A DNA stretch of 59,876 nt from positions 23,001-82,876 of the forward strand of contig CAYWAT010000001.1 in the NCBI GenBank assembly GCA_964456305.1, in the 5' to 3' direction. Below the pieces are notes generated by a model. That model saw only the letters and a list, made by a program, of their open reading frames with translations. It was not told the origin of the DNA and made no database searches. Each line of letters opens with the position of its first letter. Within the stretch, counting starts at the first letter, position 1. Shown here one piece after another: positions 1 through 59,876 of this stretch. Made by a program: the position numbers and the translations under genes. Source of the stretch: an uncultured Polyangiales bacterium. Its GTDB lineage: Bacteria; Myxococcota_A; Polyangia; Polyangiales; CAYWAT01.

Positions 1-680
1 CCAGAGACGGTAGGGTTGACACGACCGTAGTTCGCGACCGAAGGAGGGTTAAGATAAATCGCAAACTCGGGTGTAACGGAATTTCCCCATTCGGACACAC
101 TGCGGCCACCAAGATCGCCATCAACACCGATACGGTTGGCGTTGACGTCGTAGACGTAACCCGCCAAGCCATCGAGGCGTAGCTCGACGACGGCGTCGGT
201 GCCTGAGGCGCCGCCGGGGACAATGGCGTAGAAACTGCCGTAGGTGGCGCGGTCCGAGGAGAACGCACCCGCGTTGAATTGCCAGTTATACGAGAAGACA
301 CGGCCGCCGCTTGTGCTTTGCCCAAGCACAGCGATATCCCAGACATTGCCCACCACTTGCGAGCTGTTGACGACCAGTTTGTACACGCCATTGCCCTGGC
401 TTGGGGCGATGCTTTGGCCAGAAGACAGCGTACCCATAGCGGTGCCATCAGGAGCACTGACGTCAACAGTGCCCACGCCGGTCCATTGGATGGATTCGGC
501 GTTTGCGTCGAGGATATCGACGTAGAGTTCTGTGCCTCCTCGCAGTGCTTGAGTTGTATTGAGTTCGTTCGTACCCTCGGCAAAGACCGATGAGCTCCAC
601 ACGCAGACTAGGAGAACTAAGCTGCACAAATGCACCAGAGATGCGACGTATGATGTGTTGTTGAAACTGCCCTTTTTCAT
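1..680 (-). CDS. secreted protein of unknown function (N-terminal part; gene runs off the left edge)
   Basis: The minus-strand frame is open from ATG 680..678 to the window edge; it is absent from the ORF track because it has no stop in the window. My translation starts MKKGSFNNTSYVASLVHLCSLVLLVCVWSSSVFAEG. That gives a basic n-region, a hydrophobic core and a small-residue cleavage site, typical of a Sec signal peptide. The rest is Gly/Val/Asn/Ser-rich. No family recognised. Confidence 0.6.
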   Translation of the reverse strand, partial: MKKGSFNNTSYVASLVHLCSLVLLVCVWSSSVFAEGTNELNTTQALRGGTELYVDILDANAESIQWTGVGTVDVSAPDGTAMGTLSSGQSIAPSQGNGVYKLVVNSSQVVGNVWDIAVLGQSTSGGRVFSYNWQFNAGAFSSDRATYGSFYAIVPGGASGTDAVVELRLDGLAGYVYDVNANRIGVDGDLGGRSVSEWGNSVTPEFAIYLNPPSVANYGRVNPTVS

Positions 681-897
681 AATCAGAAAAGAAGAGCATA
701 AGCTGTGCCAATCAAATGCTGTTTCTGTGATCTTTGTGCTGATGTTTTATGATTATGAAATTGCTTGATAAAAATATCTTGTCTCAGATTTATTGATACT
801 TATATCAAAGTGTAGGGTGATGTCGTTGTGCCAAAATGAAACAAGGACAATTCTTATATTCCCTGATCGAAACACAGATGTAATCCAGGTCTAAGAC

Positions 898-2364
898 CTA
901 GTTAACCTTTCCAGTTTTCACGGTCTTGTCCCAACGCATTTCGGCGCCGCGCAGCTCTTTGATGTAGGCTCCAAAGGTCACCGCGCATAAAAAGGGACCA
1001 TATCCTCCGATCAGCAGCATCAATGGTGCAAGACGGCGCAATCTCGGTCGAATCTCGGCTTCTTTCGCGCCCCAAGATACCAGCATGGCAATGGAGATCC
1101 ACGAATAAAGAAACGCACGAAACAGTGTAAGCGTTGTTGCACCGACATAAGGCGCGATCAATTCCACTAAAGGTGCGTAAAGCGGGGGCCATAGCGCGTA
1201 GATGATCACACTAAGAGAGATGATTCCAGGAAAAAGAATCCCCTCTAACCAGGTGCGCCGTGCTGACTCCCAGTCCACCACCATCGAAAGCAGGGTAACG
1301 ATCAGATAGACCACCCCGGCGATGACCCAAAAACCACGAAAGAATGACCAGGATAAAGGCTCATTGATACACAACAGTATTAATAAACCTAAGGATGTGC
1401 CGATTTGAAACAAGGGCATCAAAAAGATGGAAAACCATAAAATCCCCATCGAAAAGGATCCCATAAAAGGATGGGCATCGCGATTGAACCACAGGCGTCG
1501 GAATACCGAGGTGATTTGTACATTGCCCCGCGCCCAACGCAGGCGCTGTTTCCATAAGCCCAAAAGGTCGTCGGGTTCCTCCGCGTAAACGATGGCATGG
1601 GGTTCAAAGAGAGCCTTGCGACCGTTGAGCTGGGTACGAAAAGTAGTGAAGGTATCTTCGGCGAGGGTGTTGCTAAAAATCTCCCCACCGATGGCCATCA
1701 TATTTTCGCGACTATGCAGCTGGGCTCCGCCGGATAGGCAAGCCAAAAAGCCCAGCACATTTTGCGCACGTCGTGAAGCTCCGGTGGCGGTGATGTATTC
1801 GAAACCGATGTAACGCTGCACATAGTTAGGACGCTGACTGCCTTCTTTAATATAGGCAGTCACGGCGCCCACTTTGGGATCGGCAAAATGGCGAGCCATG
1901 CGTCCTAGCGAATCGGGGGTGTAGATCACATCGGCGTCCATGATGAGAACCGACTCGGTCCAGTCGCTGCGCCACAGATACTGCAAACCATAGTTGAGAG
2001 TGTGCGCTTTGCCCTCGCCACCAGCCACACGACGAATATGAAAGACCCGGTTGGGAAAACGCTTTGATTTTTCGATAACGATATGTGGCGTTTCATCGCT
2101 TGAGGCATCGTCCACCACAAATACGCGCAGGCGATCTTTGGGATAGTGCAGCCGCATCAAGCGCTCGATGGTGGTGCCGATGACCGCCCCTTCATTCCAT
2201 GCTGGGATGATAATGCTTACACGTGGAAAACGTTGTCCGGCCCGTTCGAGATGCGTCGCGAAGAGGGAGACCATCACCAAGAGGTATTGGTAAAGTCCTG
2301 CTAGCACTGGCACTGTGCCCAAGCACACGAGGATGATGCAGACAATGCTAAGGGCAGTGAGCAC
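898..2364 (-). CDS. membrane-integrated processive family-2 glycosyltransferase (BcsA/PgaC/NodC-like synthase, no PilZ domain)
   Basis: 488 aa. An N-terminal TM segment is followed by a GT-A domain with IIIPAWNE, VVDDASSDET, MDADV and QRLRWARG (the Q-x-x-R-W signature of processive beta-glycosyltransferases), then about five hydrophobic helices. GTG start. Confidence 0.85.
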   Translation of the reverse strand: MLTALSIVCIILVCLGTVPVLAGLYQYLLVMVSLFATHLERAGQRFPRVSIIIPAWNEGAVIGTTIERLMRLHYPKDRLRVFVVDDASSDETPHIVIEKSKRFPNRVFHIRRVAGGEGKAHTLNYGLQYLWRSDWTESVLIMDADVIYTPDSLGRMARHFADPKVGAVTAYIKEGSQRPNYVQRYIGFEYITATGASRRAQNVLGFLACLSGGAQLHSRENMMAIGGEIFSNTLAEDTFTTFRTQLNGRKALFEPHAIVYAEEPDDLLGLWKQRLRWARGNVQITSVFRRLWFNRDAHPFMGSFSMGILWFSIFLMPLFQIGTSLGLLILLCINEPLSWSFFRGFWVIAGVVYLIVTLLSMVVDWESARRTWLEGILFPGIISLSVIIYALWPPLYAPLVELIAPYVGATTLTLFRAFLYSWISIAMLVSWGAKEAEIRPRLRRLAPLMLLIGGYGPFLCAVTFGAYIKELRGAEMRWDKTVKTGKVN

Positions 2365-2444
2365 GCGACGAGGGTAACGTAGTTACTTCATGCCCTCAAA
2401 AACTCAGCTCTTATGGATTGTGAGGGGATGACAATGCTTTTTTA

Positions 2445-3584
2445 TCAAGGCGAAGGCGTGTGTAATCGCAGCCTTGTCGAAGATGTTTTGCGCTGATCTT
2501 TATATGGTTTAGGGGGTAACGTGGGCGCGGTTACAGTGCTCATCGGCGTGGCCTGATAACCGATCATATGCTCAACATCCTGTGGGCGAATGAAACGCTC
2601 TTCGAGGAAGCGCACCACAGCGATTTCGGCGAATTCGCCGACGCTTCGTTTGGGACTTATTCCTTGCAATTCTTCGATCGCGAGGCGTGGCATGTTAATG
2701 CCGCTAGCCACGGTGAGGGGCATGGTGCCGGGAATGCGCGGATTGATTTCGAGTAGGCAAGCGTTGCCCTCAGCATCGCGTCGGAACTGAACATTGATCA
2801 CGAAGCGTAACTTGAGACCTTCTGCCACTTTGGTAGCGGCGCTGATGAGTTCCTGATCTTTGACGGTACAGCTCATCACCGCAACACCGGAATCCACCTT
2901 GAGTCGCTTGCGTGGCACAGCGGCAAGGGCTTCTCCTGTGGAACTTAAGAGTACGTCGACTGAGTACTCTTCGCCGGGCAAATACTCTTGCACAATCCAT
3001 TGGTCGTTGCGTTCGATGAGGTCGAGCTCGTCCGTGCTGCGGATGATGCGAAAGCCACGTGAGCCACTGCCGCTGCGTGGCTTGAGGATAAAGGGAAGCT
3101 GCCACTGGCTGGCATCAAAGTAATCATCAAAGAGGGCCGTCTTTGGAAGGAGTGCAAGGCCTTGGCAGCGTTGAGCAAAGTCCCATTTGTCGAGGCAATG
3201 ACCCAGGCTTTGCTCATCGCCCGCGAGCAATATCATGATGCCATGCTCTTCAAAGCGAATTCGTTCTGCAGCCAGAGGAATCAACTCTGAATCTACCGTG
3301 GGCACCAAAATATGAATCCCGCGTGTTTGACATTCATTGAGTACCGTATCGACAAAGTCTTCGGATTTGCCTGCGGGTAAACGCATCCGTTGAGATGGCG
3401 GAACTAGGTAAAGACCGGCGGCATGTGCATCCATATCGGCAGCATGAATTTGCACATTGCTCTCACGTAGTGCTTTCATCAGCGAAATCGCGGCAGGTCC
3501 TCCTGCCCCGGTGACAAGCACTTTAGTTGCGGATTCACGATGAGTATTCTGCATCACGTCAAAAAAGTGCAAATCGTGCACCAA
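2445..3584 (-). CDS. ATP-grasp family ligase
   Basis: Motifs are KVLVTGAGGPAAISLMKAL (N-lobe), PFILKPRSGSGSRGF (Gly-rich ATP loop), QEYLPGEEYSVDV and LLEINPRIPG (E-x-N metal/ATP site). The start is uncertain (TTG 3584 or ATG 3554). It lies directly upstream of the GT2 gene, co-oriented. Confidence 0.75.
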   Translation of the reverse strand: MVHDLHFFDVMQNTHRESATKVLVTGAGGPAAISLMKALRESNVQIHAADMDAHAAGLYLVPPSQRMRLPAGKSEDFVDTVLNECQTRGIHILVPTVDSELIPLAAERIRFEEHGIMILLAGDEQSLGHCLDKWDFAQRCQGLALLPKTALFDDYFDASQWQLPFILKPRSGSGSRGFRIIRSTDELDLIERNDQWIVQEYLPGEEYSVDVLLSSTGEALAAVPRKRLKVDSGVAVMSCTVKDQELISAATKVAEGLKLRFVINVQFRRDAEGNACLLEINPRIPGTMPLTVASGINMPRLAIEELQGISPKRSVGEFAEIAVVRFLEERFIRPQDVEHMIGYQATPMSTVTAPTLPPKPYKDQRKTSSTRLRLHTPSP

Positions 3585-3697
3585 CTTGAATGTGTTTTAA
3601 TTGATTGCTCCAGGAGCAGGAAAACAGTGCTTATCTCTATCATGCTAATAGCTATACATGTTTTTTCTTTTTCCATTATGGAATGCTCTGTTTCAAA

Positions 3698-4465
3698 ATG
3701 AAACGCGACTGTTTCATTTTGGGTAGTCTAAAGTGCGTTGCTTATCTTGTTTTTCTGTTTTGTATGTTCTCTTGCGAGGCTTTCAGAGGAGGAAAATCAT
3801 TGCCCGTTCCTGAAGCTTGGGCATCTCATAAAATTCATTTTGCCGAACGCGACTGGTATGCACGCCATAGTGATGTGCTTGTCGCTGCTGGGCCAAATCG
3901 ATGGAGTTCGACCTCAGATTCGCTTAGCGTGAACGACCAAGATCAGCTGACAATGCGCATTATCAATCGCGATTATCGTTGGTATGCCAGTGAGATAAGC
4001 ACGCCTTGGCCTTTTGAGCATGGCGCTATGCAGGCTTTGCTGGAAGGTCCTTTGGGTGAGTTGGATGCCAATGTTATTTTTGGCTTTTTCTTATATAAAA
4101 ACGATCATAGCGAACTTGATATCGAGCTTGGGACTTGGGGGAAGTTCAGTGATTACAACGCTCAGTTTGTGGTGGCTCCCCCCATCGAAGCGTCACGCTT
4201 ACATCGTTTTGCGTTGCCCGAAGAGTGTCATAAAGCGATGACATCCATTTGTTTTGGTTCGCGTTATTTTGTCTTTCGTTGGCAGTGTGAAGGTGGTGCG
4301 ATCACGACATGGCGGCATGCGACCACCTTTGTCCCCGAGCCCAGGCAGCATCATGTACACCTCAATCTTTGGATGTTTAAAACCCGTCCACCTCAACAAC
4401 GCAAGTCCGTGGCGATTAAGATTCACGAGGTACGATTTATACCTACAGACTCTTGTACTAATTAG
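3698..4465 (+). CDS. GH16-like (concanavalin-A-fold) glycoside hydrolase lipoprotein
   Basis: The internal ATG at 3698 gives MKRDCFILGSLKCVAYLVFLFCMFSC, a signal peptide with a lipobox-like Cys. The motif NDHSELDIELGTWG matches the GH16 E-x-D-x-E catalytic signature. The ORF-track start at 3605 lies in an AT-rich divergent promoter region and is probably too far upstream. Confidence 0.55.
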   Translation: MKRDCFILGSLKCVAYLVFLFCMFSCEAFRGGKSLPVPEAWASHKIHFAERDWYARHSDVLVAAGPNRWSSTSDSLSVNDQDQLTMRIINRDYRWYASEISTPWPFEHGAMQALLEGPLGELDANVIFGFFLYKNDHSELDIELGTWGKFSDYNAQFVVAPPIEASRLHRFALPEECHKAMTSICFGSRYFVFRWQCEGGAITTWRHATTFVPEPRQHHVHLNLWMFKTRPPQQRKSVAIKIHEVRFIPTDSCTN

Positions 4466-4485
4466 TCAATATATAAGCAAAGAAT

Positions 4486-4501
4486 TGGCATGGAGTTCGC
4501 A
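4486..4501 (+). promoter_or_regulatory. candidate sigma-54 (-24/-12) promoter, TGGCAT-N5-TCGCA
   Basis: TGGCATGGAGTTCGCA has the GG (4487-4488) and GC (4499-4500) dinucleotides at the canonical 12-nt offset. Caveat: the predicted transcription start would be only about 3-4 nt before the GTG start at 4515, leaving no room for a leader. Patterns of this looseness are also expected several times by chance in 60 kb. Confidence 0.2.
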
Positions 4502-4514
4502 TCGTATATAAGGT

Positions 4515-5621
4515 GTGAATGAAGTATCATCCCGTGCCCGCATACTCCTGGTCGAGGATTCTTCCGAGCAAGCTCTGTTGGTTGAAACCTGGCTTGTTCG
4601 TCATGCTGGTTATCAAGTTATAACGGTTGCTTCCTGTGCTGAGGCCATCAAGGCACTATACAGTCAGCCCTACGATCTGGCTTTGATCGATATTGAACTT
4701 CCCGATGGCATTGGGATTGATGTCGCTCTAGCTGCAAAGAAGGCCAATGCACATATCTGCACCATGGTCATGACAGCGCACACGCAGTTTGATTACGCTT
4801 TGCAAGCTATGCGCTCACAGGTGGACGAGTTCATGGTCAAGCCACTGAATCGTGAGCAATTGATCGATTCGGTTCATTCCTTGTTGGAACGCGCTTCGAT
4901 GCGACAGAACCTTCACCGTCGCACGATTCTTGCTGTAGGGGCGCATCCGGACGATGTCGAAATCGGCTGCGGCGGGATTCTTTTGCGCCATGCATCCTTA
5001 GGTGATCGTATTGTAATTCTCACGCTTACCAGCGGTGAAAGCGGCGGCGATGTGTCCACTCGGGCTCAAGAAGCACAATGGGTTGCTAAGGAAATGGGCG
5101 CTGAACTGCGCATGGAAAATTTTCAAGATACGCGTTTGTCGTCGGGGATTGATACAATTGATGTGATTTCAAAAACTGTGCGTGAGCTTGATCCCAATAT
5201 TGTGTACACGCATTCAGAGCACGATCTGCATCAAGACCATCGCGCTGCGCATCAAGCCACCTTGGTTGCGTCCCGTTTGGTGACGAATGTGCTTTGTTAC
5301 CAGAGTCCCTCGAGTACAACGGCCTTTTGCCCGTCGCTCTATGTAGATATCGAAGAGCTAATTCCACGCAAGCTGCGCTTGATTGAAGCCTATGCGTCGC
5401 AAACAGCGAAGTGCAGTTATTTACAACCCGATTTGATTCAAGCTACGGCGCGTTACTGGGGGCGTTTTGCTGGGTATCGCCATGTTGAACCTCTAGAAGT
5501 TGTGCGGGCAATGGATTATCGCTGGTCGCGCGGGTCATCGATGCAACCCGCTGCATCGGCTTCATTTCAAGGTCGCAAGGTCGATACGTCTTTGCCCTGC
5601 ACGCGTGCTTTATCGAGATAA
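4515..5621 (+). CDS. response-regulator receiver fused to PIG-L/LmbE-family N-acetylglucosaminyl deacetylase
   Basis: The N-terminal REC has an intact acidic pocket (LLVEDS), the phospho-acceptor context [11 protein letters not shown], Thr (MTAH) and Lys (VKPL). The C-terminal part carries the PIG-L signature [15 protein letters not shown] and the zinc-site motif [17 protein letters not shown] start. Confidence 0.85.
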
Positions 5622-8428
5622 GCGCCGAGCGATCCGCAGATCTTTCGGGCAAGAGCTGCGTTATTTTGTTTCGCGGCTTGCTCTAATTGAGCTCCAAGTT
5701 CCGATACCTTTGTGACGCCATACAATGTTCCTGAGCCCTTCATGTTGTGACCCACCCGACGCACTTGCTCAAAATCGCCTGCCTGAATGAGTGTTGGGAT
5801 ATTTTTAATATCGCGTTTTCTGCTCTCTAAATAGCCTGGCAATAACTCCGCCACGTCGTCATCATCGACCTGGATCCAAAAGGGCTCGTTGTGAGACGAG
5901 TCGCTTTCCTGTTGTGTGTGCGCGGCATCTGAAAAGGAGGGGTGTAATTGCTCGATATCGGTATCACGATCACCGACTGTGATCGTGTCGTATTGACTCC
6001 TCGTGTTTTGGGCAGACACGGCTTCGTCGATGAGCTCAACGAGCTGTGCAAGTCGAAAAGGCTTTGCCAGTTGTCGTGAACAACCTGCATCAAAACATCG
6101 CTTTTTGATTTCCGAAGTGTCGTGAGCGGTGGTGGCGATAAGGGGGATGTTTTGAATGTTGGGTAGCATGCGAAGTTTGGCGGCCAGGTCCCACCCCTTC
6201 ATATCGGGAAGTTCAACGTCGAGGAGAATAACATCAAGACGATGCGACTGAGCGATGCTAAGCGCCTGGTTTGCAGTTTCGGCGCTGAGCACTTGGTAGC
6301 GCCCTGTGGTTTGCAGCATGCGCTCCATGACCAGTCGGTTTTCTACGAAGTCGTCAACAATCAGCACTGTTGGAAAATTAGCAACCCATGATGCGACGGT
6401 TTCGGCGAGGACTTGGCGTTGCACGGGTTTGGTAAGGTAGTCATTCATGCCCACGCTGAAGCATCGGTCGCGATAATCTTTAAGCGCATGCGCGGTTAGA
6501 GCGATAATGGGCACGCGGGTGATCCATGCATCTTTTTCCCATTTGCGAATGCGTTCTGTGACTTCAAACCCAGTTGTATCGGGGAGATCAATGTCCATAA
6601 TAATGGCATCAAATATACCGGATAAAGCGAGCTGCTCTCCTTCCGCACCTGTTTTAGCTAAAGTGACTTTAAATCCTGATTTGCTTAGCACTTGGTTGAT
6701 ATACAGTTGATTGTCTTCGTTGTCCTCAACCACCAGAATAGCTTCTCCATTTCCTGCCGAAACTGGGTGCATGGTTGTGCCTGTGGTCGAAAAGAATTTC
6801 TTTGTCTGGATTTCTTTATCCCGACTCATTGCCTGATGAATGGCTTCTTTGAGGGGTGCGAGTCGCACAGGCTTGGGAATGGAAGGGATGCTTTGGATAT
6901 CGTGAATAGGGCTCTTAAATGTAGTTAGCGGTGCAATAAAAACCGTTGGTATATTTCGCTCGATGGTTTTTAAAAATGAGAGAATGCGTCGTTGATGCTC
7001 GTAAGAGCTGTCGACGATAAGCAGGTCAATCTTTTCATTGTGCAAAATGCTTGAAATTGCAGACTGATCATGTGCCATGGCGACATCCCAGTTCCATGAC
7101 TGGAGAATGTTTCTGAGTGATTGATTGCTTGCCAGTTTGGTATTCGCCCAAAAAGCTGCTTTTTTATGGCTCCCTTTGAAATCGATGTCATCGGCCTTGC
7201 GAGGCATGATCGATGCCTCGATGATAGGGAAAGACAACTTGACAATGAAGGATGAACCTTTGTTTAGCGAGCTCTCGAGTTCCAGAGAACCATGCATAAT
7301 ACTAATAATTGAACGCGTGATGCTTAAGCCTAGTCCTGTGCCTCCATAGGTGCGATTTGTTGCATTGTTGGCTTGGACGAAACGGTCGAAAATAGCATTT
7401 TGCCGGTCAGCAGCGATGCCAATGCCAGTATCTTCTATGCATAGTTGACACTGCCATAGTCCGTCTTGAAGATCGGTACTTTGGCTTACTCGCACAATGA
7501 CATGACCTTGAGATGTAAATTTAACCGCGTTGCCAATGAGGTTAAACAAAACCTGGCGAATGCGCGCTGGGTCGCCGATGACTCGGTCAGGAGGAAAGAC
7601 GTCCCACATCACACATAGTTCCAATTTTTTGGATTCTGCCTTTCCAGAAAAAGATTCGACGACGTCTTCGATGACTTCAACTAGAGAAAAGGGTGTTGAT
7701 TCAAGGGCGATTTGTCCTGATTCGATTTTGGAAAGATCGAGAATATCGTTGATCAGTGATAAGAGCGCTTCGGAGCTTGCTTCGACAGATCGTAGGTAGC
7801 GCGCTTGCTCATTTGAAAGGTCGGTGAGAGAAAGCAGGTCAGACATACCAAGAATGGCGTTAAGAGGAGTGCGTATTTCATGACTCATCACTGCTAAGAA
7901 ATTTGATTTCGCGCGATTGGCTTCTTCTGCATCATTTTTCGCCTGCAGGAGCTTTTCATTCATGTCGTGTATTTTTTGTGCGTTCTTTTGTGATTCTGCG
8001 ATGCTTGAGGTTAATTGGCTTAGTAAGTTCAAGTATTCTGCGAGAGGATTGTGAGCCGCAAAATCATTTTCTTGTAGACCTTTTTCTGTGAGTTCGTTCA
8101 GCGATGTAATCCATGGCGAACCAAGATAGAGATATCCTTTGCTGAGTTGCACAAACTGACCGCGTAATAGTAGTCGTTTTTGTCGTTCTTCAAGAAGATA
8201 GATTTTGCCTACATGCTGGTAAATGTTGTCGTCTGTAAGCTCGTCCTCTGCATGCACAGATTGAAAATAACAACTGATGGTTGTTCCTTGCTTAATCTGC
8301 GGAAGGGCTTTGCGTAAACTGCGACCGGTTTCTTGAATGCGTCCTTGGTTATCAATGTAGATAAAAAATGGAAATATGTTTTTGATGTTCTCGTCTTTAA
8401 GTGCGTATTTATCCTGTTTTATGTGCAT
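5567..8428 (-). CDS. cytoplasmic hybrid histidine kinase: HNOBA-like sensor, HisKA, HATPase_c, pseudo-receiver, two receivers, Hpt
   Basis: There are no TM segments. The N-terminus ([47 protein letters not shown]) resembles the HNOBA domain of soluble guanylate cyclases ([30 protein letters not shown]). H-box: [14 protein letters not shown]-boxes: DTGIGI and GGTGLGLSI. The two receivers have [19 protein letters not shown] and [19 protein letters not shown]. The C-terminal Hpt has GHNMKGSG. Its 3' end overlaps the convergent gene by 55 nt. Confidence 0.9.
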
Positions 8429-8730
8429 CTGTCTAAATCGTTCAGTGGATTTCGTCTTTGATCATTCACTGTGCTGTGTCTGCGATGATTCTTCTGATGT
8501 CTTTGCGACTTATGTAACCCTTTGATTCAACGCGATGCGGCTGACTCTGCATTTTAGGATGTGTCCTTGATGACGAATTGATGAATTTCGTATTCTTACG
8601 GATAACGATCCAGGTCAGCGTATCATGCGCATAGAGGGAAAATCTACGCTTTCTCTCTGGGCCCACTTTCCTCTTCTCATGAGTGTAAGAGGTTTGTTAC
8701 GCTTTCCATGTGTATTCTGGTGGGCAACAT

Positions 8731-10161
8731 ATGCCGCTCGTCTTGGTCGTGGATGACGATGCGTCGATGCGCATGATTTTAACCAAATGGTTAACGCGCG
8801 CGGGGCTACAGGTTGAAAGTTGCGCCGATGCGGAAAGCCTGATTTTAAAGCTGCCTAACTGTGAACCACAGGCGATTTGCCTGGACTTAGGCCTACCCGG
8901 TATCGATGGTCTTGAGGCGCTGCCGTTGATTCGCAGTTATCACAGCAAGGTCCCGGTGATCGTCTTGACGGCAGAAGAAGGTGTGCAGACGGTGGTGGAA
9001 GCGATGCGCAAAGGCGCCTTTGATTACCTGTCAAAACCGCCTCGTCAGGACAGTTTTTTGAGTTCTGTGCAACGCGCTCTGCGTTGGTTTTCTCTTGTGG
9101 ATCAGTCTTCTGTGTCGCCCTCAGATCCGGTGCATCATGACCCCGTGCATATGATTGGTGTGTGCATGGCAATGCAACGGGTCATTAGTAAGGTTAACAA
9201 AATCGCGCCCACCAATATCACCGTGCACATTCAAGGTGAGAGTGGGACGGGCAAAGAGCTGATCGCGCGGGCTATCCATGCGCGCAGCGAACGCGCGAAG
9301 CATCCTTTTGTGGCTGTAAACTGCGGTGCGATTCCGGAGACGCTGCAAGACTCGGAATTCTTTGGCCATGAGAAAGGCGCGTTCACCGGCGCTGCACGCA
9401 GTAAATCGGGACGTTTCGAGCAGGCCCATGGCGGCACTCTCTTTCTCGATGAAGTGGCTGAGTTGTCTGCCTCTATGCAGGTCAGACTATTGCGGGTGCT
9501 GCAAGAGAGACGCTTTGAACGTGTGGGTGGATCCCGTTTGATTGAATCCAATTTTCGACTTCTCACTGCGACGCATCGCGATTTACAAGCGATGGTAGCG
9601 CGGGGCGAATTCCGCCAAGATCTCTACTTTCGCATCGCGGTTATGGAGGTTGAGTTGCCGCCCTTGCGCGCGCGCGAAGGTGATATCCCTGTTTTGATTC
9701 GAGGGCTCTTAGAGCGTATCGCCCACGAGCGCGGCATTGAAATCCTGACCGTAGAGGATGAGGCGTTGGCCAAGCTCGAAAGCTACGCATGGCCGGGCAA
9801 CATTCGCGAGCTTTACAATGTGTTGCAACGCGCTTCCGTGCTTGCTGAGGACAATTGCATTCGTGTGTGGGACTTACCGCCTCGCGTGCTCGGTCATACG
9901 ACCTTGCCCGAGGCAAGTCCGCAGCCGAAGAAGGAACAACAATCTTTGCAGGACCCAGTGTCCTTGTCCGCTGTGATGTCTTCGTCTTATCCGCCGATGA
10001 ACCTCGAAGAGCTCGAGCGCTGGGCAATTCAGATGGCCCTCAAGAAAACCGGCGGCAATCTCAGTGCTGCAGTCAAGCGGTTGGGCATTGGTCGCACCAC
10101 GCTCTACCGCAAAATCAAGCAGTACAATTTGAAAACCATGCCTCAAGGTGATGCTACATGA
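8731..10161 (+). CDS. sigma-54-dependent response regulator (NtrC/Fis family enhancer-binding protein)
   Basis: REC ([23 protein letters not shown]), AAA+ domain with Walker A GESGTGKE, the sigma-54 contact loop GAFTGA, Walker B LFLDEV, and a C-terminal Fis-type HTH ([20 protein letters not shown]). ATG 8731 is preferred over GTG 8710 because a GGTGGG lies upstream of it. Confidence 0.9.
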
Positions 10162-11510
10162 CGCGTAAATATTTTGGAACGGATGGCATACGTGGACTTG
10201 CCAATCGCGAACCGATGACTGCACATACCGTGCAACGTCTGGGTCGCGCGTTGGCAGCTCGTTTGTCGCACCCAACGCGCAAACCGCGTGTGGTGATCGG
10301 TAAAGATACCCGTCTGTCTGGCTACTTGTTTGAGACGGCTTTGGCCTCTGGGGTTGTCGCCCAAGGGGGCGATGTATGGTTGACCGGACCCTTGCCCACG
10401 CCGGCGATTGCCTTTTTGACCGCATCGATGCGCGCCGATGCTGGGGTGGTGATCAGCGCGTCGCATAACCCGCATCAAGACAATGGCATCAAGCTCTTTG
10501 GTCCCGATGGATTTAAGCTCAACGATGCGCTCGAGTCTGAGATAGAAGCGTTGATCGATTCCATCGAGGCGGAGAACCAAGGCGCTGACGCTGATGATAT
10601 TGGCAGCGCGACTCGCGTCGATGATGCGGTGGGGCGTTACGTCGTTTTTTGCAAACACACCTTTCCGCGTCACCTCTCTCTCGATGGTATACATTTGGTG
10701 GTGGATTGCGCACATGGTGCGGCTTATCGAACGGCGCCTCTGGTATTTGAAGAACTGGGCGCAACCGTCACTGTGTTAAACGCATCGCCGAATGGCAAAA
10801 ACATCAATCAAGATTCGGGTGCACTGCATCCCGAGGGCTTGTGTGAGGCGGTGCGACAAGAAAAGGCTCATCTTGGCATTGCGCTGGATGGTGATGCCGA
10901 CCGCTTGATTCTGGTCGACGAGCAGGGCGAGCTTCTGGATGGTGATACCGTACTCGCTATTTGTGCACGTGACTTACTAAAGCAAAACCGTTTACCGCGT
11001 CGCACCGCAGTAGCTACCGTGATGTCTAACCTGGGGCTGGAGCACGCATTGCGCAGTGCCGGCGGTAAGCTGATTCGCACCCAGGTTGGGGACCGTTATG
11101 TGGTGGAGGCCATGCGTGAGGGCGGTTTTCATTTGGGCGGTGAGTCTTCGGGGCATCTTATTTTTCTCGATCGCTCGAGCACAGGCGATGGGATTATTGC
11201 TGCCCTTGCGGTGCTTGAGGTGATGATTCGCAGCGAGAAAAGTTTGGGTGAATTACGCAAATGTATTTCTCAGTTTCCTCAGGTGCTACTCAACGTACCG
11301 GTCGCAAACAAACCTGCTCTCGATACCCTCGCTGAGGTACAAAAGTCCATTCAAGACGCGCAGCAACAACTGCGTGACGAAGGGCGCGTATTGGTACGCT
11401 ATAGCGGCACGGAGATGAAGGCGCGCGTGATGGTGGAGGGCGTACAAGAGGAACTGCTTCGCCAACATGCCGACAACATCGCCGAGTCACTGCGTCTTGC
11501 CTGCTCATGA
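10158..11510 (+). CDS. glmM: phosphoglucosamine mutase
   Basis: YFGTDGIRG at the N-terminus, the active-site phosphoserine motif [13 protein letters not shown], the metal loop DGDADR and the sugar loop GGESSGH. The start overlaps the stop of the upstream activator (ATGA, 10158-10161). Confidence 0.95.
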
Positions 11511-11540
11511 TCACCATGCTTCGGGTGGAGCGTACGTTGG

Positions 11541-12893
11541 ATGATGTTGATCAAGGTTCAACGTAAAGCCTTATGGGTGAGCACAGCAGCAATGTTATGT
11601 GCATGGTCCAGCTTGGGAGCGGCAGAGTCTGTGGCATCGCTCGAAGGTGTGCGCGAACGTTTGGCTCATGGTGAAAAAAAATCCGCCTATCGCATGCTCA
11701 AGCGTCTCGTTGCAGAGGGGAATCGCGAGCCCGACGCCTTTCTATTTTTAGGGGTGCTGACCCGCGAGCAAGGCAGTGAGCATTACGACGCGGCTATCGC
11801 TTGGTTTGAACGCGGTCTTGGCTATGACCCGCATTATCCTGCCCTCTTGCTTGAGCTTGCGGTAACCTATTCCTGGGCTGACCAATACGCGAAGTCGATT
11901 GCAACCTACGATCGATTGCTAGGTTTGCAGCCAGACCACCGCGATGCGCAGTTGGGCAAAGCACGGGTGTCCGTGTGGGCCGGTAAGCATGAGGATGCTT
12001 TAGCGATTTATCAGCAGGTCGTGCAGCAGGAACCCAAGCATATCGAGGCTCTACGCGGGATTGCCTTGATTCATCGCATACGCATGCGTTTCGATGAATC
12101 GCGTCGCTACTACCATACGGTGCTGGCGCAAGCGCCTGAGGATGAGGAATCCAAAGAAGGTTTGCGGGAGATTGCGCAGGCTACGCGTTGGCAGCTAGAA
12201 GCCGGTGCTATTTTAGCGGGCAGTCCGTCTCAGTCGCTGCAGTTTGGTGGTCTTGCTAGCGTCGCCTATAAACTGAACCCCGAGGTGACGCTGCGTGCGC
12301 GTTACGTTGCCACAGCACAGCAGGTGTTGCTCGGTCGTGCCGATGAGCTGGGCGATGTAAGTGTGCAGCGCGAGATTCAAAATCTGCAGCATAACGCCGA
12401 AATCAATGCCAGTTTCAAGATCATCGAGTCCTTAACTCTATCGCCGCAATATGGCGTACGCGTCGTTGAGGAGAACGTCACGCATTTGGTTGGGCTGCGC
12501 CTTGATTGGAAGTTTCATCCTCAGTTGGTTTTATTAGGCGGCATGCGACCGGGTTTTTCACACGACGCTGTCATCGAAGCTCTGCTCGATACGGGCATCC
12601 AGTATATTCCCCTCGAGCATCTTTGGCTCATGGTGCAGGGTTTTGTCTTTGTGAATACAGAGTCGCAGCGTAACTGGTCAACATTATTCACCACCTGGAT
12701 TGATTTTTTGAATCCTGTGGCTTTTAAAGTTGGCGCTGGAGTAGGGCAGATACAGTCGGATATTAGCGTGCAATTCTTGGCTGCGATCAATGTATTGATC
12801 ACACGCGATTTTGAAGTCGCAATTAACTATGAAATGCAGCAAATTTTTATCGAGCGTCACATGGGGCAGCTGTCCTTGATATTGAGGATCTAA
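11541..12893 (+). CDS. TPR-repeat protein with C-terminal beta-barrel-like half (small BcsC/PgaA-like outer-membrane export candidate)
   Basis: A signal peptide (AAMLCAWSSLGAAES) is followed by about 200 aa of TPR-like repeats (AIAWFERGLGYDPHYPALLLELA.., YDRLLGLQPDHRDAQLG..). The next roughly 230 aa have alternating hydrophobic/polar strands typical of an OM beta-barrel. The function is inferred from architecture and context only. Confidence 0.55.
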   Translation: MMLIKVQRKALWVSTAAMLCAWSSLGAAESVASLEGVRERLAHGEKKSAYRMLKRLVAEGNREPDAFLFLGVLTREQGSEHYDAAIAWFERGLGYDPHYPALLLELAVTYSWADQYAKSIATYDRLLGLQPDHRDAQLGKARVSVWAGKHEDALAIYQQVVQQEPKHIEALRGIALIHRIRMRFDESRRYYHTVLAQAPEDEESKEGLREIAQATRWQLEAGAILAGSPSQSLQFGGLASVAYKLNPEVTLRARYVATAQQVLLGRADELGDVSVQREIQNLQHNAEINASFKIIESLTLSPQYGVRVVEENVTHLVGLRLDWKFHPQLVLLGGMRPGFSHDAVIEALLDTGIQYIPLEHLWLMVQGFVFVNTESQRNWSTLFTTWIDFLNPVAFKVGAGVGQIQSDISVQFLAAINVLITRDFEVAINYEMQQIFIERHMGQLSLILRI

Positions 12894-12900
12894 ATAACAA

Positions 12901-15126
12901 ATGCTGGCGAGTCGACTTAAGCTTGGGCGTATCGGTTTTGCATTCAGCATCATGTCAGTGCTGCTTTTGTTAACAAATGCCAACGCCTTATCTCAAGACG
13001 AAAATCATCAAGTGCATCGATCGGCATCAGAGACAGAGTCTTTTCGCTTGATGCCCATAGAGCGGCCACTGGTGCTCAAGGGAAGTGAGAGTAGTGCAGA
13101 ATTTTCTATCAACATATCCGATGGTGTCGTTGTTGAACGCGATATAATTCTTTCCTTGCGAGGTAATGTTTCAGAGTTGATTGATGCAAATAAGTCGACA
13201 TTAACAGTGGAGGTCGATCGTCGACCTTTGCGTACTGTTTGGCTATCACGAATTCTGGTTAAGTCATCGGATGACAAAGACAGTGGGCGATCCTTTGCGC
13301 TTGTCATCTCCCTGCGTGATCTCAGTGCTGGATTGCATAACCTGCGTGTGCGCAGTCACTTGCTGATCGATGATGACCCTTGCTTAGACAAGTACGCGGA
13401 TGAGGCATGGATTAAGCTTTCACCGAAGAGCAAGGTATCGGGATATCGCCAGGTCATGCATCGCAAAGACTCAGGTGACCTTAGCCAACTGCAGTCCATA
13501 TGGTCTCGTGATAACTTGTCCATTGCTCTGAGTCCCCCTGCAGCGTTAACCCCCAAGAACGCTCTCGCGGCAATCGAATCCGATCATATGATTCGCGGCA
13601 TGGGCTTTACGCCTCGCTATGAGGCCTCGCCTACGATGGATACGGATGCCAATGACTATGCGGGTGTGTTGCGTTTACGCGTATTAAAGCAAGCCGACGA
13701 TGTTGCCGAGTCTCTGGTTGGCGCTTTGCAAAATGCCCCCAAAGATGCGCATGCGCTTGTTCATTTGGTCGGTTCCGAGCTCACGCTGCTGGCTCGTTCC
13801 GATGCCCACTTGCAGGATGCGGTGCGCATGGTGGCGCTGCCGCAGGTACGGGCGATGTGCCTGGCGTCGCATCCTTGTCTTTTGGGACCGCGCATGCGTA
13901 GGCGTCTGGGATCGGCGCAAGAACAAAGCTTAGGTCGGCGTCATAATACGGGTGCTGATGACCCAACCCAGGTTTTGACCCTGGCTGATGTGGGCTTTCC
14001 GCGCGGTTGGGTGGCCAAAGGGGCGGGCAAGCACACCTTGCGTTTTGTATGGCAGCGACCTTTTTATTGGACTGTCGATCAGTACCCCAATCTACAACTC
14101 TTTGTGCGCTGGTCGCAGGGTGCGCCTTGGCATGAAAAGGGCACTGTTTTGTCTGTTCAAATCAATGGCGTGCCCATTTCCTCGTGGCACTTCGCGCAGC
14201 AGAATAAAAAAGACGGCGTATTTGATTTGCGCCTGCCTGAGGAGCTTTGGCAGGATGAGGCTTGGGTGTTTGAAATCGTCGCACAGCTACGCGCTAATGA
14301 CGACGTTCCCTGTACCGTGACCCGTGATGAGGAGCTCTGGCTCTCCCTTGCTCCAAGCAGTCATCTTCGCGTTGCTCGCAGTGAACGGCAGGGTGAGGGG
14401 TTGGCCGCCTTTTTCCAGCAGGCTAAGAAGCATAAACGCAAGCCAGTCTTAGGCTGGCGCGGACGCTTGGAGTGGCCGACCCTCTTTTTATGGGCATCTG
14501 CACTGTATCCCTTTGCGGTGGAAATTCCGGCGTTGCCATGGCGTTGGGAAGAAGGCAAAAAAAATCAGCGTGCCATGCGCATCATCGCCTTTGGTCATCA
14601 TCATGATACGCGGGGGAGTTTGCGTCGTCGTCGTGCCGGCAACCCGGCTGCACAATTTTGGGTTGATGTGGCTGGCCGCTTTGGGATGCCCTTAGTGCGC
14701 GTCGATGAAAGCGTTCGACTTGTCCATCATCAAGGCAGTAAGCAGAAGGGCGCATGGTTAGAGATCAATTTTCCACATCCGCAGATCAGTTCGGATGACG
14801 ATAATGCATGGGCTGGTTTTCCGCCGGACTACACACAGCTCGTCGGTCGCGAAGTGCTGTGGATAGAGGGTCAGTGGCATAATCTCGAGGACCCCTCGTC
14901 GCAGGCCAAAACAAAGACGGTGCATTATTCTAAAAACTCGCCTTTGGCTGCCCTTAGACAGAAGGCCCATCTTCCCAGTGACGAAGAAAACTTGCTCACG
15001 CGCATTAATCTCATTTGGGCATCATGTTCGGTGATTTTGCTTGTCGGCATTGCTATCTATTGGTGGCGTCGACCTCGGAACAAAGACGATGTTCATGTGT
15101 CTTCTGTGGAAGAGCATTCAGGATGA
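12901..15126 (+). CDS. BcsB-like periplasmic synthase subunit with C-terminal membrane anchor
   Basis: It has a signal peptide and a single C-terminal TM helix (LIWASCSVILLVGIAIYWW). Two internally repeated halves each show the BcsB-type pattern. Examples are LKGSESSAEFSINISDGVVVERDIILSLRGNVSELIDANKSTLTVEVDRRPL, DDPCLDKYADEAWIKL, LSVQINGVPISSW and DDVPCTVTRDEELWLSL. Compare E. coli BcsB: LRGINPNGSIEFGM..LNLEYTPSPSLLPVQSQLKVYLNDELM and QDVCEKPASTTLWLDV. Recognised from memory, not searched. Confidence 0.65.
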   Translation: MLASRLKLGRIGFAFSIMSVLLLLTNANALSQDENHQVHRSASETESFRLMPIERPLVLKGSESSAEFSINISDGVVVERDIILSLRGNVSELIDANKSTLTVEVDRRPLRTVWLSRILVKSSDDKDSGRSFALVISLRDLSAGLHNLRVRSHLLIDDDPCLDKYADEAWIKLSPKSKVSGYRQVMHRKDSGDLSQLQSIWSRDNLSIALSPPAALTPKNALAAIESDHMIRGMGFTPRYEASPTMDTDANDYAGVLRLRVLKQADDVAESLVGALQNAPKDAHALVHLVGSELTLLARSDAHLQDAVRMVALPQVRAMCLASHPCLLGPRMRRRLGSAQEQSLGRRHNTGADDPTQVLTLADVGFPRGWVAKGAGKHTLRFVWQRPFYWTVDQYPNLQLFVRWSQGAPWHEKGTVLSVQINGVPISSWHFAQQNKKDGVFDLRLPEELWQDEAWVFEIVAQLRANDDVPCTVTRDEELWLSLAPSSHLRVARSERQGEGLAAFFQQAKKHKRKPVLGWRGRLEWPTLFLWASALYPFAVEIPALPWRWEEGKKNQRAMRIIAFGHHHDTRGSLRRRRAGNPAAQFWVDVAGRFGMPLVRVDESVRLVHHQGSKQKGAWLEINFPHPQISSDDDNAWAGFPPDYTQLVGREVLWIEGQWHNLEDPSSQAKTKTVHYSKNSPLAALRQKAHLPSDEENLLTRINLIWASCSVILLVGIAIYWWRRPRNKDDVHVSSVEEHSG

Positions 15127-15133
15127 ATCTGCA

Positions 15134-15292
15134 ATGCCAGGCATGAATATCGCAAGCCTATTAAGGCGACTTCGTCTGCTTCAGTCTAAGAAAAGACGGC
15201 TAAGAATGATTGCATTAATTATTATCTCTATTGACTTGCTAGCCGCTATTGCGCTTTGGATTCTTCGCACTCAGTCAAGGTATATGTTTTAG
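15134..15292 (+). CDS. small single-pass membrane protein (52 aa), hypothetical
   Basis: The ATG lies 7 nt after the BcsB-like stop. The product is MPGMNIASLLRRLRLLQSKKRRLRMIALIIISIDLLAAIALWILRTQSRYMF, a basic segment plus one TM helix. Its stop abuts the next ATG (TAGATG). Small membrane subunits are common in synthase operons. Support comes from position only. Confidence 0.3.
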   Translation: MPGMNIASLLRRLRLLQSKKRRLRMIALIIISIDLLAAIALWILRTQSRYMF

Positions 15293-15856
15293 ATGAGCGA
15301 ATGGCGTCCATGTCGACTCGTCCCTGTACCCTCGCCTGTGTTCGATGATGACATCCCCACAGCGCTTGAGGTTCAAGAGGTCGCCCGCCAATTGCTTGTC
15401 TTCTTACACGACCAAGGGCCCTTGTTGCCTGCCAATCCTAATCTGTTGATCGCTCTTTGGGATCGCTCTTTAAACACGCCCTCTGAAAAGGCGCTGCGTG
15501 AAGCCATCGCCCTGTTGATTCGTGAAAAATATGCCCATAAGTGCATCGTTGGGCATGACTCCCATCTTTTGTTGGCGGGGGATGTCGATATATCTCAAAT
15601 GCCTTCTGTCGTAGCGGCTCCGGCGCCTCCTCCTGCACGTCGGCGTCAACCTAGCCTCAGTCAGACAAATTACGAAGAACAAGACATTCAAGAAAAACCG
15701 CCTGAGGATGAATCATTAGAACGAAAATTTGAGTTAGAGGTTTCCATTGATGTCGAGAAAGAACGCATTCTTTTGTATCGATCCTTGATCGCCTTGGGCA
15801 TTATCGCAGGGTTGGTACTGTTGCGTGAAGTGGCACTTTTTTTCTTTGGTCTATAA
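15293..15856 (+). CDS. hypothetical tail-anchored membrane protein
   Basis: 187 aa. A soluble N-terminal domain is followed by a Pro/Ala-rich linker (AAPAPPPARRRQP), an acidic segment and one C-terminal TM helix (LIALGIIAGLVLL). No family recognised. Confidence 0.5.
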   Translation: MSEWRPCRLVPVPSPVFDDDIPTALEVQEVARQLLVFLHDQGPLLPANPNLLIALWDRSLNTPSEKALREAIALLIREKYAHKCIVGHDSHLLLAGDVDISQMPSVVAAPAPPPARRRQPSLSQTNYEEQDIQEKPPEDESLERKFELEVSIDVEKERILLYRSLIALGIIAGLVLLREVALFFFGL

Positions 15857-15868
15857 GAGGTTTTAGTC

Positions 15869-16243
15869 ATGAAAATGTCAAAAAAATACATGGAAGAAAC
15901 AGCCGTTTTTATATCCAGCCGAGGTTATGAACTTAAGAAAGAAAACGACGAAATGAACTCTGTTCAAGATGATGGTCAAGGCGAAGAAATCGACGGTCGA
16001 GTGCGCTTTGTTCTTAGTTCAGAATCGCAAAAAGAATTTATTCTTGAATGTGTTTCTTATGCCAGTGGAGTAGAAAACTATTTTCTTGAGATCAAAAAAT
16101 ACTTTCAGCTGCGATGCTTTAGTTTCCCCTTAGACTCGTGGAAGTATTTCCCCGATCGCGTTGAGTTTAAGTTTTATGCGATTGACGAACCTCCCTTAGG
16201 ATTGAGCTTTATCCTCGACCTGCCCGAGTTAACAGCGGTCTGA
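15869..16243 (+). CDS. hypothetical protein (AT-rich gene)
   Basis: 124 aa with no recognisable motifs. By eye the gene is markedly AT-richer than its neighbours. The ATG is 12 nt after the upstream stop. Confidence 0.45.
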   Translation: MKMSKKYMEETAVFISSRGYELKKENDEMNSVQDDGQGEEIDGRVRFVLSSESQKEFILECVSYASGVENYFLEIKKYFQLRCFSFPLDSWKYFPDRVEFKFYAIDEPPLGLSFILDLPELTAV

Positions 16244-16289
16244 ATTTTAGTTGCTCTCGATATGAGGGCTCGTAACGACGGCGCTTTAC

Positions 16290-16305
16290 TGGCATATAGA
16301 TGGCC
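16290..16305 (+). promoter_or_regulatory. candidate sigma-54 (-24/-12) promoter, TGGCAT-N5-ATGGC
   Basis: TGGCATATAGATGGCC has GG (16291-16292) and GC (16303-16304) at the canonical 12-nt offset. It lies about 48 nt upstream of ATG 16352, which is preceded by a purine-rich AAAGAG. The -12 element is weak, and the match could be chance. Confidence 0.25.
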
Positions 16306-16351
16306 AAGCGATTTCATCGCTCTGTTTCATCTAGAAAGAAAGAGTCTCAAA

Positions 16352-16984
16352 ATGAACGCATCTTTAACCCGCATTGCAATAATCTTCGCCTGCTTCAGCT
16401 TAGCCCTGGGTTGTGGCGATGACGACTCATCATCAAACCCTAACGATCCCGGTCAGTGTGAGACAAGTTTGAGCCCGACAGGCAGCTCAGTGCGAACACA
16501 GGTGGTGATTAGCTCGGTTGACTTCCAAAATGACATCGTTGTGCTGACCAACCTCAGCGATACATCTGTGCCTTTAAATGGATGGCAATTCTGTCATCGC
16601 ATCCGTTCATACGGAAGCATTCCTACACATAATCTCGCGGCTGGTGCATCCATCACACTGCATCTAACCGATGATGGTACGGCAACCGATACCGATCTTT
16701 TCCTCAATGATCCTAGTCTTGATTTGGACTCTGCTGATGAACTTGCACTCTACAGCACCGCTAATGATTTTGACGATGATGTGAATATGGAGAGCTTTGT
16801 TGCCTGGGGTACCGATCCTTCCTTAGCTCCGGACGACTCGCGTGTGGGCGTTGCCGTGGATGCGCAGCTTTGGACTGCAGGCAGCTTCGTGAATACCTCA
16901 GCGGTGACGGCGGCGGGTGTCGTTGCACGCGGTGATACCACCTCTGCAGCGGGATACATCGCACAGCCGGCGAACTGTTTTTAG
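16352..16984 (+). CDS. lipoprotein with lamin-tail-domain (LTD)-like fold
   Basis: The internal ATG gives MNASLTRIAIIFACFSLALGCGDD, which contains a lipobox (LALGC). VVISSVDFQNDIVVLTNLSDTSVPLNGWQFCH resembles the LTD pattern (vvInEv..d.veL.N.s...vdLsGw.l). Confidence 0.55.
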   Translation: MNASLTRIAIIFACFSLALGCGDDDSSSNPNDPGQCETSLSPTGSSVRTQVVISSVDFQNDIVVLTNLSDTSVPLNGWQFCHRIRSYGSIPTHNLAAGASITLHLTDDGTATDTDLFLNDPSLDLDSADELALYSTANDFDDDVNMESFVAWGTDPSLAPDDSRVGVAVDAQLWTAGSFVNTSAVTAAGVVARGDTTSAAGYIAQPANCF

Positions 16985-17050
16985 GCGCTGCCTCAAGGTC
17001 CGAAGCTGTTGCCGCATAGCCCCTATCTTAGCTTAGCTTCAATGGCGACA

Positions 17051-17085
17051 AGGGTGTGCTGATCCTAGGAAGATGTGCACACCCT
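17051..17085. promoter_or_regulatory. perfect 9-bp inverted repeat AGGGTGTGC-N17-GCACACCCT (possible activator binding site)
   Basis: Read directly from the sequence: 17051-17059 is the exact reverse complement of 17077-17085, and the spacer contains the palindrome CCTAGG. No T-run follows, so it is not a typical intrinsic terminator. It lies about 110 nt upstream of the sigma-54-like motif at 17169. Confidence 0.35.
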
Positions 17086-17168
17086 AAGCTGTGTGGACAT
17101 ATAGAATACACATCGCATCGATTAAATACGTATTCTTTACTGGCTTTTCTACATCATGTGATCTAGGG

Positions 17169-17185
17169 TGGCGCCAACTTTTGCA
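17169..17185 (+). promoter_or_regulatory. sigma-54-like motif TGGCGC-N6-TTGCA (spacing one nt longer than consensus)
   Basis: TGGCGCCAACTTTTGCA lies 50 nt upstream of the ATG at 17235 of the PKS. Both half-sites are good, but the GG-to-GC offset is 13 rather than 12 nt, which usually abolishes sigma-54 function. Confidence 0.2.
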
Positions 17186-17234
17186 GGTGTTGTTAACATC
17201 TGCGGAGTTTGAGCCGTCCTTTCATCCTCAACTC

Positions 17235-20200
17235 ATGGTGTTGCCTATGGAGAGAGATGCGTTCGCGCAAAAGCCTCACGATGTTCAACAGAAAGAGGCT
17301 ATGCAAGGCCGCTTAGGTTTTGCACAAGGAGTCGAAGAAGACCTCGAAAATTCTTCGAGCATAGCTGTTATCGGCATTGGTTGTCGTTATCCCGGTGCCA
17401 GTAATCCCAAGCAACTTTGGGAAAACATTCTTGCTCGGCGTCAGCAGTTTCGACAAATGCCTGATTGTCGTCTGCCTCTATCTGAGTATCACCATCCTGA
17501 CCCTAAACATCCTGAGAAAATCTATAGCACGCGCGCTGCCGTGATGGATGGTTTTCACTTTGATTGGGCGACACGACGCATCCCTAAATCAACCTATGAG
17601 CACGCCGATATCGCTCACTGGCTTGCTCTCGATGTCGCCTTAGATACGCTCGACGATAGCGGTATACAGCAAGCGCTTCTTCCACGCGATAAAACAGCGG
17701 TGTTTCTGGGAAATACCCTGACAGGCGAGCAGTTTCGTTCCATTTCAATGCGCCAGCGATGGCCCTTTGTCGAGAAGGCTGTGCGCACTGGATTTCGGAG
17801 CCAAGGATTAACGGGCTCTTCCTTCGATGCTGCCATTGAAGCGACTGCCGAAGCCTTTTTATCGGTTTTCCCCGAAACAGACGAAGATACCTTAGCAGGT
17901 CTGCTTTCTAACACCATTGCCGGGCGTATTTGCAACTACCTCGATCTCCAAGGTGGAGGCTATGTGGTGGATGGTGCTTGCGCCTCGTCGCTGCTTGCCG
18001 TGATTAATGCCTGCGAGCGACTTTCGTTGGGTGAAGTGGACATCGCGTTTGCGGGCGGTGTGGATATCAGTCTCGATACCTTTGAGTTGATCGGCTTTGC
18101 CAAAGCTGGCGCCTTAACGCCTGATATCATGCGTGTTTACGATGAGCGCGCCAATGGCTTCATCCCCGGTGAAGGCTGTGGTTTTGTGTTGCTCAAGCGC
18201 TTTCAAGATGCCTTGCGTGATAACGATTACGTATACGCATTGCTGCGGGGTTGGGGCGTTTCCTCTGATGGCAAGGGCGGTATTACCGCGCCTGCGAGTT
18301 ATGGTCAGTCTCTAGCCCTTGAGCGTGCGTATATCAAAGCGGGTTATTCGCCGCAGTCGCTCAACTTTATCGAAGGTCATGGTACCGGGACACGTGTGGG
18401 CGACAAAGCGGAGCTCAAAGGCATTCAACTTGTTCTCGATCGTTTTAATGGAAAGCAAAATCTAGATTCTAATCAAGAACAAGAACGCCATGTTGGGGTA
18501 ACCTCCTTCAAGTCTTTGGTCGGACACACCAAGGCAGCGGCGGGCATCGGTGGCCTTATTAAAGCGATTTCTGCGGTCAATCGACGTGTGGTTCCACCCA
18601 CTGCAGGCTGTGCTTCTCCCAGTCCCGTTTTTAGTAACGAAACTCCTTCTCTTTATCCTGTATTAGAAGGGGTTGTTCATCCTCCTGAAGCGACGCTTCG
18701 TGCAGGGGTTTCTGCCATGGGTTTTGGCGGTATCAATGCTCATATTACCCTGCAGTCTGCTCGTTCGCCGGCAGCGCGTTTGTGTCCTGATATCGACGAG
18801 CAATGTCTTCTTGCCTCGGCGCAAGACAGTGAAGTCTTTGTGCTGGGTGCTGCAACATGGCCTCTGCTTATCGATGCATTGGGTGCTCTTCGCAGTCGTG
18901 TGGAAGGCTTGAGCTTGGCTGAGCTGATTGATCTCAGTGCGCATCTTGTTCGCACCTATGAGCCTTCTGTGTGTACTGTGGCTCTCGTAAGTGATAGTCC
19001 AGCAGCTCTGGTTGATGCCATCGATGCGCTCTGTCAGCAGTTACTGGATGCGCCGCCTTGTTGTGAGCAGCATCGTCCCTTTGCCTTTTGGCATTCTCAC
19101 GATCGCAAGCAGTGGGCTTGTGAGCGACCTGATGTGCACTCTGCTGCGCGTATTGCCTTTGTGTTTCCAGGCCAAGGAAGCCAAGCGCTTAACTGCGCTC
19201 GCATTTTGGTGAAGCGTTATGTCTGGGCAAAAAGACTTGTTGAGCAAGCGGATGCTTGGATCGCTGAAGTGGGCGGTTCTCCTATTGCTTCTTGCCTTTA
19301 TCCACCAGCTCTGGGTGAGTTAGGCGATTCACAATCGCAGGAGCATGCGGCGCGTTTACAGGGTCCTGCCTATGCGCAAAACGCCATCGTGCTGAGCGCG
19401 CTTTTATGGACGCGTTATCTGCGTTCTGAGTTGGGCGTGGAGCCTGTTATCACTGCTGGACATAGCTTAGGCGAGCTGGTGGCTTTGTATGTTGCGGGGG
19501 CCTTGGATGAAAAAGCACTGGTTCAGCTCACTGCGATTCGCAGTCAGTACATGGCCGCCTGTGGTGAGGGGGCGATGGCTGGTTTTGGTTGTGATGCTGA
19601 GACCGCAGAGTCTCTGCTTGCCTATAGCGATGCCTATGCTGTGGTAGCCAATCGCAATAGTCCCCGGCAAACTGTGCTTTCCGGACAGTTCGCGGCTATC
19701 GATCAATTGCTCGAAGTTGCCAAAGAGAAGGGCATCGCGGCGCGTAGGCTTGCAGTTACAGGCGGCTTTCATTCGCATTTGGTGGAGTCCGCTGGCAAAG
19801 CCTTAGCAGCAGATGCGCGCGTCGCGGCAGAAGCAAAACTCTCGTTGCCTCTGGCCAGCAGTATCGCGACAGTAGGCAAACTGAAGGGCGATATCGATGT
19901 GCGGGCGCATGTGGGCAAGCAGGTCGCGGCTCCCGTCGATTTTATTGCCGCCACTGAAGTGCTTGCCGAAGACAGCGATGTGATCCTCGAATTGGGGCCC
20001 GGCCAGGTCTTGTCGCGACTCATCGGCGATACTCTTGCCGGTCGTGAACAGTCTCCCTTGTGCATGCCTATCGAACCCACCGCGGGCCAAGGGTGGGCGC
20101 ATGCTCAGCTTCTCGCAGCCCTTTCTATATGCGGTCATGCCTCTGCGTTGGATAAAAGCTTTGGCGCGCGTTTGCATCGACCTTTTGTCGATGTGGCTGA

Positions 20201-23200
20201 ACGACGTTTCATTGAAAGTCCTTGTGAACGTCCCATGACGGTGACCCAGGCTCACTTGCAGGCGAACGATGCAACGGCTGGCTCTGCGCAGACTTCCATA
20301 AGCGGTATCTTTGACGACGCCTGGGCCGAGTTGGATCCTCAGACGCGTCAGGCTTATCAAGACGAGCGCGCCACTCTCATCGATCAACTGCAAGGCGTTT
20401 TAGCACGCGATGTACAGCAGTTTATCGGGCAATATCGACGAGATACGCAGGGTGGCATGAGCGCAGCTAAGACATCGCCCCTTTCCTTGGCCTCGTCTTC
20501 GTCTACAGAGGAGCAGATAGACTCGGTATCGGTGGCGGTGCAATCCGCGGATCTCGCGGCCATGCTCTTGCAGCTCGTCGCTGAAAAGACCGGCTTCCCG
20601 CTGGAGTCCCTGTCGATGCAGCAGCGATTGCTAGATGACTTGCGCCTCGATTCGATCAAAGCCGCTGAGTTTATCGTTGAAGCAGCGACTCAGGCATCCG
20701 TGGATACCACCGCTCTCAATCCCATGAATTTTGCCAACGCATCCTTGGACGAAATTCGCGGTGCCCTGCTGGATCTTGCGCCTGAGCATGCGGCCACCGA
20801 TGCTGCCACTCAAGAGACGACAGAGTCATCGATGACCTTTCCGGCAACGCCGTGGACGCGCAACTTTGATCCCATCTGGGAGCCTGAACCTTTAGAGGCT
20901 GATTCCAGTCTCTCCCAGTGGGCTGATACCTCGGTGCTTTTATGTGCCGATGCCTCGTCGACGATGGCTGATGCCCTTGCTGAGGCCCTGGGCGCAGAGG
21001 GAGTGCCCGTCCGTAGATATCGCTGGGGAGATTCGCCAGAGCCTCTTAGCGCAGAGCGTTTCAGTGATGTGATCGCCTTCGTGCCCGCTGATCGCGAGGC
21101 GGAGGGTGAAGTCATGAAGGCGATCGAAGCCTGGGTTGTTCTGTTATGTGAGCTTGCCCAGCTTGCGGGTTCCAAACAGACAACGCCGCTGCGATTGCTC
21201 TGGGTTCAGCAAAGCTCGGCCTGGGCGCCGGAGGGGCGTGTGTGGTCTGCCGATGCCTTTATCTGCAGCCTGGCCTTGGAGCGTCCGCATCTATGTGCGC
21301 GATCGCTGTTAGTACATACCCGTCTGTCTTCTGCTGACTTGCTACGTTGTCTGAGTGCAGAGCGCGCGGCGATGTCTTTGCCCCATGCCTCTGTGATGGA
21401 GCGAGTGTGGTTTGCCCCCGATGAAATGCGTCACGTGTTGCGTTTGTCTTTGAGTCAGCCTGCCTCTTACAAGCCGCGTCGCAATTCTCTCAAGGCGGGT
21501 GATGTCGCTCTGGTCACGGGTGGGGCCAAAGGGATCACCGCCGAATGCGCGTTGGGCTTGGGCCAAGCTCTGGGTCTCAAGATGGTGCTCGTGGGTTCAT
21601 CTCCCGAAGAGAGCGTGACCCAGCAACTTAAACGCTTTGAAGATGCTAATGTCGATGCTCTGTATCTGCAGTGCGATCTCGCAGATCCCGACGCTGTCAA
21701 AGAGCTGGTGGCATCGGTGCGAGAACGCGTGGGTCACATTGATGCCCTCATTCACGGTGCGGGTCTTAACCGTCCTGGTGTTCTGATGGCGCCTAAAGCT
21801 CAGGCGGCTTTAGCTGAGATGGCGCCTAAACTTATGGGTGGGAGCACGCTACTTGCTGCTCTGGATGACGATCCGCCCCAACTGGTGGCGATGTTTAGTT
21901 CGGTCATCGGGGTGATCGGCATGATGGGCAATGCCTGGTATGCTTTTGCGAACGAGTGCTTGGACCTGCAGCTGGGTCAGTTTTTAGCGCGTCATCCCGA
22001 GGTCGAGGGGGTTAGCCTAGGCTATTCCGTTTGGGAAGATGTGGGCATGGGCGTCAATCTGGGGTCACTGGAGACGCTGAAAAAGCTGGGTATTGACACC
22101 GTGCCCGTTAAGGAAGGGGTGCAGCGTTTCCTGCGCTTGCTCAGCCATGACTCCCAGCATCGGCAAGTTGTGATTGGGGGGCGTATGGGAGCGGTTGAGA
22201 CCGGAAAACCCGTCGCGCTGCCTCCGCCTCAACGCAAGCATCAGTTTCTTGAGCGTGTATTGTATGTGCATCCGCAGCTCGAAGCCTTGGTCGAAAGCAC
22301 CCTCGATTTCGAGCGCGATGCCTTTCTGCACGACCATGTTTTTCAGGGAAACTGCTTGATGCCAGCCGTGGTTGTGATGGAGGCGATGGCCCAAACGGTG
22401 GCTTACCTTTTGGGGCGCGATTCGATCACCCCTCTCGAAGTACAAGACCTGGTGTTTATGCAGCCCGTGACTGTGCCTGAAAACGGGCGTCGGACCATTC
22501 GCATTCATGCCATGGTTAAGGAGGTTGAACCGGGGGACCTTCATAAAGAACGCTCGACGAAGGTGGCACTGAACCTGCGCTCAGAAGTGGATCGCTTTGC
22601 CCGTGATTGGGTAAGCGCAACTTTTTCACTTAACGAAAGCAGCACGCCTCTGTTGTCTGACAGCTTTAGCAGCAACGTGTCGTCTCTGGAAAAGAAGGCT
22701 TGGAGTCCTCTCAATCGAGGGCTTTACGGCAGTCTGCTTTTTCATGGCAAGTCTTTTGAGCGCATCGAAAAGGTTTACGAATTAAGCGAACGCAATTGCC
22801 TGTGTCGCATTGCTCAGCGTGCTGATCAGCCCTTTGTGTTGGGCGATCTCTATGCTCGTGATGCCATTCTGCAAAGTATGCTTTTTGTAACCACGCCTCA
22901 GCTTGCCTTGCCCAAAAAGATCAGTGCCTGGCGTATCCATCGTAAGGTCCCTGTGCATCAGAATTCAACTCTCGCGCGGTCTTTAAAAAGCCATGCAAGC
23001 GCCAAAGAGATCGGCATCGAATCCTGTGTGAAAGACGAGCATGGAGCGCTACTGGAAGAGCTGCAGTGGACAGCCGAATCAGCTTCTTCTGTGGTTATTG
23101 ATAAGATGCTGCCAACGCCAGATCAGCTTGAAAGTGGTTGGAGTTATTACGGTCGTGAAATTCATCAGTCCATCGAATCTGTATGCCGAGAAAACAACTT

Positions 23201-23864
23201 TGAATTGCCAGAGTTTTTTGCTCGTTTAGCGCCTGGCATTTCACGTCAGTCCAAGCGTGAAAGACGAGATTCACATCGTGCCTATCTTGAGCGCATTGTG
23301 GGATCAATGGTTGAACTCAAGTGGACGCGGCAAGGTAGACCTACCATTGCTCATCACAGCAATTATAAGTCCATCTCCCTGACGCACGATGAAGACCTTT
23401 GTGTGTACATGCTGGATGCGGAGGCAGAGCATATGGGCTGTGATATTGTGGCTCTGCAAGGCAGAACCGAGAGCGACTGGCAGGCCCTTTTGCCCTATGA
23501 ATCGCATGCCTCTTTGCGCCGCCTTCTCGATGATGGCGCGGGCGCTGATAACGCCGGATCGGTCGTGTGGTCATTGCTCGAAACATTAACCAAATGTGCT
23601 TATGATTCTGCATCGCTTGTTAAAGGCATGAGTCTGGTGAAGCGAGGTTTGAACTGGTGGATTCACGACATTAATGTCGACAAAATTAATCGACGGTTTT
23701 GCTCTGTGAATATTTCGATCAATCGTCGATCCTATGTGCTTTCTTGGTCTGTTCCCCCTCGTGATATGCCAAGACAATCATTGATACGTGCACGGTCGTC
23801 ACGAGCGGAAAACAAGACCGAAGACATGTCTGCAAGTCCATTTCGGCTTGTCGCCAAAAAGTGA
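17235..23864 (+). CDS. iterative type I polyketide synthase with enediyne-PKS (PKSE) domain order KS-AT-ACP-KR-DH-PPTase
   Basis: KS: IAVIGIGCRYPG, active-site Cys in DGACASSL (codon 17979-17981), and the EGHGTGT and GHTKAAAG His motifs. AT: GHSLGE (Ser codon 19464-19466). ACP: DDLRLDSIKAAEF (Ser codon 20652-20654). KR: VTGGAKGIT (21513-21539). DH: HDHVFQGNCLMP (22329-22364). C-terminal Sfp-type PPTase-like motifs: ISLTHDED (23373-) and GCDIV (23436-23450). The N-terminal stretch (QFRQMPDCRLPLSEYHHPDPKHPEKIYSTRAAVMDGFHFD..HWLALD) matches my memory of SgcE/CalE8-type PKSE proteins. There is no TE, ER or MT domain. The start is uncertain (ATG 17235 or 17247); the ORF-track start at 17091 is unlikely. 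Confidence 0.9.
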   Translation: MVLPMERDAFAQKPHDVQQKEAMQGRLGFAQGVEEDLENSSSIAVIGIGCRYPGASNPKQLWENILARRQQFRQMPDCRLPLSEYHHPDPKHPEKIYSTRAAVMDGFHFDWATRRIPKSTYEHADIAHWLALDVALDTLDDSGIQQALLPRDKTAVFLGNTLTGEQFRSISMRQRWPFVEKAVRTGFRSQGLTGSSFDAAIEATAEAFLSVFPETDEDTLAGLLSNTIAGRICNYLDLQGGGYVVDGACASSLLAVINACERLSLGEVDIAFAGGVDISLDTFELIGFAKAGALTPDIMRVYDERANGFIPGEGCGFVLLKRFQDALRDNDYVYALLRGWGVSSDGKGGITAPASYGQSLALERAYIKAGYSPQSLNFIEGHGTGTRVGDKAELKGIQLVLDRFNGKQNLDSNQEQERHVGVTSFKSLVGHTKAAAGIGGLIKAISAVNRRVVPPTAGCASPSPVFSNETPSLYPVLEGVVHPPEATLRAGVSAMGFGGINAHITLQSARSPAARLCPDIDEQCLLASAQDSEVFVLGAATWPLLIDALGALRSRVEGLSLAELIDLSAHLVRTYEPSVCTVALVSDSPAALVDAIDALCQQLLDAPPCCEQHRPFAFWHSHDRKQWACERPDVHSAARIAFVFPGQGSQALNCARILVKRYVWAKRLVEQADAWIAEVGGSPIASCLYPPALGELGDSQSQEHAARLQGPAYAQNAIVLSALLWTRYLRSELGVEPVITAGHSLGELVALYVAGALDEKALVQLTAIRSQYMAACGEGAMAGFGCDAETAESLLAYSDAYAVVANRNSPRQTVLSGQFAAIDQLLEVAKEKGIAARRLAVTGGFHSHLVESAGKALAADARVAAEAKLSLPLASSIATVGKLKGDIDVRAHVGKQVAAPVDFIAATEVLAEDSDVILELGPGQVLSRLIGDTLAGREQSPLCMPIEPTAGQGWAHAQLLAALSICGHASALDKSFGARLHRPFVDVAERRFIESPCERPMTVTQAHLQANDATAGSAQTSISGIFDDAWAELDPQTRQAYQDERATLIDQLQGVLARDVQQFIGQYRRDTQGGMSAAKTSPLSLASSSSTEEQIDSVSVAVQSADLAAMLLQLVAEKTGFPLESLSMQQRLLDDLRLDSIKAAEFIVEAATQASVDTTALNPMNFANASLDEIRGALLDLAPEHAATDAATQETTESSMTFPATPWTRNFDPIWEPEPLEADSSLSQWADTSVLLCADASSTMADALAEALGAEGVPVRRYRWGDSPEPLSAERFSDVIAFVPADREAEGEVMKAIEAWVVLLCELAQLAGSKQTTPLRLLWVQQSSAWAPEGRVWSADAFICSLALERPHLCARSLLVHTRLSSADLLRCLSAERAAMSLPHASVMERVWFAPDEMRHVLRLSLSQPASYKPRRNSLKAGDVALVTGGAKGITAECALGLGQALGLKMVLVGSSPEESVTQQLKRFEDANVDALYLQCDLADPDAVKELVASVRERVGHIDALIHGAGLNRPGVLMAPKAQAALAEMAPKLMGGSTLLAALDDDPPQLVAMFSSVIGVIGMMGNAWYAFANECLDLQLGQFLARHPEVEGVSLGYSVWEDVGMGVNLGSLETLKKLGIDTVPVKEGVQRFLRLLSHDSQHRQVVIGGRMGAVETGKPVALPPPQRKHQFLERVLYVHPQLEALVESTLDFERDAFLHDHVFQGNCLMPAVVVMEAMAQTVAYLLGRDSITPLEVQDLVFMQPVTVPENGRRTIRIHAMVKEVEPGDLHKERSTKVALNLRSEVDRFARDWVSATFSLNESSTPLLSDSFSSNVSSLEKKAWSPLNRGLYGSLLFHGKSFERIEKVYELSERNCLCRIAQRADQPFVLGDLYARDAILQSMLFVTTPQLALPKKISAWRIHRKVPVHQNSTLARSLKSHASAKEIGIESCVKDEHGALLEELQWTAESASSVVIDKMLPTPDQLESGWSYYGREIHQSIESVCRENNFELPEFFARLAPGISRQSKRERRDSHRAYLERIVGSMVELKWTRQGRPTIAHHSNYKSISLTHDEDLCVYMLDAEAEHMGCDIVALQGRTESDWQALLPYESHASLRRLLDDGAGADNAGSVVWSLLETLTKCAYDSASLVKGMSLVKRGLNWWIHDINVDKINRRFCSVNISINRRSYVLSWSVPPRDMPRQSLIRARSSRAENKTEDMSASPFRLVAKK

Positions 23865-23870
23865 GGTTTT

Positions 23871-25349
23871 ATGGAATCAACAAATCCCGATCAGCGTGTC
23901 CCGGTACGGCGTTACTCAGAACCCTTTCGTTCGCGTCGCATCCAGTCTCCTGCCTTTGCGAAGGGGCTGGCTGTTTCTTTTGAGTACCAGAACAAACCCA
24001 TTAAAGGCGTTGGGCAGGACTTGTCGGCTGGTGGTGTGCGGGCAACCTTTCCCACCCATGAACTAAGCAAGGGGGAGACGTTGCGTGTGGGCGAGTCACT
24101 CGATGGTGTGCGGGTGAGTTTCTTCGATCGCGCTGTATTTGAAGGCGATGCCTGTGTGCGTCACGTCAATCACGATCAGCAGGAGTGTTCCATCGGACTG
24201 GAGTTGAATGGGATGAACGTCGCGATTCACTCTATTCAAAGCGACTCGGTGCGTTTGGATCTGCGTTATCGACTCGATCTTTTGCTGCGCGATATGGCAG
24301 AACTAACAGCGCAGGTGGAGAGCGATTTTGAGCAATGGCTCCTTGATAGCAAAGCTGCGCTGAGCAAACTCCGTGACTTTCTCGATCAGGAAGAAAAATC
24401 ATGGGCGCATCTGGATTGGATCACGCGCCATCAGAATGTGAAGATCATTCTTGACGAAGCCGGCAAGAAACTCGTGCCCCTGTTTAACGATTTTCGTGAC
24501 GCGCTTAATTTCCGCGTCGCCAAATTTTCTGAGGCAGAGCACAAAAAATGGCGCCCCATCTTTAGGCAGCATCTTGGCGAATTATTTATGGCCTGTCCTT
24601 TTACGCATCGGGCATTTCATAAACCCATGGGCTACGCGGGTGATTACGAGCTGATGAGCATGCTTTACCGTGCTGAGCCGGAGGGCGATTCCCTCTTTGC
24701 TAAGGTACTGAATATGCACTCCAAGGACGAGCCGGCGGGACGTGCCACCATTAATCGTCTTGAGTACTTGGGTGGTATTTTAAGCGAGCTTGCCACCTCA
24801 ACTGAGGCGCATCCCTTAGAAGTTGCAAGCATCGGTTGTGGAGCTGCACGCGAGCTCGTGCATTTATTGACGCGTAAGCCTGAATTGGGTCCCAAACTGA
24901 AAATCGCTCTGGTGGATCAAGATTCTCGCGCCCTCGATTTGTGTGAGCGCACCCTAACGCCACTGAGTCGCAAAACAGGCGCCCGTTTTAGTTTTATCGG
25001 CGATCCTATCCAAAGCTTGATTCAGGAGAAGAATCTTGGCGATTGCTTAGGAAAAAGGGATCTAATTTATTCCGCAGGCCTGTATGATTACCTAGAGGAC
25101 GATGTTTTCGTGGCGCTCACTCGAGTGCTCTACGATGCACTAAAGCCTGGAGCGAAGCTTGTGATCGGAAATATGGCCAACCATAACCCCACCAAAGAAT
25201 GGATGGCGTATGCCATGGACTGGTATCTGATTCATCGTTCTCCCGATGAGCTCATGGAACTGGGAACGCGCGTTACAAGCGATAGCAGCAAGGTGTTCGT
25301 AGATTCAGAGCCAGAGGGGGTGAACTTGTTTGTGCACCTGCGTCGATGA
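23871..25349 (+). CDS. PilZ domain fused to class I SAM-dependent methyltransferase (possibly PhcB-like)
   Basis: The N-terminal PilZ signatures are QRVPVRR (RxxxR) and, downstream, DLSAGGVRA (D-x-S-x-x-G), ending in a beta-barrel-like CSIGLEL. The C-terminal methyltransferase has motif I LEVASIGCGAARE, the post-I acidic site IALVDQD, motif II DLIYSAGLYDYL and motif III LKPGAKLVIGN. It starts 6 nt after the PKS stop. Confidence 0.8.
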   Translation: MESTNPDQRVPVRRYSEPFRSRRIQSPAFAKGLAVSFEYQNKPIKGVGQDLSAGGVRATFPTHELSKGETLRVGESLDGVRVSFFDRAVFEGDACVRHVNHDQQECSIGLELNGMNVAIHSIQSDSVRLDLRYRLDLLLRDMAELTAQVESDFEQWLLDSKAALSKLRDFLDQEEKSWAHLDWITRHQNVKIILDEAGKKLVPLFNDFRDALNFRVAKFSEAEHKKWRPIFRQHLGELFMACPFTHRAFHKPMGYAGDYELMSMLYRAEPEGDSLFAKVLNMHSKDEPAGRATINRLEYLGGILSELATSTEAHPLEVASIGCGAARELVHLLTRKPELGPKLKIALVDQDSRALDLCERTLTPLSRKTGARFSFIGDPIQSLIQEKNLGDCLGKRDLIYSAGLYDYLEDDVFVALTRVLYDALKPGAKLVIGNMANHNPTKEWMAYAMDWYLIHRSPDELMELGTRVTSDSSKVFVDSEPEGVNLFVHLRR

Positions 25350-27979
25350 ACACCAAGGATCAGGATACCGCCGAGCAGTCGCTATACCAAAGCTACACCT
25401 CAACCTGGGGTATTAGCGCTGCTCGCATTTCCTGCATCCTGACGGGCACGCTCATCCTTATGGGATGGGTGTTGGAGTGGTCTGCGCACCCCGATAAGAT
25501 ATGGGATTTTCTGGTGGTGCGCATCGCCGCAGCCTCGACCGATTTTGCCTTGTTGGGGCTGACTTTTTTGCCGGGTGCCAAGCGTTATTCAAAAGCGCTC
25601 TTTCTCGCGCCGATTTTTGTCGTGGTGATTGCGGTGCAGGTGATGATTCATCGTTTGGGGGGCTATGTTTCGCCCTATTACGCTGGGTTGAATCTTTGCA
25701 TTCTGGGCTTTGCCATCACCGTTACGCTGCCGCTGAAAGAGACCATCATTGTTTGCTGTTCGGTGGTGCTTTGTTGGCTGCTTGGCGGGTTGTTTAACCT
25801 CGATGAGTTTTCCTTTGGCGCCTTTTTTAATAACGTATTCTTTTTGAGTGGCACTGCCGCAATCGCCATTGGCTCGACTTTGATTCGCAATCGGGTCGCG
25901 GAAAAAGAATTCCAGTCTTATTACGAAAACCGGAAATTAACCGAGCTCGACAAGCATAAAGACCACTTCTTCGCCAATGCCTCTCACGAGTTACGAACAC
26001 CGCTGGTATCGTTATCGTCAACGGTACAGATGATGCTTGAAGGCGGTGTGGCTGATCCCACCCAGCATAAGTTACTCGTATCTAGCCAAGAGGCGCTCGA
26101 GGATATGCTGGAAAACGTCAATGATATTTTGCTCAAAACGCGGGCAAGAAAAGGTACCCTCGATGCGCGTTGGGCGCAGATTCAAGTAGCTTCTTTTATC
26201 GATCGCTCCCTGTCGGTCTTTCGACCTTTGGTTAAAAAGCGAAACATCGAGCTCGTCTTTCACAGTGGGGTAGAAGACGAGCTAAGTGCTTATGTAGACC
26301 GGCGTCATCTCAAAAAGATCGTCAATAATCTTTTGGGTAATGCCATCAAGTTTACTGAGCGCGGCAAGATTGAAGTGACCTTGTCTGCGGATGCCAAAGT
26401 TTGGCGCCTTAGCGTGAAGGATACCGGCAAAGGCATTCCGGAAAGAGACCTGCCGATGATTTTCGATCCTTTTGTGCAGGCCAGCAATAATGAGCAACGC
26501 GAAGTACAAGGCACAGGTCTGGGCTTGTCGCTTGTCAAAGACTTGGTCGAACTGCATCAAGGGCGCATCGACGTAAGCAGTGTGTTGGGAGAGGGTAGCT
26601 GTTTTACGGTGACGTTGCCTCTAGGTGATGCACACGTCGACTTCGCCAAGCTCGATGCCTCCGATGTGGCTGACGAACAAGACGAGCGGGTGAATCTCAA
26701 GCTACGCGCGAAAGAGGACGTCGATTTGAGCCCCTTTGCTAAGCATGAGCTGGGTTTGCCTAATTTGCTCATCGTCGAAGACAATCCCCAGGTTCTACAG
26801 GTTCTTGCCTATGCATTGCTGGGCAAATACAACCTCAACTTTGCTTGGGATGGGCAAGAGGGGCTTGAGCGTATGCGTGAGCTCAACCCCGACCTGGTCA
26901 TCAGCGATATTATGATGCCGCGCAAAAACGGCTATCAGCTTGCCGAGGAGATGAAGCAGGACCCACAACTTCGTAAGATTCCGCTGATTTTATTGACCTC
27001 TAAGGTAGAAAAAGACGCGCGCATTTTGGGCTTTAAAAAAGGCGCTGATGAATATCTGTCAAAGCCCTTTAATCATCAAGAAGTGCACACACGCATAGAA
27101 GGCCTGTTAGCGCGCAAGAAAATCGAAGCCGAAGCGATTCATGCCGAAAAGCTAGTGTCGATTGGTCAGATGGCGGCGGGAATTGCCCATGAAATTAACA
27201 ATCCCATTAGCTGCATTAACAGTGCTGCCCCGATGATGACAAAAATTATCGACAAAATGGTGGCTAAAGGACTGGAAAGTAACAAAGAAGTAGATTTGAT
27301 GCGTGAGTGTCTCGAGGATATCTCTGAGAGTGGGCGTCGTGTTTATGAGCTAACCTCGGCCTTGAAAGGGCATATTCACCCTGGTTCGGACCGTTTCGAG
27401 ACACAGGATATTCACCCTGACTTAGACCGCACGCTGCGTATTCTTAAGTCGGCTAATAACGTTCCGAATATCGAATTCCAAACAGACTATCAGCTCTCAA
27501 GCCATGTTTCTTGTCAGGTGGGTCATCTCAATCAAGTCTGGATGAACCTGATGCAAAATGCGGTTGATGCGATGGAAAACGCACGTGCTAAGCGCGATCA
27601 AGAAAGTCATGAAGAACGCAACTCTCGCATTGTTGTTCGTACCTATGAAGATGCCAATTTTGCCTTTGTTTGTATCGAAGATAACGGTCCTGGAATCCCC
27701 CTGCACTTACAGGAGAGGATTTTTGATCTGTTTTTCACCACCAAGCGTTTGGGCAAAGGTACAGGTATGGGACTTTACATGTGCAAGCGCATTATTGAGG
27801 AGCATGGTGGGTCTTTGTCCCTCGAGAGTGATGCAAGCACGGGTACGCGTTTTATTGCGCAGCTACCCTTGAATGTAGCCGATGACCGGTACCAGAGGAG
27901 CGATGTGGTTTTGAATCAGACAACGGTGGATAACCTGAAATCTGTCCAATATCCCCATGTTGTGTCATCCTACGACTAG
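25346..27979 (+). CDS. polytopic membrane sensor with two complete kinase cores separated by a receiver (TM6-HisKA-HATPase-REC-HisKA-HATPase)
   Basis: About six closely spaced hydrophobic helices have no sizeable periplasmic loop. Kinase 1 has H-box SHELRTPL, N-box LLGNAIKF, and the DTGKGI and GTGLGLSLV G-boxes. The receiver has LLIVEDNPQ..LVISDIMMPRKNG..SKP. Kinase 2 has H-box AAGIAHEINNPIS, N-box LMQNAVDA, and the DNGPGI and GTGMGLYMC G-boxes. The start overlaps the upstream stop (ATGA). Confidence 0.85.
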   Translation: MNTKDQDTAEQSLYQSYTSTWGISAARISCILTGTLILMGWVLEWSAHPDKIWDFLVVRIAAASTDFALLGLTFLPGAKRYSKALFLAPIFVVVIAVQVMIHRLGGYVSPYYAGLNLCILGFAITVTLPLKETIIVCCSVVLCWLLGGLFNLDEFSFGAFFNNVFFLSGTAAIAIGSTLIRNRVAEKEFQSYYENRKLTELDKHKDHFFANASHELRTPLVSLSSTVQMMLEGGVADPTQHKLLVSSQEALEDMLENVNDILLKTRARKGTLDARWAQIQVASFIDRSLSVFRPLVKKRNIELVFHSGVEDELSAYVDRRHLKKIVNNLLGNAIKFTERGKIEVTLSADAKVWRLSVKDTGKGIPERDLPMIFDPFVQASNNEQREVQGTGLGLSLVKDLVELHQGRIDVSSVLGEGSCFTVTLPLGDAHVDFAKLDASDVADEQDERVNLKLRAKEDVDLSPFAKHELGLPNLLIVEDNPQVLQVLAYALLGKYNLNFAWDGQEGLERMRELNPDLVISDIMMPRKNGYQLAEEMKQDPQLRKIPLILLTSKVEKDARILGFKKGADEYLSKPFNHQEVHTRIEGLLARKKIEAEAIHAEKLVSIGQMAAGIAHEINNPISCINSAAPMMTKIIDKMVAKGLESNKEVDLMRECLEDISESGRRVYELTSALKGHIHPGSDRFETQDIHPDLDRTLRILKSANNVPNIEFQTDYQLSSHVSCQVGHLNQVWMNLMQNAVDAMENARAKRDQESHEERNSRIVVRTYEDANFAFVCIEDNGPGIPLHLQERIFDLFFTTKRLGKGTGMGLYMCKRIIEEHGGSLSLESDASTGTRFIAQLPLNVADDRYQRSDVVLNQTTVDNLKSVQYPHVVSSYD

Positions 27980-29275
27980 GTGGAATACGAAGCCATGCCC
28001 ACACAAAACGACCCCGTTCAATCGCAGTTAAGACCGACGTCGAAGCAAATTCCTACCTGGCGTGAGTATCTCATTCTGCTGGTCGACGATGACTTGCAGG
28101 TCTTACGCCAGTTGCGCCGTGTGTTGGAAATCGAGGGGGAGTTTAATGTCATCACAGCGAATAGCGCTGAGGAGGGCCTTGATCTCATCAAAAACCAACC
28201 CATTAAGCTCGTGATTTCTGACCAAAAAATGGAGCCAGGTATGGGTGGCGTGGAGTTTCTGGCGAAGGTCAAAGAGATCAATCCGGACATTCTTACCGCT
28301 ATTTTATCAGCCTATTCAGAACCCGAACTTATTCTTAAGTCGGTTAATGATTCAGGCGCGTTCCAATACATGGTCAAGCCATGGAATGATGACGAGCTCA
28401 TCATGAAGGTGGACCAGTGCCTGCAGTATTACCAAGCCCAGTCGCAGATACGCAAAATGGCAAAAGCCAATCAAGAGCTGGTCGCGCGCTTGGCCACGCA
28501 AGAGAAGTTTTCCCTGATGGGTGGCTTAAGTACCACTCTTTACACGCGTTTTTTTCATGCCCTGCGTTATGCCTACAAGTGCTCACAAAAAAGGTTGAGC
28601 AAGCTCAAGTCAGGATCCGATGAAGAGACGCGTGAGCAGTTTGCTCGTGAGAGCCTCTGTGGCATGAGCATGGCGTTGTCGCAGTTTCGTCTAATGGCTG
28701 AGGTATACAACCAAAAGCCTTACTTTGAGCAAGCCGACCTCAATTGTGTGATCAGCGACTGCATTGAAGAGGGCGTCGAAAAAGCCAAGTTGCAGGCTAA
28801 TATCGAGATCAAGGTGGAGCAGGATATCAGCGAGCTACCCAATCTTTGGATCGACCGCGAGCTTTTTGTCTGTGCCTTGCGCAGTGTGTTTGAGAATGCT
28901 GTGCGCTTTAATAAGCCCGAAAATCCGCGTATTGTATCGATCACAGCGAAGTGCATTAAGCAGCCGCGTTGGCTGGTTCAGTTGCAGATTCGAGACCACG
29001 GCAAGGGTGTATCTTTGCCGATGGCGGAAAAAGTCTTCGAGCCTTTGCATGGCGCTTCGTCGCCGCCTTCTTTTGAGCATCTGCAGCCCAATGCGTTGGG
29101 GGCCTATAACTTTACGCCCTACAATCACGTGGGGCTTGGGCTTACAGTCGCGCGCTGGTGCTTGGCGCGACACGAGGGAACCCTAGAGCTCCTCAACCCA
29201 GGCGAAGCAGGTGCAATCTTTCAAATCGAGCTACCCATGGTGCTCTCAAAAGTTGCCGATCAGGTAGGCGTATAA
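27980..29275 (+). CDS. receiver domain fused to a kinase-like HATPase domain with degenerate H-box (PhcR-like architecture)
   Basis: REC: LILLVDDDLQV..LVISDQKMEPGMGG..VKPW. The C-terminal half has an N-box-like FENAVRFN, DHGKGV and GLGLTVA. The dimerisation/His region (GGLSTTLYTRFFHALRYAYK) lacks a canonical H-E-x-x-x-P-L box. The GTG start immediately follows the upstream stop; ATG 27995 is an alternative. Confidence 0.75.
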   Translation: MEYEAMPTQNDPVQSQLRPTSKQIPTWREYLILLVDDDLQVLRQLRRVLEIEGEFNVITANSAEEGLDLIKNQPIKLVISDQKMEPGMGGVEFLAKVKEINPDILTAILSAYSEPELILKSVNDSGAFQYMVKPWNDDELIMKVDQCLQYYQAQSQIRKMAKANQELVARLATQEKFSLMGGLSTTLYTRFFHALRYAYKCSQKRLSKLKSGSDEETREQFARESLCGMSMALSQFRLMAEVYNQKPYFEQADLNCVISDCIEEGVEKAKLQANIEIKVEQDISELPNLWIDRELFVCALRSVFENAVRFNKPENPRIVSITAKCIKQPRWLVQLQIRDHGKGVSLPMAEKVFEPLHGASSPPSFEHLQPNALGAYNFTPYNHVGLGLTVARWCLARHEGTLELLNPGEAGAIFQIELPMVLSKVADQVGV

Positions 29276-29364
29276 AGCAGGGCCAGGATAGGCCTTTGCT
29301 GATGGGGCATCCAGCCGTATAAGGCTTTGAGCAGTTTACTATTTTTCAGCGCTGCCTTTTTATT

Positions 29365-31005
29365 ATGCCTACCGATCCCTCTCTTTCCTCGGGCAACGCT
29401 TGCCTATCCTTTGACGACTTTGCGCTTGATGCGCGTCTTCTTGATGCCACCCGTAGTTTAGGTTTCGATAAACCCACACCTATTCAAGCGCAGTCCATTC
29501 CACATTTGCTTGCGGGCAAAAGCGTCATTGGTCGGGCTCGCACGGGTTCGGGCAAAACCGCTGCTTTTGGTTTGCCCTTGATGAATCTGCTCAAAGAAGG
29601 GAGCAGGTCGGTTCAAGCGTTGATCTTGGCGCCCACACGTGAGCTTGCCCTGCAGGTCAAAAATTCCCTAGCCAGTTATGCCGAGAACTTGCCTGTCGAT
29701 GTTGTGGCTATTTATGGCGGCGCCCCTTACGGTCCTCAGCTCCAGGCGCTGCGCCGTGGTGTCAGTGTAGTGGTGGGAACACCCGGTCGGGTGATCGATC
29801 ATCTTGAGCGTGGCTCCCTGGACTTGTCTCAGGTTAAGTTGCTGGTGCTCGATGAAGCTGACGAGATGCTGCGCATGGGATTTGTTGATGCGGTCACGCG
29901 TATCTTTGATGCTACCCCTGACAATCGCCAGGTGGCTTTGTTTTCTGCAACCATGCCGCAGCCCATCAAGAAAATCGCGCAGCGTTATATGTCAGCGCCC
30001 CTGGAAGTGCAGGTTGAGGAGCAGGCGTTAAGCACGGCGCATATCGAGCAGTTTTATGTGCTGTTGTCGCAGTCTCATAAAGCCGATGCGTTATTGAGAA
30101 TTCTCGGCGCTCAAGATTGGGAGACCGCCATTATTTTTGCCAAGACTAAGGTAGCCTGTGCAGAGGTGATGGACTTGCTGCGCACACACGGCTTTGCTGT
30201 GGAGGCACTGCACGGGGACTTGAATCAGGACGCGCGTGAGGGTGTTCTGAAGCGTATCCGTGCCAAACGTTCCAACGTTTTGGTGGCGACCGATGTGGCG
30301 GCTAGAGGTCTTGATGTGGATCACATCACCCATGTGATTAATCTCAGCCTGCCCATGGATCAGGAAACCTATGTGCATCGTATAGGTCGCACGGGGCGAG
30401 CAGGGCGCAAGGGCACTGCAGTTACTTTCGTGACTGCTGCGGAGAGGCGTAAGCTGCATTCTCTTAGAAAAGCGCTGTCTCTGGAGCTGAAGCATTTTCC
30501 TTTGCCCTCCGATGCGCAGGTCGCTGAGTACAAAGCTGATAAGGTTCATCAACGCATCATGGCTTCTGTTGAGAATGCCTCCTCATCCTCGACGATGCTG
30601 CGTGATCGCAGCCAGCGTCTTTTGGCAGAGTGCTCGCCTGATGTATTGGTGGGAGCTTGCCTGCGGATCTTAGGCAAGCAGACCGGCTTGGATTTCGATC
30701 GCGACCATAGTGCCGACCCCCCTGCCTGGAGTCAGGAGCAAGATGGTTTGGGTGAAGGCAATAGAGTGTCACGTCGAGGCGGCGCGGTACATCGACGCTC
30801 ACCCAAGGCAAAAAAAGCAGGTCATGCACGTAAAGGGTCGGGACCTGCATGGAAAACAAAAACACGTGCTAAACCCAGCGATGCGAATCCCAAAGCCAAA
30901 CCCATACGCTTCAAAAAAACCGCCAAGAAAAAAGTTCAAACCACCCATAAGTCAAAAACCTCGAGGGTGGTCAGGAAGCGCATCGTGACTCCCAAGAAGG
31001 GCTAG
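29365..31005 (+). CDS. DEAD-box ATP-dependent RNA helicase with basic C-terminal tail
   Basis: Q-motif region (FDDF..GFDKPTPIQ), Walker A ARTGSGKT, PTRELA, the DEAD box (VLDEADEML), SAT, and HRIGRTGRAG. The C-terminus is Lys/Arg-rich. Confidence 0.92.
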   Translation: MPTDPSLSSGNACLSFDDFALDARLLDATRSLGFDKPTPIQAQSIPHLLAGKSVIGRARTGSGKTAAFGLPLMNLLKEGSRSVQALILAPTRELALQVKNSLASYAENLPVDVVAIYGGAPYGPQLQALRRGVSVVVGTPGRVIDHLERGSLDLSQVKLLVLDEADEMLRMGFVDAVTRIFDATPDNRQVALFSATMPQPIKKIAQRYMSAPLEVQVEEQALSTAHIEQFYVLLSQSHKADALLRILGAQDWETAIIFAKTKVACAEVMDLLRTHGFAVEALHGDLNQDAREGVLKRIRAKRSNVLVATDVAARGLDVDHITHVINLSLPMDQETYVHRIGRTGRAGRKGTAVTFVTAAERRKLHSLRKALSLELKHFPLPSDAQVAEYKADKVHQRIMASVENASSSSTMLRDRSQRLLAECSPDVLVGACLRILGKQTGLDFDRDHSADPPAWSQEQDGLGEGNRVSRRGGAVHRRSPKAKKAGHARKGSGPAWKTKTRAKPSDANPKAKPIRFKKTAKKKVQTTHKSKTSRVVRKRIVTPKKG

Positions 31006-31189
31006 GTCGCTCTCAATTTGCTTTGAGCCTGAGCGTGCCCGGACCGCAGCGACGAAGGCGTATTAAAGATACGTCGACCTCCGGCTCTGCCGCACTCTGC
31101 TGCCCTGCTTCCGCAGGCGCTTGCCTCGCTCGCACGCATCGTGAGGACCGGCCGAAAGCCAGGATCAGAGTGAAGTGAGAGCGAGCCAG
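31002..31189 (+). repeat. MITE-like palindromic element, long form, copy A (188 nt)
   Basis: It is about 90 percent identical by eye to 46460..46647 and shares both about 45-nt arms with 45865..45993 and with the reverse complement of 55396..55523. The termini are inverted (CTAGGTCGCTCTCA ... TGAGAGCGAGCCAG). It fills the whole gap between two convergent stop codons (31003-31005 and 31192-31194). Confidence 0.85.
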
Positions 31190-31191
31190 AC

Positions 31192-32859
31192 TTAAATCTC
31201 GAAGGGTCCAAAGTGGGGTTGCCAGCGTAGAAAAAGAGCGACGGTATGGGCCCGAAAGTCGTAATCGGCGAGTGTACCTATGGTGCCGAGGTCGGTGTTC
31301 AACAGCTCCGAGGCGTTGAGCACAAAATCATAACGCAGGTCCACAAAGAGCTCGGCAAATACACGAACGCTAAGCTCGATATTGGTGCTGAATCGCAGAT
31401 CGCGACGTCTCGCTTCCCCTGTGCGCAATCTGCTCTCATTCGCCAAAATCCAGCCTTGCGAGAAGGTGTCCCGGTAAAAACGCCAGCTGAGCCCTAAGGT
31501 TGAACTTAGACGAATCCGGTTAGCCCAGCGCAGATGAAGATGCAGATCGGCTGTGGGGGCATCGTAAGCTAAAGGGACGCTCAAAAAGGGGGTGCAACGG
31601 TTGGCGCAAAGGCGCCCAACCAAATCGCTTGTGTTGCCGGGGTCAATCGTGTCGCTTTGGGTGCCTTGGGTGTAGCTATGATAAGCGATGCCAAGACCCA
31701 CCGACGCGCGTGTGTTTCCTTGGCTGTCCCAGTGATAGAGCTGGCGTAGGCCGACACTGATGCGATGTCCGCGCAGAAAGGCAAAGTCGATGTTGAGATC
31801 GCGTACTCCCATTGCCGATAAGCTTAGGTCGCTTTGCCAGTGATCATCGGGGAGAAACTGCAACGCTAAGCGAGAGCCTCCTTCGATACTCGCTGCTGTG
31901 AAGGTACGCAGACCGCCGAAGGTGAGAGTGCCGAGCAGCTCTGCGTGCATGGATAGTGTGGACGAGAGTGCGTAGCGAAGTCCGGTGCTGAGTGACTGGA
32001 GCTGCAAGCTAAACGCGTCGAAACGCTGTTGTGGGTAGATACGTTGAGATATTCCGTAGCGCAGTTCCCACTGGCTTTGCGAGCTGAGCTTGCGGTAGAG
32101 GGATAGAGCGAGTGATACGCTCGCCAAACCACCGCCTGAAGAGTTATCATCGTCGATAAGGCCAGCGTTTCCTGAAAGCCCTACTTGGCTGACATTGCTG
32201 TCGTAACCGCCGCCCATCTCGGCGAATAATCCTAGTGACCAAGGGCCTTGCTTGGTTTTTGTATCGTGCTCCGAGGAAGTCGTGGCGTCTGATTCTGCGG
32301 TATCAGCGTTTTCATCCGTTCTTGTGCTTTGCAATTCGTCGTCGACGGTTTGCCACAGCGTCTTGAGCGTTGGCTTGGCAAAGGCTGCATCTTTTGTCTT
32401 TTGCAGGAGACGTTGCGCCTCTTTGTGCTGGTCTAAGATAAGATGGATCTCTGCGATACGCAGCTGTGCAAGAAGGCGCATGTCTGGGTCGAGCGCCGCC
32501 GTTTTCTCAAAGGCATGTTTAGCTTGAGAGTATTGGCCAAGTTCAAGCAAACAAGAGCCTCGGTTGTAATGAATGCGTCCTGGCGCAACCGTTGGGTTGT
32601 CAGCAAGGGCCTTTTCAAAGAGCGCCAGCGCATTGGCGTAGTCGCCCTTTTCGAATGATTGAACCGCAGCGTTTATCGTGTCTGGTGCATTGTTATCCTG
32701 AGCGACCGAGCCCTCATCCGTCTCTGCGGATTTGCTTTCACCCTCGGGTGCAGCGGGTTCTTCGTACTGTTGAGCGTTCCCTTTTATTGGGCACAAGGTA
32801 AACGCACCCAGCACCAACAGTTTAAGCGTGCAGATGAAACGATATGTGTAGCCTATCAT
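31192..32859 (-). CDS. TPR-repeat plus beta-barrel outer-membrane protein
   Basis: Signal peptide (LKLLVLGAFTLCPIKGNAQQ) and TPR-like repeats (FEKGDYANALALFEKALADNP.., LELGQYSQAKHAFEKTAALDP..). A roughly 330-aa C-terminal region has alternating strand patterns and frequent aromatic residues. It is the last gene of the ECF sigma operon. Confidence 0.55.
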   Translation of the reverse strand: MIGYTYRFICTLKLLVLGAFTLCPIKGNAQQYEEPAAPEGESKSAETDEGSVAQDNNAPDTINAAVQSFEKGDYANALALFEKALADNPTVAPGRIHYNRGSCLLELGQYSQAKHAFEKTAALDPDMRLLAQLRIAEIHLILDQHKEAQRLLQKTKDAAFAKPTLKTLWQTVDDELQSTRTDENADTAESDATTSSEHDTKTKQGPWSLGLFAEMGGGYDSNVSQVGLSGNAGLIDDDNSSGGGLASVSLALSLYRKLSSQSQWELRYGISQRIYPQQRFDAFSLQLQSLSTGLRYALSSTLSMHAELLGTLTFGGLRTFTAASIEGGSRLALQFLPDDHWQSDLSLSAMGVRDLNIDFAFLRGHRISVGLRQLYHWDSQGNTRASVGLGIAYHSYTQGTQSDTIDPGNTSDLVGRLCANRCTPFLSVPLAYDAPTADLHLHLRWANRIRLSSTLGLSWRFYRDTFSQGWILANESRLRTGEARRRDLRFSTNIELSVRVFAELFVDLRYDFVLNASELLNTDLGTIGTLADYDFRAHTVALFLRWQPHFGPFEI

Positions 32860-32871
32860 CGCTAGCTAATT

Positions 32872-33393
32872 CTAGCGTGCCCTCATGGGTCGGCGAACAG
32901 CCCCTGATCTTACCGGTCGACGTTCCCGCATTCTGCGCTGCATCGCTCCGGATTCTCGCTGTCTTCTGTCTGTGTTGTCTAGCCCGGGACGTCGTCTTTG
33001 CATACCCCTGTCAGGTCGTTGTCTGATTGCTCTAAGACGCCTGCCAATGCGCTCGCGTCGCTGTGAGGGATGAAGTTCCCGATACCTGCCGGACCCTCGT
33101 TGGGTACGGACGCGGCTGATGATGTCATCGATGGGCTCATGTGGATCCACGATGCCGATGCGTGATTTGATTTTGAGCTTGCGATACCTGCGTCGATTGC
33201 GGCCTTCGGTGTCAGGGCCTTTGTCTTGGGCGGGTCTTGCATGTACAAGCGGCACTTCTGCGGGTTCTGTGCTTTGGGCTTGTGTTGGGGCGGGGCCTAC
33301 GATGTTCACAAGACAGAGAAGTGCGCCGAGGCAGAGCAATGGTATGAACTCTTTGCCGCTCATGTATTTGGCTATGTGAGCCTTACCCGGCAT
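32872..33393 (-). CDS. secreted, extremely arginine-rich protein, unknown function
   Basis: Signal peptide (FIPLLCLGALLCLVNIVGPAPTQAQS) followed by a sequence dominated by Arg (RNRRRYRKLKIK.., RRERIGRRLRAIRQRPDRGMQRRRPG.., QRRMRERRPVR). The start is uncertain (33417, 33393 or 33363). The coding status rests on operon position and the signal peptide. Confidence 0.45.
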   Translation of the reverse strand: MPGKAHIAKYMSGKEFIPLLCLGALLCLVNIVGPAPTQAQSTEPAEVPLVHARPAQDKGPDTEGRNRRRYRKLKIKSRIGIVDPHEPIDDIISRVRTQRGSGRYRELHPSQRRERIGRRLRAIRQRPDRGMQRRRPGLDNTDRRQRESGAMQRRMRERRPVRSGAVRRPMRAR

Positions 33394-34096
33394 CGTTATT
33401 CTCCGGTGAAACCACATGCAAAATAACCTCGTGAATCAGCGGTTCATCATCCACCCAAGCCGTTGCAAGCACACGGTAGCGACCTTCGTGACTTGCGCGG
33501 ATAGCGGTTACAACTTCGTTGGCGCCCTCCTTTAAAGTGCCTGTCCACGTAAAGCTGGTTTCGGCTAATGCGCGTCCCTCCGACCAAAAGGTTAGGCCTT
33601 CGGGGAGCTCGATATGAAACTCAGCATCTTCGATGGAAACCTCTGAGCGAAACTCGAAGCGAATGAGCGCAACTTTGTCTTTGGGAAGGGTTGTTGCAAC
33701 GGGGGCCTGCTCCTCTGTTTTGACAGTGTCGGACACAGTTGCTTTGTTGGCCTGTGCAGAAGCGTATTGAGCTGATGGACTCGCCTGCGTTTGGAGTTCT
33801 GGTGCGTGTTGGCTGTTAAAAGCTTGGTAGGCGAAAATCGCCATCGCAGCGCTTGCAAAACCCGCCATCGCACCTGTTGCGACGGGGCGATACGCAAGCC
33901 ACTCGCGCAGACCTGCCAAAAAAGGCGGTGGATCGGGCTCGCCAACCTGTCGCAGCGCGCTGCTTAGATTCATCGCAAAGGTATCGGCGTCGGGCTCTGC
34001 TGTTTGACCCAGCTCTGCAAGTTGACGACGGAGCTCGGTTTCTGAGTCCTGGTGTTGGGAGACTGATATGTTGTCCTGCGATGTCACGGCCTTCAC
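33383..34096 (-). CDS. single-pass membrane protein, probable anti-sigma factor
   Basis: It lies immediately downstream of the ECF sigma gene. It has a cytoplasmic N-terminus, one TM helix (GAMAGFASAAMAIFAYQAF) and a periplasmic domain of about 130 aa. There is no HxxxCxxC zinc motif, so the assignment is by position and topology only. GTG start. Confidence 0.45.
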   Translation of the reverse strand: MKAVTSQDNISVSQHQDSETELRRQLAELGQTAEPDADTFAMNLSSALRQVGEPDPPPFLAGLREWLAYRPVATGAMAGFASAAMAIFAYQAFNSQHAPELQTQASPSAQYASAQANKATVSDTVKTEEQAPVATTLPKDKVALIRFEFRSEVSIEDAEFHIELPEGLTFWSEGRALAETSFTWTGTLKEGANEVVTAIRASHEGRYRVLATAWVDDEPLIHEVILHVVSPENNDAG

Positions 34097-34163
34097 TCTA
34101 CCTGTTCTCTTAATAGGACGTAAGCCTGTTCAAAAAAGTTCCCTAGTGCTTGCTATTTATCAC

Positions 34164-34766
34164 TTAAGGCGGGTCTTGCTCTTTTGCCTGTTCGAGCAGT
34201 ACTCGCAGTTTAGCGCGTGCACGTGCCAGACGGGAGCGTGCTGTGCCTACCGGGATGCGCTCGATATCAGCCGCTTCCTGGTAAGATAAGCCTTCGATAT
34301 CGCAGAGAATAAGCGGTACGCGAAAGCGTTTGGGCAACGCACGAATATGCAGCCAAAGCTGTGCCTGCCGTTCTCGCGCCAAAAGCTCTTGGTCGGGGAG
34401 CTTTGTATGAGAATGTTCCAGATTGGTATGTTCTCCTCGAAGGGCCTCTTCTTTGGCTTTGTGGGATCGACGTTTGCGCTCGGCATCGATGCAGGCATTG
34501 CGCGTGATACGGAAAAGCCAGGTCCTAAAGGATGAATCAAAGCGGTACGCGCGTATGGAGCGATAGGCTTTAATCAACGCTTCTTGGGCGACATCATCGG
34601 CATCGAGGGTGCTGAAGCCTTTCGCGAAGCGGCGTAGCTGCGGCAAAAACTCCCGCACCAGAGCCTCAAAGGAGGCTGTATCGCCCTCTTGCGCACGCTC
34701 GATCAGCGCAGCGATTCGCCTGTTGTTGGCTTCGTTGTCGGAGTTTTCGGGAGCCTTCCAGCCCAT
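34164..34766 (-). CDS. ECF-type RNA polymerase sigma-70 family factor
   Basis: Region 2 (ALVREFLPQLRRFAKGF..DADDVAQEALIKAYRSIRAYRFDSSFRTWLFRITRNACIDAER) and region 4 (LPKRFRVPLILCDIEGLSYQEAADIERIPVGTARSRLARARAKL). The internal ATG at 34766 is preferred to the ORF-track start at 34874. Confidence 0.85.
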   Translation of the reverse strand: MGWKAPENSDNEANNRRIAALIERAQEGDTASFEALVREFLPQLRRFAKGFSTLDADDVAQEALIKAYRSIRAYRFDSSFRTWLFRITRNACIDAERKRRSHKAKEEALRGEHTNLEHSHTKLPDQELLARERQAQLWLHIRALPKRFRVPLILCDIEGLSYQEAADIERIPVGTARSRLARARAKLRVLLEQAKEQDPP

Positions 34767-34826
34767 AGTTTTAGCGTGTGAACATAGAGCAGTTTTGCAG
34801 GTAACAAAATAAAAAAGACCGTTGCG

Positions 34827-34853
34827 GGAACCTTTCTTGATGTCGTCTCGTCT
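34827..34853 (+). promoter_or_regulatory. candidate ECF-type promoter GGAAC-N17-CGTCT
   Basis: GGAAC (34827-34831) and CGTCT (34849-34853) lie in the divergent region between the ECF sigma gene and the EF-hand lipoprotein gene, about 90 nt upstream of ATG 34944. That ATG has an AAGGA Shine-Dalgarno sequence. Motif match only. Confidence 0.3.
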
Positions 34854-34943
34854 ACCCCCTGAAGACCCGGACAAAGACTTTCAACGCAAAATCAACATCT
34901 GGGACTTAGATGAAACAAATAACGAAGACAGAAAGGATTACTC

Positions 34944-35705
34944 ATGAAGTACACAATTTCTTTTTCCCTTAGCGTTTTGCTTTTTGCTCTCGCTGCTTGC
35001 AGTTCCGAGTCTGCCGAGATCGATGCAACCACCTCGGCCCTTGTAGAGGACATGGGCGATGAAGAGGTGGGTGAAAGCGAAGCATCCAGCGCTGTGGATG
35101 ATGTGATCGATGACGCGCAGCCAGGGATGCTGTGCGACGAAGATCGAATTCGTCTGATCGCAGAGCGCCTTGTGGAAAAGCGTGAAAGCTATGTCGAAAC
35201 ACGCGAGAACCGCGGCGGCAAGGCGATGCGGAAGATGCATCGCAAAAAGGTGCGCCATAAGGTACGTCACAGCCCTGTTCGTCGAGCGATAACCCGCGTG
35301 CTTTTCTCTTACGATGCCGACGGCGAAGGACTCAGCGACGAAGAGCTTGATACCGCGGTGAGCGATATCGCTGCCTGTTGTGAATCTCGCAAAGCATTGC
35401 TGCTGGAGGCGTTTGATACCGATGATGATGGTGCTCTTGATGAAGACGAGCGTGCTGCTTTACGCGAGGATCGTCGTACCAAGCGCCAAGAACGCGTTGA
35501 AGCGCGTCGTGAAGAAATCTTGAGCAGCTATGACCTTGATGGCGATGGTGCCTTGAGCCGTGAAGAGCGCCGCGAGGCACGCCAAGCCCGCCTGGCTGAA
35601 CTGGGCATCGATCCCAGTGATGGCATTAGCGAAGATGAAAAAGCCGCCTTCCGTGCTGCTGTGCAAGAGCGTTTCGATGCCTTTTGCTCTGCCGAGACGT
35701 TCTAA
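34944..35705 (+). CDS. lipoprotein with multiple EF-hand calcium-binding loops
   Basis: Lipobox (LLFALAACSS). Three or four D-x-D-x-D-G EF-hand loops: YDADGEGLSDEELD, DTDDDGALDEDERAAL and DLDGDGALSREERREA, plus an acidic N-terminal segment. Confidence 0.7.
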   Translation: MKYTISFSLSVLLFALAACSSESAEIDATTSALVEDMGDEEVGESEASSAVDDVIDDAQPGMLCDEDRIRLIAERLVEKRESYVETRENRGGKAMRKMHRKKVRHKVRHSPVRRAITRVLFSYDADGEGLSDEELDTAVSDIAACCESRKALLLEAFDTDDDGALDEDERAALREDRRTKRQERVEARREEILSSYDLDGDGALSREERREARQARLAELGIDPSDGISEDEKAAFRAAVQERFDAFCSAETF

Positions 35706-35744
35706 GACGTAGCGTTTTTCCTTCTACCAAAGCGATAACCCAGA

Positions 35745-35786
35745 CCCTTCGGTTCCTCAGACAGAGAGCCGAGGGGTTTTATTTTT
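35745..35786 (+). terminator. rho-independent terminator of the EF-hand lipoprotein gene
   Basis: CCCTTCGG (35745-35752) pairs with CCGAGGGG (35769-35776). This gives 8 bp including one G-U pair and a 16-nt loop, followed by TTTTATTTTT. Confidence 0.5.
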
Positions 35787-36161
35787 GCCCGAGCCAGCGA
35801 AACGCGATTGCATCGGCATATCACTGATAAACAAATGCCCGGCCGGATTGAGCACGCGCGCCGCTTCTTCAATCAAACACTGCCGTTCGTCTGAATAAGG
35901 ACAAGAAGTTAAGACCACGATCAGAATCACGAGATCAAAGGTTTTATCCTCGAAAGACAATTGAGAGAGCGCTTCAATAGATCGCACGTCTGCTCGTGGG
36001 TGCTTCTGTCCTGCTTTTTCGGCGACTGCTAGCGAGGTGTCGACACCAGTCATTCGGTATCCTAGTTCCTCCAGGTCCGGTAGAGGTCTGCCGAAGCTGC
36101 ATCCAAGATCGAAGGCACACGCATCGGGTGTTGTTGCGTCGAAGCATGTCGCCGAAAGCAA
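35757..36161 (-). CDS. short class I SAM-dependent methyltransferase, possibly a truncated remnant
   Basis: Motif I AFDLGCSFG lies only about 18 aa from a TTG start, followed by MTGVDTS, FDLVILIVVL and LNPAGHLFI. The reading frame stays open for about 40 codons upstream without a usable start codon. The C-terminal 10 codons run through the terminator hairpin of the convergent gene. Confidence 0.45.
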   Translation of the reverse strand: MLSATCFDATTPDACAFDLGCSFGRPLPDLEELGYRMTGVDTSLAVAEKAGQKHPRADVRSIEALSQLSFEDKTFDLVILIVVLTSCPYSDERQCLIEEAARVLNPAGHLFISDMPMQSRFAGSGKNKTPRLSV

Positions 36162-36306
36162 GTGAGAAAAGCCAGCAGAACCTGCTTTGCTATCCCGAAA
36201 GGCGCGAAGTGCGGTGGACTGTGGAATCGATTTGCGTGTGTCGTACGTAACGGTTTTCGTCGAAAGTTAAACTAGATGTATGTGACTGAATGGGTGCTGG
36301 GTTTAT

Positions 36307-37461
36307 CTACTTTAATCGTGATTGCATTGCTTTCATCAGTTCGTCAGCAACGCGTTGCCATGTCATGCATGCAAGGACATGTTTCCTGCCCTGAGCTCCA
36401 AGTTCGTTACGCTGCTCTGGCGAAGCTAAGAGTGTTTTCAGAGCTTTGCCGAGTTCGATGTGGTTGCCGGGCTGCACAAGGACTCCGGTTTTGCCATCGA
36501 CGATTGCATCGGGCACACCGCCGGCATGTGCGCCTACCACGGCTTTGCCACAGGCACTGGCTTCGAGAAAAACCAGACCAAATCCCTCAATGTCGCTGCC
36601 TTCATTACGTGCTGGCATTACAAAAAGGTCACAAAGATTGTAGTAAGTGGGTAGTTCGTTGTGTCTGGCATCATGCACAAAGCGAACATGCGATGCGACG
36701 CCTAACGAGTGTGCAAGCTTTTTGAGAGCATCGCTTTCTGGGCCCTTGCCAACCACGAGATAACAAAGGGTAGGAAAATGGGTGATTAAGTGAGGAAGTG
36801 TTTGAAGAACGGTATCTACACCTTTACGCGCAACTAGACGACCGATGCTTAGCAAAATCAGTTTGTTTTCGAGTTTTAATCGATGTCTAAGAGTAGAGCT
36901 TGGTTGTGGACAAAAGCGTGCCGCGTCAACACCGTTGTTAATGACCTGAATGTTGTTTGTGGGTATTCCCTGTGAGTGTACTAACTTGGCGGTGTAGCGA
37001 CTTACGGGGCAAATCAACGTAGAGTGCTGTAGCGCACGATAGCGCATCGTATCGTAAACGTGCTGCGCTGCAATGAAGTGCGAAAAAGGCTGATGAATGA
37101 CTTCTTTGCCATGGGCAGCGCAAAATAAAGGCAGTTTTTGCCTACCATATTGCGCTGCTAAAGCCCCAAAGGCAGCTGACCAATGTGTAACGAAAATCGC
37201 ATCGAAATGCTGGGAGTTCAGGAGGCGGCGAAGCGATAGAATCGCCGAGAGTGCCATGCCGTCCCTTACCTGGCCCATGCGGTGGATTACAAAGGGTACC
37301 GTTGTGTCTTTCCACGTTAATGTTTTTATCTTGCTTAATCGTGGTGCTACGGCCGTGAATACCTCGCATCGTTGGGCAAGTTCGCACGCCAACTCCAGCG
37401 AATAATTTTGCATTCCACCCACATGCGGCGGAAAATTCGGCGTTATGAAAAGCAACCTCAT
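36307..37461 (-). CDS. GT4-family (group 1) glycosyltransferase
   Basis: MRLLFITPNFPPHVGGMQ at the N-terminus, GRLVARKGVD, and the E-x7-E region EGFGLVFLEASACGKAVVGAHAGGVPDAI. Confidence 0.88.
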   Translation of the reverse strand: MRLLFITPNFPPHVGGMQNYSLELACELAQRCEVFTAVAPRLSKIKTLTWKDTTVPFVIHRMGQVRDGMALSAILSLRRLLNSQHFDAIFVTHWSAAFGALAAQYGRQKLPLFCAAHGKEVIHQPFSHFIAAQHVYDTMRYRALQHSTLICPVSRYTAKLVHSQGIPTNNIQVINNGVDAARFCPQPSSTLRHRLKLENKLILLSIGRLVARKGVDTVLQTLPHLITHFPTLCYLVVGKGPESDALKKLAHSLGVASHVRFVHDARHNELPTYYNLCDLFVMPARNEGSDIEGFGLVFLEASACGKAVVGAHAGGVPDAIVDGKTGVLVQPGNHIELGKALKTLLASPEQRNELGAQGRKHVLACMTWQRVADELMKAMQSRLK

Positions 37462-37665
37462 AGAAGCAGATAGCCCTTCAGACTAAGCAACTGAAGTGCA
37501 TGCTGCAGTGGTAGTCGTGCAAGCACATTTGTAAAGTTATCCTGTTTTTGCGGCACAAAACATTTGGTGTGGACCGAGCACAGAGGTTGTGGTGCACGAT
37601 AGTGAGGGCTTTTCTCTGTCTGTGCAGACGATCGAAAGGCTGGTGTGCGAAATCCTAGAGAAGTC

Positions 37666-37692
37666 TTAAGGGCTTGTATCGACTGCTAGCAT
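37666..37692 (-). pseudogene. remnant of a VapC (PIN) toxin gene: 8 codons then stop
   Basis: One nt after the antitoxin stop (TGAAATG) an ATG opens MLAVDTSP followed by a stop. MLAVDTS is the typical N-terminus of PIN toxins and includes the first catalytic Asp. I could not follow a PIN frame further downstream (37470-37665). Confidence 0.35.
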
Positions 37693-37693
37693 T

Positions 37694-37936
37694 TCAGCGA
37701 TCACCGTAGATTTCGTGGCGTAAGTCTTGCCAAGACAGACTCTCAAGTGGGTTAGGTGCGCCTGCCTGACCCGCAGATCGATCGATGAGCCGATAGGAGG
37801 AAGACTTTTTCTCGGCAGCTTCGAGAACGTGTCGCAGGCCCTCTTCGATGAGCGCACGCAAGGGCTGTGCTGTGCGGCGCGCATGCTCTTTGGCGCGTTG
37901 TAGCAAGGGGTCAGCAATTACCACAGTCGTTTTCAT
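37694..37936 (-). CDS. VapB-like type II antitoxin (orphan)
   Basis: MKTTVVIADPLLQRAKEHARRTAQPLRALIEEGLRHVL has the ribbon-helix-helix-like N-terminus typical of VapB-family antitoxins. No intact toxin gene follows. Confidence 0.55.
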   Translation of the reverse strand: MKTTVVIADPLLQRAKEHARRTAQPLRALIEEGLRHVLEAAEKKSSSYRLIDRSAGQAGAPNPLESLSWQDLRHEIYGDR

Positions 37937-38095
37937 AAAATACACTCTAACTATAGATAGAGATGTGGCTAATCCATATTGATGGGCATAACCCTACCCT
38001 GAGTGAAACTCTTTTAGAGCTGCTGTGGCTGGTGTCAGCGTGGATCGTTTCGACTCGCTACTTCTAAATCCAGCCATCATATAAATAATAGTTGA

Positions 38096-38116
38096 TGTGC
38101 ACGATTTTCGTGTACA
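38096..38116. promoter_or_regulatory. inverted repeat TGTGCACG-N5-CGTGTACA, possible vapBC operator
   Basis: 7 of 8 positions are complementary. It lies directly upstream of the antitoxin ATG (38127) and overlaps a TTGATG -35-like hexamer. Type II TA operons are usually autoregulated at such sites. Confidence 0.3.
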
Positions 38117-38126
38117 CATTTAATGT

Positions 38127-38345
38127 ATGAAGAATGTAACTCTAAGTGTTCATGAAGGGGTACTCAAGGCAGCGCGGCAGCGGGCACAGCAAGAAGGAAA
38201 GAGCCTTAACGAGGTATTTCGTGAGTGGATTCAGGACTATGCTTGCCGAGGTCTCCATTCCAATAATTTTACAAGGCTTATGGAAGACCTGAGTTATGCC
38301 AAGTCAGGTGGAACATGGAGCCGAGACGAACGTAATGAGCGCTAA
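38127..38345 (+). CDS. vapB: ribbon-helix-helix (CopG/VapB-like) antitoxin
   Basis: 72 aa. MKNVTLSVHEGVLKAARQRAQQEGKSLNEVFREWIQDY has the RHH pattern. The gene overlaps the downstream PIN gene by 11 nt. Confidence 0.7.
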   Translation: MKNVTLSVHEGVLKAARQRAQQEGKSLNEVFREWIQDYACRGLHSNNFTRLMEDLSYAKSGGTWSRDERNER

Positions 38346-38763
38346 GCAATTCATCGATACCAACGTTTTTATTTATAGCTTCGATGAAGAGCAGCCGAAA
38401 AAACGGGCTAAAGCACTTAGCCTAATTCAGGGGGCCTTGAGTAAACGCACGGGAATTATCAGCACACAGGTTGTTCAAGAATTTCTCAATGTTGCAACAC
38501 GCAAGTTCGTCAAACCATTGCGAGAATCGGATGCCCGTCGTTACTTGCAGACAGTGCTTGCACCCCTGTGTGAGGTTTACCCAAGCATGCAGCTTTACGA
38601 AGCGGCTCTAGGCATAAGCACAGAGACTGGCTTCTCTTTTTATGATTGCCTTATCGTGGCTGCAGCCGTTAGTGCAGATTGCGATACTCTCCTGACAGAA
38701 GATCTCCAGCATGGCCGCAACATACGCGGCCTCAGTATAATCAACCCCTTTCACGACGCTTAG
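38335..38763 (+). CDS. vapC: PIN-domain ribonuclease toxin
   Basis: FIDTNVFIYSFD (first acidic residue), QVVQEFLNV (E), YDCLIVAAAV (D) and LLTEDLQHG (D). The ATG at 38335 overlaps the antitoxin stop. Confidence 0.85.
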   Translation: MSAKQFIDTNVFIYSFDEEQPKKRAKALSLIQGALSKRTGIISTQVVQEFLNVATRKFVKPLRESDARRYLQTVLAPLCEVYPSMQLYEAALGISTETGFSFYDCLIVAAAVSADCDTLLTEDLQHGRNIRGLSIINPFHDA

Positions 38764-38821
38764 ACCTTGCTTTGGAAAGTTGTATGTGGTTGAGCGATTG
38801 TGCTTGGGCAGGATGTGTGAT

Positions 38822-38974
38822 CTAAGCGTAGGATGGGATTCCTTTTCTTCGGTCGGGGAGGCTGTTTTTGTGTTTAGCTGGAGTTGTTTGTTGTTTGTCA
38901 GGTAGCGCTGAGCTGCAATTGCAAAGCACCACGTATACGCCGATAAGCAGAATGAAATGTATTATACGCGCCAT
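38822..38974 (-). CDS. possible 50-aa small lipoprotein
   Basis: My translation is MARIIHFILLIGVYVVLCNCSSALPDKQQTTPAKHKNSLPDRRKGIPSYA. It is hydrophobic with a Cys after a signal-like core. It is below the ORF-track length cut-off. Weak support. Confidence 0.2.
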   Translation of the reverse strand: MARIIHFILLIGVYVVLCNCSSALPDKQQTTPAKHKNSLPDRRKGIPSYA

Positions 38975-39054
38975 GGTATGCGACCATCCTGGCACGGTGC
39001 AGGTACATCACACTTAGTCTTTCGGTGATGTACTTTCTTCTCTAATCTAAAGGC

Positions 39055-39609
39055 CTATCGAAAGATAATACCATCGGGGTAGGTTCCGCGGATGGGGTAG
39101 TTGTTATCGGGATTGCGAATCCAGTTTAGTCCCGAGAGCAATTGCTCCAGGTCGGGGCGCACAAAGGGGTTGTTGGAGATGTCGATCACATGCACGTTGC
39201 CCTCTTCGTTAACGACGATGAGGCCAGGCTCGGCGAAGGGGCGGTCGGTTTCTTGTTCTGACCGCGGGTGCGAGATGTAAAGTCCAAGGGACTGCATCTG
39301 AGCAATACTCAAGTCGTAACCCACCTCGACATTCATCTCCAACTGGCCTGCCGCATGCGCCTGTGCTTTTTCCTGCGTGTCGGCGGAAACCACAACCACA
39401 TCCACGCCGGCCTCCGAAAATTGTGACGCGAGCCCTTTGAGCTGCTTGAGATACTTGGTGCAGAGAGGACAGTGCTTGCCGCGATACACGATGATCGCTT
39501 GCCATTCTTTGCCTGCGCGCGGGCTGCCAAGCTCGAGCGTATTGCCACTGAGGCAAGGCACTGTGGTTTTGGGAAAAGCCTCTGCGGCGTTTAACTTATG
39601 TGAGCTCAT
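39055..39609 (-). CDS. AhpC/TSA (redoxin) family thiol peroxidase-like protein
   Basis: Thioredoxin-fold pattern with a CPLC motif (YRGKHCPLCTKYL) and VDVVVVSAD. It is divergent from an AraC regulator gene. Confidence 0.75.
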   Translation of the reverse strand: MSSHKLNAAEAFPKTTVPCLSGNTLELGSPRAGKEWQAIIVYRGKHCPLCTKYLKQLKGLASQFSEAGVDVVVVSADTQEKAQAHAAGQLEMNVEVGYDLSIAQMQSLGLYISHPRSEQETDRPFAEPGLIVVNEEGNVHVIDISNNPFVRPDLEQLLSGLNWIRNPDNNYPIRGTYPDGIIFR

Positions 39610-39829
39610 TTTTTCTCCATGGAGCAGGGGGGGCGTGATTCGCCTGTCGTTGCAACCCTGTCACCGTTCTGGTGAATTCAGTCGCTCAAGGCAAGGAACT
39701 ACCTGCGACGCTAAGGCGTCTCTTCAAACTCTGTTTCTCGCATTTCTCTTACGTGCTCCAAGAAGAGCGTGAAAAGGGTTGATTAGTCGTTGATGAAATC
39801 CCTTTTATCGGGTTCAACTTCAACTAAGA

Positions 39830-40720
39830 GTGAGCGTGCGATATCAAGATCTCTATCCTTCAGAGCCTTTGCTCAATAGTGATACCTTTGCCCGTGCGTC
39901 GGCTTTGGCGTTGCTCACCTTGGAGTATTTCGAGGCTTCGTCTGGAGCGATGCCTGCGGAGGTATTTCACCAGCATCACGTCTTGCTGAACTTGCGAGAG
40001 GAACCACAGCGGGTCGAAAATTGGCGAGATGGCAACCATCGTGACTTTACCTTTCGTAAGGATGATGTGGTTGTTACTCCGGCGGGGGTCCGTTCGGGGT
40101 GGCGTTGGCATGGTCAGTCAAAAGTAATCGTTGTCACGTTGCTTCCCGAGCAACTCGAGTGCTTTGCTCAGCGCGAAATGGGCACACTGCTGACAAGGCA
40201 ACAGCTCCAGGATGTACCCACCTTTACCGATCCCGACTTGTGTTGGATGGGACGAACATTGCGCGACGCTTTAGCCCTTGCCGAAAGGGGTTCCGAAGTT
40301 TTGTTTGAGGCGATGGCGCGGGCCTTCTTGGTGAAACTGATTCAGCGTTATGGCGAACAGTCCTCAGAGGCCCTTGTCTTTTCCAGTGCGTTCAACGCCA
40401 AACAATACCAACGTGTTTTATCTTATGTTGCCCAGCATTACGGTGAGACCTTCGGGGTCGATCACATGGCCCAGGTTGCCGGACTAAGTCCGTCGCATTT
40501 CTCCCGCGTCTTTAAGTGCGTGGTTGGTGAAAGCCCGATGCGCTTTGTGATGCGTTATCGCATTGATGAAGCCAAGCGACGACTTGCGATGCTCGAGCTT
40601 TCGTTGAGCCGGATTGCCACGGACTGTGGTTTTGCTGACCAGGCTCACCTCAGCCGGTTGTTCAAACAAGTCACAGGGACGACGCCGAGTGCTTACCGCG
40701 CAAGCTTGCAATCCGACTAG
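39830..40720 (+). CDS. AraC-family transcriptional regulator (cupin N-domain)
   Basis: The C-terminal double HTH has GLSPSHFSRVFKCVVGESPMRFV and CGFADQAHLSRLFKQVTGTTPSAYR. GTG start. Confidence 0.88.
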   Translation: MSVRYQDLYPSEPLLNSDTFARASALALLTLEYFEASSGAMPAEVFHQHHVLLNLREEPQRVENWRDGNHRDFTFRKDDVVVTPAGVRSGWRWHGQSKVIVVTLLPEQLECFAQREMGTLLTRQQLQDVPTFTDPDLCWMGRTLRDALALAERGSEVLFEAMARAFLVKLIQRYGEQSSEALVFSSAFNAKQYQRVLSYVAQHYGETFGVDHMAQVAGLSPSHFSRVFKCVVGESPMRFVMRYRIDEAKRRLAMLELSLSRIATDCGFADQAHLSRLFKQVTGTTPSAYRASLQSD

Positions 40721-40854
40721 AGATCTTTTTAGAGCGCGACATGGCGCAGGATGATCCAAAATTCGCGCAGTTCTATTCAATACCGCAGACCGGTATGAGC
40801 ATAGGTTGAGTAAAATAAGAATACAGTCGCGGTGAGGCAAGAGGAGGCACAACC

Positions 40855-41778
40855 ATGACCATCGAACGCATTAACCTTCAAAACACACCTACCGTCGAGA
40901 GCGTCGATCATGAGGACGTCGTCTTCAGGCGACAGGACTTTACATTACAAGGACGACTCTACCGTCCTGCGAAGCGTGCGGAAAGGCTGCCCGGTGTGGT
41001 TGTTGCGGGAGCATGGACCACTGTAAAAGAGCAGATGGCTGGGACCTATGCCAGAGCGCTTGCCCAGCAGGGGTTCGCAGCTCTGGCCTTTGATTTCACC
41101 GGATGGGGGGCATCCGATGGGGAACCGCGTTATGTCGAAAACCCTGCAGTCAAAACCGCGGATATCGCTGCTGCGGTGGACTTTCTTGCGCGTCGCGATG
41201 ACATCGACCGTGAACGAATCTTCGGGTTGGGGATTTGTGCCTCGTCCGGATACATGGCTGCAGTTGCTGCTGATAACCCAATGATGATGCGGCTCGCCCT
41301 CGTCGCCCCTTGGCTTCACGACCCAAGAATGGCCGAAGCAACCTACGGCGGGCCAGAGCAGGTGAAGACGCTTATCGAGCTTGGAAGAGATTCGCAGCGG
41401 GCTAACGATGCACAGGTCATTGTGGCTGCCAGTACAAAGGATGAGCGCGCGCTGATGTTTCAAGCTCCGTACTACACTGAAGCCGATCGTGGCCTAATAG
41501 CCGAGTACGATAACAGGTTTAGTGTTTCCTCGTGGGAGCCGTGGCTGACCTACGACGCACAGGCTGTGGCCGACCGTCTCTTGGTGCCGACGCTCATCGT
41601 GTGTTCCGAGTCTGCTGCCCTTCCTGCAGGTGCGCATGCCTTTGCAAAGCGCACGAAGGCGCCCGCGACCGAGCTGTGGTTGGATGATGTCAGCCAGTTC
41701 GACTTTTATGATCGGGCAGATGTTGTGACAACATCGATAGCCGCTGTGGTCGATCATTTTGAAGGGCGTGCGCAATGA
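40855..41778 (+). CDS. alpha/beta-fold hydrolase
   Basis: Oxyanion region (VVVAGAWTTVKEQ), a nucleophile-elbow-like GLGICASSGY and a C-terminal His region (SQFDFYD). The architecture resembles a dienelactone-hydrolase/DUF-type esterase. The substrate is unknown. Confidence 0.65.
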   Translation: MTIERINLQNTPTVESVDHEDVVFRRQDFTLQGRLYRPAKRAERLPGVVVAGAWTTVKEQMAGTYARALAQQGFAALAFDFTGWGASDGEPRYVENPAVKTADIAAAVDFLARRDDIDRERIFGLGICASSGYMAAVAADNPMMMRLALVAPWLHDPRMAEATYGGPEQVKTLIELGRDSQRANDAQVIVAASTKDERALMFQAPYYTEADRGLIAEYDNRFSVSSWEPWLTYDAQAVADRLLVPTLIVCSESAALPAGAHAFAKRTKAPATELWLDDVSQFDFYDRADVVTTSIAAVVDHFEGRAQ

Positions 41779-41831
41779 GGCACGGCCACATGACTGTTGG
41801 TTGAGTCTTTGGTGTGCCGGTGAATTCTGGG

Positions 41832-41905
<74 letters not shown>

Positions 41906-41998
41906 AAAAGATGTGTGCGGCTTAAGGCAAGATGGAGCTTGCTTCAACTGCCTAGCTGTCGAATGATGACGTGGATGGACCCAGGCTGAGCTTAGGGT

Positions 41999-42385
41999 TT
42001 AGAGTTCGTCGCTTTGATCTTCGACATCGAACTCGTCTTCAAGCGATGCTTCATCGTCGTCATCCACATCGCCCTCGTCGTCCACATCGTCTTCGTCATC
42101 ACCATCATAGGCAGGGTATTTGAGGTCGATGCCTGCCTCGGCCAATTGGGCTTCGAGGAGCTCAAAGAGTTCATCCGCGTCTTCTCCCGACCATTCATCG
42201 AGGATTTCGCCTAAGAAGTCGTGAAAGTCTGCATTATCAATACGGCGTTCGATTTCTTCGATCTGCTCGTCGGAAAATGCCTCAGTGATATCTTCGCGTA
42301 ATGTTTCGTAGTCTTCTTCGCTCACCGCATCGCTAGATGACAATCGGATTTGTCGGAGCGCGCGTTTGTCGAGATAGATTTCCAT
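41999..42385 (-). CDS. highly acidic hypothetical protein
   Basis: 128 aa. The C-terminal third is almost entirely Asp/Glu (DGDDEDDVDDEGDVDDDDEASLEDEFDVEDQSDEL). No family recognised. Confidence 0.5.
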   Translation of the reverse strand: MEIYLDKRALRQIRLSSSDAVSEEDYETLREDITEAFSDEQIEEIERRIDNADFHDFLGEILDEWSGEDADELFELLEAQLAEAGIDLKYPAYDGDDEDDVDDEGDVDDDDEASLEDEFDVEDQSDEL

Positions 42386-42501
42386 GCCTAATCAGCCTAC
42401 CTATATGAGAATCTTGAGTCGTATTAAGGGGTGTCTTGACGTATTGTCAATAACATCCATCAAAATGGACTCATAATGCAAATATTTCACGCGATCGTCG
42501 G

Positions 42502-43188
42502 GTGGGGTGTTGGGTGATGTTTTCCTTTCGTTACGGCCACCTACATCGTCGGGTACATTGTCTCACAGGTCTAGGCTGCATGATTCTGGCGATGGCTTGG
42601 CCGAAGCAGGCTGAAGCCGAGTCTCCGGAGCTTATTCCCACGCCCGAGCAACAAGAGGGGATTTGGTTGGGTGAGTTTCAGCTCAAACCGGTGATACCCC
42701 TCTCCGATAGCTCTGTGTGTCCGGCGCAGAGCGCCTGTGTGCTGGGCAGTGGCGGCGGCTTTGGGGGCAGTGTTGAGCTGCGTTGGTTTCAGCGCGTGGG
42801 GCTGCTGCTGGGGTATGAAATCTGGATTCTCGATGGCGAGGGCGTTTGGGAGCTGAGTACGATGCAAAGCTTGCATGTGGGAGTGCGTTATGTGTTTTGG
42901 GATCGCAGCATTTGGCATCCTTATGTCACCGCCGGCCCTACCTTTCTGCTGCTGGGCGATACCTTTGGGGTAGAGAGTGTGGGCGGAGGCGTGGATGCTC
43001 GTCTTGGTGTAGAGCTCGAACTCAGCGCCCTGCTCGCGCTCAATGTAGCCCTGCGCGGTCGCCTGTTTACCTTGTCACCCTTTACCACGGAAGGGGACAA
43101 TGTAAGGCGTGCACAAGGCTTTGACCTCAATGCCTTACTGGCGATTGAGGTGGGGATCACGGTGTTTGAATCCCCCTCGATTCCTTGA
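42502..43188 (+). CDS. small outer-membrane beta-barrel-like protein
   Basis: Signal-like N-terminus (GLGCMILAMAWPKQAEA) and alternating strand patterns (VELRWFQRVGLLLGYEI, LHVGVRYVFW, LGVELELSALLALNVAL, LNALLAIEVGITVF). The start is uncertain (GTG 42502 or ATG 42517). Confidence 0.5.
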   Translation: MGCWVMFSFRYGHLHRRVHCLTGLGCMILAMAWPKQAEAESPELIPTPEQQEGIWLGEFQLKPVIPLSDSSVCPAQSACVLGSGGGFGGSVELRWFQRVGLLLGYEIWILDGEGVWELSTMQSLHVGVRYVFWDRSIWHPYVTAGPTFLLLGDTFGVESVGGGVDARLGVELELSALLALNVALRGRLFTLSPFTTEGDNVRRAQGFDLNALLAIEVGITVFESPSIP

Positions 43189-43278
43189 GTCGCTGCTTCT
43201 CGATAGCCTGTATTCTTGAAGAACACCTATATTGTTTGAGATCTTCATCGAATGGTGAGATAGTGAATTCTAGTTTCT

Positions 43279-44418
43279 ATGGCTTCTCTGGGCTCCGACG
43301 ATATTACCGGCGCGAACATTCACGATGCCATTGCCCTTTATGCAGAGCAGCATGCGAGGGCATCTCAGTCATTGGCTTCAACGTTGCCTCCCGCGGCCTC
43401 ATGCGAGGGCATCAAAGCCAGCTTATATGGCACAACAGATGTGGGCTTGGTGCGGGAGCACAACGAAGATAGCCTACTTTTGATCGATGCCACCGAGGGT
43501 GAAGACTACACCATGGCGTCGCAGGTTAGCGCCGATGTGGATATCGGGGGGCGCGGGCTGGTGTTTGCTGTTTGCGATGGCATGGGCGGTGCTGCTGCCG
43601 GTGAGGTTGCCAGCATGATGGCGGTGCAGACCCTCAAGGAGCGCTTCTTTCAGGGACGCATTCCTCGTCATCGGGATGCCTTTGCTAGACGTATCGTTCA
43701 GAGCATTCAGTACGCAGGACACTGTATCTACCAGGAGGCCAACGAAGACCACTCCCGGCACGGCATGGGGACCACCGCAACTGTGGCTGGGTTGATCGAT
43801 AAAGTGCTTTTTGTTGGGCAGATTGGTGATAGTCGCGCTTACGTTTTACGTCGCGGTCGGCTCAAACAAATCACCAAAGATCAAACCTTGGTTAATCAAC
43901 TGCTCGAAAGTGGCCAGCTCACCGAGGAAGAACTCGAGGACTTTGGTCACTCCAACATCATTCTGCAGGCTTTGGGCACCACCGAGGAGATCAAGGTGGA
44001 CCTGACCTTTCTGGAGTTGCGACGAGGCGATCGGCTCATGCTCTGCTCGGATGGACTGTCGGGGCTGGTACACGACGAGGTGATTAAGTACATCCTCACG
44101 ACGCATCGCGACCTCAAGCAATGTTCGGAGAAGCTCATCTCCCTTGCGAATGCCGCAGGCGGGTATGACAATATTACTATCGCGATAGCCGATTTCGACG
44201 GCGAGGAGCTCGAGATGCCGGATGAACAGATTCCGGTGATGTATCAGCAATACCCTCTGCCTGTGGACGTCGAAGACGACGAACCGGTGACCTCAAAAGC
44301 CGTGCGTCTCAAGTCCATTCCCATCGAGGCATCGTCGGCTCCCTTGATGCATGAGTTCCGTTCGGCCGAGTCGAGCGATAAAGATGCTGCTGGCTGGTGG
44401 TTTCCCGGTAACTTTTAA
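43279..44418 (+). CDS. PP2C-family Ser/Thr protein phosphatase
   Basis: GLVREHNEDS, FAVCDGMGGAAAGEVAS, GTTATV, GDSRAY, LMLCSDGLSG and GGYDNITIAI are the canonical PP2C metal-binding motifs. Confidence 0.87.
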   Translation: MASLGSDDITGANIHDAIALYAEQHARASQSLASTLPPAASCEGIKASLYGTTDVGLVREHNEDSLLLIDATEGEDYTMASQVSADVDIGGRGLVFAVCDGMGGAAAGEVASMMAVQTLKERFFQGRIPRHRDAFARRIVQSIQYAGHCIYQEANEDHSRHGMGTTATVAGLIDKVLFVGQIGDSRAYVLRRGRLKQITKDQTLVNQLLESGQLTEEELEDFGHSNIILQALGTTEEIKVDLTFLELRRGDRLMLCSDGLSGLVHDEVIKYILTTHRDLKQCSEKLISLANAAGGYDNITIAIADFDGEELEMPDEQIPVMYQQYPLPVDVEDDEPVTSKAVRLKSIPIEASSAPLMHEFRSAESSDKDAAGWWFPGNF

Positions 44419-44445
44419 ACTATCCTGGCGACACCTGTATTTGTC

Positions 44446-44673
44446 ATGCGATTGCTTGGTCAAAAAATAATGCCTTGGGTAACAGCTATCTGTCTTTGTG
44501 CCTTGAGCGCCTGCGCAACTACCCAGCCTTGGGAGCGCGAGTACTTGGCTCACCCCACCATGAATCCTCACGAGGAGCGTGAGCGCGAGGCCTTGCGCGA
44601 ATATTTGGTGACCTGTCGTGAGGGTGCCATGGGTGGCATTAGTGGTCGCGCTGGTGGTTTAGGTTGTTATTGA
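44446..44673 (+). CDS. DUF4266-like small lipoprotein
   Basis: Lipobox (CALSAC), QPWEREYLAHPTM and a C-terminal Gly/Cys tail (GRAGGLGCY). As I recall the family, it usually precedes a DUF3570 gene. Confidence 0.65.
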   Translation: MRLLGQKIMPWVTAICLCALSACATTQPWEREYLAHPTMNPHEEREREALREYLVTCREGAMGGISGRAGGLGCY

Positions 44674-44677
44674 GCGT

Positions 44678-45868
44678 ATGCACCGACTCATTCAAGTTGC
44701 TGCGCTTAGCTGCTGTCTTTGGCTGTTCATCGCTTCCTTGGCGGTGGCGCAGTCGTCGCGCTCGCCATGGCGTCTTGGGGTGGATACGCAGCTTTATCTC
44801 GACAGCGATGATGTACGCACAATAACGCCGCAGGCCTTTCTCAACTACGCCCTCGATGATGAAGGAAGTGCGATTTCTATGCGCGCCCTGATCAGCCATA
44901 TCCACAATGGCTCGGTAGATGTGAGGGCTCATGGTCAGTCGCCTTATTCCGAGGTGCGCAGCGAGTTTAATGTGGGCTTCAGCAAGGCGATTAAGGGATG
45001 GTTGCCTGCGCTGAACTATCGTTTTTCCATCGAACCCGATTATGTTTCGCATGGATTGGAGGCACGCTTGAGCCGCTCCTTGGCAGGCGGGGATGCCTCC
45101 TTTTCGGTGGGGCTGCAGGCAAGCTTTGACGCGGTTGGGCGACGTGGGGAGCGCTTTGATTTTTGGCGTCACCGCTTTGATGGCTTGGGCGAATCGCTGG
45201 CTAATTATCGCAGTGACCTGAGCTATAGGCAGAACCTTGGTGAAAAAGCCCTGCTACGTTTCAAGCATAGTCTGACCATCCAGCGCGGGTACATGGAAAG
45301 CCCTTACCGTTACGTGCCCTTGTTTTCGCTTAATCGTGTGCTTGAGCTCGCCAGTCAGGGCGAGGTCATTGATGGCGATAATTTTGACGAACACCGTCTT
45401 GATGCCCGTCCTGCCGAGCAGTTGCCGGATACTCGCATCGGCACGGCCCTAGCGGTGGGGGGCATGCAGTACATCGATGCCATCCATGCAGCGTTGCTAT
45501 TGGACTACCAGTTTTACATCGATACCTGGGGTGTGGCTGCGCATGTGATCGAGCCTGCCATGCGCTTACAGGTGCATGAAGACTGGCAGGTGAAGGCTTT
45601 CTTGCGCTTCTATACTCAAGGCTCGGCCTCCTTTTGGGAGCCTTTATATATCGTTGCGGACACCCAGGCCCTGCCGCGCTGGCGCAGTAGTGACCGGCAT
45701 CTATCCGCCTATATTTCGGGCACCCTAGGCGCACGCGTCGATTGGCAGCATGGACCTTTTGCCGCCTATGCAGAGACCCAGGGCATGTACTCGCACTTTG
45801 ATCACTATCTCTTTTTGACGGGGCGTTGGGCTTTTATTGGGCAGCTGGGGTTACGATGGACACGCTAG
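44678..45868 (+). CDS. DUF3570-like predicted outer-membrane beta-barrel protein
   Basis: Signal peptide (CCLWLFIASLAVAQS), beta-strand-rich sequence and a C-terminal aromatic-rich strand (GQLGLRWTR). It starts 4 nt after the DUF4266-like gene. The family call is from memory of the conserved pair. Confidence 0.6.
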   Translation: MHRLIQVAALSCCLWLFIASLAVAQSSRSPWRLGVDTQLYLDSDDVRTITPQAFLNYALDDEGSAISMRALISHIHNGSVDVRAHGQSPYSEVRSEFNVGFSKAIKGWLPALNYRFSIEPDYVSHGLEARLSRSLAGGDASFSVGLQASFDAVGRRGERFDFWRHRFDGLGESLANYRSDLSYRQNLGEKALLRFKHSLTIQRGYMESPYRYVPLFSLNRVLELASQGEVIDGDNFDEHRLDARPAEQLPDTRIGTALAVGGMQYIDAIHAALLLDYQFYIDTWGVAAHVIEPAMRLQVHEDWQVKAFLRFYTQGSASFWEPLYIVADTQALPRWRSSDRHLSAYISGTLGARVDWQHGPFAAYAETQGMYSHFDHYLFLTGRWAFIGQLGLRWTR

Positions 45869-45993
45869 ATCGCTCTCAATTTGCTTTGAGCCTGAGTGCG
45901 CCCGGACCACAGGAACGAAAATGTATGTATAGATACCTTGAGAGACGCGGACCGGACGTAGACCAGGATCAGAGTAAAGTGAGGGCGGTCTAG
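45865..45993 (+). repeat. MITE-like palindromic element, short form, copy B (129 nt)
   Basis: It runs from CTAGATCGCTCTCAATTTGCTTTGAGCCTGAG... to ...CAGGATCAGAGTAAAGTGAGGGCGGTCTAG. The terminal inverted repeats are CTAGATCGCTCTCA / CTAGACCGCCCTCA (12 of 14). The arms are shared with copies A and C, and the core is shared with copy D. Its first TAG is the stop of the upstream gene, and its last G begins the GTG start of the next ORF. Confidence 0.85.
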
Positions 45994-46463
45994 TGCGCTG
46001 GGGGATTGTGTTCGCTGCTTTGATTTGTGGGGTGGCTTGTTATCAGCAGGAAGCCTTTTTGGTTCAAAATCCCGATGCCGATTTTTATCGCCTGGAGGTG
46101 CAGCCCTACCTGGCGCCCGCCTGCGCGTCCTCTTCCTGTCATGGCCGGGTGCAGCGACCTCTGCGTCTGTACTCCGCAGGTGGATTGCGACTAGACGATG
46201 CGACTGCCGCCAGTGATCCCTTGAGTGACGACGAGCTGCAGGCGAATATGCGTGCCTTACTAGGCTTAGATCCTGAGCGGATTGGCTCCGTCAATCACCT
46301 GGTGTTGACGAAACCTCTGTCAGAAAAAGCCGGCGGCGTTGAGCATGAGGAGGGTGAGATCATCTGGGCCTCGCCTGAGGATCCTGGGTATCTCTGCCTC
46401 TCGCGTTGGCTGATGGGTGATGAGGGCAACGAAACGCGCCAGGCGTGTGCCCAAGCACGCTAG
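45993..46463 (+). CDS. hypothetical lipoprotein with C-x4-C-H motif
   Basis: Lipobox-like AALICGVAC, then PACASSSCHG (Cys-x4-Cys-His, not a canonical CxxCH haem site). 156 aa. It is bracketed by two copies of the repeat element. GTG start. Confidence 0.45.
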   Translation: MRWGIVFAALICGVACYQQEAFLVQNPDADFYRLEVQPYLAPACASSSCHGRVQRPLRLYSAGGLRLDDATAASDPLSDDELQANMRALLGLDPERIGSVNHLVLTKPLSEKAGGVEHEEGEIIWASPEDPGYLCLSRWLMGDEGNETRQACAQAR

Positions 46464-46647
46464 ATCGCTCTCAATTTGCGTTGAGCCTGAGCGCGCCCGG
46501 ACCACAGCGACGAAGGCGTATTAAAGATACGTCGACCTCCGGCTCCGCCGCACTCTGCTGCCCTGCTTTCGCAGGCGCTCGCTTCGCTCGCACGCATCGT
46601 GAGGACCGGACGAAAACCAGGATCAGAGTGAAGTGAGGGCGGTCTAG
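46460..46647 (+). repeat. MITE-like palindromic element, long form, copy C (188 nt)
   Basis: It begins CTAGATCGCTCTCA and ends TGAGGGCGGTCTAG. It is about 90 percent identical to copy A by eye. The first TAG (46461-46463) is the stop of the upstream plus-strand ORF. The last CTA (46644-46646) is the reverse-complement TAG stop of the convergent helicase gene. Confidence 0.88.
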
Positions 46648-48671
46648 GTATCGAGTTTGTTTAAGATAGCCTGGGCCATTGAGGCGATTTCATCGTGTTG
46701 CATAGCTTTGGCCATCACCGGAACGTAATCACGCACGGATTCTTCGGGCAGATTTTGCAGAAATCGAGTGGGAGTTAGAGGCGTAAGTGTGCCGCGCAGG
46801 CTTTTGCGGCGTGGGCACATGCAATAGAGGAGGTCTTGTGCGCGTGTCATCCCTACGTAAAAGAGTCGCCGTTCTTCATCGACACTGATCGGCGAAGCAT
46901 CGTTGGCTTTGGGGTTCGTGCTGCGGGAATGAGGGATTTGTCCTTCGACGCAGCCGATCATGAACACCACCGGAAATTCCAGTCCTTTCACGGCATGCAG
47001 GGTGGAGAGGGTCACGCGGTTGTGTTGGCTTTCTTCTTCCTGGTTGATGCGCAGCGTAAGGCGCGTCAGGAAGTTCTGTATCGACGGTTTGGGCTCGGCA
47101 TGATTGCGTTCGTAACGCTCTATTGAACGCAACAAGAACTGGATATTGTCGTGACGCTTACGTGCTGAGGCGCCGTAGTCTTGTTCAAAGCGAGCGAGCG
47201 TAAAGCCGGCCTCGCGCAGCAGCGTTTCAGCGCAGGCATGCACCGCTTCACCCTTAAGGAGTCGCTGGCGCGCGCTCTCTAAAATCGAAAAGAGATATCC
47301 TGCGCTCTGCCTCGCAGCGGGCGGCAGTCCTGGGACCTGGGTCGCTTGACCAAGAGCGCGATACAAACTGATGTCTTGGGCCTGCGCATGCTGATTGAGT
47401 CGCTCTACGCTCTGAGGACCGATGCCGCGTGAGGGGTATTGCAGCATGCGGCGTATCGATAGCGCATCGCCTGGATTCACCAGGGTGCGTAGGTAAGCGA
47501 TGGCATCTTTGACCTCTTTGCGATCAAAATACTGCATGCCGCCGAGGAGTTGATAGGGCTGGTGGTTGATTCTCAGCTCTTCTTCGATGCGCCGGGCTTG
47601 TTGATTCGAACGATACAGAACGGCGATGTCTTGGTAACGGTAGTTGCACTGGTTGATCAAATTGCGAATCTCTGCACTTACTGCGCGCGCTTCCATCTCG
47701 GCATCATCGACGACGCAGCGACGCACGAAGGAGTCGTTGTCGCTGCGGGTTGCTCTTAGGGTCTTGAGGTATTTTTTATTGGGTACCTGCTGCATCAACC
47801 CATTGGCCGCTGCCAAAATGGGAGGACGGGAGCGGTAGTTGTCTTCGAGTTTAATCACCCGGGTGTTGGGGAAATGACTCTCGAAGTCGAGGATGTTACT
47901 AACTTCGGCGCCTCTCCAGCTGTAGATCGACTGGTCGTCATCACCTACCACGCAGACATTGCGCATGGGGTTGGCGAGCAGACGAACCAGTTCGAGCTGC
48001 GCATGGTTGGTATCCTGAAACTCGTCGATGAGCAGGTGACGAAAGCGCTCGCTCCAACGCCTTTGGATATCTGGATAGTGCCGGAGGATGCTCACGCATA
48101 AGCCCACCAGGTCATCAAAGTCCACGGCACGCAGCGCTCGCAAGGCCTCTTGGTACGCTGAGTAGATTGCTCGAGCCGCATTTTCGTAGTCACTGCGCGC
48201 GGCAGGCAAGGTCTTGGCGTCGAGTAGGCGTCCTTTCCATAAGGAAATCTGGGCCTGCACGGCGGTGGCATCCATGCGCCGATCCTGCACCTGTTCGCGC
48301 AGCAAACTACGCACTAAACCGACACTGTCACTCTGGTCAAACATGGTGAATCCCCCTCGTCCCCAGGCATGGTGCAGTTCTGCGTTAAGGAAACGCACGC
48401 CAAAGCGATGAAAGGTGGATAGCCAGAGTTTCTCGCAGGCGTCTTTAGGCATCAGCTTGCGCATGCGCGCCTGCATCTCTTCGGCGGCTTTGTTGGTAAA
48501 GCTTACCGCCATGATGCTTTCAGGGCGTATGCCTGAGTTGACCAGCTGTGCGATGCGCTGGGTGATCACCCTTGTTTTGCCGCTGCCCGCACCGGCTAGC
48601 ACCAGCAGGGGTCCTTGGCTGTGCAGAACGGCGTTGCGTTGATGCGTGTTAAGAGACTCGAGGGAAACCAT
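46644..48671 (-). CDS. uvrD: UvrD/PcrA/Rep-family ATP-dependent DNA helicase
   Basis: LNTHQRNAV, Walker A AGAGSGKT, FTNKAAEEM, LIDEFQDTN (motif II), VGDDDQSIYSWRGA, YRS, TLHAVKGLEFPVVF and RRLFYVGMTRA. The internal ATG at 48671 is preferred to TTG 48707. Confidence 0.92.
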   Translation of the reverse strand: MVSLESLNTHQRNAVLHSQGPLLVLAGAGSGKTRVITQRIAQLVNSGIRPESIMAVSFTNKAAEEMQARMRKLMPKDACEKLWLSTFHRFGVRFLNAELHHAWGRGGFTMFDQSDSVGLVRSLLREQVQDRRMDATAVQAQISLWKGRLLDAKTLPAARSDYENAARAIYSAYQEALRALRAVDFDDLVGLCVSILRHYPDIQRRWSERFRHLLIDEFQDTNHAQLELVRLLANPMRNVCVVGDDDQSIYSWRGAEVSNILDFESHFPNTRVIKLEDNYRSRPPILAAANGLMQQVPNKKYLKTLRATRSDNDSFVRRCVVDDAEMEARAVSAEIRNLINQCNYRYQDIAVLYRSNQQARRIEEELRINHQPYQLLGGMQYFDRKEVKDAIAYLRTLVNPGDALSIRRMLQYPSRGIGPQSVERLNQHAQAQDISLYRALGQATQVPGLPPAARQSAGYLFSILESARQRLLKGEAVHACAETLLREAGFTLARFEQDYGASARKRHDNIQFLLRSIERYERNHAEPKPSIQNFLTRLTLRINQEEESQHNRVTLSTLHAVKGLEFPVVFMIGCVEGQIPHSRSTNPKANDASPISVDEERRLFYVGMTRAQDLLYCMCPRRKSLRGTLTPLTPTRFLQNLPEESVRDYVPVMAKAMQHDEIASMAQAILNKLDT

Positions 48672-48820
48672 GGCGGGGGTTGTGATGCAGCTGTTTGTAT
48701 CCCGCAATCGATGTCAGCTCGCGCTGTCGGTTTTTGCGTAACATGTGCAGCGAGGGTCTAAGTTTGCTGAGATTATGGCCCTATGATAAGATACCGCACA
48801 TTTTAAGATGGAGCGTGTCC

Positions 48821-49771
48821 ATGCAGGGTTCTCGTCTTCCTTCGTTTTCATCCTTACTCAAATCACGTGATGTTGAAGATCCAGTCAATCTTTACGTGCA
48901 TCGCCCCCTTGCATACGCCTTCGTCAAGCTCATCTACCGCAGCTCCATCACGCCCAATCAGGTTACCGCCTTTGCTGTCATACTGGGTGCGGGCGCTGCA
49001 GCCTGCTGGTTTTGGGGCAGCTCCTGGGCAATGATTGCGGGTGGTCTATTGCTTTGGGCGTCGGGCATTATCGACGGTGCGGACGGCATTTTGGCGCGTG
49101 CCAAAAACATGCAATCGGAATTCGGTCGTGCTCTAGACGGTGCTGCTGATGCTGTGGTGGCGGTGTTGTCGATTTGCGCTGCTCTGTATCATTTGTGGGT
49201 GAAGCATCATGACCCCATGCAGTTTGTCTTGGCGGTTCCAAGCATTGGCTTCTCCATCATGCATCTCTATTTGTACGATTTTTACAAAGAATCTTACCTG
49301 CGTGCGACCCGTCCCTCCAGCACCGGCGAAGGCTTGGATGTTAGCGCTCTTGAGAAGCACATCGAGGCCATGGCTCAGACGCATTCGCGTTTCACTTATA
49401 TTGTCATGCGTCATTTTTATTTGCCGGTGATCCGCATCGAGCATCGTCTGGTCGGTTGGACCAACCCCTCTGCGCAGCGCGATCGCAAGAAAAGCAGCCA
49501 TTCCCCGCTTAAGGCAGAGATTTATCGGAAGCATAATCTGGCTCCCATGCGTTTATGGACCTTGGTATCATGGGCGCCACATACGTACCTGATGGCGATT
49601 TGTGGTATGTTTGATCGCCTTGATGTCTATCTATGGCTACGTCTTATTCTTATGAACGCGATTTTGCTTATTCTCATCGTCTGGCAGCGACGCGCCACCG
49701 AGCATACCGTTGAGGAATTGCAAGCGCGTGCGAAAAGCCCCATGTTACCTTCGGCAATGGCGCATTCCTAG
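48821..49771 (+). CDS. CDP-alcohol phosphatidyltransferase-family membrane protein
   Basis: Signature D-G-x2-A-R-x8-G-x3-D-x3-D, read as IDGADGILARAKNMQSEFGRALDGAADAV, with multiple TM helices. The ATG at 48821 is preferred because the ORF-track start at 48695 overlaps the divergent helicase gene. Confidence 0.8.
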   Translation: MQGSRLPSFSSLLKSRDVEDPVNLYVHRPLAYAFVKLIYRSSITPNQVTAFAVILGAGAAACWFWGSSWAMIAGGLLLWASGIIDGADGILARAKNMQSEFGRALDGAADAVVAVLSICAALYHLWVKHHDPMQFVLAVPSIGFSIMHLYLYDFYKESYLRATRPSSTGEGLDVSALEKHIEAMAQTHSRFTYIVMRHFYLPVIRIEHRLVGWTNPSAQRDRKKSSHSPLKAEIYRKHNLAPMRLWTLVSWAPHTYLMAICGMFDRLDVYLWLRLILMNAILLILIVWQRRATEHTVEELQARAKSPMLPSAMAHS

Positions 49772-49802
49772 TCATTAGCCAGCGAAAGGAGGATCACTGC
49801 CT

Positions 49803-50513
49803 ATGTTATTTCGAATTACTCCAGAGGCGCTGGATGCCTCTCAAGGTCGTTGGCCTGCCGCGTCGCATGACTCTACTCAGCCCTCGCGTCGTCGCCCTCA
49901 GTCCATTCGTGTGTTTCACAATGGCTGGATTGAAAAGTGGCTCAGCAAAGCCCATCCCATTGCGCCCCTTGTCTGGTTTGGTCCCCTCGTTGCTTACGGT
50001 CTGTATGTGGGTGCCACCTCTGCACGATTAACCGCCTTGGGCTCTGTAGGGTTGTTTTTAGCAGGTTGGTTGGTATGGAGTTTCATGGAGTATTTGCTGC
50101 ACCGTTTTGTGTTTCACATGCGCGCCGATACCCCCAAGAAAAAGCTGCAGATGTTCATGGCGCATGGTTATCACCATGAGTTTCCCAACGACAAAATGCG
50201 TTTGGTGGCCCCGCCTTTGATGAGCTGGTCCATCGGCTTGCCCTTCTTTGCCATCTATTACATTGTACTCGGACCTGACTACTGGGCCATTTTTACCGCT
50301 GGCAATGTGGTGGGGTACATGGCTTATGATTGGATCCACTATTACACCCACCACTTTCGTCCCAAGCGCGGCCTGGGCAAATGGTTACGCACCTACCATC
50401 TTTTGCATCATCATCAGTCGCCCAACGCTCGATATGGGGTGAGCAGTCCTTTGTGGGACATCATTTTTGGCACCTATCGGCCTATCTCGGACCGACTACC
50501 GCGTAAAAAATGA
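49803..50513 (+). CDS. fatty-acid hydroxylase / sterol-desaturase superfamily di-iron membrane enzyme
   Basis: Histidine boxes HRFVFH, HGYHHEF, HYYTHH and HLLHHH in a polytopic membrane protein. Confidence 0.8.
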   Translation: MLFRITPEALDASQGRWPAASHDSTQPSRRRPQSIRVFHNGWIEKWLSKAHPIAPLVWFGPLVAYGLYVGATSARLTALGSVGLFLAGWLVWSFMEYLLHRFVFHMRADTPKKKLQMFMAHGYHHEFPNDKMRLVAPPLMSWSIGLPFFAIYYIVLGPDYWAIFTAGNVVGYMAYDWIHYYTHHFRPKRGLGKWLRTYHLLHHHQSPNARYGVSSPLWDIIFGTYRPISDRLPRKK

Positions 50514-50905
50514 GCGCTTCCTTGCTTGCGTTGTCCGAGTCCGATGACGCGCTGACGCAATGCGCCCTTGGTTTTGTATTCACGGCTATTCTAAAGCGCG
50601 AACATTACCATTCTGAACAAGTTCTCGGTGATGATAGCGCTGAGCCTCTGCGGCAGGCTATCGCAGAAATCATGCAAGCGTATCATTCCGCCCATGCGCA
50701 GGCGCATCATGCCTTTGTTCGGTTGCTTGCAGCGCGTTACCTCAAGCGTCCATCTGGGCTATTGGATAAAGATCGTTGGTCGCAACCCTGGCAGGATAGT
50801 TACGCTACTGCTTCATCGAGCACACGTTGGTTGCTCGCGCACGCTTGTGAACCAACAGAATCAGTCGCGGCGTTGCCTTTGCTATCACACATGTCTGAGG
50901 GTTGA
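50510..50905 (+). CDS. hypothetical protein
   Basis: 131 aa. The start overlaps the upstream stop (ATGA) and the stop overlaps the next start, so the gene is translationally coupled within the lipid-enzyme operon. No motif recognised. Confidence 0.45.
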   Translation: MSASLLALSESDDALTQCALGFVFTAILKREHYHSEQVLGDDSAEPLRQAIAEIMQAYHSAHAQAHHAFVRLLAARYLKRPSGLLDKDRWSQPWQDSYATASSSTRWLLAHACEPTESVAALPLLSHMSEG

Positions 50906-51402
50906 CCGTCTTGACCAAACGCGCCTATCCCTTGCAACCCTCGCGTGTGATCAAAGCGCACCAATCACCCAAGGTCGCTAGCTTCGAGTCACTTACACAA
51001 GAAGATGGCAATGCGCTGGCATCGTTGCTTGCTGACTTGCAAAAGCAGCACTTAACTTGGCAGCATAATCTTCAAGAGAATTTGCCGGTAATGATCCGAG
51101 AGATCGTACAGCGGGTTTTTAAGCATGAGATTCGGGATCGCGGATATGTGATTGCCTTAGTTGCTGAGGCTATCGATGCGTTGGGTGGCCCCGCCCGGGT
51201 TGATGTGCGTATTCATCCCGATGATCGCCCTGGTATTGAAGCGATTCTTCATACACAAAGGCTGCATGCAGCGATCAATCTGATTGCGGATCCTTCGTTG
51301 GCGTCGGGTGATTGTTGGGTAAGCGCTGCTGATGGAGATGTTGATGCCTGCATTCATACCCGTTTACAGGCCTTGGAGGATCTACTCCGCACTGGTCTTT
51401 GA
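50902..51402 (+). CDS. FliH/SctL (YscL/HrpE)-like protein
   Basis: The C-terminal pattern VDVRIHPDDRPGIEAIL...LIADPSLASGDCWVSAADGDVDACIHTRLQALEDLL matches the conserved end of FliH/SctL stator proteins (v.v.v.P.D...l......D..l..GGc.ve...G.iDa.l..rl..l). TTG start. No other flagellar or T3SS gene is in the window. Confidence 0.45.
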   Translation: MTVLTKRAYPLQPSRVIKAHQSPKVASFESLTQEDGNALASLLADLQKQHLTWQHNLQENLPVMIREIVQRVFKHEIRDRGYVIALVAEAIDALGGPARVDVRIHPDDRPGIEAILHTQRLHAAINLIADPSLASGDCWVSAADGDVDACIHTRLQALEDLLRTGL

Positions 51403-52605
51403 GGCCTTGAGGTATGCGCACACCTGCTTTGCCGCTGCTGGGATGCGATGCTTGGCCTGGAGCAGACCAAAGATATCGAAAAAACGGCTTGTGGACCATA
51501 AGCTAAGGCTTTTGATATACCTCGGTTTGCTGCGCAGATAGGCCACCATTCCAGCAAATCCTTGAGCGATTTCTTCGCTTATACGCCGATACTGGTCTTG
51601 GTTGAGGTTGCCCTCCCAATAGCTGGGACGCTTGAGTCCACCTGCGCCGATGCCAAACTCGTCGATATGCAGCTCAGGGCGTTTGTGTTTGGAGATGCGC
51701 AGTTTTTCGCTAAGCAGTTGCTCGACTAGGTTGGACTCGTGCGTATGTAGGGCTTTGGCGATTTCATCGGCGCTGGGCATTCGGCTGCCTTGTTCCTGCA
51801 GCGGCATATGGATGGTGAGATCCATATATTGGGAGATGCCGATGGCATCGAGGGACTGAAGGTAACGTGCGAGAGTGCGCTGCTCGGTTTTGTTCATGCG
51901 ATCGACGAAGTCACCCGGGATCAGAAAATGATGACTAAAGGAGTGCGAGAGCCGGACCTGGGTTTGAAGTTTGAGGCGTCTGAGCTCCTTGCGGACGTTT
52001 CGCGCTAAGCTGAGCCAACGTTGGGGATGATAGACCACAGAGTTCATCAGCTCTGCACCGAGATGAAAGCGTAGCGGTTTGGCCTCCTTTGGCTTGATCA
52101 GCGCTGCATAGGCCTTGCCTATCATCGTCAGAGCGGGGCGGATGAGCGCATCATGGTAGCTCTCGCTCATCGGATCGACGTCGAAGAAACCCCGCCAACC
52201 GCAGTTTGCCCGCCAACTGATGTTATCGCTTTGGTGGATATCAAAGCCTGGCTGGTAGAGGGGAGCATCGAGGTGCGCTTTATAGACAACGGTAAAATTT
52301 TCTTGGAGGAGCAGGGTAATGAGCTTTTGCTGTTTGTCCCAGCTGGGGGCATGCGTGAAATCGATGCGATTGAGTCCGGTATAGGTATAGGTGGGGACCA
52401 AAATCACCTGCTGAAAGCCCAGCGCCTTCAGCTTTTTGATGAAAGGTTTGGGATTGTCGTAGCCCTTGGTCGACCATGTGGGCCAGCTGATGCCTAAGGG
52501 AATCGGTGCTGTGGATGCGTGTGCTTGGGCGAGGCTCTGATGTGGCCACATGAGAAGTAAAAAGAGCAGACTTAGAAGGTGACTTCGTTTGATGATCATC
52601 GACAT
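51382..52605 (-). CDS. secreted TIM-barrel glycoside-hydrolase-like protein (clan GH-A-like)
   Basis: Signal peptide (MSMIIKRSHLLSLLFLLLMWPHQSLAQA). Candidate catalytic glutamates are in LGAELMN and HIDEFGIG, with spacing typical of (beta/alpha)8 hydrolases. Family not identified. Confidence 0.45.
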   Translation of the reverse strand: MSMIIKRSHLLSLLFLLLMWPHQSLAQAHASTAPIPLGISWPTWSTKGYDNPKPFIKKLKALGFQQVILVPTYTYTGLNRIDFTHAPSWDKQQKLITLLLQENFTVVYKAHLDAPLYQPGFDIHQSDNISWRANCGWRGFFDVDPMSESYHDALIRPALTMIGKAYAALIKPKEAKPLRFHLGAELMNSVVYHPQRWLSLARNVRKELRRLKLQTQVRLSHSFSHHFLIPGDFVDRMNKTEQRTLARYLQSLDAIGISQYMDLTIHMPLQEQGSRMPSADEIAKALHTHESNLVEQLLSEKLRISKHKRPELHIDEFGIGAGGLKRPSYWEGNLNQDQYRRISEEIAQGFAGMVAYLRSKPRYIKSLSLWSTSRFFDIFGLLQAKHRIPAAAKQVCAYLKASKTSAE

Positions 52606-52624
52606 GTTTCGCTGAGGCTTATCG

Positions 52625-52933
52625 TCAACGTAGACATTTCCCAATGACTAAGATGGCAGTGATGATGCCTCCTAGAATGCTTAATGTGCGCGCAACGGAC
52701 TTAAGGCGTCGCTGTGTGTTTTGCTGCGGGCTTAATGTTTTGATGTCCGTCGATTTAGAGAGCGTTAACCAGTATACGAAGGCAAATGCACCGATCATAA
52801 TCAGCAAACATAGGCTGAGTATGATCACGGTCTCGGTATTGAATCCACGTGAAGTGCAATACAACGCCGCGAAGATGGCGAAAGTAAGACTAAAGGAGGC
52901 AATCAACGCTTTCCATTGATCGGGTCTTAACAC
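52625..52933 (-). CDS. small three-helix membrane protein, hypothetical
   Basis: 102 aa with three hydrophobic segments (LIASFSLTFAIFAALY, VIILSLCLLIMIGAFAFVYWL, LSILGGIITAILVIG). It lies in the operon between folE and the hydrolase-like gene. Confidence 0.4.
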   Translation of the reverse strand: MLRPDQWKALIASFSLTFAIFAALYCTSRGFNTETVIILSLCLLIMIGAFAFVYWLTLSKSTDIKTLSPQQNTQRRLKSVARTLSILGGIITAILVIGKCLR

Positions 52934-52945
52934 GGGTTTGTTTCC

Positions 52946-53524
52946 TTATCGGGGCATCGGTTCAAGCAGGACGCGTTGCAGTGCCTGGTTGCTTTTAAAC
53001 TCGCCCTGAAAGCTGATGGTTGTGACCTTGGCTTGGTGGCTATGGGGCCCCCGCGCGGTAAGGCAGGTGGGCTGCATATGAATCACACATCCGGCGCCGT
53101 GGGCGTTGAGATGCGTGATCAGTGCCTCGGCGATGTTTTGTGTGAGGGTTTCTTGCAGAATGAGCCGTTTTGCAAAGCAATGGACCAGCTTCACCAGTGC
53201 ACCAAAGCCAACGATCGTTGTGTTGGGCAGATACGCGAGATGTACATAACCCATGGCTGGCATTAAGTGATGTGGGCAGAGGGTGCTGGTTTGGATGTCG
53301 CGTACAATCACCGGGTCTTGCGCTGTGGCTGGTAGAGCATCGGCAAGAATTGCAGCAGGACTTTCGCGATAGCCTGCCAGAAGCTCGTCGTGAAAACATT
53401 GCGCCACTCGGTTGCCAGTGTCTTTGAGTTCGGGATCGCTTGCGCTGTCCGGGGCTCCTACAGCCTCGAGAAAGTCATGAATCGCTCGCGCTGCACGTGG
53501 GAGGTCGACCGAGCGCGTAGTCAT
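52946..53524 (-). CDS. folE: GTP cyclohydrolase I
   Basis: Zinc/active-site motif STLCPHHLMP (C-x-H-H), the QERLT-equivalent LILQETLTQNIA and HMQPTCLTARG (C-M-x-x-R-G-like). Confidence 0.87.
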   Translation of the reverse strand: MTTRSVDLPRAARAIHDFLEAVGAPDSASDPELKDTGNRVAQCFHDELLAGYRESPAAILADALPATAQDPVIVRDIQTSTLCPHHLMPAMGYVHLAYLPNTTIVGFGALVKLVHCFAKRLILQETLTQNIAEALITHLNAHGAGCVIHMQPTCLTARGPHSHQAKVTTISFQGEFKSNQALQRVLLEPMPR

Positions 53525-53526
53525 GC

Positions 53527-54861
53527 TTAGCCCATGTGTTGTTCGAGGAAACGGGTGGAGATGTCGCCTTGTTGGAAGTGGGCGTTGCCAAGGATTCGCT
53601 GATGCAATTTCACATTGGTGCGAATGCCTTCGATGATGGTTTCGTCGAGGGCGCGTTGCATGCGAGCGATAGTCTCTTCGCGGGTGCGGCTATGCGCGAT
53701 GATTTTGAGGATAAGGGAGTCGTATTCGCTTGGAACCCGCCAACCGCCATAAACCCCGGAGTCGGTGCGAATGCCAGCGCCTCCGGGTGGGTGGTATTCG
53801 TTGATAAGACCTGGCCACGGAGCATGGCTTTCGGGATCTTCGGCATTGATACGGCACTCGATCGCATGGCCGCGCGGGTTGATCGGTTGGTCGGGAAAAC
53901 TGATGGGCTGGCCGCTGGCAATGCGGATTTGTTCGGCCACTAAGTCGATCCCGGTGATCATTTCGGTTACCGGGTGTTCAACTTGAATACGGGTGTTCAT
54001 TTCCATGAAGGACAAGTTACCGCGCTCATCCATGAGGAATTCCAAGGTGCCCACGGAGGCATAGTCGCTCTCACGCATCGCGCGGGCGATGGTTTGTGCC
54101 ATGTCGGCGCGCAGTTCGGTTGAGACCGCCGTGCTGGGTGCCTCTTCGATCAGTTTTTGGTGGCGTCGCTGAATGGAACACTCGCGTTCGCCCAGCACAT
54201 GGGCGCCTCCTTTGCCGTCACAAAGCACTTGAAACTCGATATGACGAGGATGCTCGATAAAGCGTTCGCAATAGAGATCGCCGTTTTTGAAGGCTGCTTC
54301 GGCTTCGCTCTTCGCTTGCGCAAAGACCTTTTGCATCCCCTCCGCGTTGCGCACGATTTTCATGCCGCGACCGCCCCCGCCAGCAGAGGCTTTGAGCATG
54401 ACTGGGAAACCGATGCGTTCTGCTTCGCGCACGGCCTCCGACGTTGTGCGTAAGACGCCGGTGCCTTCCATCAGAGGCAACTTGAGTTGTTTGCCGAGAG
54501 CGCGAGCTTGAACTTTGTCTCCCCATTTGCGCATGCAATCGGGAGAGGGACCGATAAAGGTGAGGCCACAGCGAATGCAAATATCAGCAAACTCAGCGTT
54601 CTCAGAGAGAAAGCCATAGCCCGGGTGGATTGCGTCCGCGCCGGTTACCTCTGCAGCAGCAATGATGGATGGGATGTTGAGGTAACTTTCGAGGGCGTGT
54701 GCTGGGCCGATGCACACCGCCTCATCGGCAAAACGCACGTGCAGGGCATTGGCATCTCGCTCGCTGTGAACGGCGACCGTGGCAATATTAAGCTCGCGGC
54801 ATGCACGCAGGATGCGCAGCGCGATCTCCCCACGGTTGGCGATCAGAACTTTTTTGATCAT
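53527..54861 (-). CDS. accC: acetyl-CoA carboxylase biotin carboxylase subunit
   Basis: MIKKVLIANRGEIALRILRACRELNI, GYGFLSEN, the ATP-grasp loop KASAGGGGRGM, EMNTRIQVEHPVTE, and full length (444 aa). Confidence 0.97.
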   Translation of the reverse strand: MIKKVLIANRGEIALRILRACRELNIATVAVHSERDANALHVRFADEAVCIGPAHALESYLNIPSIIAAAEVTGADAIHPGYGFLSENAEFADICIRCGLTFIGPSPDCMRKWGDKVQARALGKQLKLPLMEGTGVLRTTSEAVREAERIGFPVMLKASAGGGGRGMKIVRNAEGMQKVFAQAKSEAEAAFKNGDLYCERFIEHPRHIEFQVLCDGKGGAHVLGERECSIQRRHQKLIEEAPSTAVSTELRADMAQTIARAMRESDYASVGTLEFLMDERGNLSFMEMNTRIQVEHPVTEMITGIDLVAEQIRIASGQPISFPDQPINPRGHAIECRINAEDPESHAPWPGLINEYHPPGGAGIRTDSGVYGGWRVPSEYDSLILKIIAHSRTREETIARMQRALDETIIEGIRTNVKLHQRILGNAHFQQGDISTRFLEQHMG

Positions 54862-55352
54862 GAGCTTGGGGTGACGCGAAAGAGCTTTTCTCCAAACTCA
54901 ACAGGCTTGCCGTTTTCGACCAAAACCTCTGCGATGGTACCGCGCACCTCGGACTCGATTTCATTCATGAGCTTCATCGCTTCGATGATGCACAAGGCTT
55001 GGCCGGGTTTGATTTTCTGACCCTCGTGCACAAAGGGCTCGGCGTCTGGGGATGGCGAGCGATAAAAGGTGCCCACAAAGGGAGAGGTTATAAAAACGCT
55101 GTGATCATCGACGGGAGGCGCAGTGCTTTCTGCGGGTGCTGGTGCGCCCTCGCTGGGGATAGGCGGTCTCGCCGAGGGAGGGACGGGGATGCTTGCCGCG
55201 CTCATGTACGCTGCACCGGCCTCTATCATGCCACCAGCGCGCTTAAGGGTGATCTGTTGCTCACCGCGCTGGACCGAGACTTCGTGAAAATCGTAATCGC
55301 GCAACGCCTGCATCAAGTCGCGCAACTGGTTAATGTCGACGTCCAGGGTCAT
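54858..55352 (-). CDS. accB: acetyl-CoA carboxylase biotin carboxyl carrier protein
   Basis: Biotinylation motif CIIEAMKLMNEIE and a Pro/Ala-rich linker. The stop overlaps the accC start (ATGA). Confidence 0.93.
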   Translation of the reverse strand: MTLDVDINQLRDLMQALRDYDFHEVSVQRGEQQITLKRAGGMIEAGAAYMSAASIPVPPSARPPIPSEGAPAPAESTAPPVDDHSVFITSPFVGTFYRSPSPDAEPFVHEGQKIKPGQALCIIEAMKLMNEIESEVRGTIAEVLVENGKPVEFGEKLFRVTPSS

Positions 55353-55395
55353 GGGAAACAGGCCCTACGTCTTGGGATTCCTTAAGTCAACGCGT

Positions 55396-55523
55396 CAGAC
55401 TGCCCTTGCTTCACTCTGAGTCTTGGCTTTCGTCCGGTCCTCACCCCTCAAGGTATCCATATGTACATTTTCGGTTTTGCGGTCCGGGCGCGCTCAAGCT
55501 CAAAGCAAATCAAGAGCAGTCTG
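55396..55523 (-). repeat. MITE-like palindromic element, short form, copy D (128 nt, inverted orientation)
   Basis: The reverse complement aligns along its whole length with copy B (shared core ..AAAATGTA..ATAGATACCTTGAG.. and both arms). The termini are CAGACTGCCCTTG / CAGACTGCTCTTG. It lies between aroQ and accB. Its last 24 nt encode the final 7 codons and the TGA stop of aroQ. Confidence 0.8.
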
Positions 55524-55961
55524 CAGGTGTTGAACCAAGGCGCGCAGTCCAAGGGTATAGCTCTGGGTGCCGAAGCCACTAATCACGCCGATACATCGGT
55601 CTGCCAGCATGGAATGATGGCGAAAGGGTTCGCGTCGATAGACGTTGGAGAGGTGCACTTCGACGCAGGGTAAACCGCTGGCGATGATGGCGTCGCGAAT
55701 GGCGATCGAGGTATGTGTGTAGGCTGCGGCATTGATCAACAGGCCTTGGTGCTTTTCTGCTGCGCGTTGAATGTGTTCGACGATCTCACCTTCATGGTTG
55801 CTCTGCACACAGTTGATGCGCACCTTTAGGCTGCTCGCCAAGCTCTGCAGTGTTGCGTTGATGGTCTCGAGCGTATCGTTGCCGTAGAGCTCAGGCTCGC
55901 GCTGGCCCAGCATATTGAGATTGGGGCCGTGGAGGACTAAGAGCTTAGGCGACTCGCTCAT
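55500..55961 (-). CDS. aroQ: type II 3-dehydroquinate dehydratase
   Basis: [44 protein letters not shown] and [17 protein letters not shown]. Confidence 0.93.
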
Positions 55962-56527
55962 ACAGACTCGTTCAAGGCGTGATGTTGAGAGGCTTCTGTT
56001 TTAGAATGAATGCCGTAAAAATGACTAAGCCAGGCAAAGGCTCCAAACATCGCGGCGGTGTAAAAGAGATCGCCAGCAAGCGCATTGCGCAAGAAGGGCA
56101 GGGCCATGAGATAACATTGCGTCAGGCCACTCCAGTTGTGCGGGTATGTTTGGCCTAATGCCCACACGGAAAAGTTGGTCACGACAAAAAAGAGAAGCGA
56201 ACCAGTCGCCGCAGTGGGAAGACTATGCCACCAGGCCCGGTTGCCTAGGTTGCGACCAAGCCACGTTGTAAGAGCCAAGCTCAGATATACCGCCGGCATA
56301 TGCACATGCAGTCCCCAGCCCCAGTAGAGCTGATAGAGCAGGTCGCTTACTAACATGGCTCCCAATGGGATGATCCATGCAGGCCATTTAAGGCGAATAT
56401 GGGCGCCTGCAAAAAGGCCCATCGCCACCATGGGGGCAACATTGGGGGGATGTGGCAGCACTCTAAGTAAGGCTGCTCCCAAAATCATCGCGATGCTTAT
56501 GCACAGGCGTATTGCGCGAGGCTCCAT
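55958..56527 (-). CDS. polytopic membrane protein (DUF6580-like as I recall the family)
   Basis: [23 protein letters not shown] at the N-terminus and about six TM helices. The stop overlaps the aroQ start. Confidence 0.55.
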
Positions 56528-56749
56528 TGCGGCAGCAGCCTAGCGGGCAAGTTCTGGCATGTCCAACGCCTGTCTTAACGTTTGCGCCGCCAAAATTATC
56601 ACAACGATCACTGCAACGTGCCAGACTCTATGCGTTGCGTGCGACCAACGGGAGCGCCCACGAAGTGGGTAGCAAGGCCCGGCATTCATGGGAACTTCAG
56701 CAGTGCATAGTCGTTATAAGAAATCCTGCGCGCGGCGATCCTGAAGCCT

Positions 56750-58435
56750 TTATCGCTTGCGTCGCCGCCGTCGCCGCCGGCGTTGCTGCTGTTTTTCGGG
56801 GGCGTCGGGTGCATTGATGATGGTGAACTCCACGCGACGATTGAGTGCGCGTCCCGTGGGCGTGTCATCCGGTGCGACCAGGTTTTTCGAACCGTAGCCG
56901 ACGTAGTGCAAGCGCTCGCGCGGCACCTCTTTGATGGCCAGATATTCCACCACCGAGCGTGCTCGTCGGTAAGACAGATCGCGGTTGTAGTCCGGGTCAC
57001 CCATCGAGTCTGTATAGCCCTCGACGCGAATATGCTTTTGCTCGGGCAGGTTTTTCATGACCTCCGCCACGCGTGTAAGGAGCGGCAAGCTGACCTGACG
57101 AATGGTGTCTTGGTCAAAGTCGAAATAAATGCGCTCCGAGATCAAAATGCGCGTGTCGGTGACAGTAATGGTGGCTTTTTCGGGGCCAGGCTCGGGACAC
57201 CCGTCTTCGTCTTGATACCCGTCGATATCCTCGGGCTCCATGACACAAAGGTCGACGACGTCGGGCACCCCATCGCTGTCATTGTCGGTTTCGGGACAGC
57301 CATCGCGATCGTTGTGACCGTCGGCGTCTTCGGCTGCCATGGGGCACTCGTCATCTTTATCCAGGATGCCGTCTGCATCGGGACAACCGTCGCCATCGGC
57401 GAAGTTATCGCGGTCCTCGGCATCGTTGGGACAAAGGTCGTCAACGTCATTGATGCCATCTCCGTCGTTATCTGGATCGGCGCAAAAGTCGCCATCTTCA
57501 AAGCCATCGAAATCCTCGGGTCCCAGCGTGCAGGATTCGGCTTCGTGTACATAACGAAAGGCAAGCGACGCGCGCCATTCCGGTGTGCCATAGGCGTCGG
57601 AGAAACTGGTGCCGGCACCCACCTCGAGCGTGATGTTGGGCTTTGCGTACCAGCGGGCACCTGCGTCGATTTCCCAAGGGATTTCATCGCTATCGATAGT
57701 GCGTCCTGCCACCCCGACGCGCACCTGTGCTTCGGCGAGGATTTCGAAATGATCGCCCAGAGGCACGGATGCACCCAGGGCCATATGCAGCTCGTCGTCG
57801 TATTCTAAATCAAGGACAAGTGCGCGTCGTCGCATGCGATAACCCAGCTCGCTACCCAGGCGTAGAACGCCAAAGTCATACGCCAGCAACACAGAAGGCG
57901 TCGTGGTCCAATACCCGGCGCCGGTGAAATAGCGCCCATGCAAGATCGGCAAGGTGACCAGTAGGCGTCCCGAAAGCGCAAAGTCACCTCGCAGAATAGG
58001 CACCTTCATCGACAAACGAGGGTCTCCAGGGCGCACCAGCAGATCGTGATCGATGGGATCGCTGCTGGCGTCGCGGGTGCTGTTCGCGACGACCAAGGGC
58101 ACGGCTAGCCCAAACTCGATCCACTCAAAAAGACCCAGGGCCAGGAGCAGCTCGCTTTGGTTGTACAGTGTGATCAGATCCTCACCGTCGCTGCTGCGCG
58201 TTAATGAAGGGCCCGCGACGGTGGTTGATAAACCGATGCTGAGGTCGAGGTGATGTAGCACCTCTGGGCGTGGAATTGTGAGGGTTAAGCCGGTGCTTGC
58301 AGGAGGTGCGTAGAGTTGCGGGTCAAGCTCTGCATCCTGCGCTTGGGTGCAAAGAGGTTTGCTGATGCATAGGCATGCCGCAGTTACCACCAGGTAAAAA
58401 CAACATCTGAAAAATCCATAGTGCATGTTTGGCAT
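56750..58435 (-). CDS. OmpA-family outer-membrane protein with thrombospondin type-3 (TSP3) calcium-binding repeats and poly-Arg tail
   Basis: The N-terminal half is beta-barrel-like. The central part has a run of D-x-D-x-D-G-x-x-D-x-x-D-x-C-P repeats (DPDNDGDGINDVDDLCPN, DGDGCPDADGILDKDDECP, DNDSDGVPDVVDLC). The C-terminal OmpA domain has VEGYTDSMGDPDYNRDLSYRRARSVVEYL and NRRVEF. The tail is QQQRRRRRRRRKR. The internal ATG at 58435 (or 58426) is preferred. Confidence 0.85.
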   Translation of the reverse strand: MPNMHYGFFRCCFYLVVTAACLCISKPLCTQAQDAELDPQLYAPPASTGLTLTIPRPEVLHHLDLSIGLSTTVAGPSLTRSSDGEDLITLYNQSELLLALGLFEWIEFGLAVPLVVANSTRDASSDPIDHDLLVRPGDPRLSMKVPILRGDFALSGRLLVTLPILHGRYFTGAGYWTTTPSVLLAYDFGVLRLGSELGYRMRRRALVLDLEYDDELHMALGASVPLGDHFEILAEAQVRVGVAGRTIDSDEIPWEIDAGARWYAKPNITLEVGAGTSFSDAYGTPEWRASLAFRYVHEAESCTLGPEDFDGFEDGDFCADPDNDGDGINDVDDLCPNDAEDRDNFADGDGCPDADGILDKDDECPMAAEDADGHNDRDGCPETDNDSDGVPDVVDLCVMEPEDIDGYQDEDGCPEPGPEKATITVTDTRILISERIYFDFDQDTIRQVSLPLLTRVAEVMKNLPEQKHIRVEGYTDSMGDPDYNRDLSYRRARSVVEYLAIKEVPRERLHYVGYGSKNLVAPDDTPTGRALNRRVEFTIINAPDAPEKQQQRRRRRRRRKR

Positions 58436-58526
58436 GAGAGCTTGCCATGCTATTATTGCCCACCGCTGGCCTAGCGAGCGAGCTTTTTCGTCATTGTCGT
58501 TCTCTTGGTTAGGGTCCCTGTAAAGC

Positions 58527-59186
58527 ATGCCTATGATTTTCGTTGCCTGTTCTGGATTTCCCGTCCCTGTTAGCCGCTACTGGAATGAATTTCCTGCGGT
58601 AGAGATTACGGAAACTGAGCTGGGTATTCCCGGTGAAGGGACCATACGACGATGGAAACGTGAGTCGCCAGATAACTATGGTTTTTCTTTGTTGGCTCCT
58701 CAAAGTATCGGTCAGCAGGGCTTTCAAGTGGGCAAAGAGAGCAAAGCCTGCATGTCGGTGATGGCCAAGCTCTCTCAGGAGCTCGATGCTCGTGCGGTGG
58801 TGATCTGTGCTCCCGATGATTTTAAGGTATCTCGCCCCAATCGCGCCGCGCTCAAGGAGTTCGTACTCTCCTTGCCCAAGCGCTTTCCCTGTCCTTTAGT
58901 GATCGACGCTCCTTTATGGAAACCCAAGCAAGTAATGGACTTGGTGGATCATCCCAAGGTGACGGTTGCTTATGATCCTCTGAGCGACGAGCCGCCACCC
59001 TTGAATAAGTTTGCGTATTTGCGTTTGCCCGGGCCTGCCGGTAAGCGCTCCCGCTATGACGAAGTGGCGGTTGGGCGTATTGCCGAGCACTGCCTTGAAC
59101 TCAAGGCCAGCACGGTATTTTGCGTATTTCGCAACATCGATATGCACACCAATGGCAAAACCCTGCGCAAAAAACTCAAGCCCTGA
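58527..59186 (+). CDS. DUF72-family protein
   Basis: CSGFPVPVSRYWNEFPAVEITETE...IRRWKRESPDNYGFSLLAPQSI follows the DUF72 pattern (G.sgw....W...fy.vEin.tfY......W....P..F.F..K). Family recalled from memory. Confidence 0.6.
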   Translation: MPMIFVACSGFPVPVSRYWNEFPAVEITETELGIPGEGTIRRWKRESPDNYGFSLLAPQSIGQQGFQVGKESKACMSVMAKLSQELDARAVVICAPDDFKVSRPNRAALKEFVLSLPKRFPCPLVIDAPLWKPKQVMDLVDHPKVTVAYDPLSDEPPPLNKFAYLRLPGPAGKRSRYDEVAVGRIAEHCLELKASTVFCVFRNIDMHTNGKTLRKKLKP

Positions 59187-59187
59187 T

Positions 59188-59876
59188 ATGTCCTCAGTCT
59201 CGATTTCGTTCCGCCAGCATGCACTTCATTATGGACTTGTAGCGTTCGCTGTCGCGATGGGGATGGGCTGTGATGCCTGCGGAGCTACCAAATCACGCTC
59301 ATCGACGCCTTCAAAATCTTCAAAGACGCAGCAGCAAGACAAGGCGGCAGCGCCTGCGGAGAATAGTAAACCTGACCATAAACGGGCGCTCGTCTTGGTG
59401 TACGCGCAGTTTCCCGTTGATGCCGCAGGCAAGGTCGGGGTTCAACCGGGAGCGGCCCTCGCCGAGTTTATGGTCTGGCGTGAGGGTCGCTGGCACACTT
59501 CCTCATTCGAGGATGCCGATAGCAACGTGTTTCACAAAGCCATGGCCTACACGACACCTGACGGTGTTAAAGGATTGCTGACTTTTGGCGGCATGGCGGC
59601 AGCGGTTAAGTTTTGGCGCCTTGATGCGCAGGGTGCGCTTCAGGCCAAGACCCTGTGGCAAAAAGACTTTGGTGGGCGTTTCAGCCGGATGCGCGATGCT
59701 GAGCTTGCCGACCTAGACGGTGATGGTCAGCAGGAAATTGCCGTAGGGACGCACGATCAAGGCATTGTTGCCCTGCTCGATATAAAGGCTTCAGGTCGAT
59801 GGCAGACGCGTGAACTCGGTCGCCAAGCCAACACCTTTATTCACGAAATTGAGGTGGGCGATATCGATGGCGATGG
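59188..59876 (+). CDS. FG-GAP/VCBS-repeat lipoprotein (N-terminal part; continues past right edge)
   Basis: My translation from ATG 59188 (2 nt after the DUF72 stop) is MSSVSISFRQHALHYGLVAFAVAMGMGCDACG.., which contains a lipobox. It is followed by LADLDGDGQQEIAVGTHDQG and EVGDIDGDG, which are FG-GAP calcium-binding loops. The frame is open to the window end. Confidence 0.65.
   Translation, partial: MSSVSISFRQHALHYGLVAFAVAMGMGCDACGATKSRSSTPSKSSKTQQQDKAAAPAENSKPDHKRALVLVYAQFPVDAAGKVGVQPGAALAEFMVWREGRWHTSSFEDADSNVFHKAMAYTTPDGVKGLLTFGGMAAAVKFWRLDAQGALQAKTLWQKDFGGRFSRMRDAELADLDGDGQQEIAVGTHDQGIVALLDIKASGRWQTRELGRQANTFIHEIEVGDIDGD

Follow-up and report, generated by a model that had tools for sequence, protein, structure and literature searches.

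A conserved gene set around a PgaC/IcaA-like glycosyltransferase and a divergent BcsB in a Polyangiales bacterium: a probable synthase-dependent exopolysaccharide system

The window, a stretch of 59,876 nucleotides from an uncultured Polyangiales bacterium, contains a gene set (Table 1) that is real and conserved in relatives. With fair probability, it serves the synthase-dependent production of an exopolysaccharide and represents a subtype not yet described. The polymer is probably based on amino sugars, and we infer that it may contain GlcNAc or GlcN. A sequence-only reading of the region had seen in it a mixture of the Bcs and Pga logics, and all the open reading frames on which it drew are present where it placed them. 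The pairing of a PgaC-like GT2 with BcsB stands; the simple mosaic does not, as the heart of the system is a receiver-fused deacetylase (REC-PIG-L), an ATP-grasp ligase and the GT2.

Table 1. Features of the locus (positions in the window).
Feature	Position	Strand	Basis or remark
secN, large secreted protein truncated by the window edge (5' part only)	1..680	-	signal-peptide-like N-terminus
Candidate sigma-54 -24/-12 promoter (TGGCACAGCTTATGCT)	695..710	-	15 nt upstream of the secN ATG
GT2, putative polymer synthase, membrane-embedded, PgaC/IcaA-like, no PilZ	898..2364	-	488 aa; Pfam, NCBIfam, motifs, TM segments
ATP-grasp amide ligase, in an operon with GT2	2445..3584	-	ATPgrasp_Ter 1.6e-34
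Candidate sigma-54 promoter (TGGTGCACGATTTGCA) of the ATP-grasp-GT2 operon	3568..3583	-	motif scan
Lipoprotein, possibly a GH16-like glycanase	3698..4465	+	hydrophobic N-terminal segment followed by Cys; lipobox by the author's own reading
Candidate sigma-54 promoter (TGGCATGGAGTTCGCA)	4486..4501	+	14 nt upstream of REC-PIG-L
REC fused to PIG-L/LmbE GlcNAc de-N-acetylase, cytoplasmic	4515..5621	+	Pfam REC 6.8e-18 and PIG-L 8.2e-26
Hybrid histidine kinase, cytoplasmic (signalling helix-HisKA-HATPase-REC-REC-Hpt)	5567..8428	-	Pfam
Response regulator of the NtrC type, sigma-54 enhancer-binding; opens the export operon	8710..10161	+	REC, Sigma54_activat and HTH_8
GlmM, phosphoglucosamine mutase	10158..11510	+	TIGR01455 equivalog, 586.9 bits (cut-off 447.55)
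TPR450, secreted TPR protein, putative exporter; C-terminal domain probably an outer-membrane beta-barrel	11541..12893	+	450 aa
Divergent BcsB, periplasmic, two-repeat, C-terminal TM anchor	12901..15126	+	741 aa; Pfam, AF2, Foldseek, TM prediction
Single-pass membrane protein, 52 aa, directly 3' of BcsB	15134..15292	+	one TM segment; kept in relatives
p187, tail-anchored, cytoplasmic domain and C-terminal TM helix	15293..15856	+	187 aa; TM 159-183
p124, soluble, unannotated family	15869..16243	+	124 aa; usually adjoins GT2 in relatives
Putative Lamin-tail-domain lipoprotein, last gene of a tightly spaced operon	16262..16984	+	LTD 8e-8, just under the Pfam cut-off

The synthase had been described as a processive GT2 of 488 residues without PilZ, and this description holds. 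Pfam matches it to Glyco_tranf_2_3 (1e-30) and finds no PilZ domain in it. The D, DxD, (T)ED and QxxRW motifs of synthases in general are present together with flanking TM helices, and their local forms (DD, DAD, ED and QRLRWARG) are kept across an alignment of 61 family members. There are one or two hydrophobic segments at the N-terminus and about four to five at the C-terminus, in TM stretches 4-36 and 300-466. The best family model is TIGR03937 (PgaC_IcaA), which aligns along almost the whole protein and takes in the TM regions (E 4e-38). Assignment as a PgaC/IcaA equivalog was rejected, however, since 131.4 bits were reached against a cut-off of 422.3. BcsA/CelA (TIGR03030/NF008558) was rejected as well, with 63 and 46 bits against 699 and 992, a length of only 488 residues and no PilZ. 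The GT2 is closest to PgaC/IcaA, yet lies outside that family, and because the score is so far under the equivalog cut-off it does not fix the sugar specificity. Among the NCBIfam models, those of the PgaC/NodC type fit better than those of the CelA type, and the PgaC/IcaA model fits far better than those of the lipid-sugar GT2s HpnI, ArnC-like and PpgS. Clustering with non-processive or lipid-linked enzymes, the outcome that would have spoken against a synthase, was thus not found. A tblastn comparison of pattern-matched stretches in GTDB genomes confirmed 446 relatives.

The 741-residue protein is a genuine BcsB, though a very divergent one. It scores 47 bits with the Pfam BcsB model (cut-off 21), and 27 of its 28 family members match as well. 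The AlphaFold2 model (pLDDT 82) has two beta-sandwich plus alpha/beta repeats, corresponding to the two CBD and flavodoxin-like repeats of BcsB, and ends in a helix at 694-723 that contains the predicted TM segment (702-720). When this model was compared with the PDB by Foldseek, BcsB structures took all of the first 22 places (E 1e-23 to 3e-19), and the match after them was at 3e-6, although identity to the solved BcsBs is only 10-14%. The two-repeat architecture with a C-terminal anchor had been recognized in the earlier reading; a failure to match BcsB, which would have told against it, did not occur.

Three small genes follow. The tiny TM protein had also been noted before, and its position and pattern are indeed kept in five relatives (L011, L013, L018, L019 and L031); a domain search detected no relation to PgaD. 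In L011, L013, L019 and L031 a p187-like reading frame occupies the equivalent position, so that the two genes lie between BcsB and p124, whereas in L018 only the small TM frame was clear. P187 has no Pfam or NCBIfam match. P124 is present in 24 of the 32 diderm-type loci, and in 16 of the 18 with full flanks. Residues G19, E60, F86, D89-S90-W91 and E99 of this protein are invariant, and no match was found in Pfam, PilZ included, or in the PDB.

TPR450 had been taken for a small TPR plus beta-barrel protein. Its TPR region (33-215) is confident, with Pfam TPR matches and an AlphaFold2 model. For the remainder (218-450) the model has a pLDDT of about 25, and the only matches of the profile to the PDB are weak ones to FadL-family barrels (E 0.002-0.04). 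The beta-type amphipathic periodicity of this domain and the OMP-like C-termini of the homologues, which terminate in F, W, L, I or V, suggest that it is probably an outer-membrane beta-barrel. Identification as BcsC, which has a long TPR region and a 16-strand barrel (29.5 bits against 858, and only 450 residues), or as PgaA (36.7 against about 366, and 25.6 against 1043) was rejected.

The lipoprotein is possibly a GH16-like glycanase. GH16 enzymes have a beta-jelly-roll fold and a catalytic E-x-D-x(-x)-E motif. As a single sequence the lipoprotein has no Pfam, NCBIfam or PDB match. An E-x-D-x-E motif is invariant in its family of five members, and the sole PDB match of the family profile is to the GH16 lichenase 1mac, weak (E=1.9) but with the ExDxE motif aligned. 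The gene is found in only 4 of 32 related diderm-type loci.

The PIG-L deacetylase reported earlier is confirmed by its Pfam match and by the AHPDD and HxxH-type motifs, though its fusion to a receiver domain had been missed. The acceptor Asp, the Lys, AHPDD and HQDH are kept in 49 homologues, and the solved structures nearest to the PIG-L domain are TT1542, BshB1, BcZBP and diacetylchitobiose deacetylase. The ATP-grasp ligase, whose identity likewise stands, probably starts at the ATG at 3554; its closest solved structures are 2pn1 and PylC. The glmM gene lies in the operon, where its start shares 4 bases with the 3' end of the gene for the activator, and the TIGR01455 score places its identity above the cut-off; as a system gene it is specific to the window, being found in none of 80 related loci. 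It occupies the slot where relatives have a gene for a HisJ-like PHP phosphatase, which is absent from the window.

Conservation was examined in these 80 loci, of which 32 are of the diderm type; at least 6 kb of flank on both sides is available for 18 diderm-type and 36 actinobacterial loci. The earlier reading had made co-conservation decisive, and the synteny bears it out. A core of REC-PIG-L, ATP-grasp and GT2, usually with the PHP phosphatase, occurs in genomes of both the Myxococcota type and the Actinomycetota. The export module, comprising the TPR/outer-membrane protein, BcsB, the ~50-residue membrane protein, the tail-anchored protein and the 124-residue protein, is confined to diderms. 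Among the 18 full-flank diderm-type loci, ATP-grasp is present in 17, p124 in 16, BcsB in 14, REC-PIG-L in 13 and the sigma-54 activator in 10; GT2, p124 and BcsB are immediate neighbours in L004, L005, L006, L012, L017, L020, L024 and L029. All 36 full-flank actinobacterial loci possess the core without BcsB, TPR or p124; the gene order of the actinobacterial operon is REC-PIG-L, ATP-grasp, PHP, GT2. The ATP-grasp gene adjoins GT2 in 17/18 and 36/36 of the two sets. Across two phyla no other neighbours of GT2 are as constant as ATP-grasp and REC-PIG-L, so these two are not bystanders, and since the core also exists without BcsB and TPR, the system is not simply a Bcs/Pga mosaic. Homologues of secN (993-1270 residues) adjoin the GT2 locus in L002, L014, L015, L021 and L029 (54-60% identity) and, more distantly related, in L011; one has a weak MYXO-CTERM match, and secN, which lies alongside the system, possibly encodes a protein of the matrix or the surface. 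The Lamin-tail-domain lipoprotein was found in none of the 80 loci.

Domain matches confirm the hybrid kinase and the sigma-54 activator that had been proposed as regulators. No TM segment is predicted in the kinase, long homologues of which occur in 8 diderm-type loci; full-length homologues of the activator, which has the domains of the NtrC type, occur in 14 of 32. In the relatives, promoter sites are concentrated ahead of system genes. When 1.04 Mb was scanned, 21 of the 42 best -24/-12 sites fell within 200 nt upstream of system genes, a zone that makes up 2.9% of the sequence (binomial p ~1e-21). Sites with at most one mismatch precede secN homologues in L014, L015 and L029. At the place equivalent to that of the ATP-grasp-GT2 operon, sites with 0-1 mismatch are found in L002, L003, L004, L020, L028 and L029. 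Counterparts of the REC-PIG-L site have at most one mismatch in L011, L028 and L029 and two in L005, L012, L021 and L024, and further sites lie upstream of the lipoprotein homologues in L003 and L011. In the window itself the three sites at gene starts (ATP-grasp/GT2, REC-PIG-L and secN) have two mismatches each, and the pattern is not enriched window-wide. The conserved sites support predicted sigma-54 control of the system genes. The further claim, that phosphorelay and sigma-54 replace c-di-GMP, is supported in its sigma-54 part; the replacement part comes down to the absence of known receptor domains, with no PilZ, GGDEF or EAL found by domain scan in any reading frame of 1-31 kb. The tiny TM protein, p187 or p124 could be a c-di-GMP receptor.

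A working scheme can be proposed from these findings. The hybrid kinase would, via its Hpt domain, phosphorylate two receivers, that of the NtrC-type activator and that of REC-PIG-L, and the activator would switch on the sigma-54 promoters ahead of the biosynthetic genes. The PgaC-like GT2 would polymerize a UDP-sugar, most likely UDP-GlcNAc, with the help here of the operon-encoded GlmM, and thread the growing chain across the inner membrane. BcsB, docked on the synthase by its C-terminal helix, would pass the chain over the periplasm to the TPR protein, whose probable small beta-barrel would take it through the outer membrane; the 52-residue, tail-anchored and 124-residue proteins would be further conserved subunits, and the possibly GH16-like lipoprotein may trim the chain. 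In the cytoplasm, REC-PIG-L and ATP-grasp, joined in relatives by the HisJ-like PHP phosphatase, would tailor the amino sugar: PIG-L would strip the N-acetyl group and the ligase would attach a different carboxylate in amide linkage, both acting on a precursor or primer. Several points tell against this scheme. The deacetylase and the ligase are predicted to be cytoplasmic, yet the chain would be exported during synthesis; glmM is missing from the 80 relatives and PHP from the window; the sigma-54 sites of the window have two mismatches, and the core exists without BcsB in Actinomycetota.

A bolder and rather doubtful extension is that a single pathway, shared by Myxococcota-type diderms and Actinomycetota and made up of REC-PIG-L, ATP-grasp (along with PHP) and the PgaC-like GT2, yields a polysaccharide whose GlcN nitrogen is deacetylated and re-acylated, for instance with an amino acid, the deacetylase being phospho-switched and a new minimal BcsB/small-barrel module serving as the exit in diderms. 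If so, phosphorylation of the deacetylase would let the His-Asp relay do the post-translational gating for which Bcs, Pga, Pel and Alg systems rely on c-di-GMP, and the diderm export module would have three previously unannotated subunits.

An unlikely alternative to a polymer is that the core (GT2, PHP, REC-PIG-L and ATP-grasp) makes a membrane glycolipid or a small GlcN-amide metabolite by the logic of mycothiol and bacillithiol, with BcsB and TPR serving its export or another process. Thiol pathways proceed by glycosyl transfer, dephosphorylation, de-N-acetylation and ATP-dependent ligation, and some GT2/GT21 enzymes that are not processive have QxxRW too. The actinobacterial operons, with REC-PIG-L, ATP-grasp, PHP and GT2 but without BcsB, TPR or p124 in 36/36 full-flank loci, would suit such a product, as would the nearness of PIG-L to BshB1, TT1542 and BcZBP and of PHP to HisJ. 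Gram-positive PNAG-type synthases, however, also work without BcsB. The full-length fit of the GT2 to the processive PgaC/IcaA model, far above HpnI, ArnC-like and PpgS, argues against a non-polymeric product, as does its tight linkage in diderms to BcsB and the TPR/outer-membrane protein, partners known only from polymer secretion (PMC4125290).

Somewhat less likely again is a divergent but ordinary Bcs or Pga operon, in which PIG-L and ATP-grasp would be unrelated neighbours. The BcsB fold and the matches of TPR450 to BcsC/PgaA models and of GT2 to PgaC_IcaA and CelA are in its favour, but the equivalog cut-offs are missed widely (PgaC 131/422, CelA 63/699, PgaA 37/367, BcsC 30/858), BcsB is 10-14% identical to the solved BcsBs, and domain scans of the locus genes found no PilZ, GH8, CE4 deacetylase or PgaD. 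The supposed bystanders are, moreover, the most constant GT2 neighbours in two phyla. Least probable is a beta-1,3 or mixed-linkage glucan of the curdlan or MLG kind, with the lipoprotein as cognate glucanase and PIG-L and ATP-grasp acting, for example, on a primer or a regulator. The synthases of curdlan and MLG are GT2 enzymes that lack PilZ, and the invariant ExDxE and the lichenase as only PDB profile match point the same way; a genuinely GH16-like lipoprotein would be as compatible with a beta-glucan as with a polymer of GlcNAc. That match is weak (E=1.9), however, the gene is found in 4/32 related loci, the GT2 fits PgaC/NodC-type over CelA-type models, and PIG-L and, in the window, GlmM point to amino sugars.

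Among known systems, the pssA-E operon of Listeria monocytogenes pairs an IcaA/PgaC-like GT2 without PilZ (PssC) with a BcsB orthologue (PssD) for a non-cellulose exopolysaccharide, under a degenerate-GGDEF c-di-GMP receptor, PssE (PMC4125290). No TPR/outer-membrane exporter, REC-PIG-L or ATP-grasp is described there (PMC4125290), whereas the present locus has REC-PIG-L, ATP-grasp and a putative TPR/outer-membrane exporter. The pairing of GT2 and BcsB is therefore not new in kind; Pss, however, is a monoderm system controlled by PssE, and domain scans of the locus genes in 1-31005 found neither GGDEF nor PilZ. Pss is not known to be under sigma-54 control. YdaJKLMN of Bacillus subtilis is similar to Pss, also monoderm, with the degenerate-GGDEF receptor YdaK.

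The PNAG systems PgaABCD and IcaADBC share with the locus the nearest GT2 family (TIGR03937), a likely TPR plus barrel exporter and the logic of de-N-acetylation. Their deacetylase is a periplasmic or extracellular CE4 enzyme (PgaB/IcaB), whereas the one here is predicted to be cytoplasmic, of the PIG-L type and receiver-fused; domain scans found no CE4 or GH153 domain, PgaB or PgaD in any reading frame of the locus. The PNAG exporter has ~800 residues against 450, and BcsB is present here. With Bcs the locus shares the four-domain fold and TM anchor of BcsB, a TPR protein that is probably an outer-membrane partner and, possibly, an associated glycanase. It differs in the synthase (488 residues, no PilZ), in a putative hydrolase that is not GH8, no GH8 (BcsZ) domain being found in the genes scanned (1-31005), and in its predicted sigma-54 and two-component control.

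In the mycothiol, bacillithiol and Nod factor pathways a GlcNAc glycoside is de-N-acetylated, by PIG-L enzymes (MshB/BshB) or NodB, after which an ATP-dependent ligase or an acyltransferase puts a new acyl group on the free amine; the mycothiol pathway includes a phosphatase step. Here, by contrast, the glycosyltransferase is a GT2 of the multi-TM synthase type, the ligase belongs to the ATP-grasp enzymes and the deacetylase would be under direct receiver control. The syp locus of Vibrio fischeri is an exopolysaccharide locus under a sigma-54 activator, SypG. In Myxococcus xanthus, an example of control by a receiver domain, EpsW activates the priming transferase of EPS (PMC12802240). Both share with the scheme proposed here a two-component signal acting on exopolysaccharide, at the transcriptional and the enzyme level, but both belong to Wzx/Wzy-type systems, whereas the present one appears to be synthase-dependent, with the receiver fused to a sugar deacetylase.

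Every open reading frame named in the sequence-only reading is present at its place in the window, and the Pfam and NCBIfam assignments are collected in the table. The ATP-grasp ligase and the glmM gene inside the operon had been recognized correctly. So had the PIG-L deacetylase, but its fusion to a receiver domain (REC-PIG-L) had been overlooked. The genes across 8710-16984 look like a single operon, with gaps of -4 to 30 bases between them. The operon is closed by a putative lipoprotein with a lamin-tail domain, for which the 80 related loci examined offer no equivalent. The convergent REC-PIG-L and hybrid-kinase frames share 55 bases at their 3' ends (5567-5621); the REC-PIG-L tail is not conserved past about residue 335, and its true stop, or the overlap with the kinase frame, may be off.

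Features of the exopolysaccharide locus (window positions)
Feature	Position	Strand	Description
GT2	898-2364	-	488 aa; Glyco_tranf_2_3 1e-30 (Pfam), no PilZ
ATP-grasp ligase	2445-3584	-	ATPgrasp_Ter 1.6e-34
Lipoprotein	3605/3698-4465	+	no family match (Pfam, NCBIfam)
REC-PIG-L	4515-5621	+	response-regulator receiver fused to PIG-L deacetylase (Pfam/NCBIfam scans)
Hybrid kinase	5567-8428	-	HisKA-HATPase-REC-REC-Hpt; cytoplasmic, no TM segment
Sigma-54 activator	8710-10161	+	NtrC-type
GlmM	10158-11510	+	TIGR01455 587 bits, above cut-off
TPR450	11541-12893	+	TPR protein (Pfam/NCBIfam scans)
BcsB-like	12901-15126	+	Pfam BcsB 47 bits, cut-off 21
Tiny TM protein	15134-15292	+	52 aa
p187	15293-15856	+	tail-anchored
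p124	15869-16243	+	soluble
Lamin-tail-domain putative lipoprotein	16262-16984	+	LTD 8e-8, slightly under Pfam cut-off
Candidate sigma-54 site	695-710	-	2 mismatches; 15 nt 5' of truncated secN gene
Candidate sigma-54 site	3568-3583	-	2 mismatches; just 5' of likely ATP-grasp start 3554
Candidate sigma-54 site	4486-4501	+	2 mismatches; 14 nt 5' of REC-PIG-L

The family-2 glycosyltransferase (GT2) had been described as a processive enzyme carrying QRLRWARG and lacking a PilZ domain, and this description holds. Hydrophobic segments lie on either side of the catalytic domain, at residues 4-36 and about 300-466. The motifs IIPAWNE, VVDDxSxD, MDADV, CLSGGAQLH, LAEDT and QRLRWARGN are nearly invariant in an alignment of 61 homologues, and they correspond to the D, DxD, ED and QxxRW residues that mark processive inverting synthases. 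Among solved sequences, an archaeal membrane GT2 (6yv7) and BcsA come nearest, both of them distant. The top NCBIfam model is PgaC_IcaA (E 4e-38), with 131 bits against a cut-off of 422, and the protein stays under the cut-off of all equivalog models. The PgaC/IcaA model nevertheless ranks far ahead of NodC, CelA and the lipid-sugar GT2s, so that a grouping with lipid-linked enzymes is not borne out. By these comparisons the enzyme has a PgaC-like architecture without being a PgaC.

The 741-aa protein encoded by 12901-15126 had been called BcsB-like. Exact look-up and a word-indexed homology search gave no match for it. When 1.8 billion representatives were searched exhaustively with phmmer, a small family of 141 clusters emerged, the closest relative being 34% identical once a fragment from the same organism is set aside. 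Pfam BcsB is matched by 27 of the 28 aligned family members. A confident AlphaFold model from the family alignment (pLDDT 82, pTM 0.70) combines a signal or TM segment with a twice-repeated unit, a beta-sandwich and then an alpha/beta domain, and has a long helix at the C-terminus (694-723). When the model was compared with the PDB using Foldseek, the best 22 matches were all BcsB chains, with E of 1e-23 to 3e-19 and 10-14% identity over about 720 aligned columns; the next match reached only 3e-6. Family profile and predicted fold thus uphold the earlier assignment and identify the protein as a genuine, very divergent BcsB.

Conservation of the locus was studied by scanning GTDB with one genome for each species; this yielded 446 GT2 relatives, and 80 loci were fetched. 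In 32 of these (L001-L032, "diderm-type") the GT2 is 61-73% identical to that of the window; they come mainly from Myxococcota MAGs (Kofleriaceae, Polyangiaceae, Nannocystales), with a few labelled Beta- or Gammaproteobacteria and four labelled Actinomycetota. The remaining loci (L033-L080) are from Actinomycetota, have GT2s of 51-54% identity and include isolates of Leifsonia, Cellulomonas, Agromyces, Sanguibacter, Nakamurella, Pseudoclavibacter and Antiquaquibacter. Neighbours were analysed by tblastn of the window proteins and by unbiased clustering of all ORFs; the fractions out of 18 and 36 given below refer to loci with at least 6 kb on either side, 18 diderm-type and 36 actinobacterial.

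The gene set falls into two layers. The core is comprised of REC-PIG-L, the ATP-grasp ligase and the GT2: the ligase is present in 17/18 diderm-type and 36/36 actinobacterial loci, full-length REC-PIG-L in 13/18 and 36/36, respectively. The other layer is a module confined to the first group, in which the BcsB-like protein (14/18), the soluble protein p124 (16/18), the TPR protein TPR450 (7/18) and the sigma-54 activator (10/18) occur; GT2, p124 and the BcsB-like protein stand side by side in several of these loci. The co-conservation that the sequence-only reading had called for is therefore found. A HisJ-like phosphoesterase, PHP, is a near-constant core member in the relatives, being present in 40 loci spanning both groups (e.g. 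L070:9255-9977, L001:3429-4136), and has no homologue in the entire 59.9-kb window. In diderm-type relatives PHP is immediately 5' of the TPR gene, the slot held by glmM in the window, and glmM is present in 0/80 related loci. The operon of Leifsonia has the order REC-PIG-L, ATP-grasp, PHP, GT2, REC, PAS-kinase. Four loci binned as Actinomycetota, Thermoleophilia or Solirubrobacteraceae (L007, L008, L010 and L030) have a diderm-type GT2 (65-67% identity) and p124, and no BcsB; either p124 moves with this GT2 subfamily apart from the export module, or the contigs are mis-binned.

Five relatives (L011, L013, L019 and L031 among them) keep a single-pass membrane protein of 45-50 aa with the pattern RLRxL...LLxxDLL...RF between BcsB and p124; in the four named, a tail-anchored protein bearing LLPAD...HLL and ERLVLYR is retained as well. 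The window frames 15134-15292 and 15293-15856 match these two proteins, which marks both as real genes, including the tiny TM protein that had been called from its sequence. For p124 and the tail-anchored p187, no relatives came up in Pfam, NCBIfam or the PDB. That p124 conceals a PilZ or some further known domain was considered and rejected, as 16 members gave no Pfam match at E up to 1, and its PDB matches were at chance level only.

The protein described earlier as TPR plus beta-barrel carries a signal peptide; its TPR domain is modelled confidently (33-215; AlphaFold, two-sequence alignment), and its barrel is probable. Residues 218-450 gave no confident AlphaFold fold from an alignment with a single usable orthologue; the full TPR450 alignment as query retrieved unrelated TPR proteins only, and a chimeric query of barrel and p124 returned one orthologue. 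The only top matches of a C-terminal domain profile are barrels of the FadL family (TbuX, TodX; E 0.002-0.04). In this domain the hydrophobic moment of beta type is double that of alpha type, the opposite of the TPR part, and the homologues end in ...GRSF, ...GRTF or ...LRLRW. These features indirectly favour an outer-membrane barrel.

In the lipoprotein a hydrophobic segment precedes a Cys, in our own reading a putative lipobox. Its homologues, found in only four related loci, share an invariant E-x-D-x-E (ELDIE in the window copy), and the single PDB match of its profile is the GH16 lichenase 1mac, a weak match (E=1.9) that aligns the catalytic motif. At the window edge, the cut gene of a large secreted protein, secN (1-680, minus strand), has homologues of 993-1270 aa adjoining the GT2 locus in six relatives (e.g. 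L014:3768-6896, L029:16218-19415). The fragment is 54-60% identical in L002, L014, L015, L021 and L029 and more distant in L011. The homologues show weak FlgD_ig, TSP3, CIA30 and MYXO-CTERM matches and have sigma-54-like promoters upstream; secN may act alongside the polymer as a matrix protein or adhesin. One homologue gives the MYXO-CTERM match, and the GT2s nearest to that of the window are from Myxococcota MAGs; the window thus probably derives from an uncultured Myxococcota bacterium. An ENA metagenome assembly contains an identical contig with glmM.

Window-wide, TGGCAC-N5-TTGC with up to 2 mismatches occurs 81 times against 79 in shuffles. This is no excess and was dropped as an argument; therefore, the position of sites and their conservation in relatives were examined instead. 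A scan of both strands of the 32 diderm-type loci (1.04 Mb; GG and GC anchored, at most 1 mismatch) gave 42 sites, half of which (21) fall in the 200 nt 5' of system genes, stretches making up 2.9% of the sequence (binomial p ~1e-21). They precede the genes for ATP-grasp (6), PHP (5), BcsB (3), REC-PIG-L (3), the secreted protein (3) and the lipoprotein (1). With the three window sites, this enrichment gives predicted sigma-54 dependence good support across the family and makes it plausible at the window locus, where the sites bearing on the earlier proposal of such control have 2 mismatches. A sigma-70 promoter and terminator scan was uninformative. REC-PIG-L retains the acceptor Asp, the conserved Lys, AHPDD and HQDH in 49 homologues; among solved structures, TT1542, BshB1, BcZBP and diacetylchitobiose deacetylase come closest to it. 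The fusion protein appears to be an active enzyme under phosphorylation control.

Genetic linkage joins the GT2, BcsB and TPR proteins with three small conserved partners, REC-PIG-L and ATP-grasp accompany the GT2 more constantly than any other neighbour in two phyla, and predicted sigma-54 promoters mark the system genes. In the proposed mechanism the Hpt domain of the hybrid kinase would feed both receivers, and the GT2 would polymerize an amino sugar for export via BcsB and the small barrel. PIG-L and ATP-grasp, joined by PHP in relatives, would exchange the N-acetyl for another acyl or aminoacyl group, presumably on a precursor or primer. Mycothiol and bacillithiol are made by glycosylation, dephosphorylation, de-N-acetylation and ligation; by analogy, the tailoring may follow this logic or that of NodC-NodB-NodA. 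In the main rival reading, possible for the actinobacterial loci, the core would make a non-polymeric glycoconjugate; this agrees poorly with the PgaC-like architecture of the GT2 and with the BcsB/TPR linkage.

Two further features of the window were recorded. Directly 3' of the operon, 17091-29275 (plus strand) encodes a 2257-aa type I PKS (KS-AT-KR-DH), a 492-aa protein with a weak methyltransferase match, an 877-aa kinase (two HATPase plus REC) and a REC-HATPase protein; these may form a separate lipid or polyketide locus or be co-regulated with the exopolysaccharide genes. An element of about 100 nt (core TCGCTCTCAATTTGC[T/G]TTGAGCCTGAG...) is repeated at 31007-31100, 45870-45963 and 46465-46558 (plus strand), three copies against 0 expected with a mean column identity of 85%. 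Each copy begins no more than 2 bases from the stop codon of a gene (ends at 31005, 45868 and 46463); the element may be REP/MITE-like, or else a terminator or regulatory module that the three genes share.

Gating by c-di-GMP is common to the well-studied synthase-dependent exopolysaccharide systems (cellulose, PNAG, Pel, alginate and Listeria Pss). A conserved family without a recognizable c-di-GMP receptor, run via a receiver-fused deacetylase and sigma-54, would represent a second control logic. The family also widens the partners of BcsB past cellulose in diderm bacteria, adds three unannotated conserved subunits, and hints at an N-acyl-glucosamine polymer, possibly a new one, among Myxococcota of soil and sea and many Actinomycetota. 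The question is testable in culturable strains, since the carriers include cultured Leifsonia, Cellulomonas, Agromyces, Sanguibacter and Nakamurella.

A canonical Bcs or Pga operon was rejected because of the missed equivalog cut-offs: compared with Bcs the locus lacks a PilZ-BcsA, BcsC and GH8, and compared with Pga/Ica it lacks equivalog PgaC, PgaA, PgaB and PgaD. It otherwise corresponds to a generic synthase-dependent system, with a probable barrel exporter and with no recognizable c-di-GMP receptor among the frames of 1-31 kb. Searches of the literature on REC-PIG-L and on combinations of ATP-grasp/PIG-L/GT2 or LmbE brought up no account of the system. A PgaC/IcaA-like GT2 is already known to pair with a BcsB orthologue in Listeria PssC/PssD (PMC4125290), a system that, unlike the diderm-type locus here, is c-di-GMP dependent and monoderm. 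The interest of the locus lies in its receiver-fused deacetylase, its proposed ATP-grasp tailoring and its compact export module with unannotated subunits.

What the first reader, a model, noticed from the sequence alone, without database searches (positions are those of the whole stretch)
4515..5621. Receiver domain fused to a PIG-L deacetylase: phosphorylation-gated sugar deacetylation
Seen: the receiver has all phospho-acceptor residues (ED pocket, D in [13 protein letters not shown]). It is joined directly to a PIG-L/LmbE catalytic domain ([12 protein letters not shown] and an HxxH/DH zinc site). Established: PIG-L enzymes (MshB, BshB, LmbE, GlcNAc-PI deacetylase) are stand-alone metallo-deacetylases of GlcNAc conjugates. 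Response regulators with enzymatic outputs are mostly GGDEF, EAL, CheB or PP2C types. Inference: deacetylation of a GlcNAc-containing intermediate or polymer is switched post-translationally by the neighbouring Hpt-containing hybrid kinase. This is an unusual output class.
Basis: partly seen in the sequence, partly recalled or inferred. Interest (0 to 1): 0.6.

Follow-up and report, generated by a model that had tools for sequence, protein, structure and literature searches.

The report
Phosphorelay-controlled sugar deacetylase in polysaccharide cluster
This gene fuses a phosphorylation-sensing receiver to an intact sugar N-deacetylase; it belongs to a widespread but unstudied gene module that most likely makes a modified amino-sugar polymer under direct two-component control.

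Summary
ORF 4515-5621(+) encodes a 368-aa protein with a canonical receiver (D15, D59, T87, F106, K109) joined by one continuous helix to a complete PIG-L/LmbE zinc deacetylase (H144, D146, D147, H239, D241, H242).

The fusion is not rare. More than 2,600 90%-identity clusters and 289 50%-identity clusters share it, across at least five phyla. I found no paper on it.

It almost always travels with an ATP-grasp ligase, a PgaC/NodC-like processive GT2 synthase, a PHP phosphatase and a histidine kinase. Diderm bacteria add TPR and BcsB-like export parts.

In this window and four other Myxococcota genomes, the neighbour is a hybrid kinase (HisKA-HATPase-REC-REC-Hpt), usually with a sigma-54 activator. 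A kinase gene accompanies the module when the receiver pocket is intact (32/39 loci). It does not when the pocket is degenerate (0/7) or absent (1/10).

Best reading: a phosphorelay gates cytoplasmic de-N-acetylation of a hexosamine unit, and the ATP-grasp then re-acylates the amine, within a synthase-dependent exopolysaccharide pathway. Substrate, product and the direction of gating are untested.

This scan has met the same module on other DNA before (e1-1501669, e1-4786557, e1-1209806, e1-2790704). New here are the conserved Hpt-kinase/activator/receiver-deacetylase triad and the kinase-versus-receiver-integrity correlation.

The parts
4515..5621 (+). REC-PIG-L response regulator/deacetylase, 368 aa. 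Receiver: residues 10-120 (nt 4542-4874), phospho-acceptor D59 at nt 4689-4691. Alpha5 linker helix: residues 113-134. PIG-L domain: residues 137-332 (nt 4923-5510), zinc site H144/D147/H242. Disordered non-conserved tail: residues 340-368.
5567..8428 (-). Soluble hybrid histidine kinase, 953 aa: HNOBA-like region, HisKA (H-box SHEIRTP), HATPase, two receivers with Asp, and Hpt (HNMKG). Probable phosphodonor.
   Evidence: Orthologous kinase cores lie beside REC-PIG-L in L091-L094.
8710..10161 (+). NtrC-type sigma-54 activator response regulator (REC-AAA+-HTH_8). Probable second output of the same phosphorelay.
   Evidence: Homologues at 42-46% identity lie beside the hybrid kinase in L091, L093 and L094, and near the module in L009.
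10158..11510 (+). GlmM phosphoglucosamine mutase. It is a second genomic copy and supplies precursor for a hexosamine product.
   Evidence: TIGR01455, 587 bits, over cut-off; two copies over cut-off in the genome
11541..12893 (+). TPR protein; a candidate outer-membrane export or scaffold component.
   Evidence: Conserved in diderm versions of the module.
12901..15126 (+). BcsB-like periplasmic protein.
   Evidence: PF03170, E 1.3e-12; homologues in L003, L009 and L091-L095
3605..4465 (+). GH16-fold lipoprotein with an invariant SExDxE motif. The likely true start is an internal Met near nt 3683 or 3698. It lies 49 nt upstream of REC-PIG-L on the same strand.
2445..3584 (-). ATP-grasp amide ligase (PylC-like N-terminal domain plus ATPgrasp_Ter). 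It is the most constant neighbour of REC-PIG-L.
   Evidence: Within 8 kb in 55 of 64 loci.
898..2364 (-). Processive membrane GT2 synthase, 488 aa, with the DxD, TED-like (AEDT) and QRLRW motifs and C-terminal TM segments. PgaC/NodC-like.
   Evidence: Within 8 kb in 47 of 64 loci.

Best explanation
The gene encodes a true response regulator whose output domain is an active zinc-dependent PIG-L N-deacetylase. It is the regulated step of a conserved cytoplasmic 'sugar-editing' arm (deacetylase, then ATP-grasp amide ligase, in most lineages with a PHP phosphatase). This arm serves a PgaC/NodC-like membrane synthase that makes an exported hexosamine-based glycan. In this organism the adjacent hybrid kinase autophosphorylates and relays phosphate through its own receivers to its Hpt domain. 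Hpt then passes phosphate to D59 of REC-PIG-L, and probably to the sigma-54 activator next door, so one signal would set both transcription of the glmM-TPR-bcsB-like genes and enzyme activity. Phosphorylation of D59 would act through the T87/F106 switch and helix alpha5, which is continuous with the strand carrying the AHPDD zinc motif, and so change deacetylase activity. The freed amine is then re-acylated by the ATP-grasp ligase. Shown: domain integrity, fold, conserved gene partnership, and the kinase/receiver-integrity correlation. Inferred: substrate (hexosamine precursor, primer or oligomer), re-acylation, direction of gating, and the actual phosphotransfer.
For: Both domains score well above the Pfam cut-offs. 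The phospho-acceptor pocket and the catalytic residues are invariant in 33 relatives at 42-54% identity. The model is confident, with alpha5 running into PIG-L beta1. The K109-to-H144 spacing is narrow: the mode is 35 aa, and 166 of 179 proteins fall at 31-37 aa. The nearest solved folds are TT1542, archaeal diacetylchitobiose deacetylases, BC1534 and BshB, all GlcNAc-type de-N-acetylases. Neighbours within 8 kb in 64 loci: ATP-grasp 55, GT2 47, kinase 44-45, PHP 43. In Microbacterium the operon order is REC-PIG-L > ATP-grasp > PHP > GT2 > REC > PAS-kinase. The GT2 carries the processive-synthase motifs, and its best curated matches are PgaC/IcaA and NodC. A second glmM copy sits in the cluster here, and glmS sits beside the module in L009. 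A GH16-fold lipoprotein, a TPR protein and a BcsB-like protein occur in diderm versions. The hybrid kinase core HisKA-HATPase-REC-REC-Hpt lies directly beside REC-PIG-L in four other Myxococcota genomes. The kinase's H-box, receiver Asp residues and Hpt His are all present. A kinase lies within 8 kb in 32 of 39 loci with an intact receiver, 0 of 7 with a degenerate receiver and 1 of 10 without a receiver.
Against: There is no biochemical evidence of any kind. A processive synthase couples synthesis to translocation, so it is unclear how a cytoplasmic deacetylase would reach the polymer; the substrate may instead be a nucleotide sugar, a primer or a short oligomer. This window lacks the PHP phosphatase found in most versions of the module. 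Relatives with degenerate or missing receivers keep the module, so the receiver is not essential to the chemistry. The loci counted are phylogenetically related (many are Microbacteriaceae), so the correlation overstates independence. The AlphaFold2 model gives no information on the phosphorylated state.
Confidence: 0.55

Rival explanations
1. The module makes a low-molecular-weight glucosamine conjugate or a glycolipid, using mycothiol/bacillithiol/GPI-type logic: glycosyltransfer, dephosphorylation, de-N-acetylation and ATP-dependent ligation. On this reading it does not make a polymer, and the receiver gates flux into that metabolite.
For: The enzyme set (GT, phosphatase, PIG-L, ATP-dependent ligase) mirrors MshA/MshA2/MshB/MshC; this comparison rests on my own knowledge. 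All three tailoring enzymes are cytoplasmic. The GT2 also matches Glyco_transf_21 and HpnI, which are lipid glycosyltransferases. The best curated match of the PIG-L half is BshB1. Stand-alone PIG-L relatives sit with a GT2, an ATP-grasp, a UDP-GlcNAc 2-epimerase and a HAD phosphatase.
Against: The GT2 has the QRLRW/TED/DxD processive-synthase signature and a multi-TM C-terminal half. Diderm versions add BcsB-like, TPR and GH16-fold extracytoplasmic proteins, while monoderm versions lack them. The BshB1 score is far below the cut-off (101 against 182 bits). No GT4 or BshC/MshC-type ligase is present.
Confidence: 0.2
2. The receiver is a constitutive structural or oligomerisation domain and the deacetylase is not regulated by phosphorylation. 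The neighbouring kinase would signal only to the sigma-54 activator.
For: Relatives with degenerate pockets keep the fusion and the module without a nearby kinase; examples are Legionella with D15 replaced by P, and several actinobacterial forms. Some representatives have N-terminal regions that Pfam no longer recognises as receivers. An obvious alternative acceptor, the NtrC-type regulator, lies next to the kinase.
Against: D15, D59, T87 and K109 are invariant across relatives at 42-54% identity, which implies selection for phosphorylation chemistry. Kinase genes co-localise with intact receivers (32/39) and not with degenerate ones (0/7). In Actinobacteria the operon has a kinase but no DNA-binding regulator, which leaves REC-PIG-L and a single-domain receiver as the only acceptors.
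Confidence: 0.12
3. The PIG-L domain acts mainly as a phosphorylation-dependent binding partner or switch of the synthase complex, taking the post-translational control role that c-di-GMP receptors have in Bcs/Pga/Pel/Alg systems. Catalysis would be secondary.
For: The GT2 has no PilZ or other c-di-GMP-binding domain by Pfam. The module consistently carries its own kinase.
Against: All catalytic residues are invariant. An ATP-grasp ligase is the tightest neighbour (55/64), and that fits a chemical hand-over of a free amine better than a pure scaffold role.
Confidence: 0.08

Closest known systems
PIG-L/LmbE de-N-acetylases with solved structures: TT1542 (1uan), BshB/BC1534 (6p2t, 2ixd), archaeal diacetylchitobiose deacetylase (8bgn, 3we7), MshB (1q74)
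   Same: Same fold (Foldseek target TM-score 0.66-0.83). Same AHPDD and HxDH zinc and general-base residues. All are cytoplasmic enzymes that remove the N-acetyl group of a GlcNAc unit before a further modification.
   Different: All of these are stand-alone enzymes; no solved structure has a receiver attached. The score is below the BshB1 equivalog cut-off. The gene context here is a GT2 synthase with an ATP-grasp, not GT4 with BshC/MshC.
Response regulators with enzymatic outputs (CheB methylesterase, PleD/WspR GGDEF, RpfG HD-GYP, RsbU-type PP2C, PorX)
   Same: An N-terminal canonical receiver is joined through alpha5 to a catalytic domain. A kinase is encoded nearby. Control is expected to be post-translational.
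   Different: The output acts on a carbohydrate N-acetyl group rather than on a signalling protein or nucleotide. I found no description of this output class in the papers searched.
PNAG systems PgaABCD / IcaADBC and other synthase-dependent exopolysaccharide systems (Bcs, Pel, Alg)
   Same: A processive GT2 synthase whose best curated match is PgaC/IcaA. A TPR component and a BcsB-like component. A glycoside hydrolase. Deacetylation is part of the pathway.
   Different: Here the deacetylase is cytoplasmic and of the PIG-L family, not periplasmic and of the CE4 family. An ATP-grasp ligase and usually a PHP phosphatase are added. No PgaD or PilZ-type c-di-GMP module was seen; control is by a phosphorelay. 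The GT2 is far below the PgaC equivalog cut-off (131 against 422 bits).
Nod factor core NodC/NodB/NodA and the mycothiol and bacillithiol pathways (deacetylate, then re-acylate)
   Same: The logic is the same: a GlcNAc unit is de-N-acetylated in the cytoplasm and the free amine is then acylated.
   Different: The enzymes for deacetylation in Nod (CE4 NodB) and for acylation (NodA, MshC, BshC) are unrelated to those here. None of those pathways has a receiver domain or a dedicated kinase.

Membership tests
CheY-like receiver (PF00072) / functional response regulator | Profile match above the curated cut-off | tested here: met
   65.3 bits against 30.2, residues 10-120
CheY-like receiver (PF00072) / functional response regulator | Acidic pocket, phospho-acceptor Asp, Thr/Ser, aromatic switch residue and Lys | tested here: met
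   E14/D15, D59, T87, F106 and K109 are present. D15, D59, T87 and K109 are invariant in 33 relatives and intact in 51 of 63 loci that carry a receiver region.
CheY-like receiver (PF00072) / functional response regulator | Phosphotransfer from a cognate kinase or Hpt domain | not testable with these tools
   Only synteny is available: the hybrid kinase is adjacent here and in L091-L094, and kinases co-localise with intact receivers.
PIG-L/LmbE deacetylase (PF02585) | Profile match above the cut-off, and the fold | tested here: met
   91.5 bits against 28.2. Foldseek match to 1uan: target TM-score 0.81-0.83, probability 1.0.
PIG-L/LmbE deacetylase (PF02585) | Zinc ligands His/Asp/His, general-base Asp and second His (AHPDD ... 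HxDH) | tested here: met
   H144, D146, D147, H239, D241 and H242 align to TT1542 and BshB and are invariant.
PIG-L/LmbE deacetylase (PF02585) | Metal-dependent de-N-acetylase activity | not testable with these tools
   Needs an enzyme assay.
Bacillithiol deacetylase BshB1 (TIGR04001 equivalog) | Score at or above the curated equivalog cut-off | tested here: not met
   101.5 bits against a cut-off of 182.5, and only residues 137-247 are matched.
PNAG synthase system (PgaABCD/IcaADBC) | PgaC/IcaA equivalog synthase | tested here: not met
   TIGR03937 scores 131.4 bits against a cut-off of 422.3.
PNAG synthase system (PgaABCD/IcaADBC) | Extracytoplasmic CE4 deacetylase (PgaB/IcaB) | tested here: not met
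   No such domain appears among the cluster genes scanned. The only deacetylase is the cytoplasmic PIG-L fusion.
Processive beta-glycan GT2 synthases (BcsA/PgaC/NodC/chitin synthase type), for the neighbour 898-2364 | D, DxD, TED and QxxRW motifs with a membrane-embedded C-terminal half | tested here: met
   DDASSD, MDAD, AEDT and QRLRW, followed by several hydrophobic segments, are read directly from the translation. Pfam families are Glyco_tranf_2_3 and Chitin_synth_2.
Conserved REC-PIG-L / ATP-grasp / GT2 / PHP / kinase module (uncharacterised) | Co-location of the five gene types | tested here: inconclusive
   Four of the five are present in the window. A PHP phosphatase was not found in the window or in the 96%-complete genome with the L009 query. 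A second glmM occupies its position.

The most novel reading that the evidence does not exclude
A His-Asp phosphorelay, rather than c-di-GMP, directly and post-translationally sets the chemistry of a secreted hexosamine polymer. Phosphorylation of the receiver would switch on cytoplasmic de-N-acetylation, and an ATP-grasp would then install a new N-acyl or aminoacyl group. The result would be a previously undescribed N-substituted poly-glucosamine whose charge or substitution pattern is tuned by the signal in real time.
Probability: 0.3. Interest if true: 0.75.

Novelty: new variant of a known kind. Interest (0 to 1): 0.55.

Why it matters
Response regulators with enzymatic outputs are known mainly for second-messenger and chemotaxis enzymes. 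A receiver that directly controls a carbohydrate-editing enzyme would add a new output class.

The known synthase-dependent exopolysaccharide systems (cellulose, PNAG, Pel, alginate) are gated by c-di-GMP. They modify their polymers outside the cytoplasm. This module carries its own kinase and edits sugars in the cytoplasm, so it would be a different control and tailoring logic for biofilm-type polymers.

The module occurs in several hundred sequence clusters, including culturable Lysobacter, Variovorax, Microbacterium, Cellulomonas and Legionella. The hypothesis can therefore be tested directly. The product could be a new polysaccharide chemistry.

Tried and rejected
- **Homodimer prediction.** Two copies with alignment A1 gave no verdict (score 0.01 against a mark of 0.42). 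This is no evidence either way.
- **Literature.** Nine full-text searches used combinations of PIG-L, LmbE, COG2120, receiver, response regulator, ATP-grasp and exopolysaccharide. None found a paper on the fusion or the module. Iyer et al. 2009 (PMC3268129) and Galperin 2006 (PMC1482966) are not held, so a mention there cannot be excluded.
- **BshB identity.** Rejected, because the score is below the equivalog cut-off.
- **Sigma-54 promoter scan.** The pattern TGGCAC-N5-TTGCW with up to 2 mismatches gave 35 matches in the window against 42 expected by chance. This is no enrichment. The match at 4486-4501, just upstream of the start codon, is therefore not evidence.
- **Sigma-70 and terminator scans of 3400-8800.** Neither was above shuffled expectation.
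- **First whole-protein search of 40 same-order genomes.** Only the window's own genome matched, but receiver noise capped the number of candidates scored. I repeated the search with the PIG-L half alone across a 300-genome sample of the phylum.
- **Small membrane peptide downstream of the GT2** (seen in Lysobacter). No convincing one was found in the window.

Full report
**1. Observation**

The ORF at 4515-5621(+) is open, starts with GTG and encodes 368 residues. Pfam finds a receiver domain at residues 10-120 (E 6.8e-18) and a PIG-L domain at residues 139-252 (E 8.2e-26). Both are well above the curated cut-offs.

phmmer against solved structures aligns residues 138-339 to TT1542 of Thermus and to BshB. 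The query's AHPDD falls on their AHPDD/AHSDD, and its HQDH on their HPDH. An AlphaFold2 model built on 33 relatives is confident (mean pLDDT 90.5, pTM 0.80). Receiver helix alpha5 (113-134) runs with only two intervening residues into the first strand of the PIG-L Rossmann-like fold (137-142), which precedes the zinc-binding His144.

Foldseek places the C-terminal half with TT1542, archaeal diacetylchitobiose deacetylases, BC1534, BshB, the teicoplanin pseudoaglycone deacetylases and MshB. The N-terminal half falls with CheY-like receivers. No solved chain combines the two.

The last ~30 residues are disordered and not conserved. They account for the 55-nt overlap with the convergent kinase gene.

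**2. Is the fusion rare?**

No. The word-indexed search returned 2,634 significant 90%-identity clusters among the 8,000 candidates scored. The best 120 all carry PF00072 plus PF02585 and are about 335 residues long. Source names include Lysobacter, Variovorax, Microbacterium, Burkholderiales, Xanthomonadales, Gemmatimonadota and Rhodothermales.

The exhaustive search of 50%-identity representatives found 289 clusters at E<=1e-30, most matched over the full length. A scan of species-representative genomes found at least 582 loci, and the table there names Actinomycetota, Gamma-, Beta- and Alphaproteobacteria, Polyangiaceae and Longimicrobiales.

Within the window's own phylum the distribution is patchy. 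The PIG-L half was found in 5 of 300 other sampled genomes, each time inside a 351-396-aa frame. It is the only PIG-L gene in the window's genome, which is 96% complete.

**3. Are both halves under selection?**

In a 33-sequence alignment at 42-54% identity to the query, the invariant columns include D15, D59, T87 and K109 (plus P110) of the receiver. They also include H144, P145, D146, D147, E149, H239, Q240, D241, H242 and R243 of the deacetylase. Position 106, the aromatic switch position of CheY, is F, Y or L.

R183 and D205 are also invariant. They align with an Arg and an Asp of BshB. From memory of the MshB/BshB literature, these residues contact the GlcNAc ring; I did not test this.

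The spacing from K109 to the catalytic His is narrow. The mode is 35 residues (90 of 179 proteins), and 166 of 179 fall within 31-37. This fits a mechanical coupling through alpha5.

**4. Gene context**

In the window the genes around the fusion are:

| Coordinates | Strand | Product |
|---|---|---|
| 898-2364 | - | Processive GT2 synthase |
| 2445-3584 | - | ATP-grasp ligase (PylC-like) |
| 3605-4465 | + | 286-aa protein with no family hit |
| 4515-5621 | + | REC-PIG-L fusion |
| 5567-8428 | - | Hybrid kinase |
| 8710-10161 | + | NtrC-type sigma-54 activator |
| 10158-11510 | + | GlmM |
| 11541-12893 | + | TPR protein |
| 12901-15126 | + | BcsB-like protein |

- **GT2 synthase.** It shows DDASSD, MDAD, AEDT and QRLRW, followed by several hydrophobic segments. 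Its best curated matches are PgaC/IcaA and NodC, both far below their equivalog cut-offs.
- **The 286-aa protein.** It has a lipoprotein-like N-terminus and an invariant SExDxE motif. It folds as a GH16 beta-jelly roll, with the top Foldseek hits all GH16 beta-glucanases at probability 1.0.
- **glmM.** The cluster copy is one of two in the genome that score over the cut-off.
- **L009.** In the Polyangiaceae locus L009, glmS lies beside the module.

Together these point to an exported beta-linked hexosamine glycan.

**5. Conservation of the context**

I used 64 loci that encode a full-length relative; many are on truncated contigs. Within 8 kb of the fusion I found:

| Neighbour | Loci (of 64) |
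|---|---|
| ATP-grasp homologue | 55 |
| GT2 homologue | 47 |
| Histidine kinase | 44-45 |
| PHP phosphoesterase | 43 |
| TPR protein | 10 |
| BcsB-like protein | 2 |

The TPR and BcsB-like proteins appear in the diderm lineages.

- **Microbacterium.** The operon reads REC-PIG-L, ATP-grasp, PHP, GT2, single-domain receiver, PAS-kinase.
- **Lysobacter.** The same genes are present with a TPR protein, a kinase and a receiver.
- **Legionella.** The order is GT2, TPR, ATP-grasp, fusion.
- **This window.** It lacks PHP, both in the window and in the genome as searched with the L009 protein.
- **Relatives without a receiver.** More distant PIG-L relatives still sit with a GT2 and an ATP-grasp. In Amycolatopsis a UDP-GlcNAc 2-epimerase and a HAD phosphatase join them. 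The deacetylase-ligase-GT core is therefore older than the receiver fusion.

**6. The kinase link**

The window's kinase has an intact H-box (SHEIRTP), Asp residues in both receivers and the Hpt HNMKG motif.

In four other Myxococcota genomes from at least three families, the gene directly beside REC-PIG-L encodes a hybrid kinase. It is 31-35% identical over about 780 residues to the window's kinase and has the same HisKA-HATPase-REC-REC-Hpt core, but different N-terminal sensors (PAS, or none recognised). In three of the four, an NtrC-type activator at 42-46% identity lies next to that kinase. L009 has the same activator near the module.

Across all fetched loci with at least 7 kb on both sides, the counts are:

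| Receiver pocket | Kinase within 8 kb |
|---|---|
| Intact | 32 of 39 |
| Degenerate (for example Legionella, D15 replaced by P) | 0 of 7 |
| No receiver | 1 of 10 |

The loci are related to one another, so this is an association and not a statistical test. It is nevertheless what is expected if the fused receiver is a real phosphorylation target of a kinase encoded in the module.

**7. Mechanism proposed**

- **Shown.** The protein is a canonical receiver and a catalytically complete PIG-L enzyme in one chain, tightly coupled through alpha5. It is embedded in a conserved hexosamine-glycan synthase module that carries its own kinase.
- **Inferred.** The hybrid kinase relays phosphate H to D to Hpt, then to D59 of the fusion and to the sigma-54 activator. 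Phosphorylation changes deacetylase activity. The freed amine is re-acylated by the ATP-grasp, as in the NodB/NodA, MshB/MshC, BshB/BshC and teicoplanin Orf2*/acyltransferase pairs (my own knowledge).
- **Open.** The substrate could be a nucleotide sugar, a primer or a short oligomer. By analogy with known synthase-dependent systems, cytoplasmic enzymes in such operons usually make precursors. The acyl group and the sign of regulation are also unknown.

**8. Rivals**

- **A small GlcN conjugate or glycolipid.** This is kept at about 0.2 because the GT/phosphatase/deacetylase/ligase set mirrors mycothiol synthesis. The processive-synthase motifs and the diderm-only export and hydrolase genes argue against it.
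- **A purely structural receiver.** This is kept at about 0.12, because degenerate-receiver relatives exist.
- **A scaffold or switch role.** This is unlikely, given invariant catalytic residues and the constant ATP-grasp partner.

**9. Comparison and novelty**

The protein passes the tests I could run for membership of the receiver and PIG-L families. It fails the BshB1 equivalog test, and its neighbour fails the PgaC equivalog test. The system works like a PNAG-type synthase system with a Nod- or mycothiol-like deacetylate/re-acylate step, but it is not a member of any of them.

I found no publication on the fusion or the module in nine searches. Two relevant older papers are not held.

This scan has already met the same module on other DNA (e1-1501669, e1-4786557, e1-1209806, e1-2790704, e1-3937109). 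Those notes agree with what I derived independently, but they are not independent evidence.

Two things are added here. One is the conserved triad of sigma-54 activator, Hpt-containing hybrid kinase and receiver-deacetylase in Myxococcota. The other is the association between receiver integrity and kinase presence.

**10. Verdict**

The gene is a member of a widespread, catalogued but uncharacterised family, and is best described as a new variant of enzymatic-output response regulators and of synthase-dependent exopolysaccharide systems.

Noticed in passing
window 3605-4465 (+): The 286-aa gene just upstream of the fusion has no Pfam or NCBIfam hit. It has a lipoprotein-like N-terminus and an invariant SExDxE motif, and it folds as a GH16 beta-glucanase jelly roll. 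Only a handful of homologues exist, all Myxococcota. It probably trims or degrades the exported glycan.
   Followed up: yes
window 10158-11510 (+); also G000 contig C38:14763-16082: The genome has two glmM genes that score over the curated cut-off. The cluster copy sits where relatives (L003, L009, L091-L094) have a PHP phosphoesterase, and no PHP homologue was found in this genome with the L009 query.
   Followed up: partly
window 4486-4501 (+): TGGCATGGAGTTCGCA keeps the GG and GC of a -24/-12 sigma-54 promoter and ends 14 nt before the GTG start of the fusion. The pattern is not enriched in the window (35 matches found, 42 expected), so this may be chance.
   Followed up: partly
window 5567-5621: The convergent REC-PIG-L and hybrid kinase genes overlap by 55 nt at their 3' ends. 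On the REC-PIG-L side the overlap encodes its non-conserved, disordered tail; on the kinase side it lies after the Hpt domain.
   Followed up: no
L032, L039, L052 (Legionella rowbothamii, Legionella sp., L. drozanskii): The Legionella versions keep D59, T87 and K109 but have Pro at the D15 position, and no kinase lies within 8 kb. The module there reads GT2, large TPR protein, ATP-grasp, fusion.
   Followed up: partly
L074:9983-16458 (Amycolatopsis pigmentata): A receiver-less PIG-L relative lies with a GT2, an exosortase-like membrane protein (weak match), an ATP-grasp, a UDP-GlcNAc 2-epimerase and a HAD phosphatase. This looks like an older, unregulated form of the same sugar-editing set.
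   Followed up: partly
L009:16850-18676 (+): A full-length glmS gene lies between the PHP-TPR-BcsB arm of the module and the NtrC-type activator in the Polyangiaceae relative. It is a second, independent case of a hexosamine-supply gene recruited to the module.
   Followed up: partly
proteins P0142, P0170, P0201, P0208 (representatives): Architectural variants exist. One has REC-REC-PIG-L (P0142). Several have a 125-195-aa N-terminal region that Pfam no longer recognises as a receiver.
   Followed up: partly
G000 as a whole: The genome is only 2.7 Mb at 96% estimated completeness, which is small beside the sampled same-order genomes (most 3-11 Mb).
   Followed up: no

Follow-up and report, generated by a model that had tools for sequence, protein, structure and literature searches.

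An iterative type I polyketide synthase (PKS) gene heads a four-gene plus-strand operon of an uncultured Polyangiales bacterium (17235–29275 of the window, i.e., the whole 59,876-nucleotide stretch of DNA analysed here), and sequence comparison identifies the three genes that follow it, one after another, as genuine homologues of the phcB, phcS and phcR genes of the Ralstonia Phc quorum-sensing module. We posit, with a probability of roughly 0.55, that the four genes constitute a Phc-type module that makes and senses a lipid methyl ester and has its own acyl-chain factory. A Phc relative joined to its own PKS suggests, as judged from the encoded proteins, a new kind of lipid methyl-ester signal.

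An ORF check of the window recovered the four ORFs at the coordinates given in an earlier note on this DNA, which had described a 6-nt gap, an ATGA overlap and a 0-nt gap between them; all three junctions read as it claimed. The PKS gene ends in TGA (23862–23864) and is separated by 'ggtttt' from the ATG of the methyltransferase gene at 23871, the methyltransferase and kinase genes share the ATGA at 25346–25349, and the kinase TAG (27977–27979) abuts the GTG of ORF4 at 27980, with an in-frame ATG at 27995 offering an alternative start that would widen this last gap to 15 nt. Upstream, ATG 17235 as the PKS start is consistent with the recorded product of 2209 aa (P0241). A consensus scan returned no convincing candidate for a promoter or terminator. 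Three small ORFs 5′ of the PKS (15293–16984) are not conserved at related loci and were dropped as parts of the system. The product types assigned to the four ORFs are borne out by Pfam, motifs and AlphaFold/Foldseek comparisons, with the qualification that the domain list of the kinase was too short.

The PKS (17235–23864, plus strand, 2209 aa) displays the KS-AT-ACP-KR-DH-PPTase-like domain order of the enediyne-type synthases (PKSE). Pfam recovers its KS, AT, PP-binding (ACP), KR and DH domains, and the active-site motifs of the claimed iterative PKS are present: DGAC249ASS, HGTGT382, GHSLG742, GFHSH (malonyl type), LDS1139, TGGAKGIT and HVFQGNCLMP1701. The C-terminus bears Sfp-type PPTase-like motifs (ISLTHDE/GCDIV/WSLLETLTK), the ACPS match in this region being weak (E 0.18). 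Relatives with 37–51% identity carry the JGI name 'enediyne polyketide synthase', and some related PKSs show a PilZ fusion of their own. PKSE-type synthases make conjugated polyenes, their product being an ACP-bound 3-hydroxy conjugated C16 polyene. By chemical analogy, this polyene is a polyunsaturated counterpart of the 3-hydroxypalmitoyl unit, the presumed substrate of PhcB. One homologous PKS (L172) lies beside a MerR/B12-binding CarH-like light regulator and is free of the methyltransferase, a hint that this PKS family is able to make pigments, not signals. By Pfam, neither a thioesterase nor enediyne cassette-like genes are found among the neighbours in the window or at related loci. With no cassette genes present, an enediyne natural product was rejected as a reading of the locus; the missing thioesterase makes the route to a free carboxylate an objection to the methyl-ester reading itself.

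The phc genes are chromosomal. In our comparisons the Ralstonia proteins are represented by those of a Cupriavidus contig (L089) and of a plasmid copy from Paraburkholderia. Both reference loci resemble phcBSRQ; on the Cupriavidus contig the products are a methyltransferase (463 aa), a MASE8 kinase (443 aa), a REC+HisKA+HATPase protein (381 aa) and a REC protein (332 aa). Both methyltransferases were judged PhcB orthologues from operon structure, their 68% mutual identity and R22, which is present in the Paraburkholderia protein and has been reported as conserved in PhcB (PMC6989110). In the published model, PhcB of the phcBSRQ operon makes 3-OH MAME or PAME, which is sensed by PhcS (PMC7694676); the phcB-phcS-phcR order invoked by the earlier note is that of this operon, of the Cupriavidus contig and of the present locus alike.

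ORF2 (23871–25349, plus strand, 492 aa) combines a PilZ-fold domain (aa ~25–115), a helical middle region with the signature KPxGYxGDYE (aa ~119–300) and a class I SAM methyltransferase domain (aa ~310–492), as delineated by BLASTP, Pfam, AlphaFold and Foldseek. In BLASTP searches it matches the Paraburkholderia (E 8e-33, aa 235–487) and Cupriavidus (E 8e-30) PhcB orthologues at 29% identity each, an identity that covers the C-terminal three quarters of ORF2 only, and a profile of the middle domain reaches both orthologues with E 1e-19. This match to PhcB far outranks those to general methyltransferase models and structures (Pfam E 3e-5; best PDB E 6.6e-4), placing the domain closer to PhcB than to class I methyltransferases at large. 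The Pfam scores for PilZ (18–19 bits, cut-off 22.5) and Methyltransf_12 (25 bits) both fall under the curated cut-offs, and no NCBIfam model matches; homologues bear the JGI name 'EF 3-hydroxypalmitic acid methyl ester biosynthesis protein'. A PDB sequence search returned no PhcB-like solved structure, the best match of the family profile being a marginal one to a CheR methyltransferase (E 6.6e-4). Other members of the family (P0110, P0113) combine the methyltransferase with a patatin-like acyl hydrolase in one protein, a fusion in keeping with an acyl carboxylate as substrate.

The PilZ domain claimed for ORF2 stands at the level of fold. The AlphaFold (AF2) models of the whole protein and of the N-domain have pLDDT values of 90.6 and 85.7, respectively, and in Foldseek searches of the PDB the top 28 matches of the N-domain are all c-di-GMP-binding PilZ domains (TM-score 0.53–0.62 on query). 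At the sequence level, of the pair of canonical c-di-GMP motifs a single one is kept: DxSxxG is present as D50-L-S52-A-G-G55, with S52 nearly invariant and G55 invariant in the clade, while R20-S-R22-R23 (RSRR) takes the place of the canonical RxxxR, which a sister Myxococcota clade has inside RRLRARR. The domain is detectable by sequence in the myxobacterial branch only, and a profile made from that of ORF2 does not reach PhcB.

ORF3 (25346–27979, plus strand, 877 aa) was dissected using Pfam, TM segments and comparison with PhcS. Six hydrophobic segments with short loops (aa 25–175) match the PhcS TM segments in position, and this domain alone retrieves the Cupriavidus PhcS TM domain with E 1e-6, improving to 1e-41 after one profile round in a search that converges on 80 matches. 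Pfam MASE8 is found in both PhcS proteins and, under cut-off at 19 bits, in a 51%-identical orthologue of ORF3 (L082); it is not detected in ORF3 itself. On these sequence relationships the sensor of ORF3 is a PhcS-type MASE8-like domain. While the six tightly packed TM helices of the earlier note thus stand, its description of the kinase was incomplete: the sensor is followed by a HisKA/HATPase core (core 1, H214), a receiver (aa 475–585) and a second, HisKA-like/HATPase core (core 2, aa ~590–845) with an AHEINNP H-box, making ORF3 a hybrid kinase. It is core 2 that aligns with the PhcS core (30% identity, E 5e-26).

ORF4 (27980–29275, plus strand) is a PhcR-like protein in which a receiver (aa 32–144) precedes a DHp/HATPase region; Pfam finds REC and HATPase_c, and the kinase-like domain shows an insertion ahead of the G2 box. 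Its receiver is 28% identical to that of Cupriavidus PhcR (E 5e-13). The degenerate H-box ascribed to it is a correct description, since the phospho-acceptor histidine is absent: where PhcR has HELNTP and the non-PKS relatives HELRNP, the PKS clade has LYTRF (ORF4), LHQRF or LYDQF. Over its full length the C-terminal domain can be aligned with transmitter cores, and its resemblance to PhcR in particular is not significant; an iterative search with this domain drifted to generic kinase cores and therefore cannot show specific PhcR orthology.

The methyltransferase, kinase and receiver genes belong to a very large family (~2,840 clusters) spanning Myxococcota, Verrucomicrobiota, Bdellovibrionota and Burkholderiales. 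Their order recurs across phyla and is found in most surveyed loci, including those from phyla without the PKS, and the Burkholderiales PhcB nests within the methyltransferase tree. Thus, the Phc parallel drawn in the earlier note holds for homology and gene order and fails for rarity, the PhcBSR systems of Burkholderiales being one branch of a multi-phylum family. The surveys of the trio and of upstream genes rest on the loci listed, the genome scan contributing the best 80 loci closest to the query. Among these, a PKS gene immediately precedes the methyltransferase gene in 8/8 lineages of one small myxobacterial clade, as compared to 0/160 of the other family loci listed, or 0/104 if the count is confined to loci with ≥3 kb of sequence on the upstream side. 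A metagenome scan using a profile built on the PKS clade added 80 further family loci, none of them in the PKS clade and none with a PKS. As far as these sequences go, the union of a PKS with a Phc-like module is a feature of that one clade.

Within it, the eight lineages are well diverged (methyltransferase identity 36–64%, PKS identity only 27–46%), the PKS/methyltransferase gaps range from −29 to +51 nt, and the methyltransferase/kinase ATGA overlap recurs in 4/6 loci. Because the PKS-then-methyltransferase arrangement is kept in all eight, chance adjacency is excluded. Two of them, L171 and the contig with P0012, have the PKS and methyltransferase and no adjacent kinase; therefore, as far as the placement of the genes goes, synthesis and sensing are separable. 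The homology to PhcB, PhcS and PhcR, together with the PKS linkage in relatives, leaves the earlier proposal standing on the sequence-based points at which it might have failed.

We propose that the operon works as follows. The PKSE-type synthase would prime its own ACP through the C-terminal PPTase-like domain and build from malonyl units a linear acyl chain, probably polyunsaturated and/or 3-hydroxylated. The PhcB-family methyltransferase would take this chain as its substrate, converting the carboxyl end to a methyl ester, and the lipophilic product, which would have to be diffusible to serve quorum sensing, would enter membranes, where the hybrid kinase would sense it through its six-TM MASE8-type domain. 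Phosphotransfer is predicted to run from core 1 to the internal receiver, modulating core 2, which would in turn act on the receiver of ORF4. The output of the latter would be its His-less kinase-like domain, probably by protein-protein contact, the mode also proposed for PhcR. If the PilZ-fold domain binds c-di-GMP, it may gate ester synthesis by coupling it to this second messenger. Counted against a signal module are the low identity to PhcB (29%), the kinase-free loci L171 and P0012, the lost histidine of ORF4, the RSRR motif, the lack of PhcA and PhcQ genes in the window, and the L172 PKS beside its CarH-like neighbour. A more specific version, which we offer tentatively and hold to be somewhat doubtful, is that PhcBSR-type signalling is multi-phylum and that one myxobacterial branch of it has taken up an enediyne-type PKS for a new class of autoinducer, a polyunsaturated 3-hydroxy/enoyl methyl ester whose synthesis is gated by c-di-GMP via the PilZ domain.

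The same genes might instead serve the cell that carries them. The PKS and methyltransferase could yield a polyene methyl ester that stays with the cell, for example as a pigment, membrane lipid or antioxidant, with the MASE8 kinase attending to lipid or membrane homeostasis in that cell rather than to quorum sensing. The polyene chemistry of PKSE-type synthases is in keeping with this, as are the flavin amine-oxidase/desaturase-like domains on some related PKSs, the relative next to the CarH-like regulator and the kinase-free PKS-methyltransferase pairs. Nevertheless, we consider it rather unlikely: most surveyed loci, including those of several PKS-free phyla, link the methyltransferase with the kinase and receiver-kinase, and in the one studied branch the methyltransferase product is a secreted autoinducer, a 3-OH fatty-acid methyl ester (PMC7694676).

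It is less probable still that the methyltransferase is CheR-like and modifies the kinase or another protein for adaptation, while the PKS, conserved beside it, does something else. Such a function is favoured by the CheR hit of the family profile in the PDB, a weak Pfam CheR match of the Paraburkholderia PhcB orthologue and the presence of MapZ bound to CheR1 among the fold matches. However, the CheR matches are marginal and reflect the common class I fold, and with the whole ORF2 model Foldseek ranks small-molecule O- and C-methyltransferases first. Moreover, PhcB is accepted as a 3-OH fatty-acid methyl ester synthase (PMC7694676), and both the tight PKS-methyltransferase coupling in 8/8 lineages and the patatin fusions suggest an acyl substrate. 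That the four genes are adjacent without functional unity, by operon shuffling or hitch-hiking, seems to us very improbable; they are linked by synteny and homology only, but the arrangement has outlasted the divergence of the PKSs to 27–46% identity, with 4-nt overlaps and gaps of ≤51 nt.

In agreement with the earlier note, no description of a PKS combined with a PilZ-methyltransferase, a kinase and a receiver was found in the searchable open-access literature; searches pairing phcB with MASE8, PilZ, myxobacteria or Verrucomicrobia turned up nothing beyond incidental co-mentions, and no open-access paper was found that discusses the PhcB/PhcS/PhcR-like trios of Myxococcota, Verrucomicrobiota and Bdellovibrionota. 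To our knowledge, the Phc system has been studied almost solely in a plant pathogen; the commonness of such trios in these three phyla gives it a broader scope and offers many natural variants for understanding the reading of lipid esters by MASE8 and the still unexplained PhcR-type output. Should our reading be right, uncultured predatory/social myxobacteria would possess a bacterial signal that is chemically of a new class, a methyl ester derived from a PKS, and the two genes that could be expressed heterologously would provide a direct route to it. It would also mean that c-di-GMP is wired into autoinducer synthesis, a wiring of which we found no description.

With the Phc system the locus shares a KPxGYxGDYE helical domain followed by a class I methyltransferase, a six-TM MASE8-type sensor without a periplasmic domain, and a third protein in which a receiver precedes a kinase-like domain. 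It differs in having a translationally coupled PKSE-type PKS of its own upstream of the methyltransferase, a sequence-detectable PilZ N-domain on the latter, an additional HisKA-HATPase-REC block in the kinase, placed after the sensor and ahead of the PhcS-like core, and a receiver-kinase protein that lacks the H-box histidine kept by PhcR. Further, neither a PhcA-like LysR protein nor a PhcQ-like stand-alone receiver protein lies beside the operon within the window, the components are only 23–30% identical, and the host belongs to Myxococcota as opposed to Burkholderiales. With the enediyne PKSs SgcE, CalE8 and DynE8 (PKSE), the PKS of the locus has in common the KS-AT-ACP-KR-DH-PPTase array in one protein and the malonyl-type AT, and its relatives carry the enediyne PKS orthology term; in contrast, a hot-dog thioesterase (E10) and E3/E4/E5 are absent from the window and related loci by Pfam, and its top 60 PDB sequence matches include no solved fragment of an enediyne PKS. 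Finally, MapZ-CheR1 of Pseudomonas aeruginosa (PDB 5xly, 5y4r) pairs a PilZ module with a class I SAM methyltransferase as in ORF2, and MapZ structures are among the fold matches of the ORF2 N-domain. In ORF2 the PilZ domain is fused in cis, the methyltransferase is of the PhcB family rather than CheR, and the RxxxR motif is non-canonical; by analogy, MapZ-CheR1 is a precedent for the control of a methyltransferase by PilZ.

Four plus-strand ORFs, coding for a PKS (from 17091 or 17235 to 23864), a PilZ-methyltransferase (ORF2, 23871-25349), a hybrid sensor kinase (ORF3, 25346-27979) and a receiver with a kinase-like domain (ORF4, 27980-29275), were recovered in the ORF listing where the earlier note had placed them, and reading the sequence reproduced its three junctions: a 6-nt spacer (ggtttt) between the PKS and ORF2, an ATGA overlap between ORF2 and ORF3, and a TAG followed directly by GTG at the start of ORF4, which has an alternative ATG start 15 nt downstream. 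The PKS start at 17235 is also that of the public protein set's gene calls (P0241, 2209 aa), and a consensus scan found no convincing promoter or terminator inside the four-gene unit. Just 5′ of the PKS lie three small plus-strand ORFs (15293-16984; 187, 124 and 240 aa) without family assignment or counterparts in related PKS-methyltransferase loci, the 240-aa one showing a weak lamin-tail-domain match. Farther upstream, an exopolysaccharide-like locus on both strands (898-15126) codes for a GT2 synthase, an ATP-grasp protein, a receiver-PIG-L deacetylase, an HNOBA hybrid kinase with Hpt, a sigma-54 response regulator, a phosphohexomutase, a TPR protein and a BcsB-like protein, and is not conserved beside the operon in relatives.

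The identification of the first gene as a PKS is supported by Pfam matches to KS, AT, PP-binding, KR and DH domains and by motifs intact on inspection, namely C249 in DGACASS, HGTGT, GHSLG, LDS1139, TGGAKGIT and HVFQGNCLMP, along with a malonyl-type GFHSH in the AT domain. The last ~200 residues display the Sfp-type PPTase motifs ISLTHDE, GCDIV and WSLLETLTK, and Pfam gives a weak ACPS match (E 0.18). The domain order KS-AT-ACP-KR-DH-PPTase is shared with enediyne-type PKSs (PKSEs), and many relatives at 37–51% identity are named 'enediyne polyketide synthase' by JGI; the best NCBIfam match is PfaA, well under its cut-off. In two PKSE-like relatives, P0283 (3214 aa) and P0297 (3102 aa), a fused PilZ domain immediately precedes the KS and the C-terminus bears a flavin amine-oxidase domain, with an additional 4HBT thioesterase in P0283; thus, a PilZ link to this PKS family recurs without a methyltransferase.

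A database search with ORF2 recovered 141 relatives, mainly from Polyangiales MAGs, many of which carry the JGI name 'extracellular factor (EF) 3-hydroxypalmitic acid methyl ester biosynthesis protein', the phcB orthology term. The comparison with the Ralstonia Phc quorum-sensing proteins was made against Paraburkholderia and Cupriavidus proxies in place of Ralstonia PhcB. Encoded at the Paraburkholderia graminis plasmid locus are a methyltransferase of 468 aa, a kinase of 445 aa and two receivers; the methyltransferase shares 68% identity with Cupriavidus proteins and has R22, a residue reportedly conserved in PhcB of Ralstonia, Cupriavidus and Paraburkholderia (PMC6989110). The Cupriavidus contig, with a methyltransferase (463 aa), a MASE8-HisKA-HATPase kinase (443 aa), a REC-HisKA-HATPase protein (381 aa) and a REC protein (332 aa), has the published phcBSRQ layout (PMC7694676). 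The suspected kinship of ORF2 with PhcB was upheld at 29% identity over 262–272 residues (E 8e-33 for Paraburkholderia, 8e-30 for Cupriavidus), and a profile of its helical middle domain also finds both PhcB orthologues.

The proposed PilZ plus class I methyltransferase architecture likewise stands: the Pfam matches to PilZ and Methyltransf_12 are both sub-threshold, and in the confident AlphaFold model (pLDDT 90.6) a barrel of six strands (aa 33-113) is followed by a long helical domain (119-310) and then by a methyltransferase of Rossmann fold. Modelled separately (pLDDT 85.7), the N-domain has exclusively c-di-GMP-binding PilZ domains as its first 28 Foldseek matches (TM-scores 0.53–0.62; VCA0042, YcgR, PP4397, BcsA, MotI, MrkH, Alg44). 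Its sequence profile converges on 42 Myxococcota-type proteins and never reaches those of Verrucomicrobiota, Bdellovibrio or Burkholderiales, which marks the sequence-recognisable PilZ as a feature of the myxobacterial branch. The DxSxxG motif is retained (D50-L-S-A-G-G55), while the arginine motif reads RSRR in the PKS clade as against RRLRARR, containing RxxxR, in the sister clade. By analogy, control of ORF2 by c-di-GMP is plausible, since related PKSs of other phyla have their own N-terminal PilZ and since MapZ, a PilZ protein bound to the methyltransferase CheR1, is among the fold matches.

ORF3 is the predicted membrane kinase with six TM segments (aa 25-175), but larger than first described, as these are followed by HisKA/HATPase core 1, then a receiver and core 2, whose H-box reads AHEINNP. 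Its TM domain alone matches that of PhcS (E 1e-6; 1e-41 after one profile round), with the six segments at matching positions, and its search converges on 80 proteins, all adjoining these methyltransferases; core 2 is 30% identical to the PhcS kinase core (E 5e-26). In ORF4, Pfam confirmed the receiver and kinase-like domain, and alignment the degenerate H-box, the phospho-acceptor histidine being absent. Its resemblance to PhcR held for the receivers (E 5e-13), but no specific orthology was seen in the C-terminal part.

The methyltransferase family comprises 2,840 clusters at 50% identity (E <= 1e-30), and species-representative genomes contain at least 589 of its loci. Among the best 80 of these loci, most from Myxococcota and Verrucomicrobiota show the methyltransferase, then a sensor kinase (long hybrid or short PhcS-like) and then a receiver-kinase protein, while in Bdellovibrio-type loci a TM-only protein comes after the methyltransferase. 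In the latter (e.g., L062:11082-12575, L038:10817-12301, L049:1725-3182) the similarity of this ~490-aa protein to ORF3 is limited to the MASE8-like TM domain, and domain queries recovered no kinase core. Neighbour-joining placed the Burkholderiales PhcB group within the Verrucomicrobiota branch and ORF2 in a distinct clade sister to the other Myxococcota. Elsewhere in the family, many members (P0376, P0381, P0389, P0398 and others, 590–640 aa) have an extra ~115-residue N-terminal extension, their profile match being split into two stretches, and a few have far longer extensions (e.g., P0367, 985 aa).

Neither the best 80 of the at least 589 genome loci nor 80 additional metagenome loci contained a PKS; for 104 of these 160, the available sequence extends 3 kb or more upstream. 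By comparison, a homologous PKS lies directly upstream of the methyltransferase in all eight members of the window's clade with upstream DNA (the window, L081, L082, L084, L085, L086, and L170 and L171, both found from the PKS side), at gaps of −29 to +51 nt and across a divergence of 36–64% identity for the methyltransferases and 27–46% for the PKSs. The kinase follows the methyltransferase in 6/6 clade loci that have one, four with an ATGA overlap, and the receiver-kinase gene lies downstream in L081 and ahead of the PKS in L082. L171 and the P0012 contig have the PKS-methyltransferase pair without an adjacent kinase. Plasmids of Enterobacter ludwigii (NZ_CP134637.1, NZ_CP134634.1) have an annotated type I polyketide synthase stretch matching the PhcB-family protein P0114 (26% identity, aa 150-446, the middle and methyltransferase region), possibly a further pairing of a PKS with a PhcB-like methyltransferase, in fused form.

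PKSE enzymes build an ACP-bound 3-hydroxy conjugated C16 polyene, the polyunsaturated counterpart of the 3-hydroxypalmitoyl unit esterified by PhcB. As predicted from homology and synteny only, the operon would function as a PKS-fed Phc-like module; methylation of a PKSE-type product would also prevent the decarboxylation otherwise yielding heptaene. Two family members, P0110 and P0113 (634–637 aa), fuse the methyltransferase to a patatin-like acyl hydrolase (PF01734), consistent with the family acting on an acyl carboxylate. Weak points for this mechanism are the missing H-box histidine of ORF4, the absence of PhcA and PhcQ near the window operon and the lack of a thioesterase in any of the PKS-methyltransferase loci. 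A pigment or lipid role is also possible, since a homologous, 42%-identical PKS in a Polyangiales MAG (L172:5111-15375) has no methyltransferase and adjoins a MerR/B12-binding (CarH-like) regulator before it, with an HK-REC-SpoIIE protein after it; this hints at a light-regulated polyene as its product.

Homology to PhcB is implicit in public annotation, as databases already give these methyltransferases the phcB term. Searches of the open literature for a link of phcB to PilZ, a PKS, Myxococcota or Verrucomicrobiota turned up only incidental mentions. The conserved fusion of a Phc-like module with an enediyne-type PKS, its PilZ-bearing synthase, and its hybrid kinase with a His-less output all appear to be previously undescribed.
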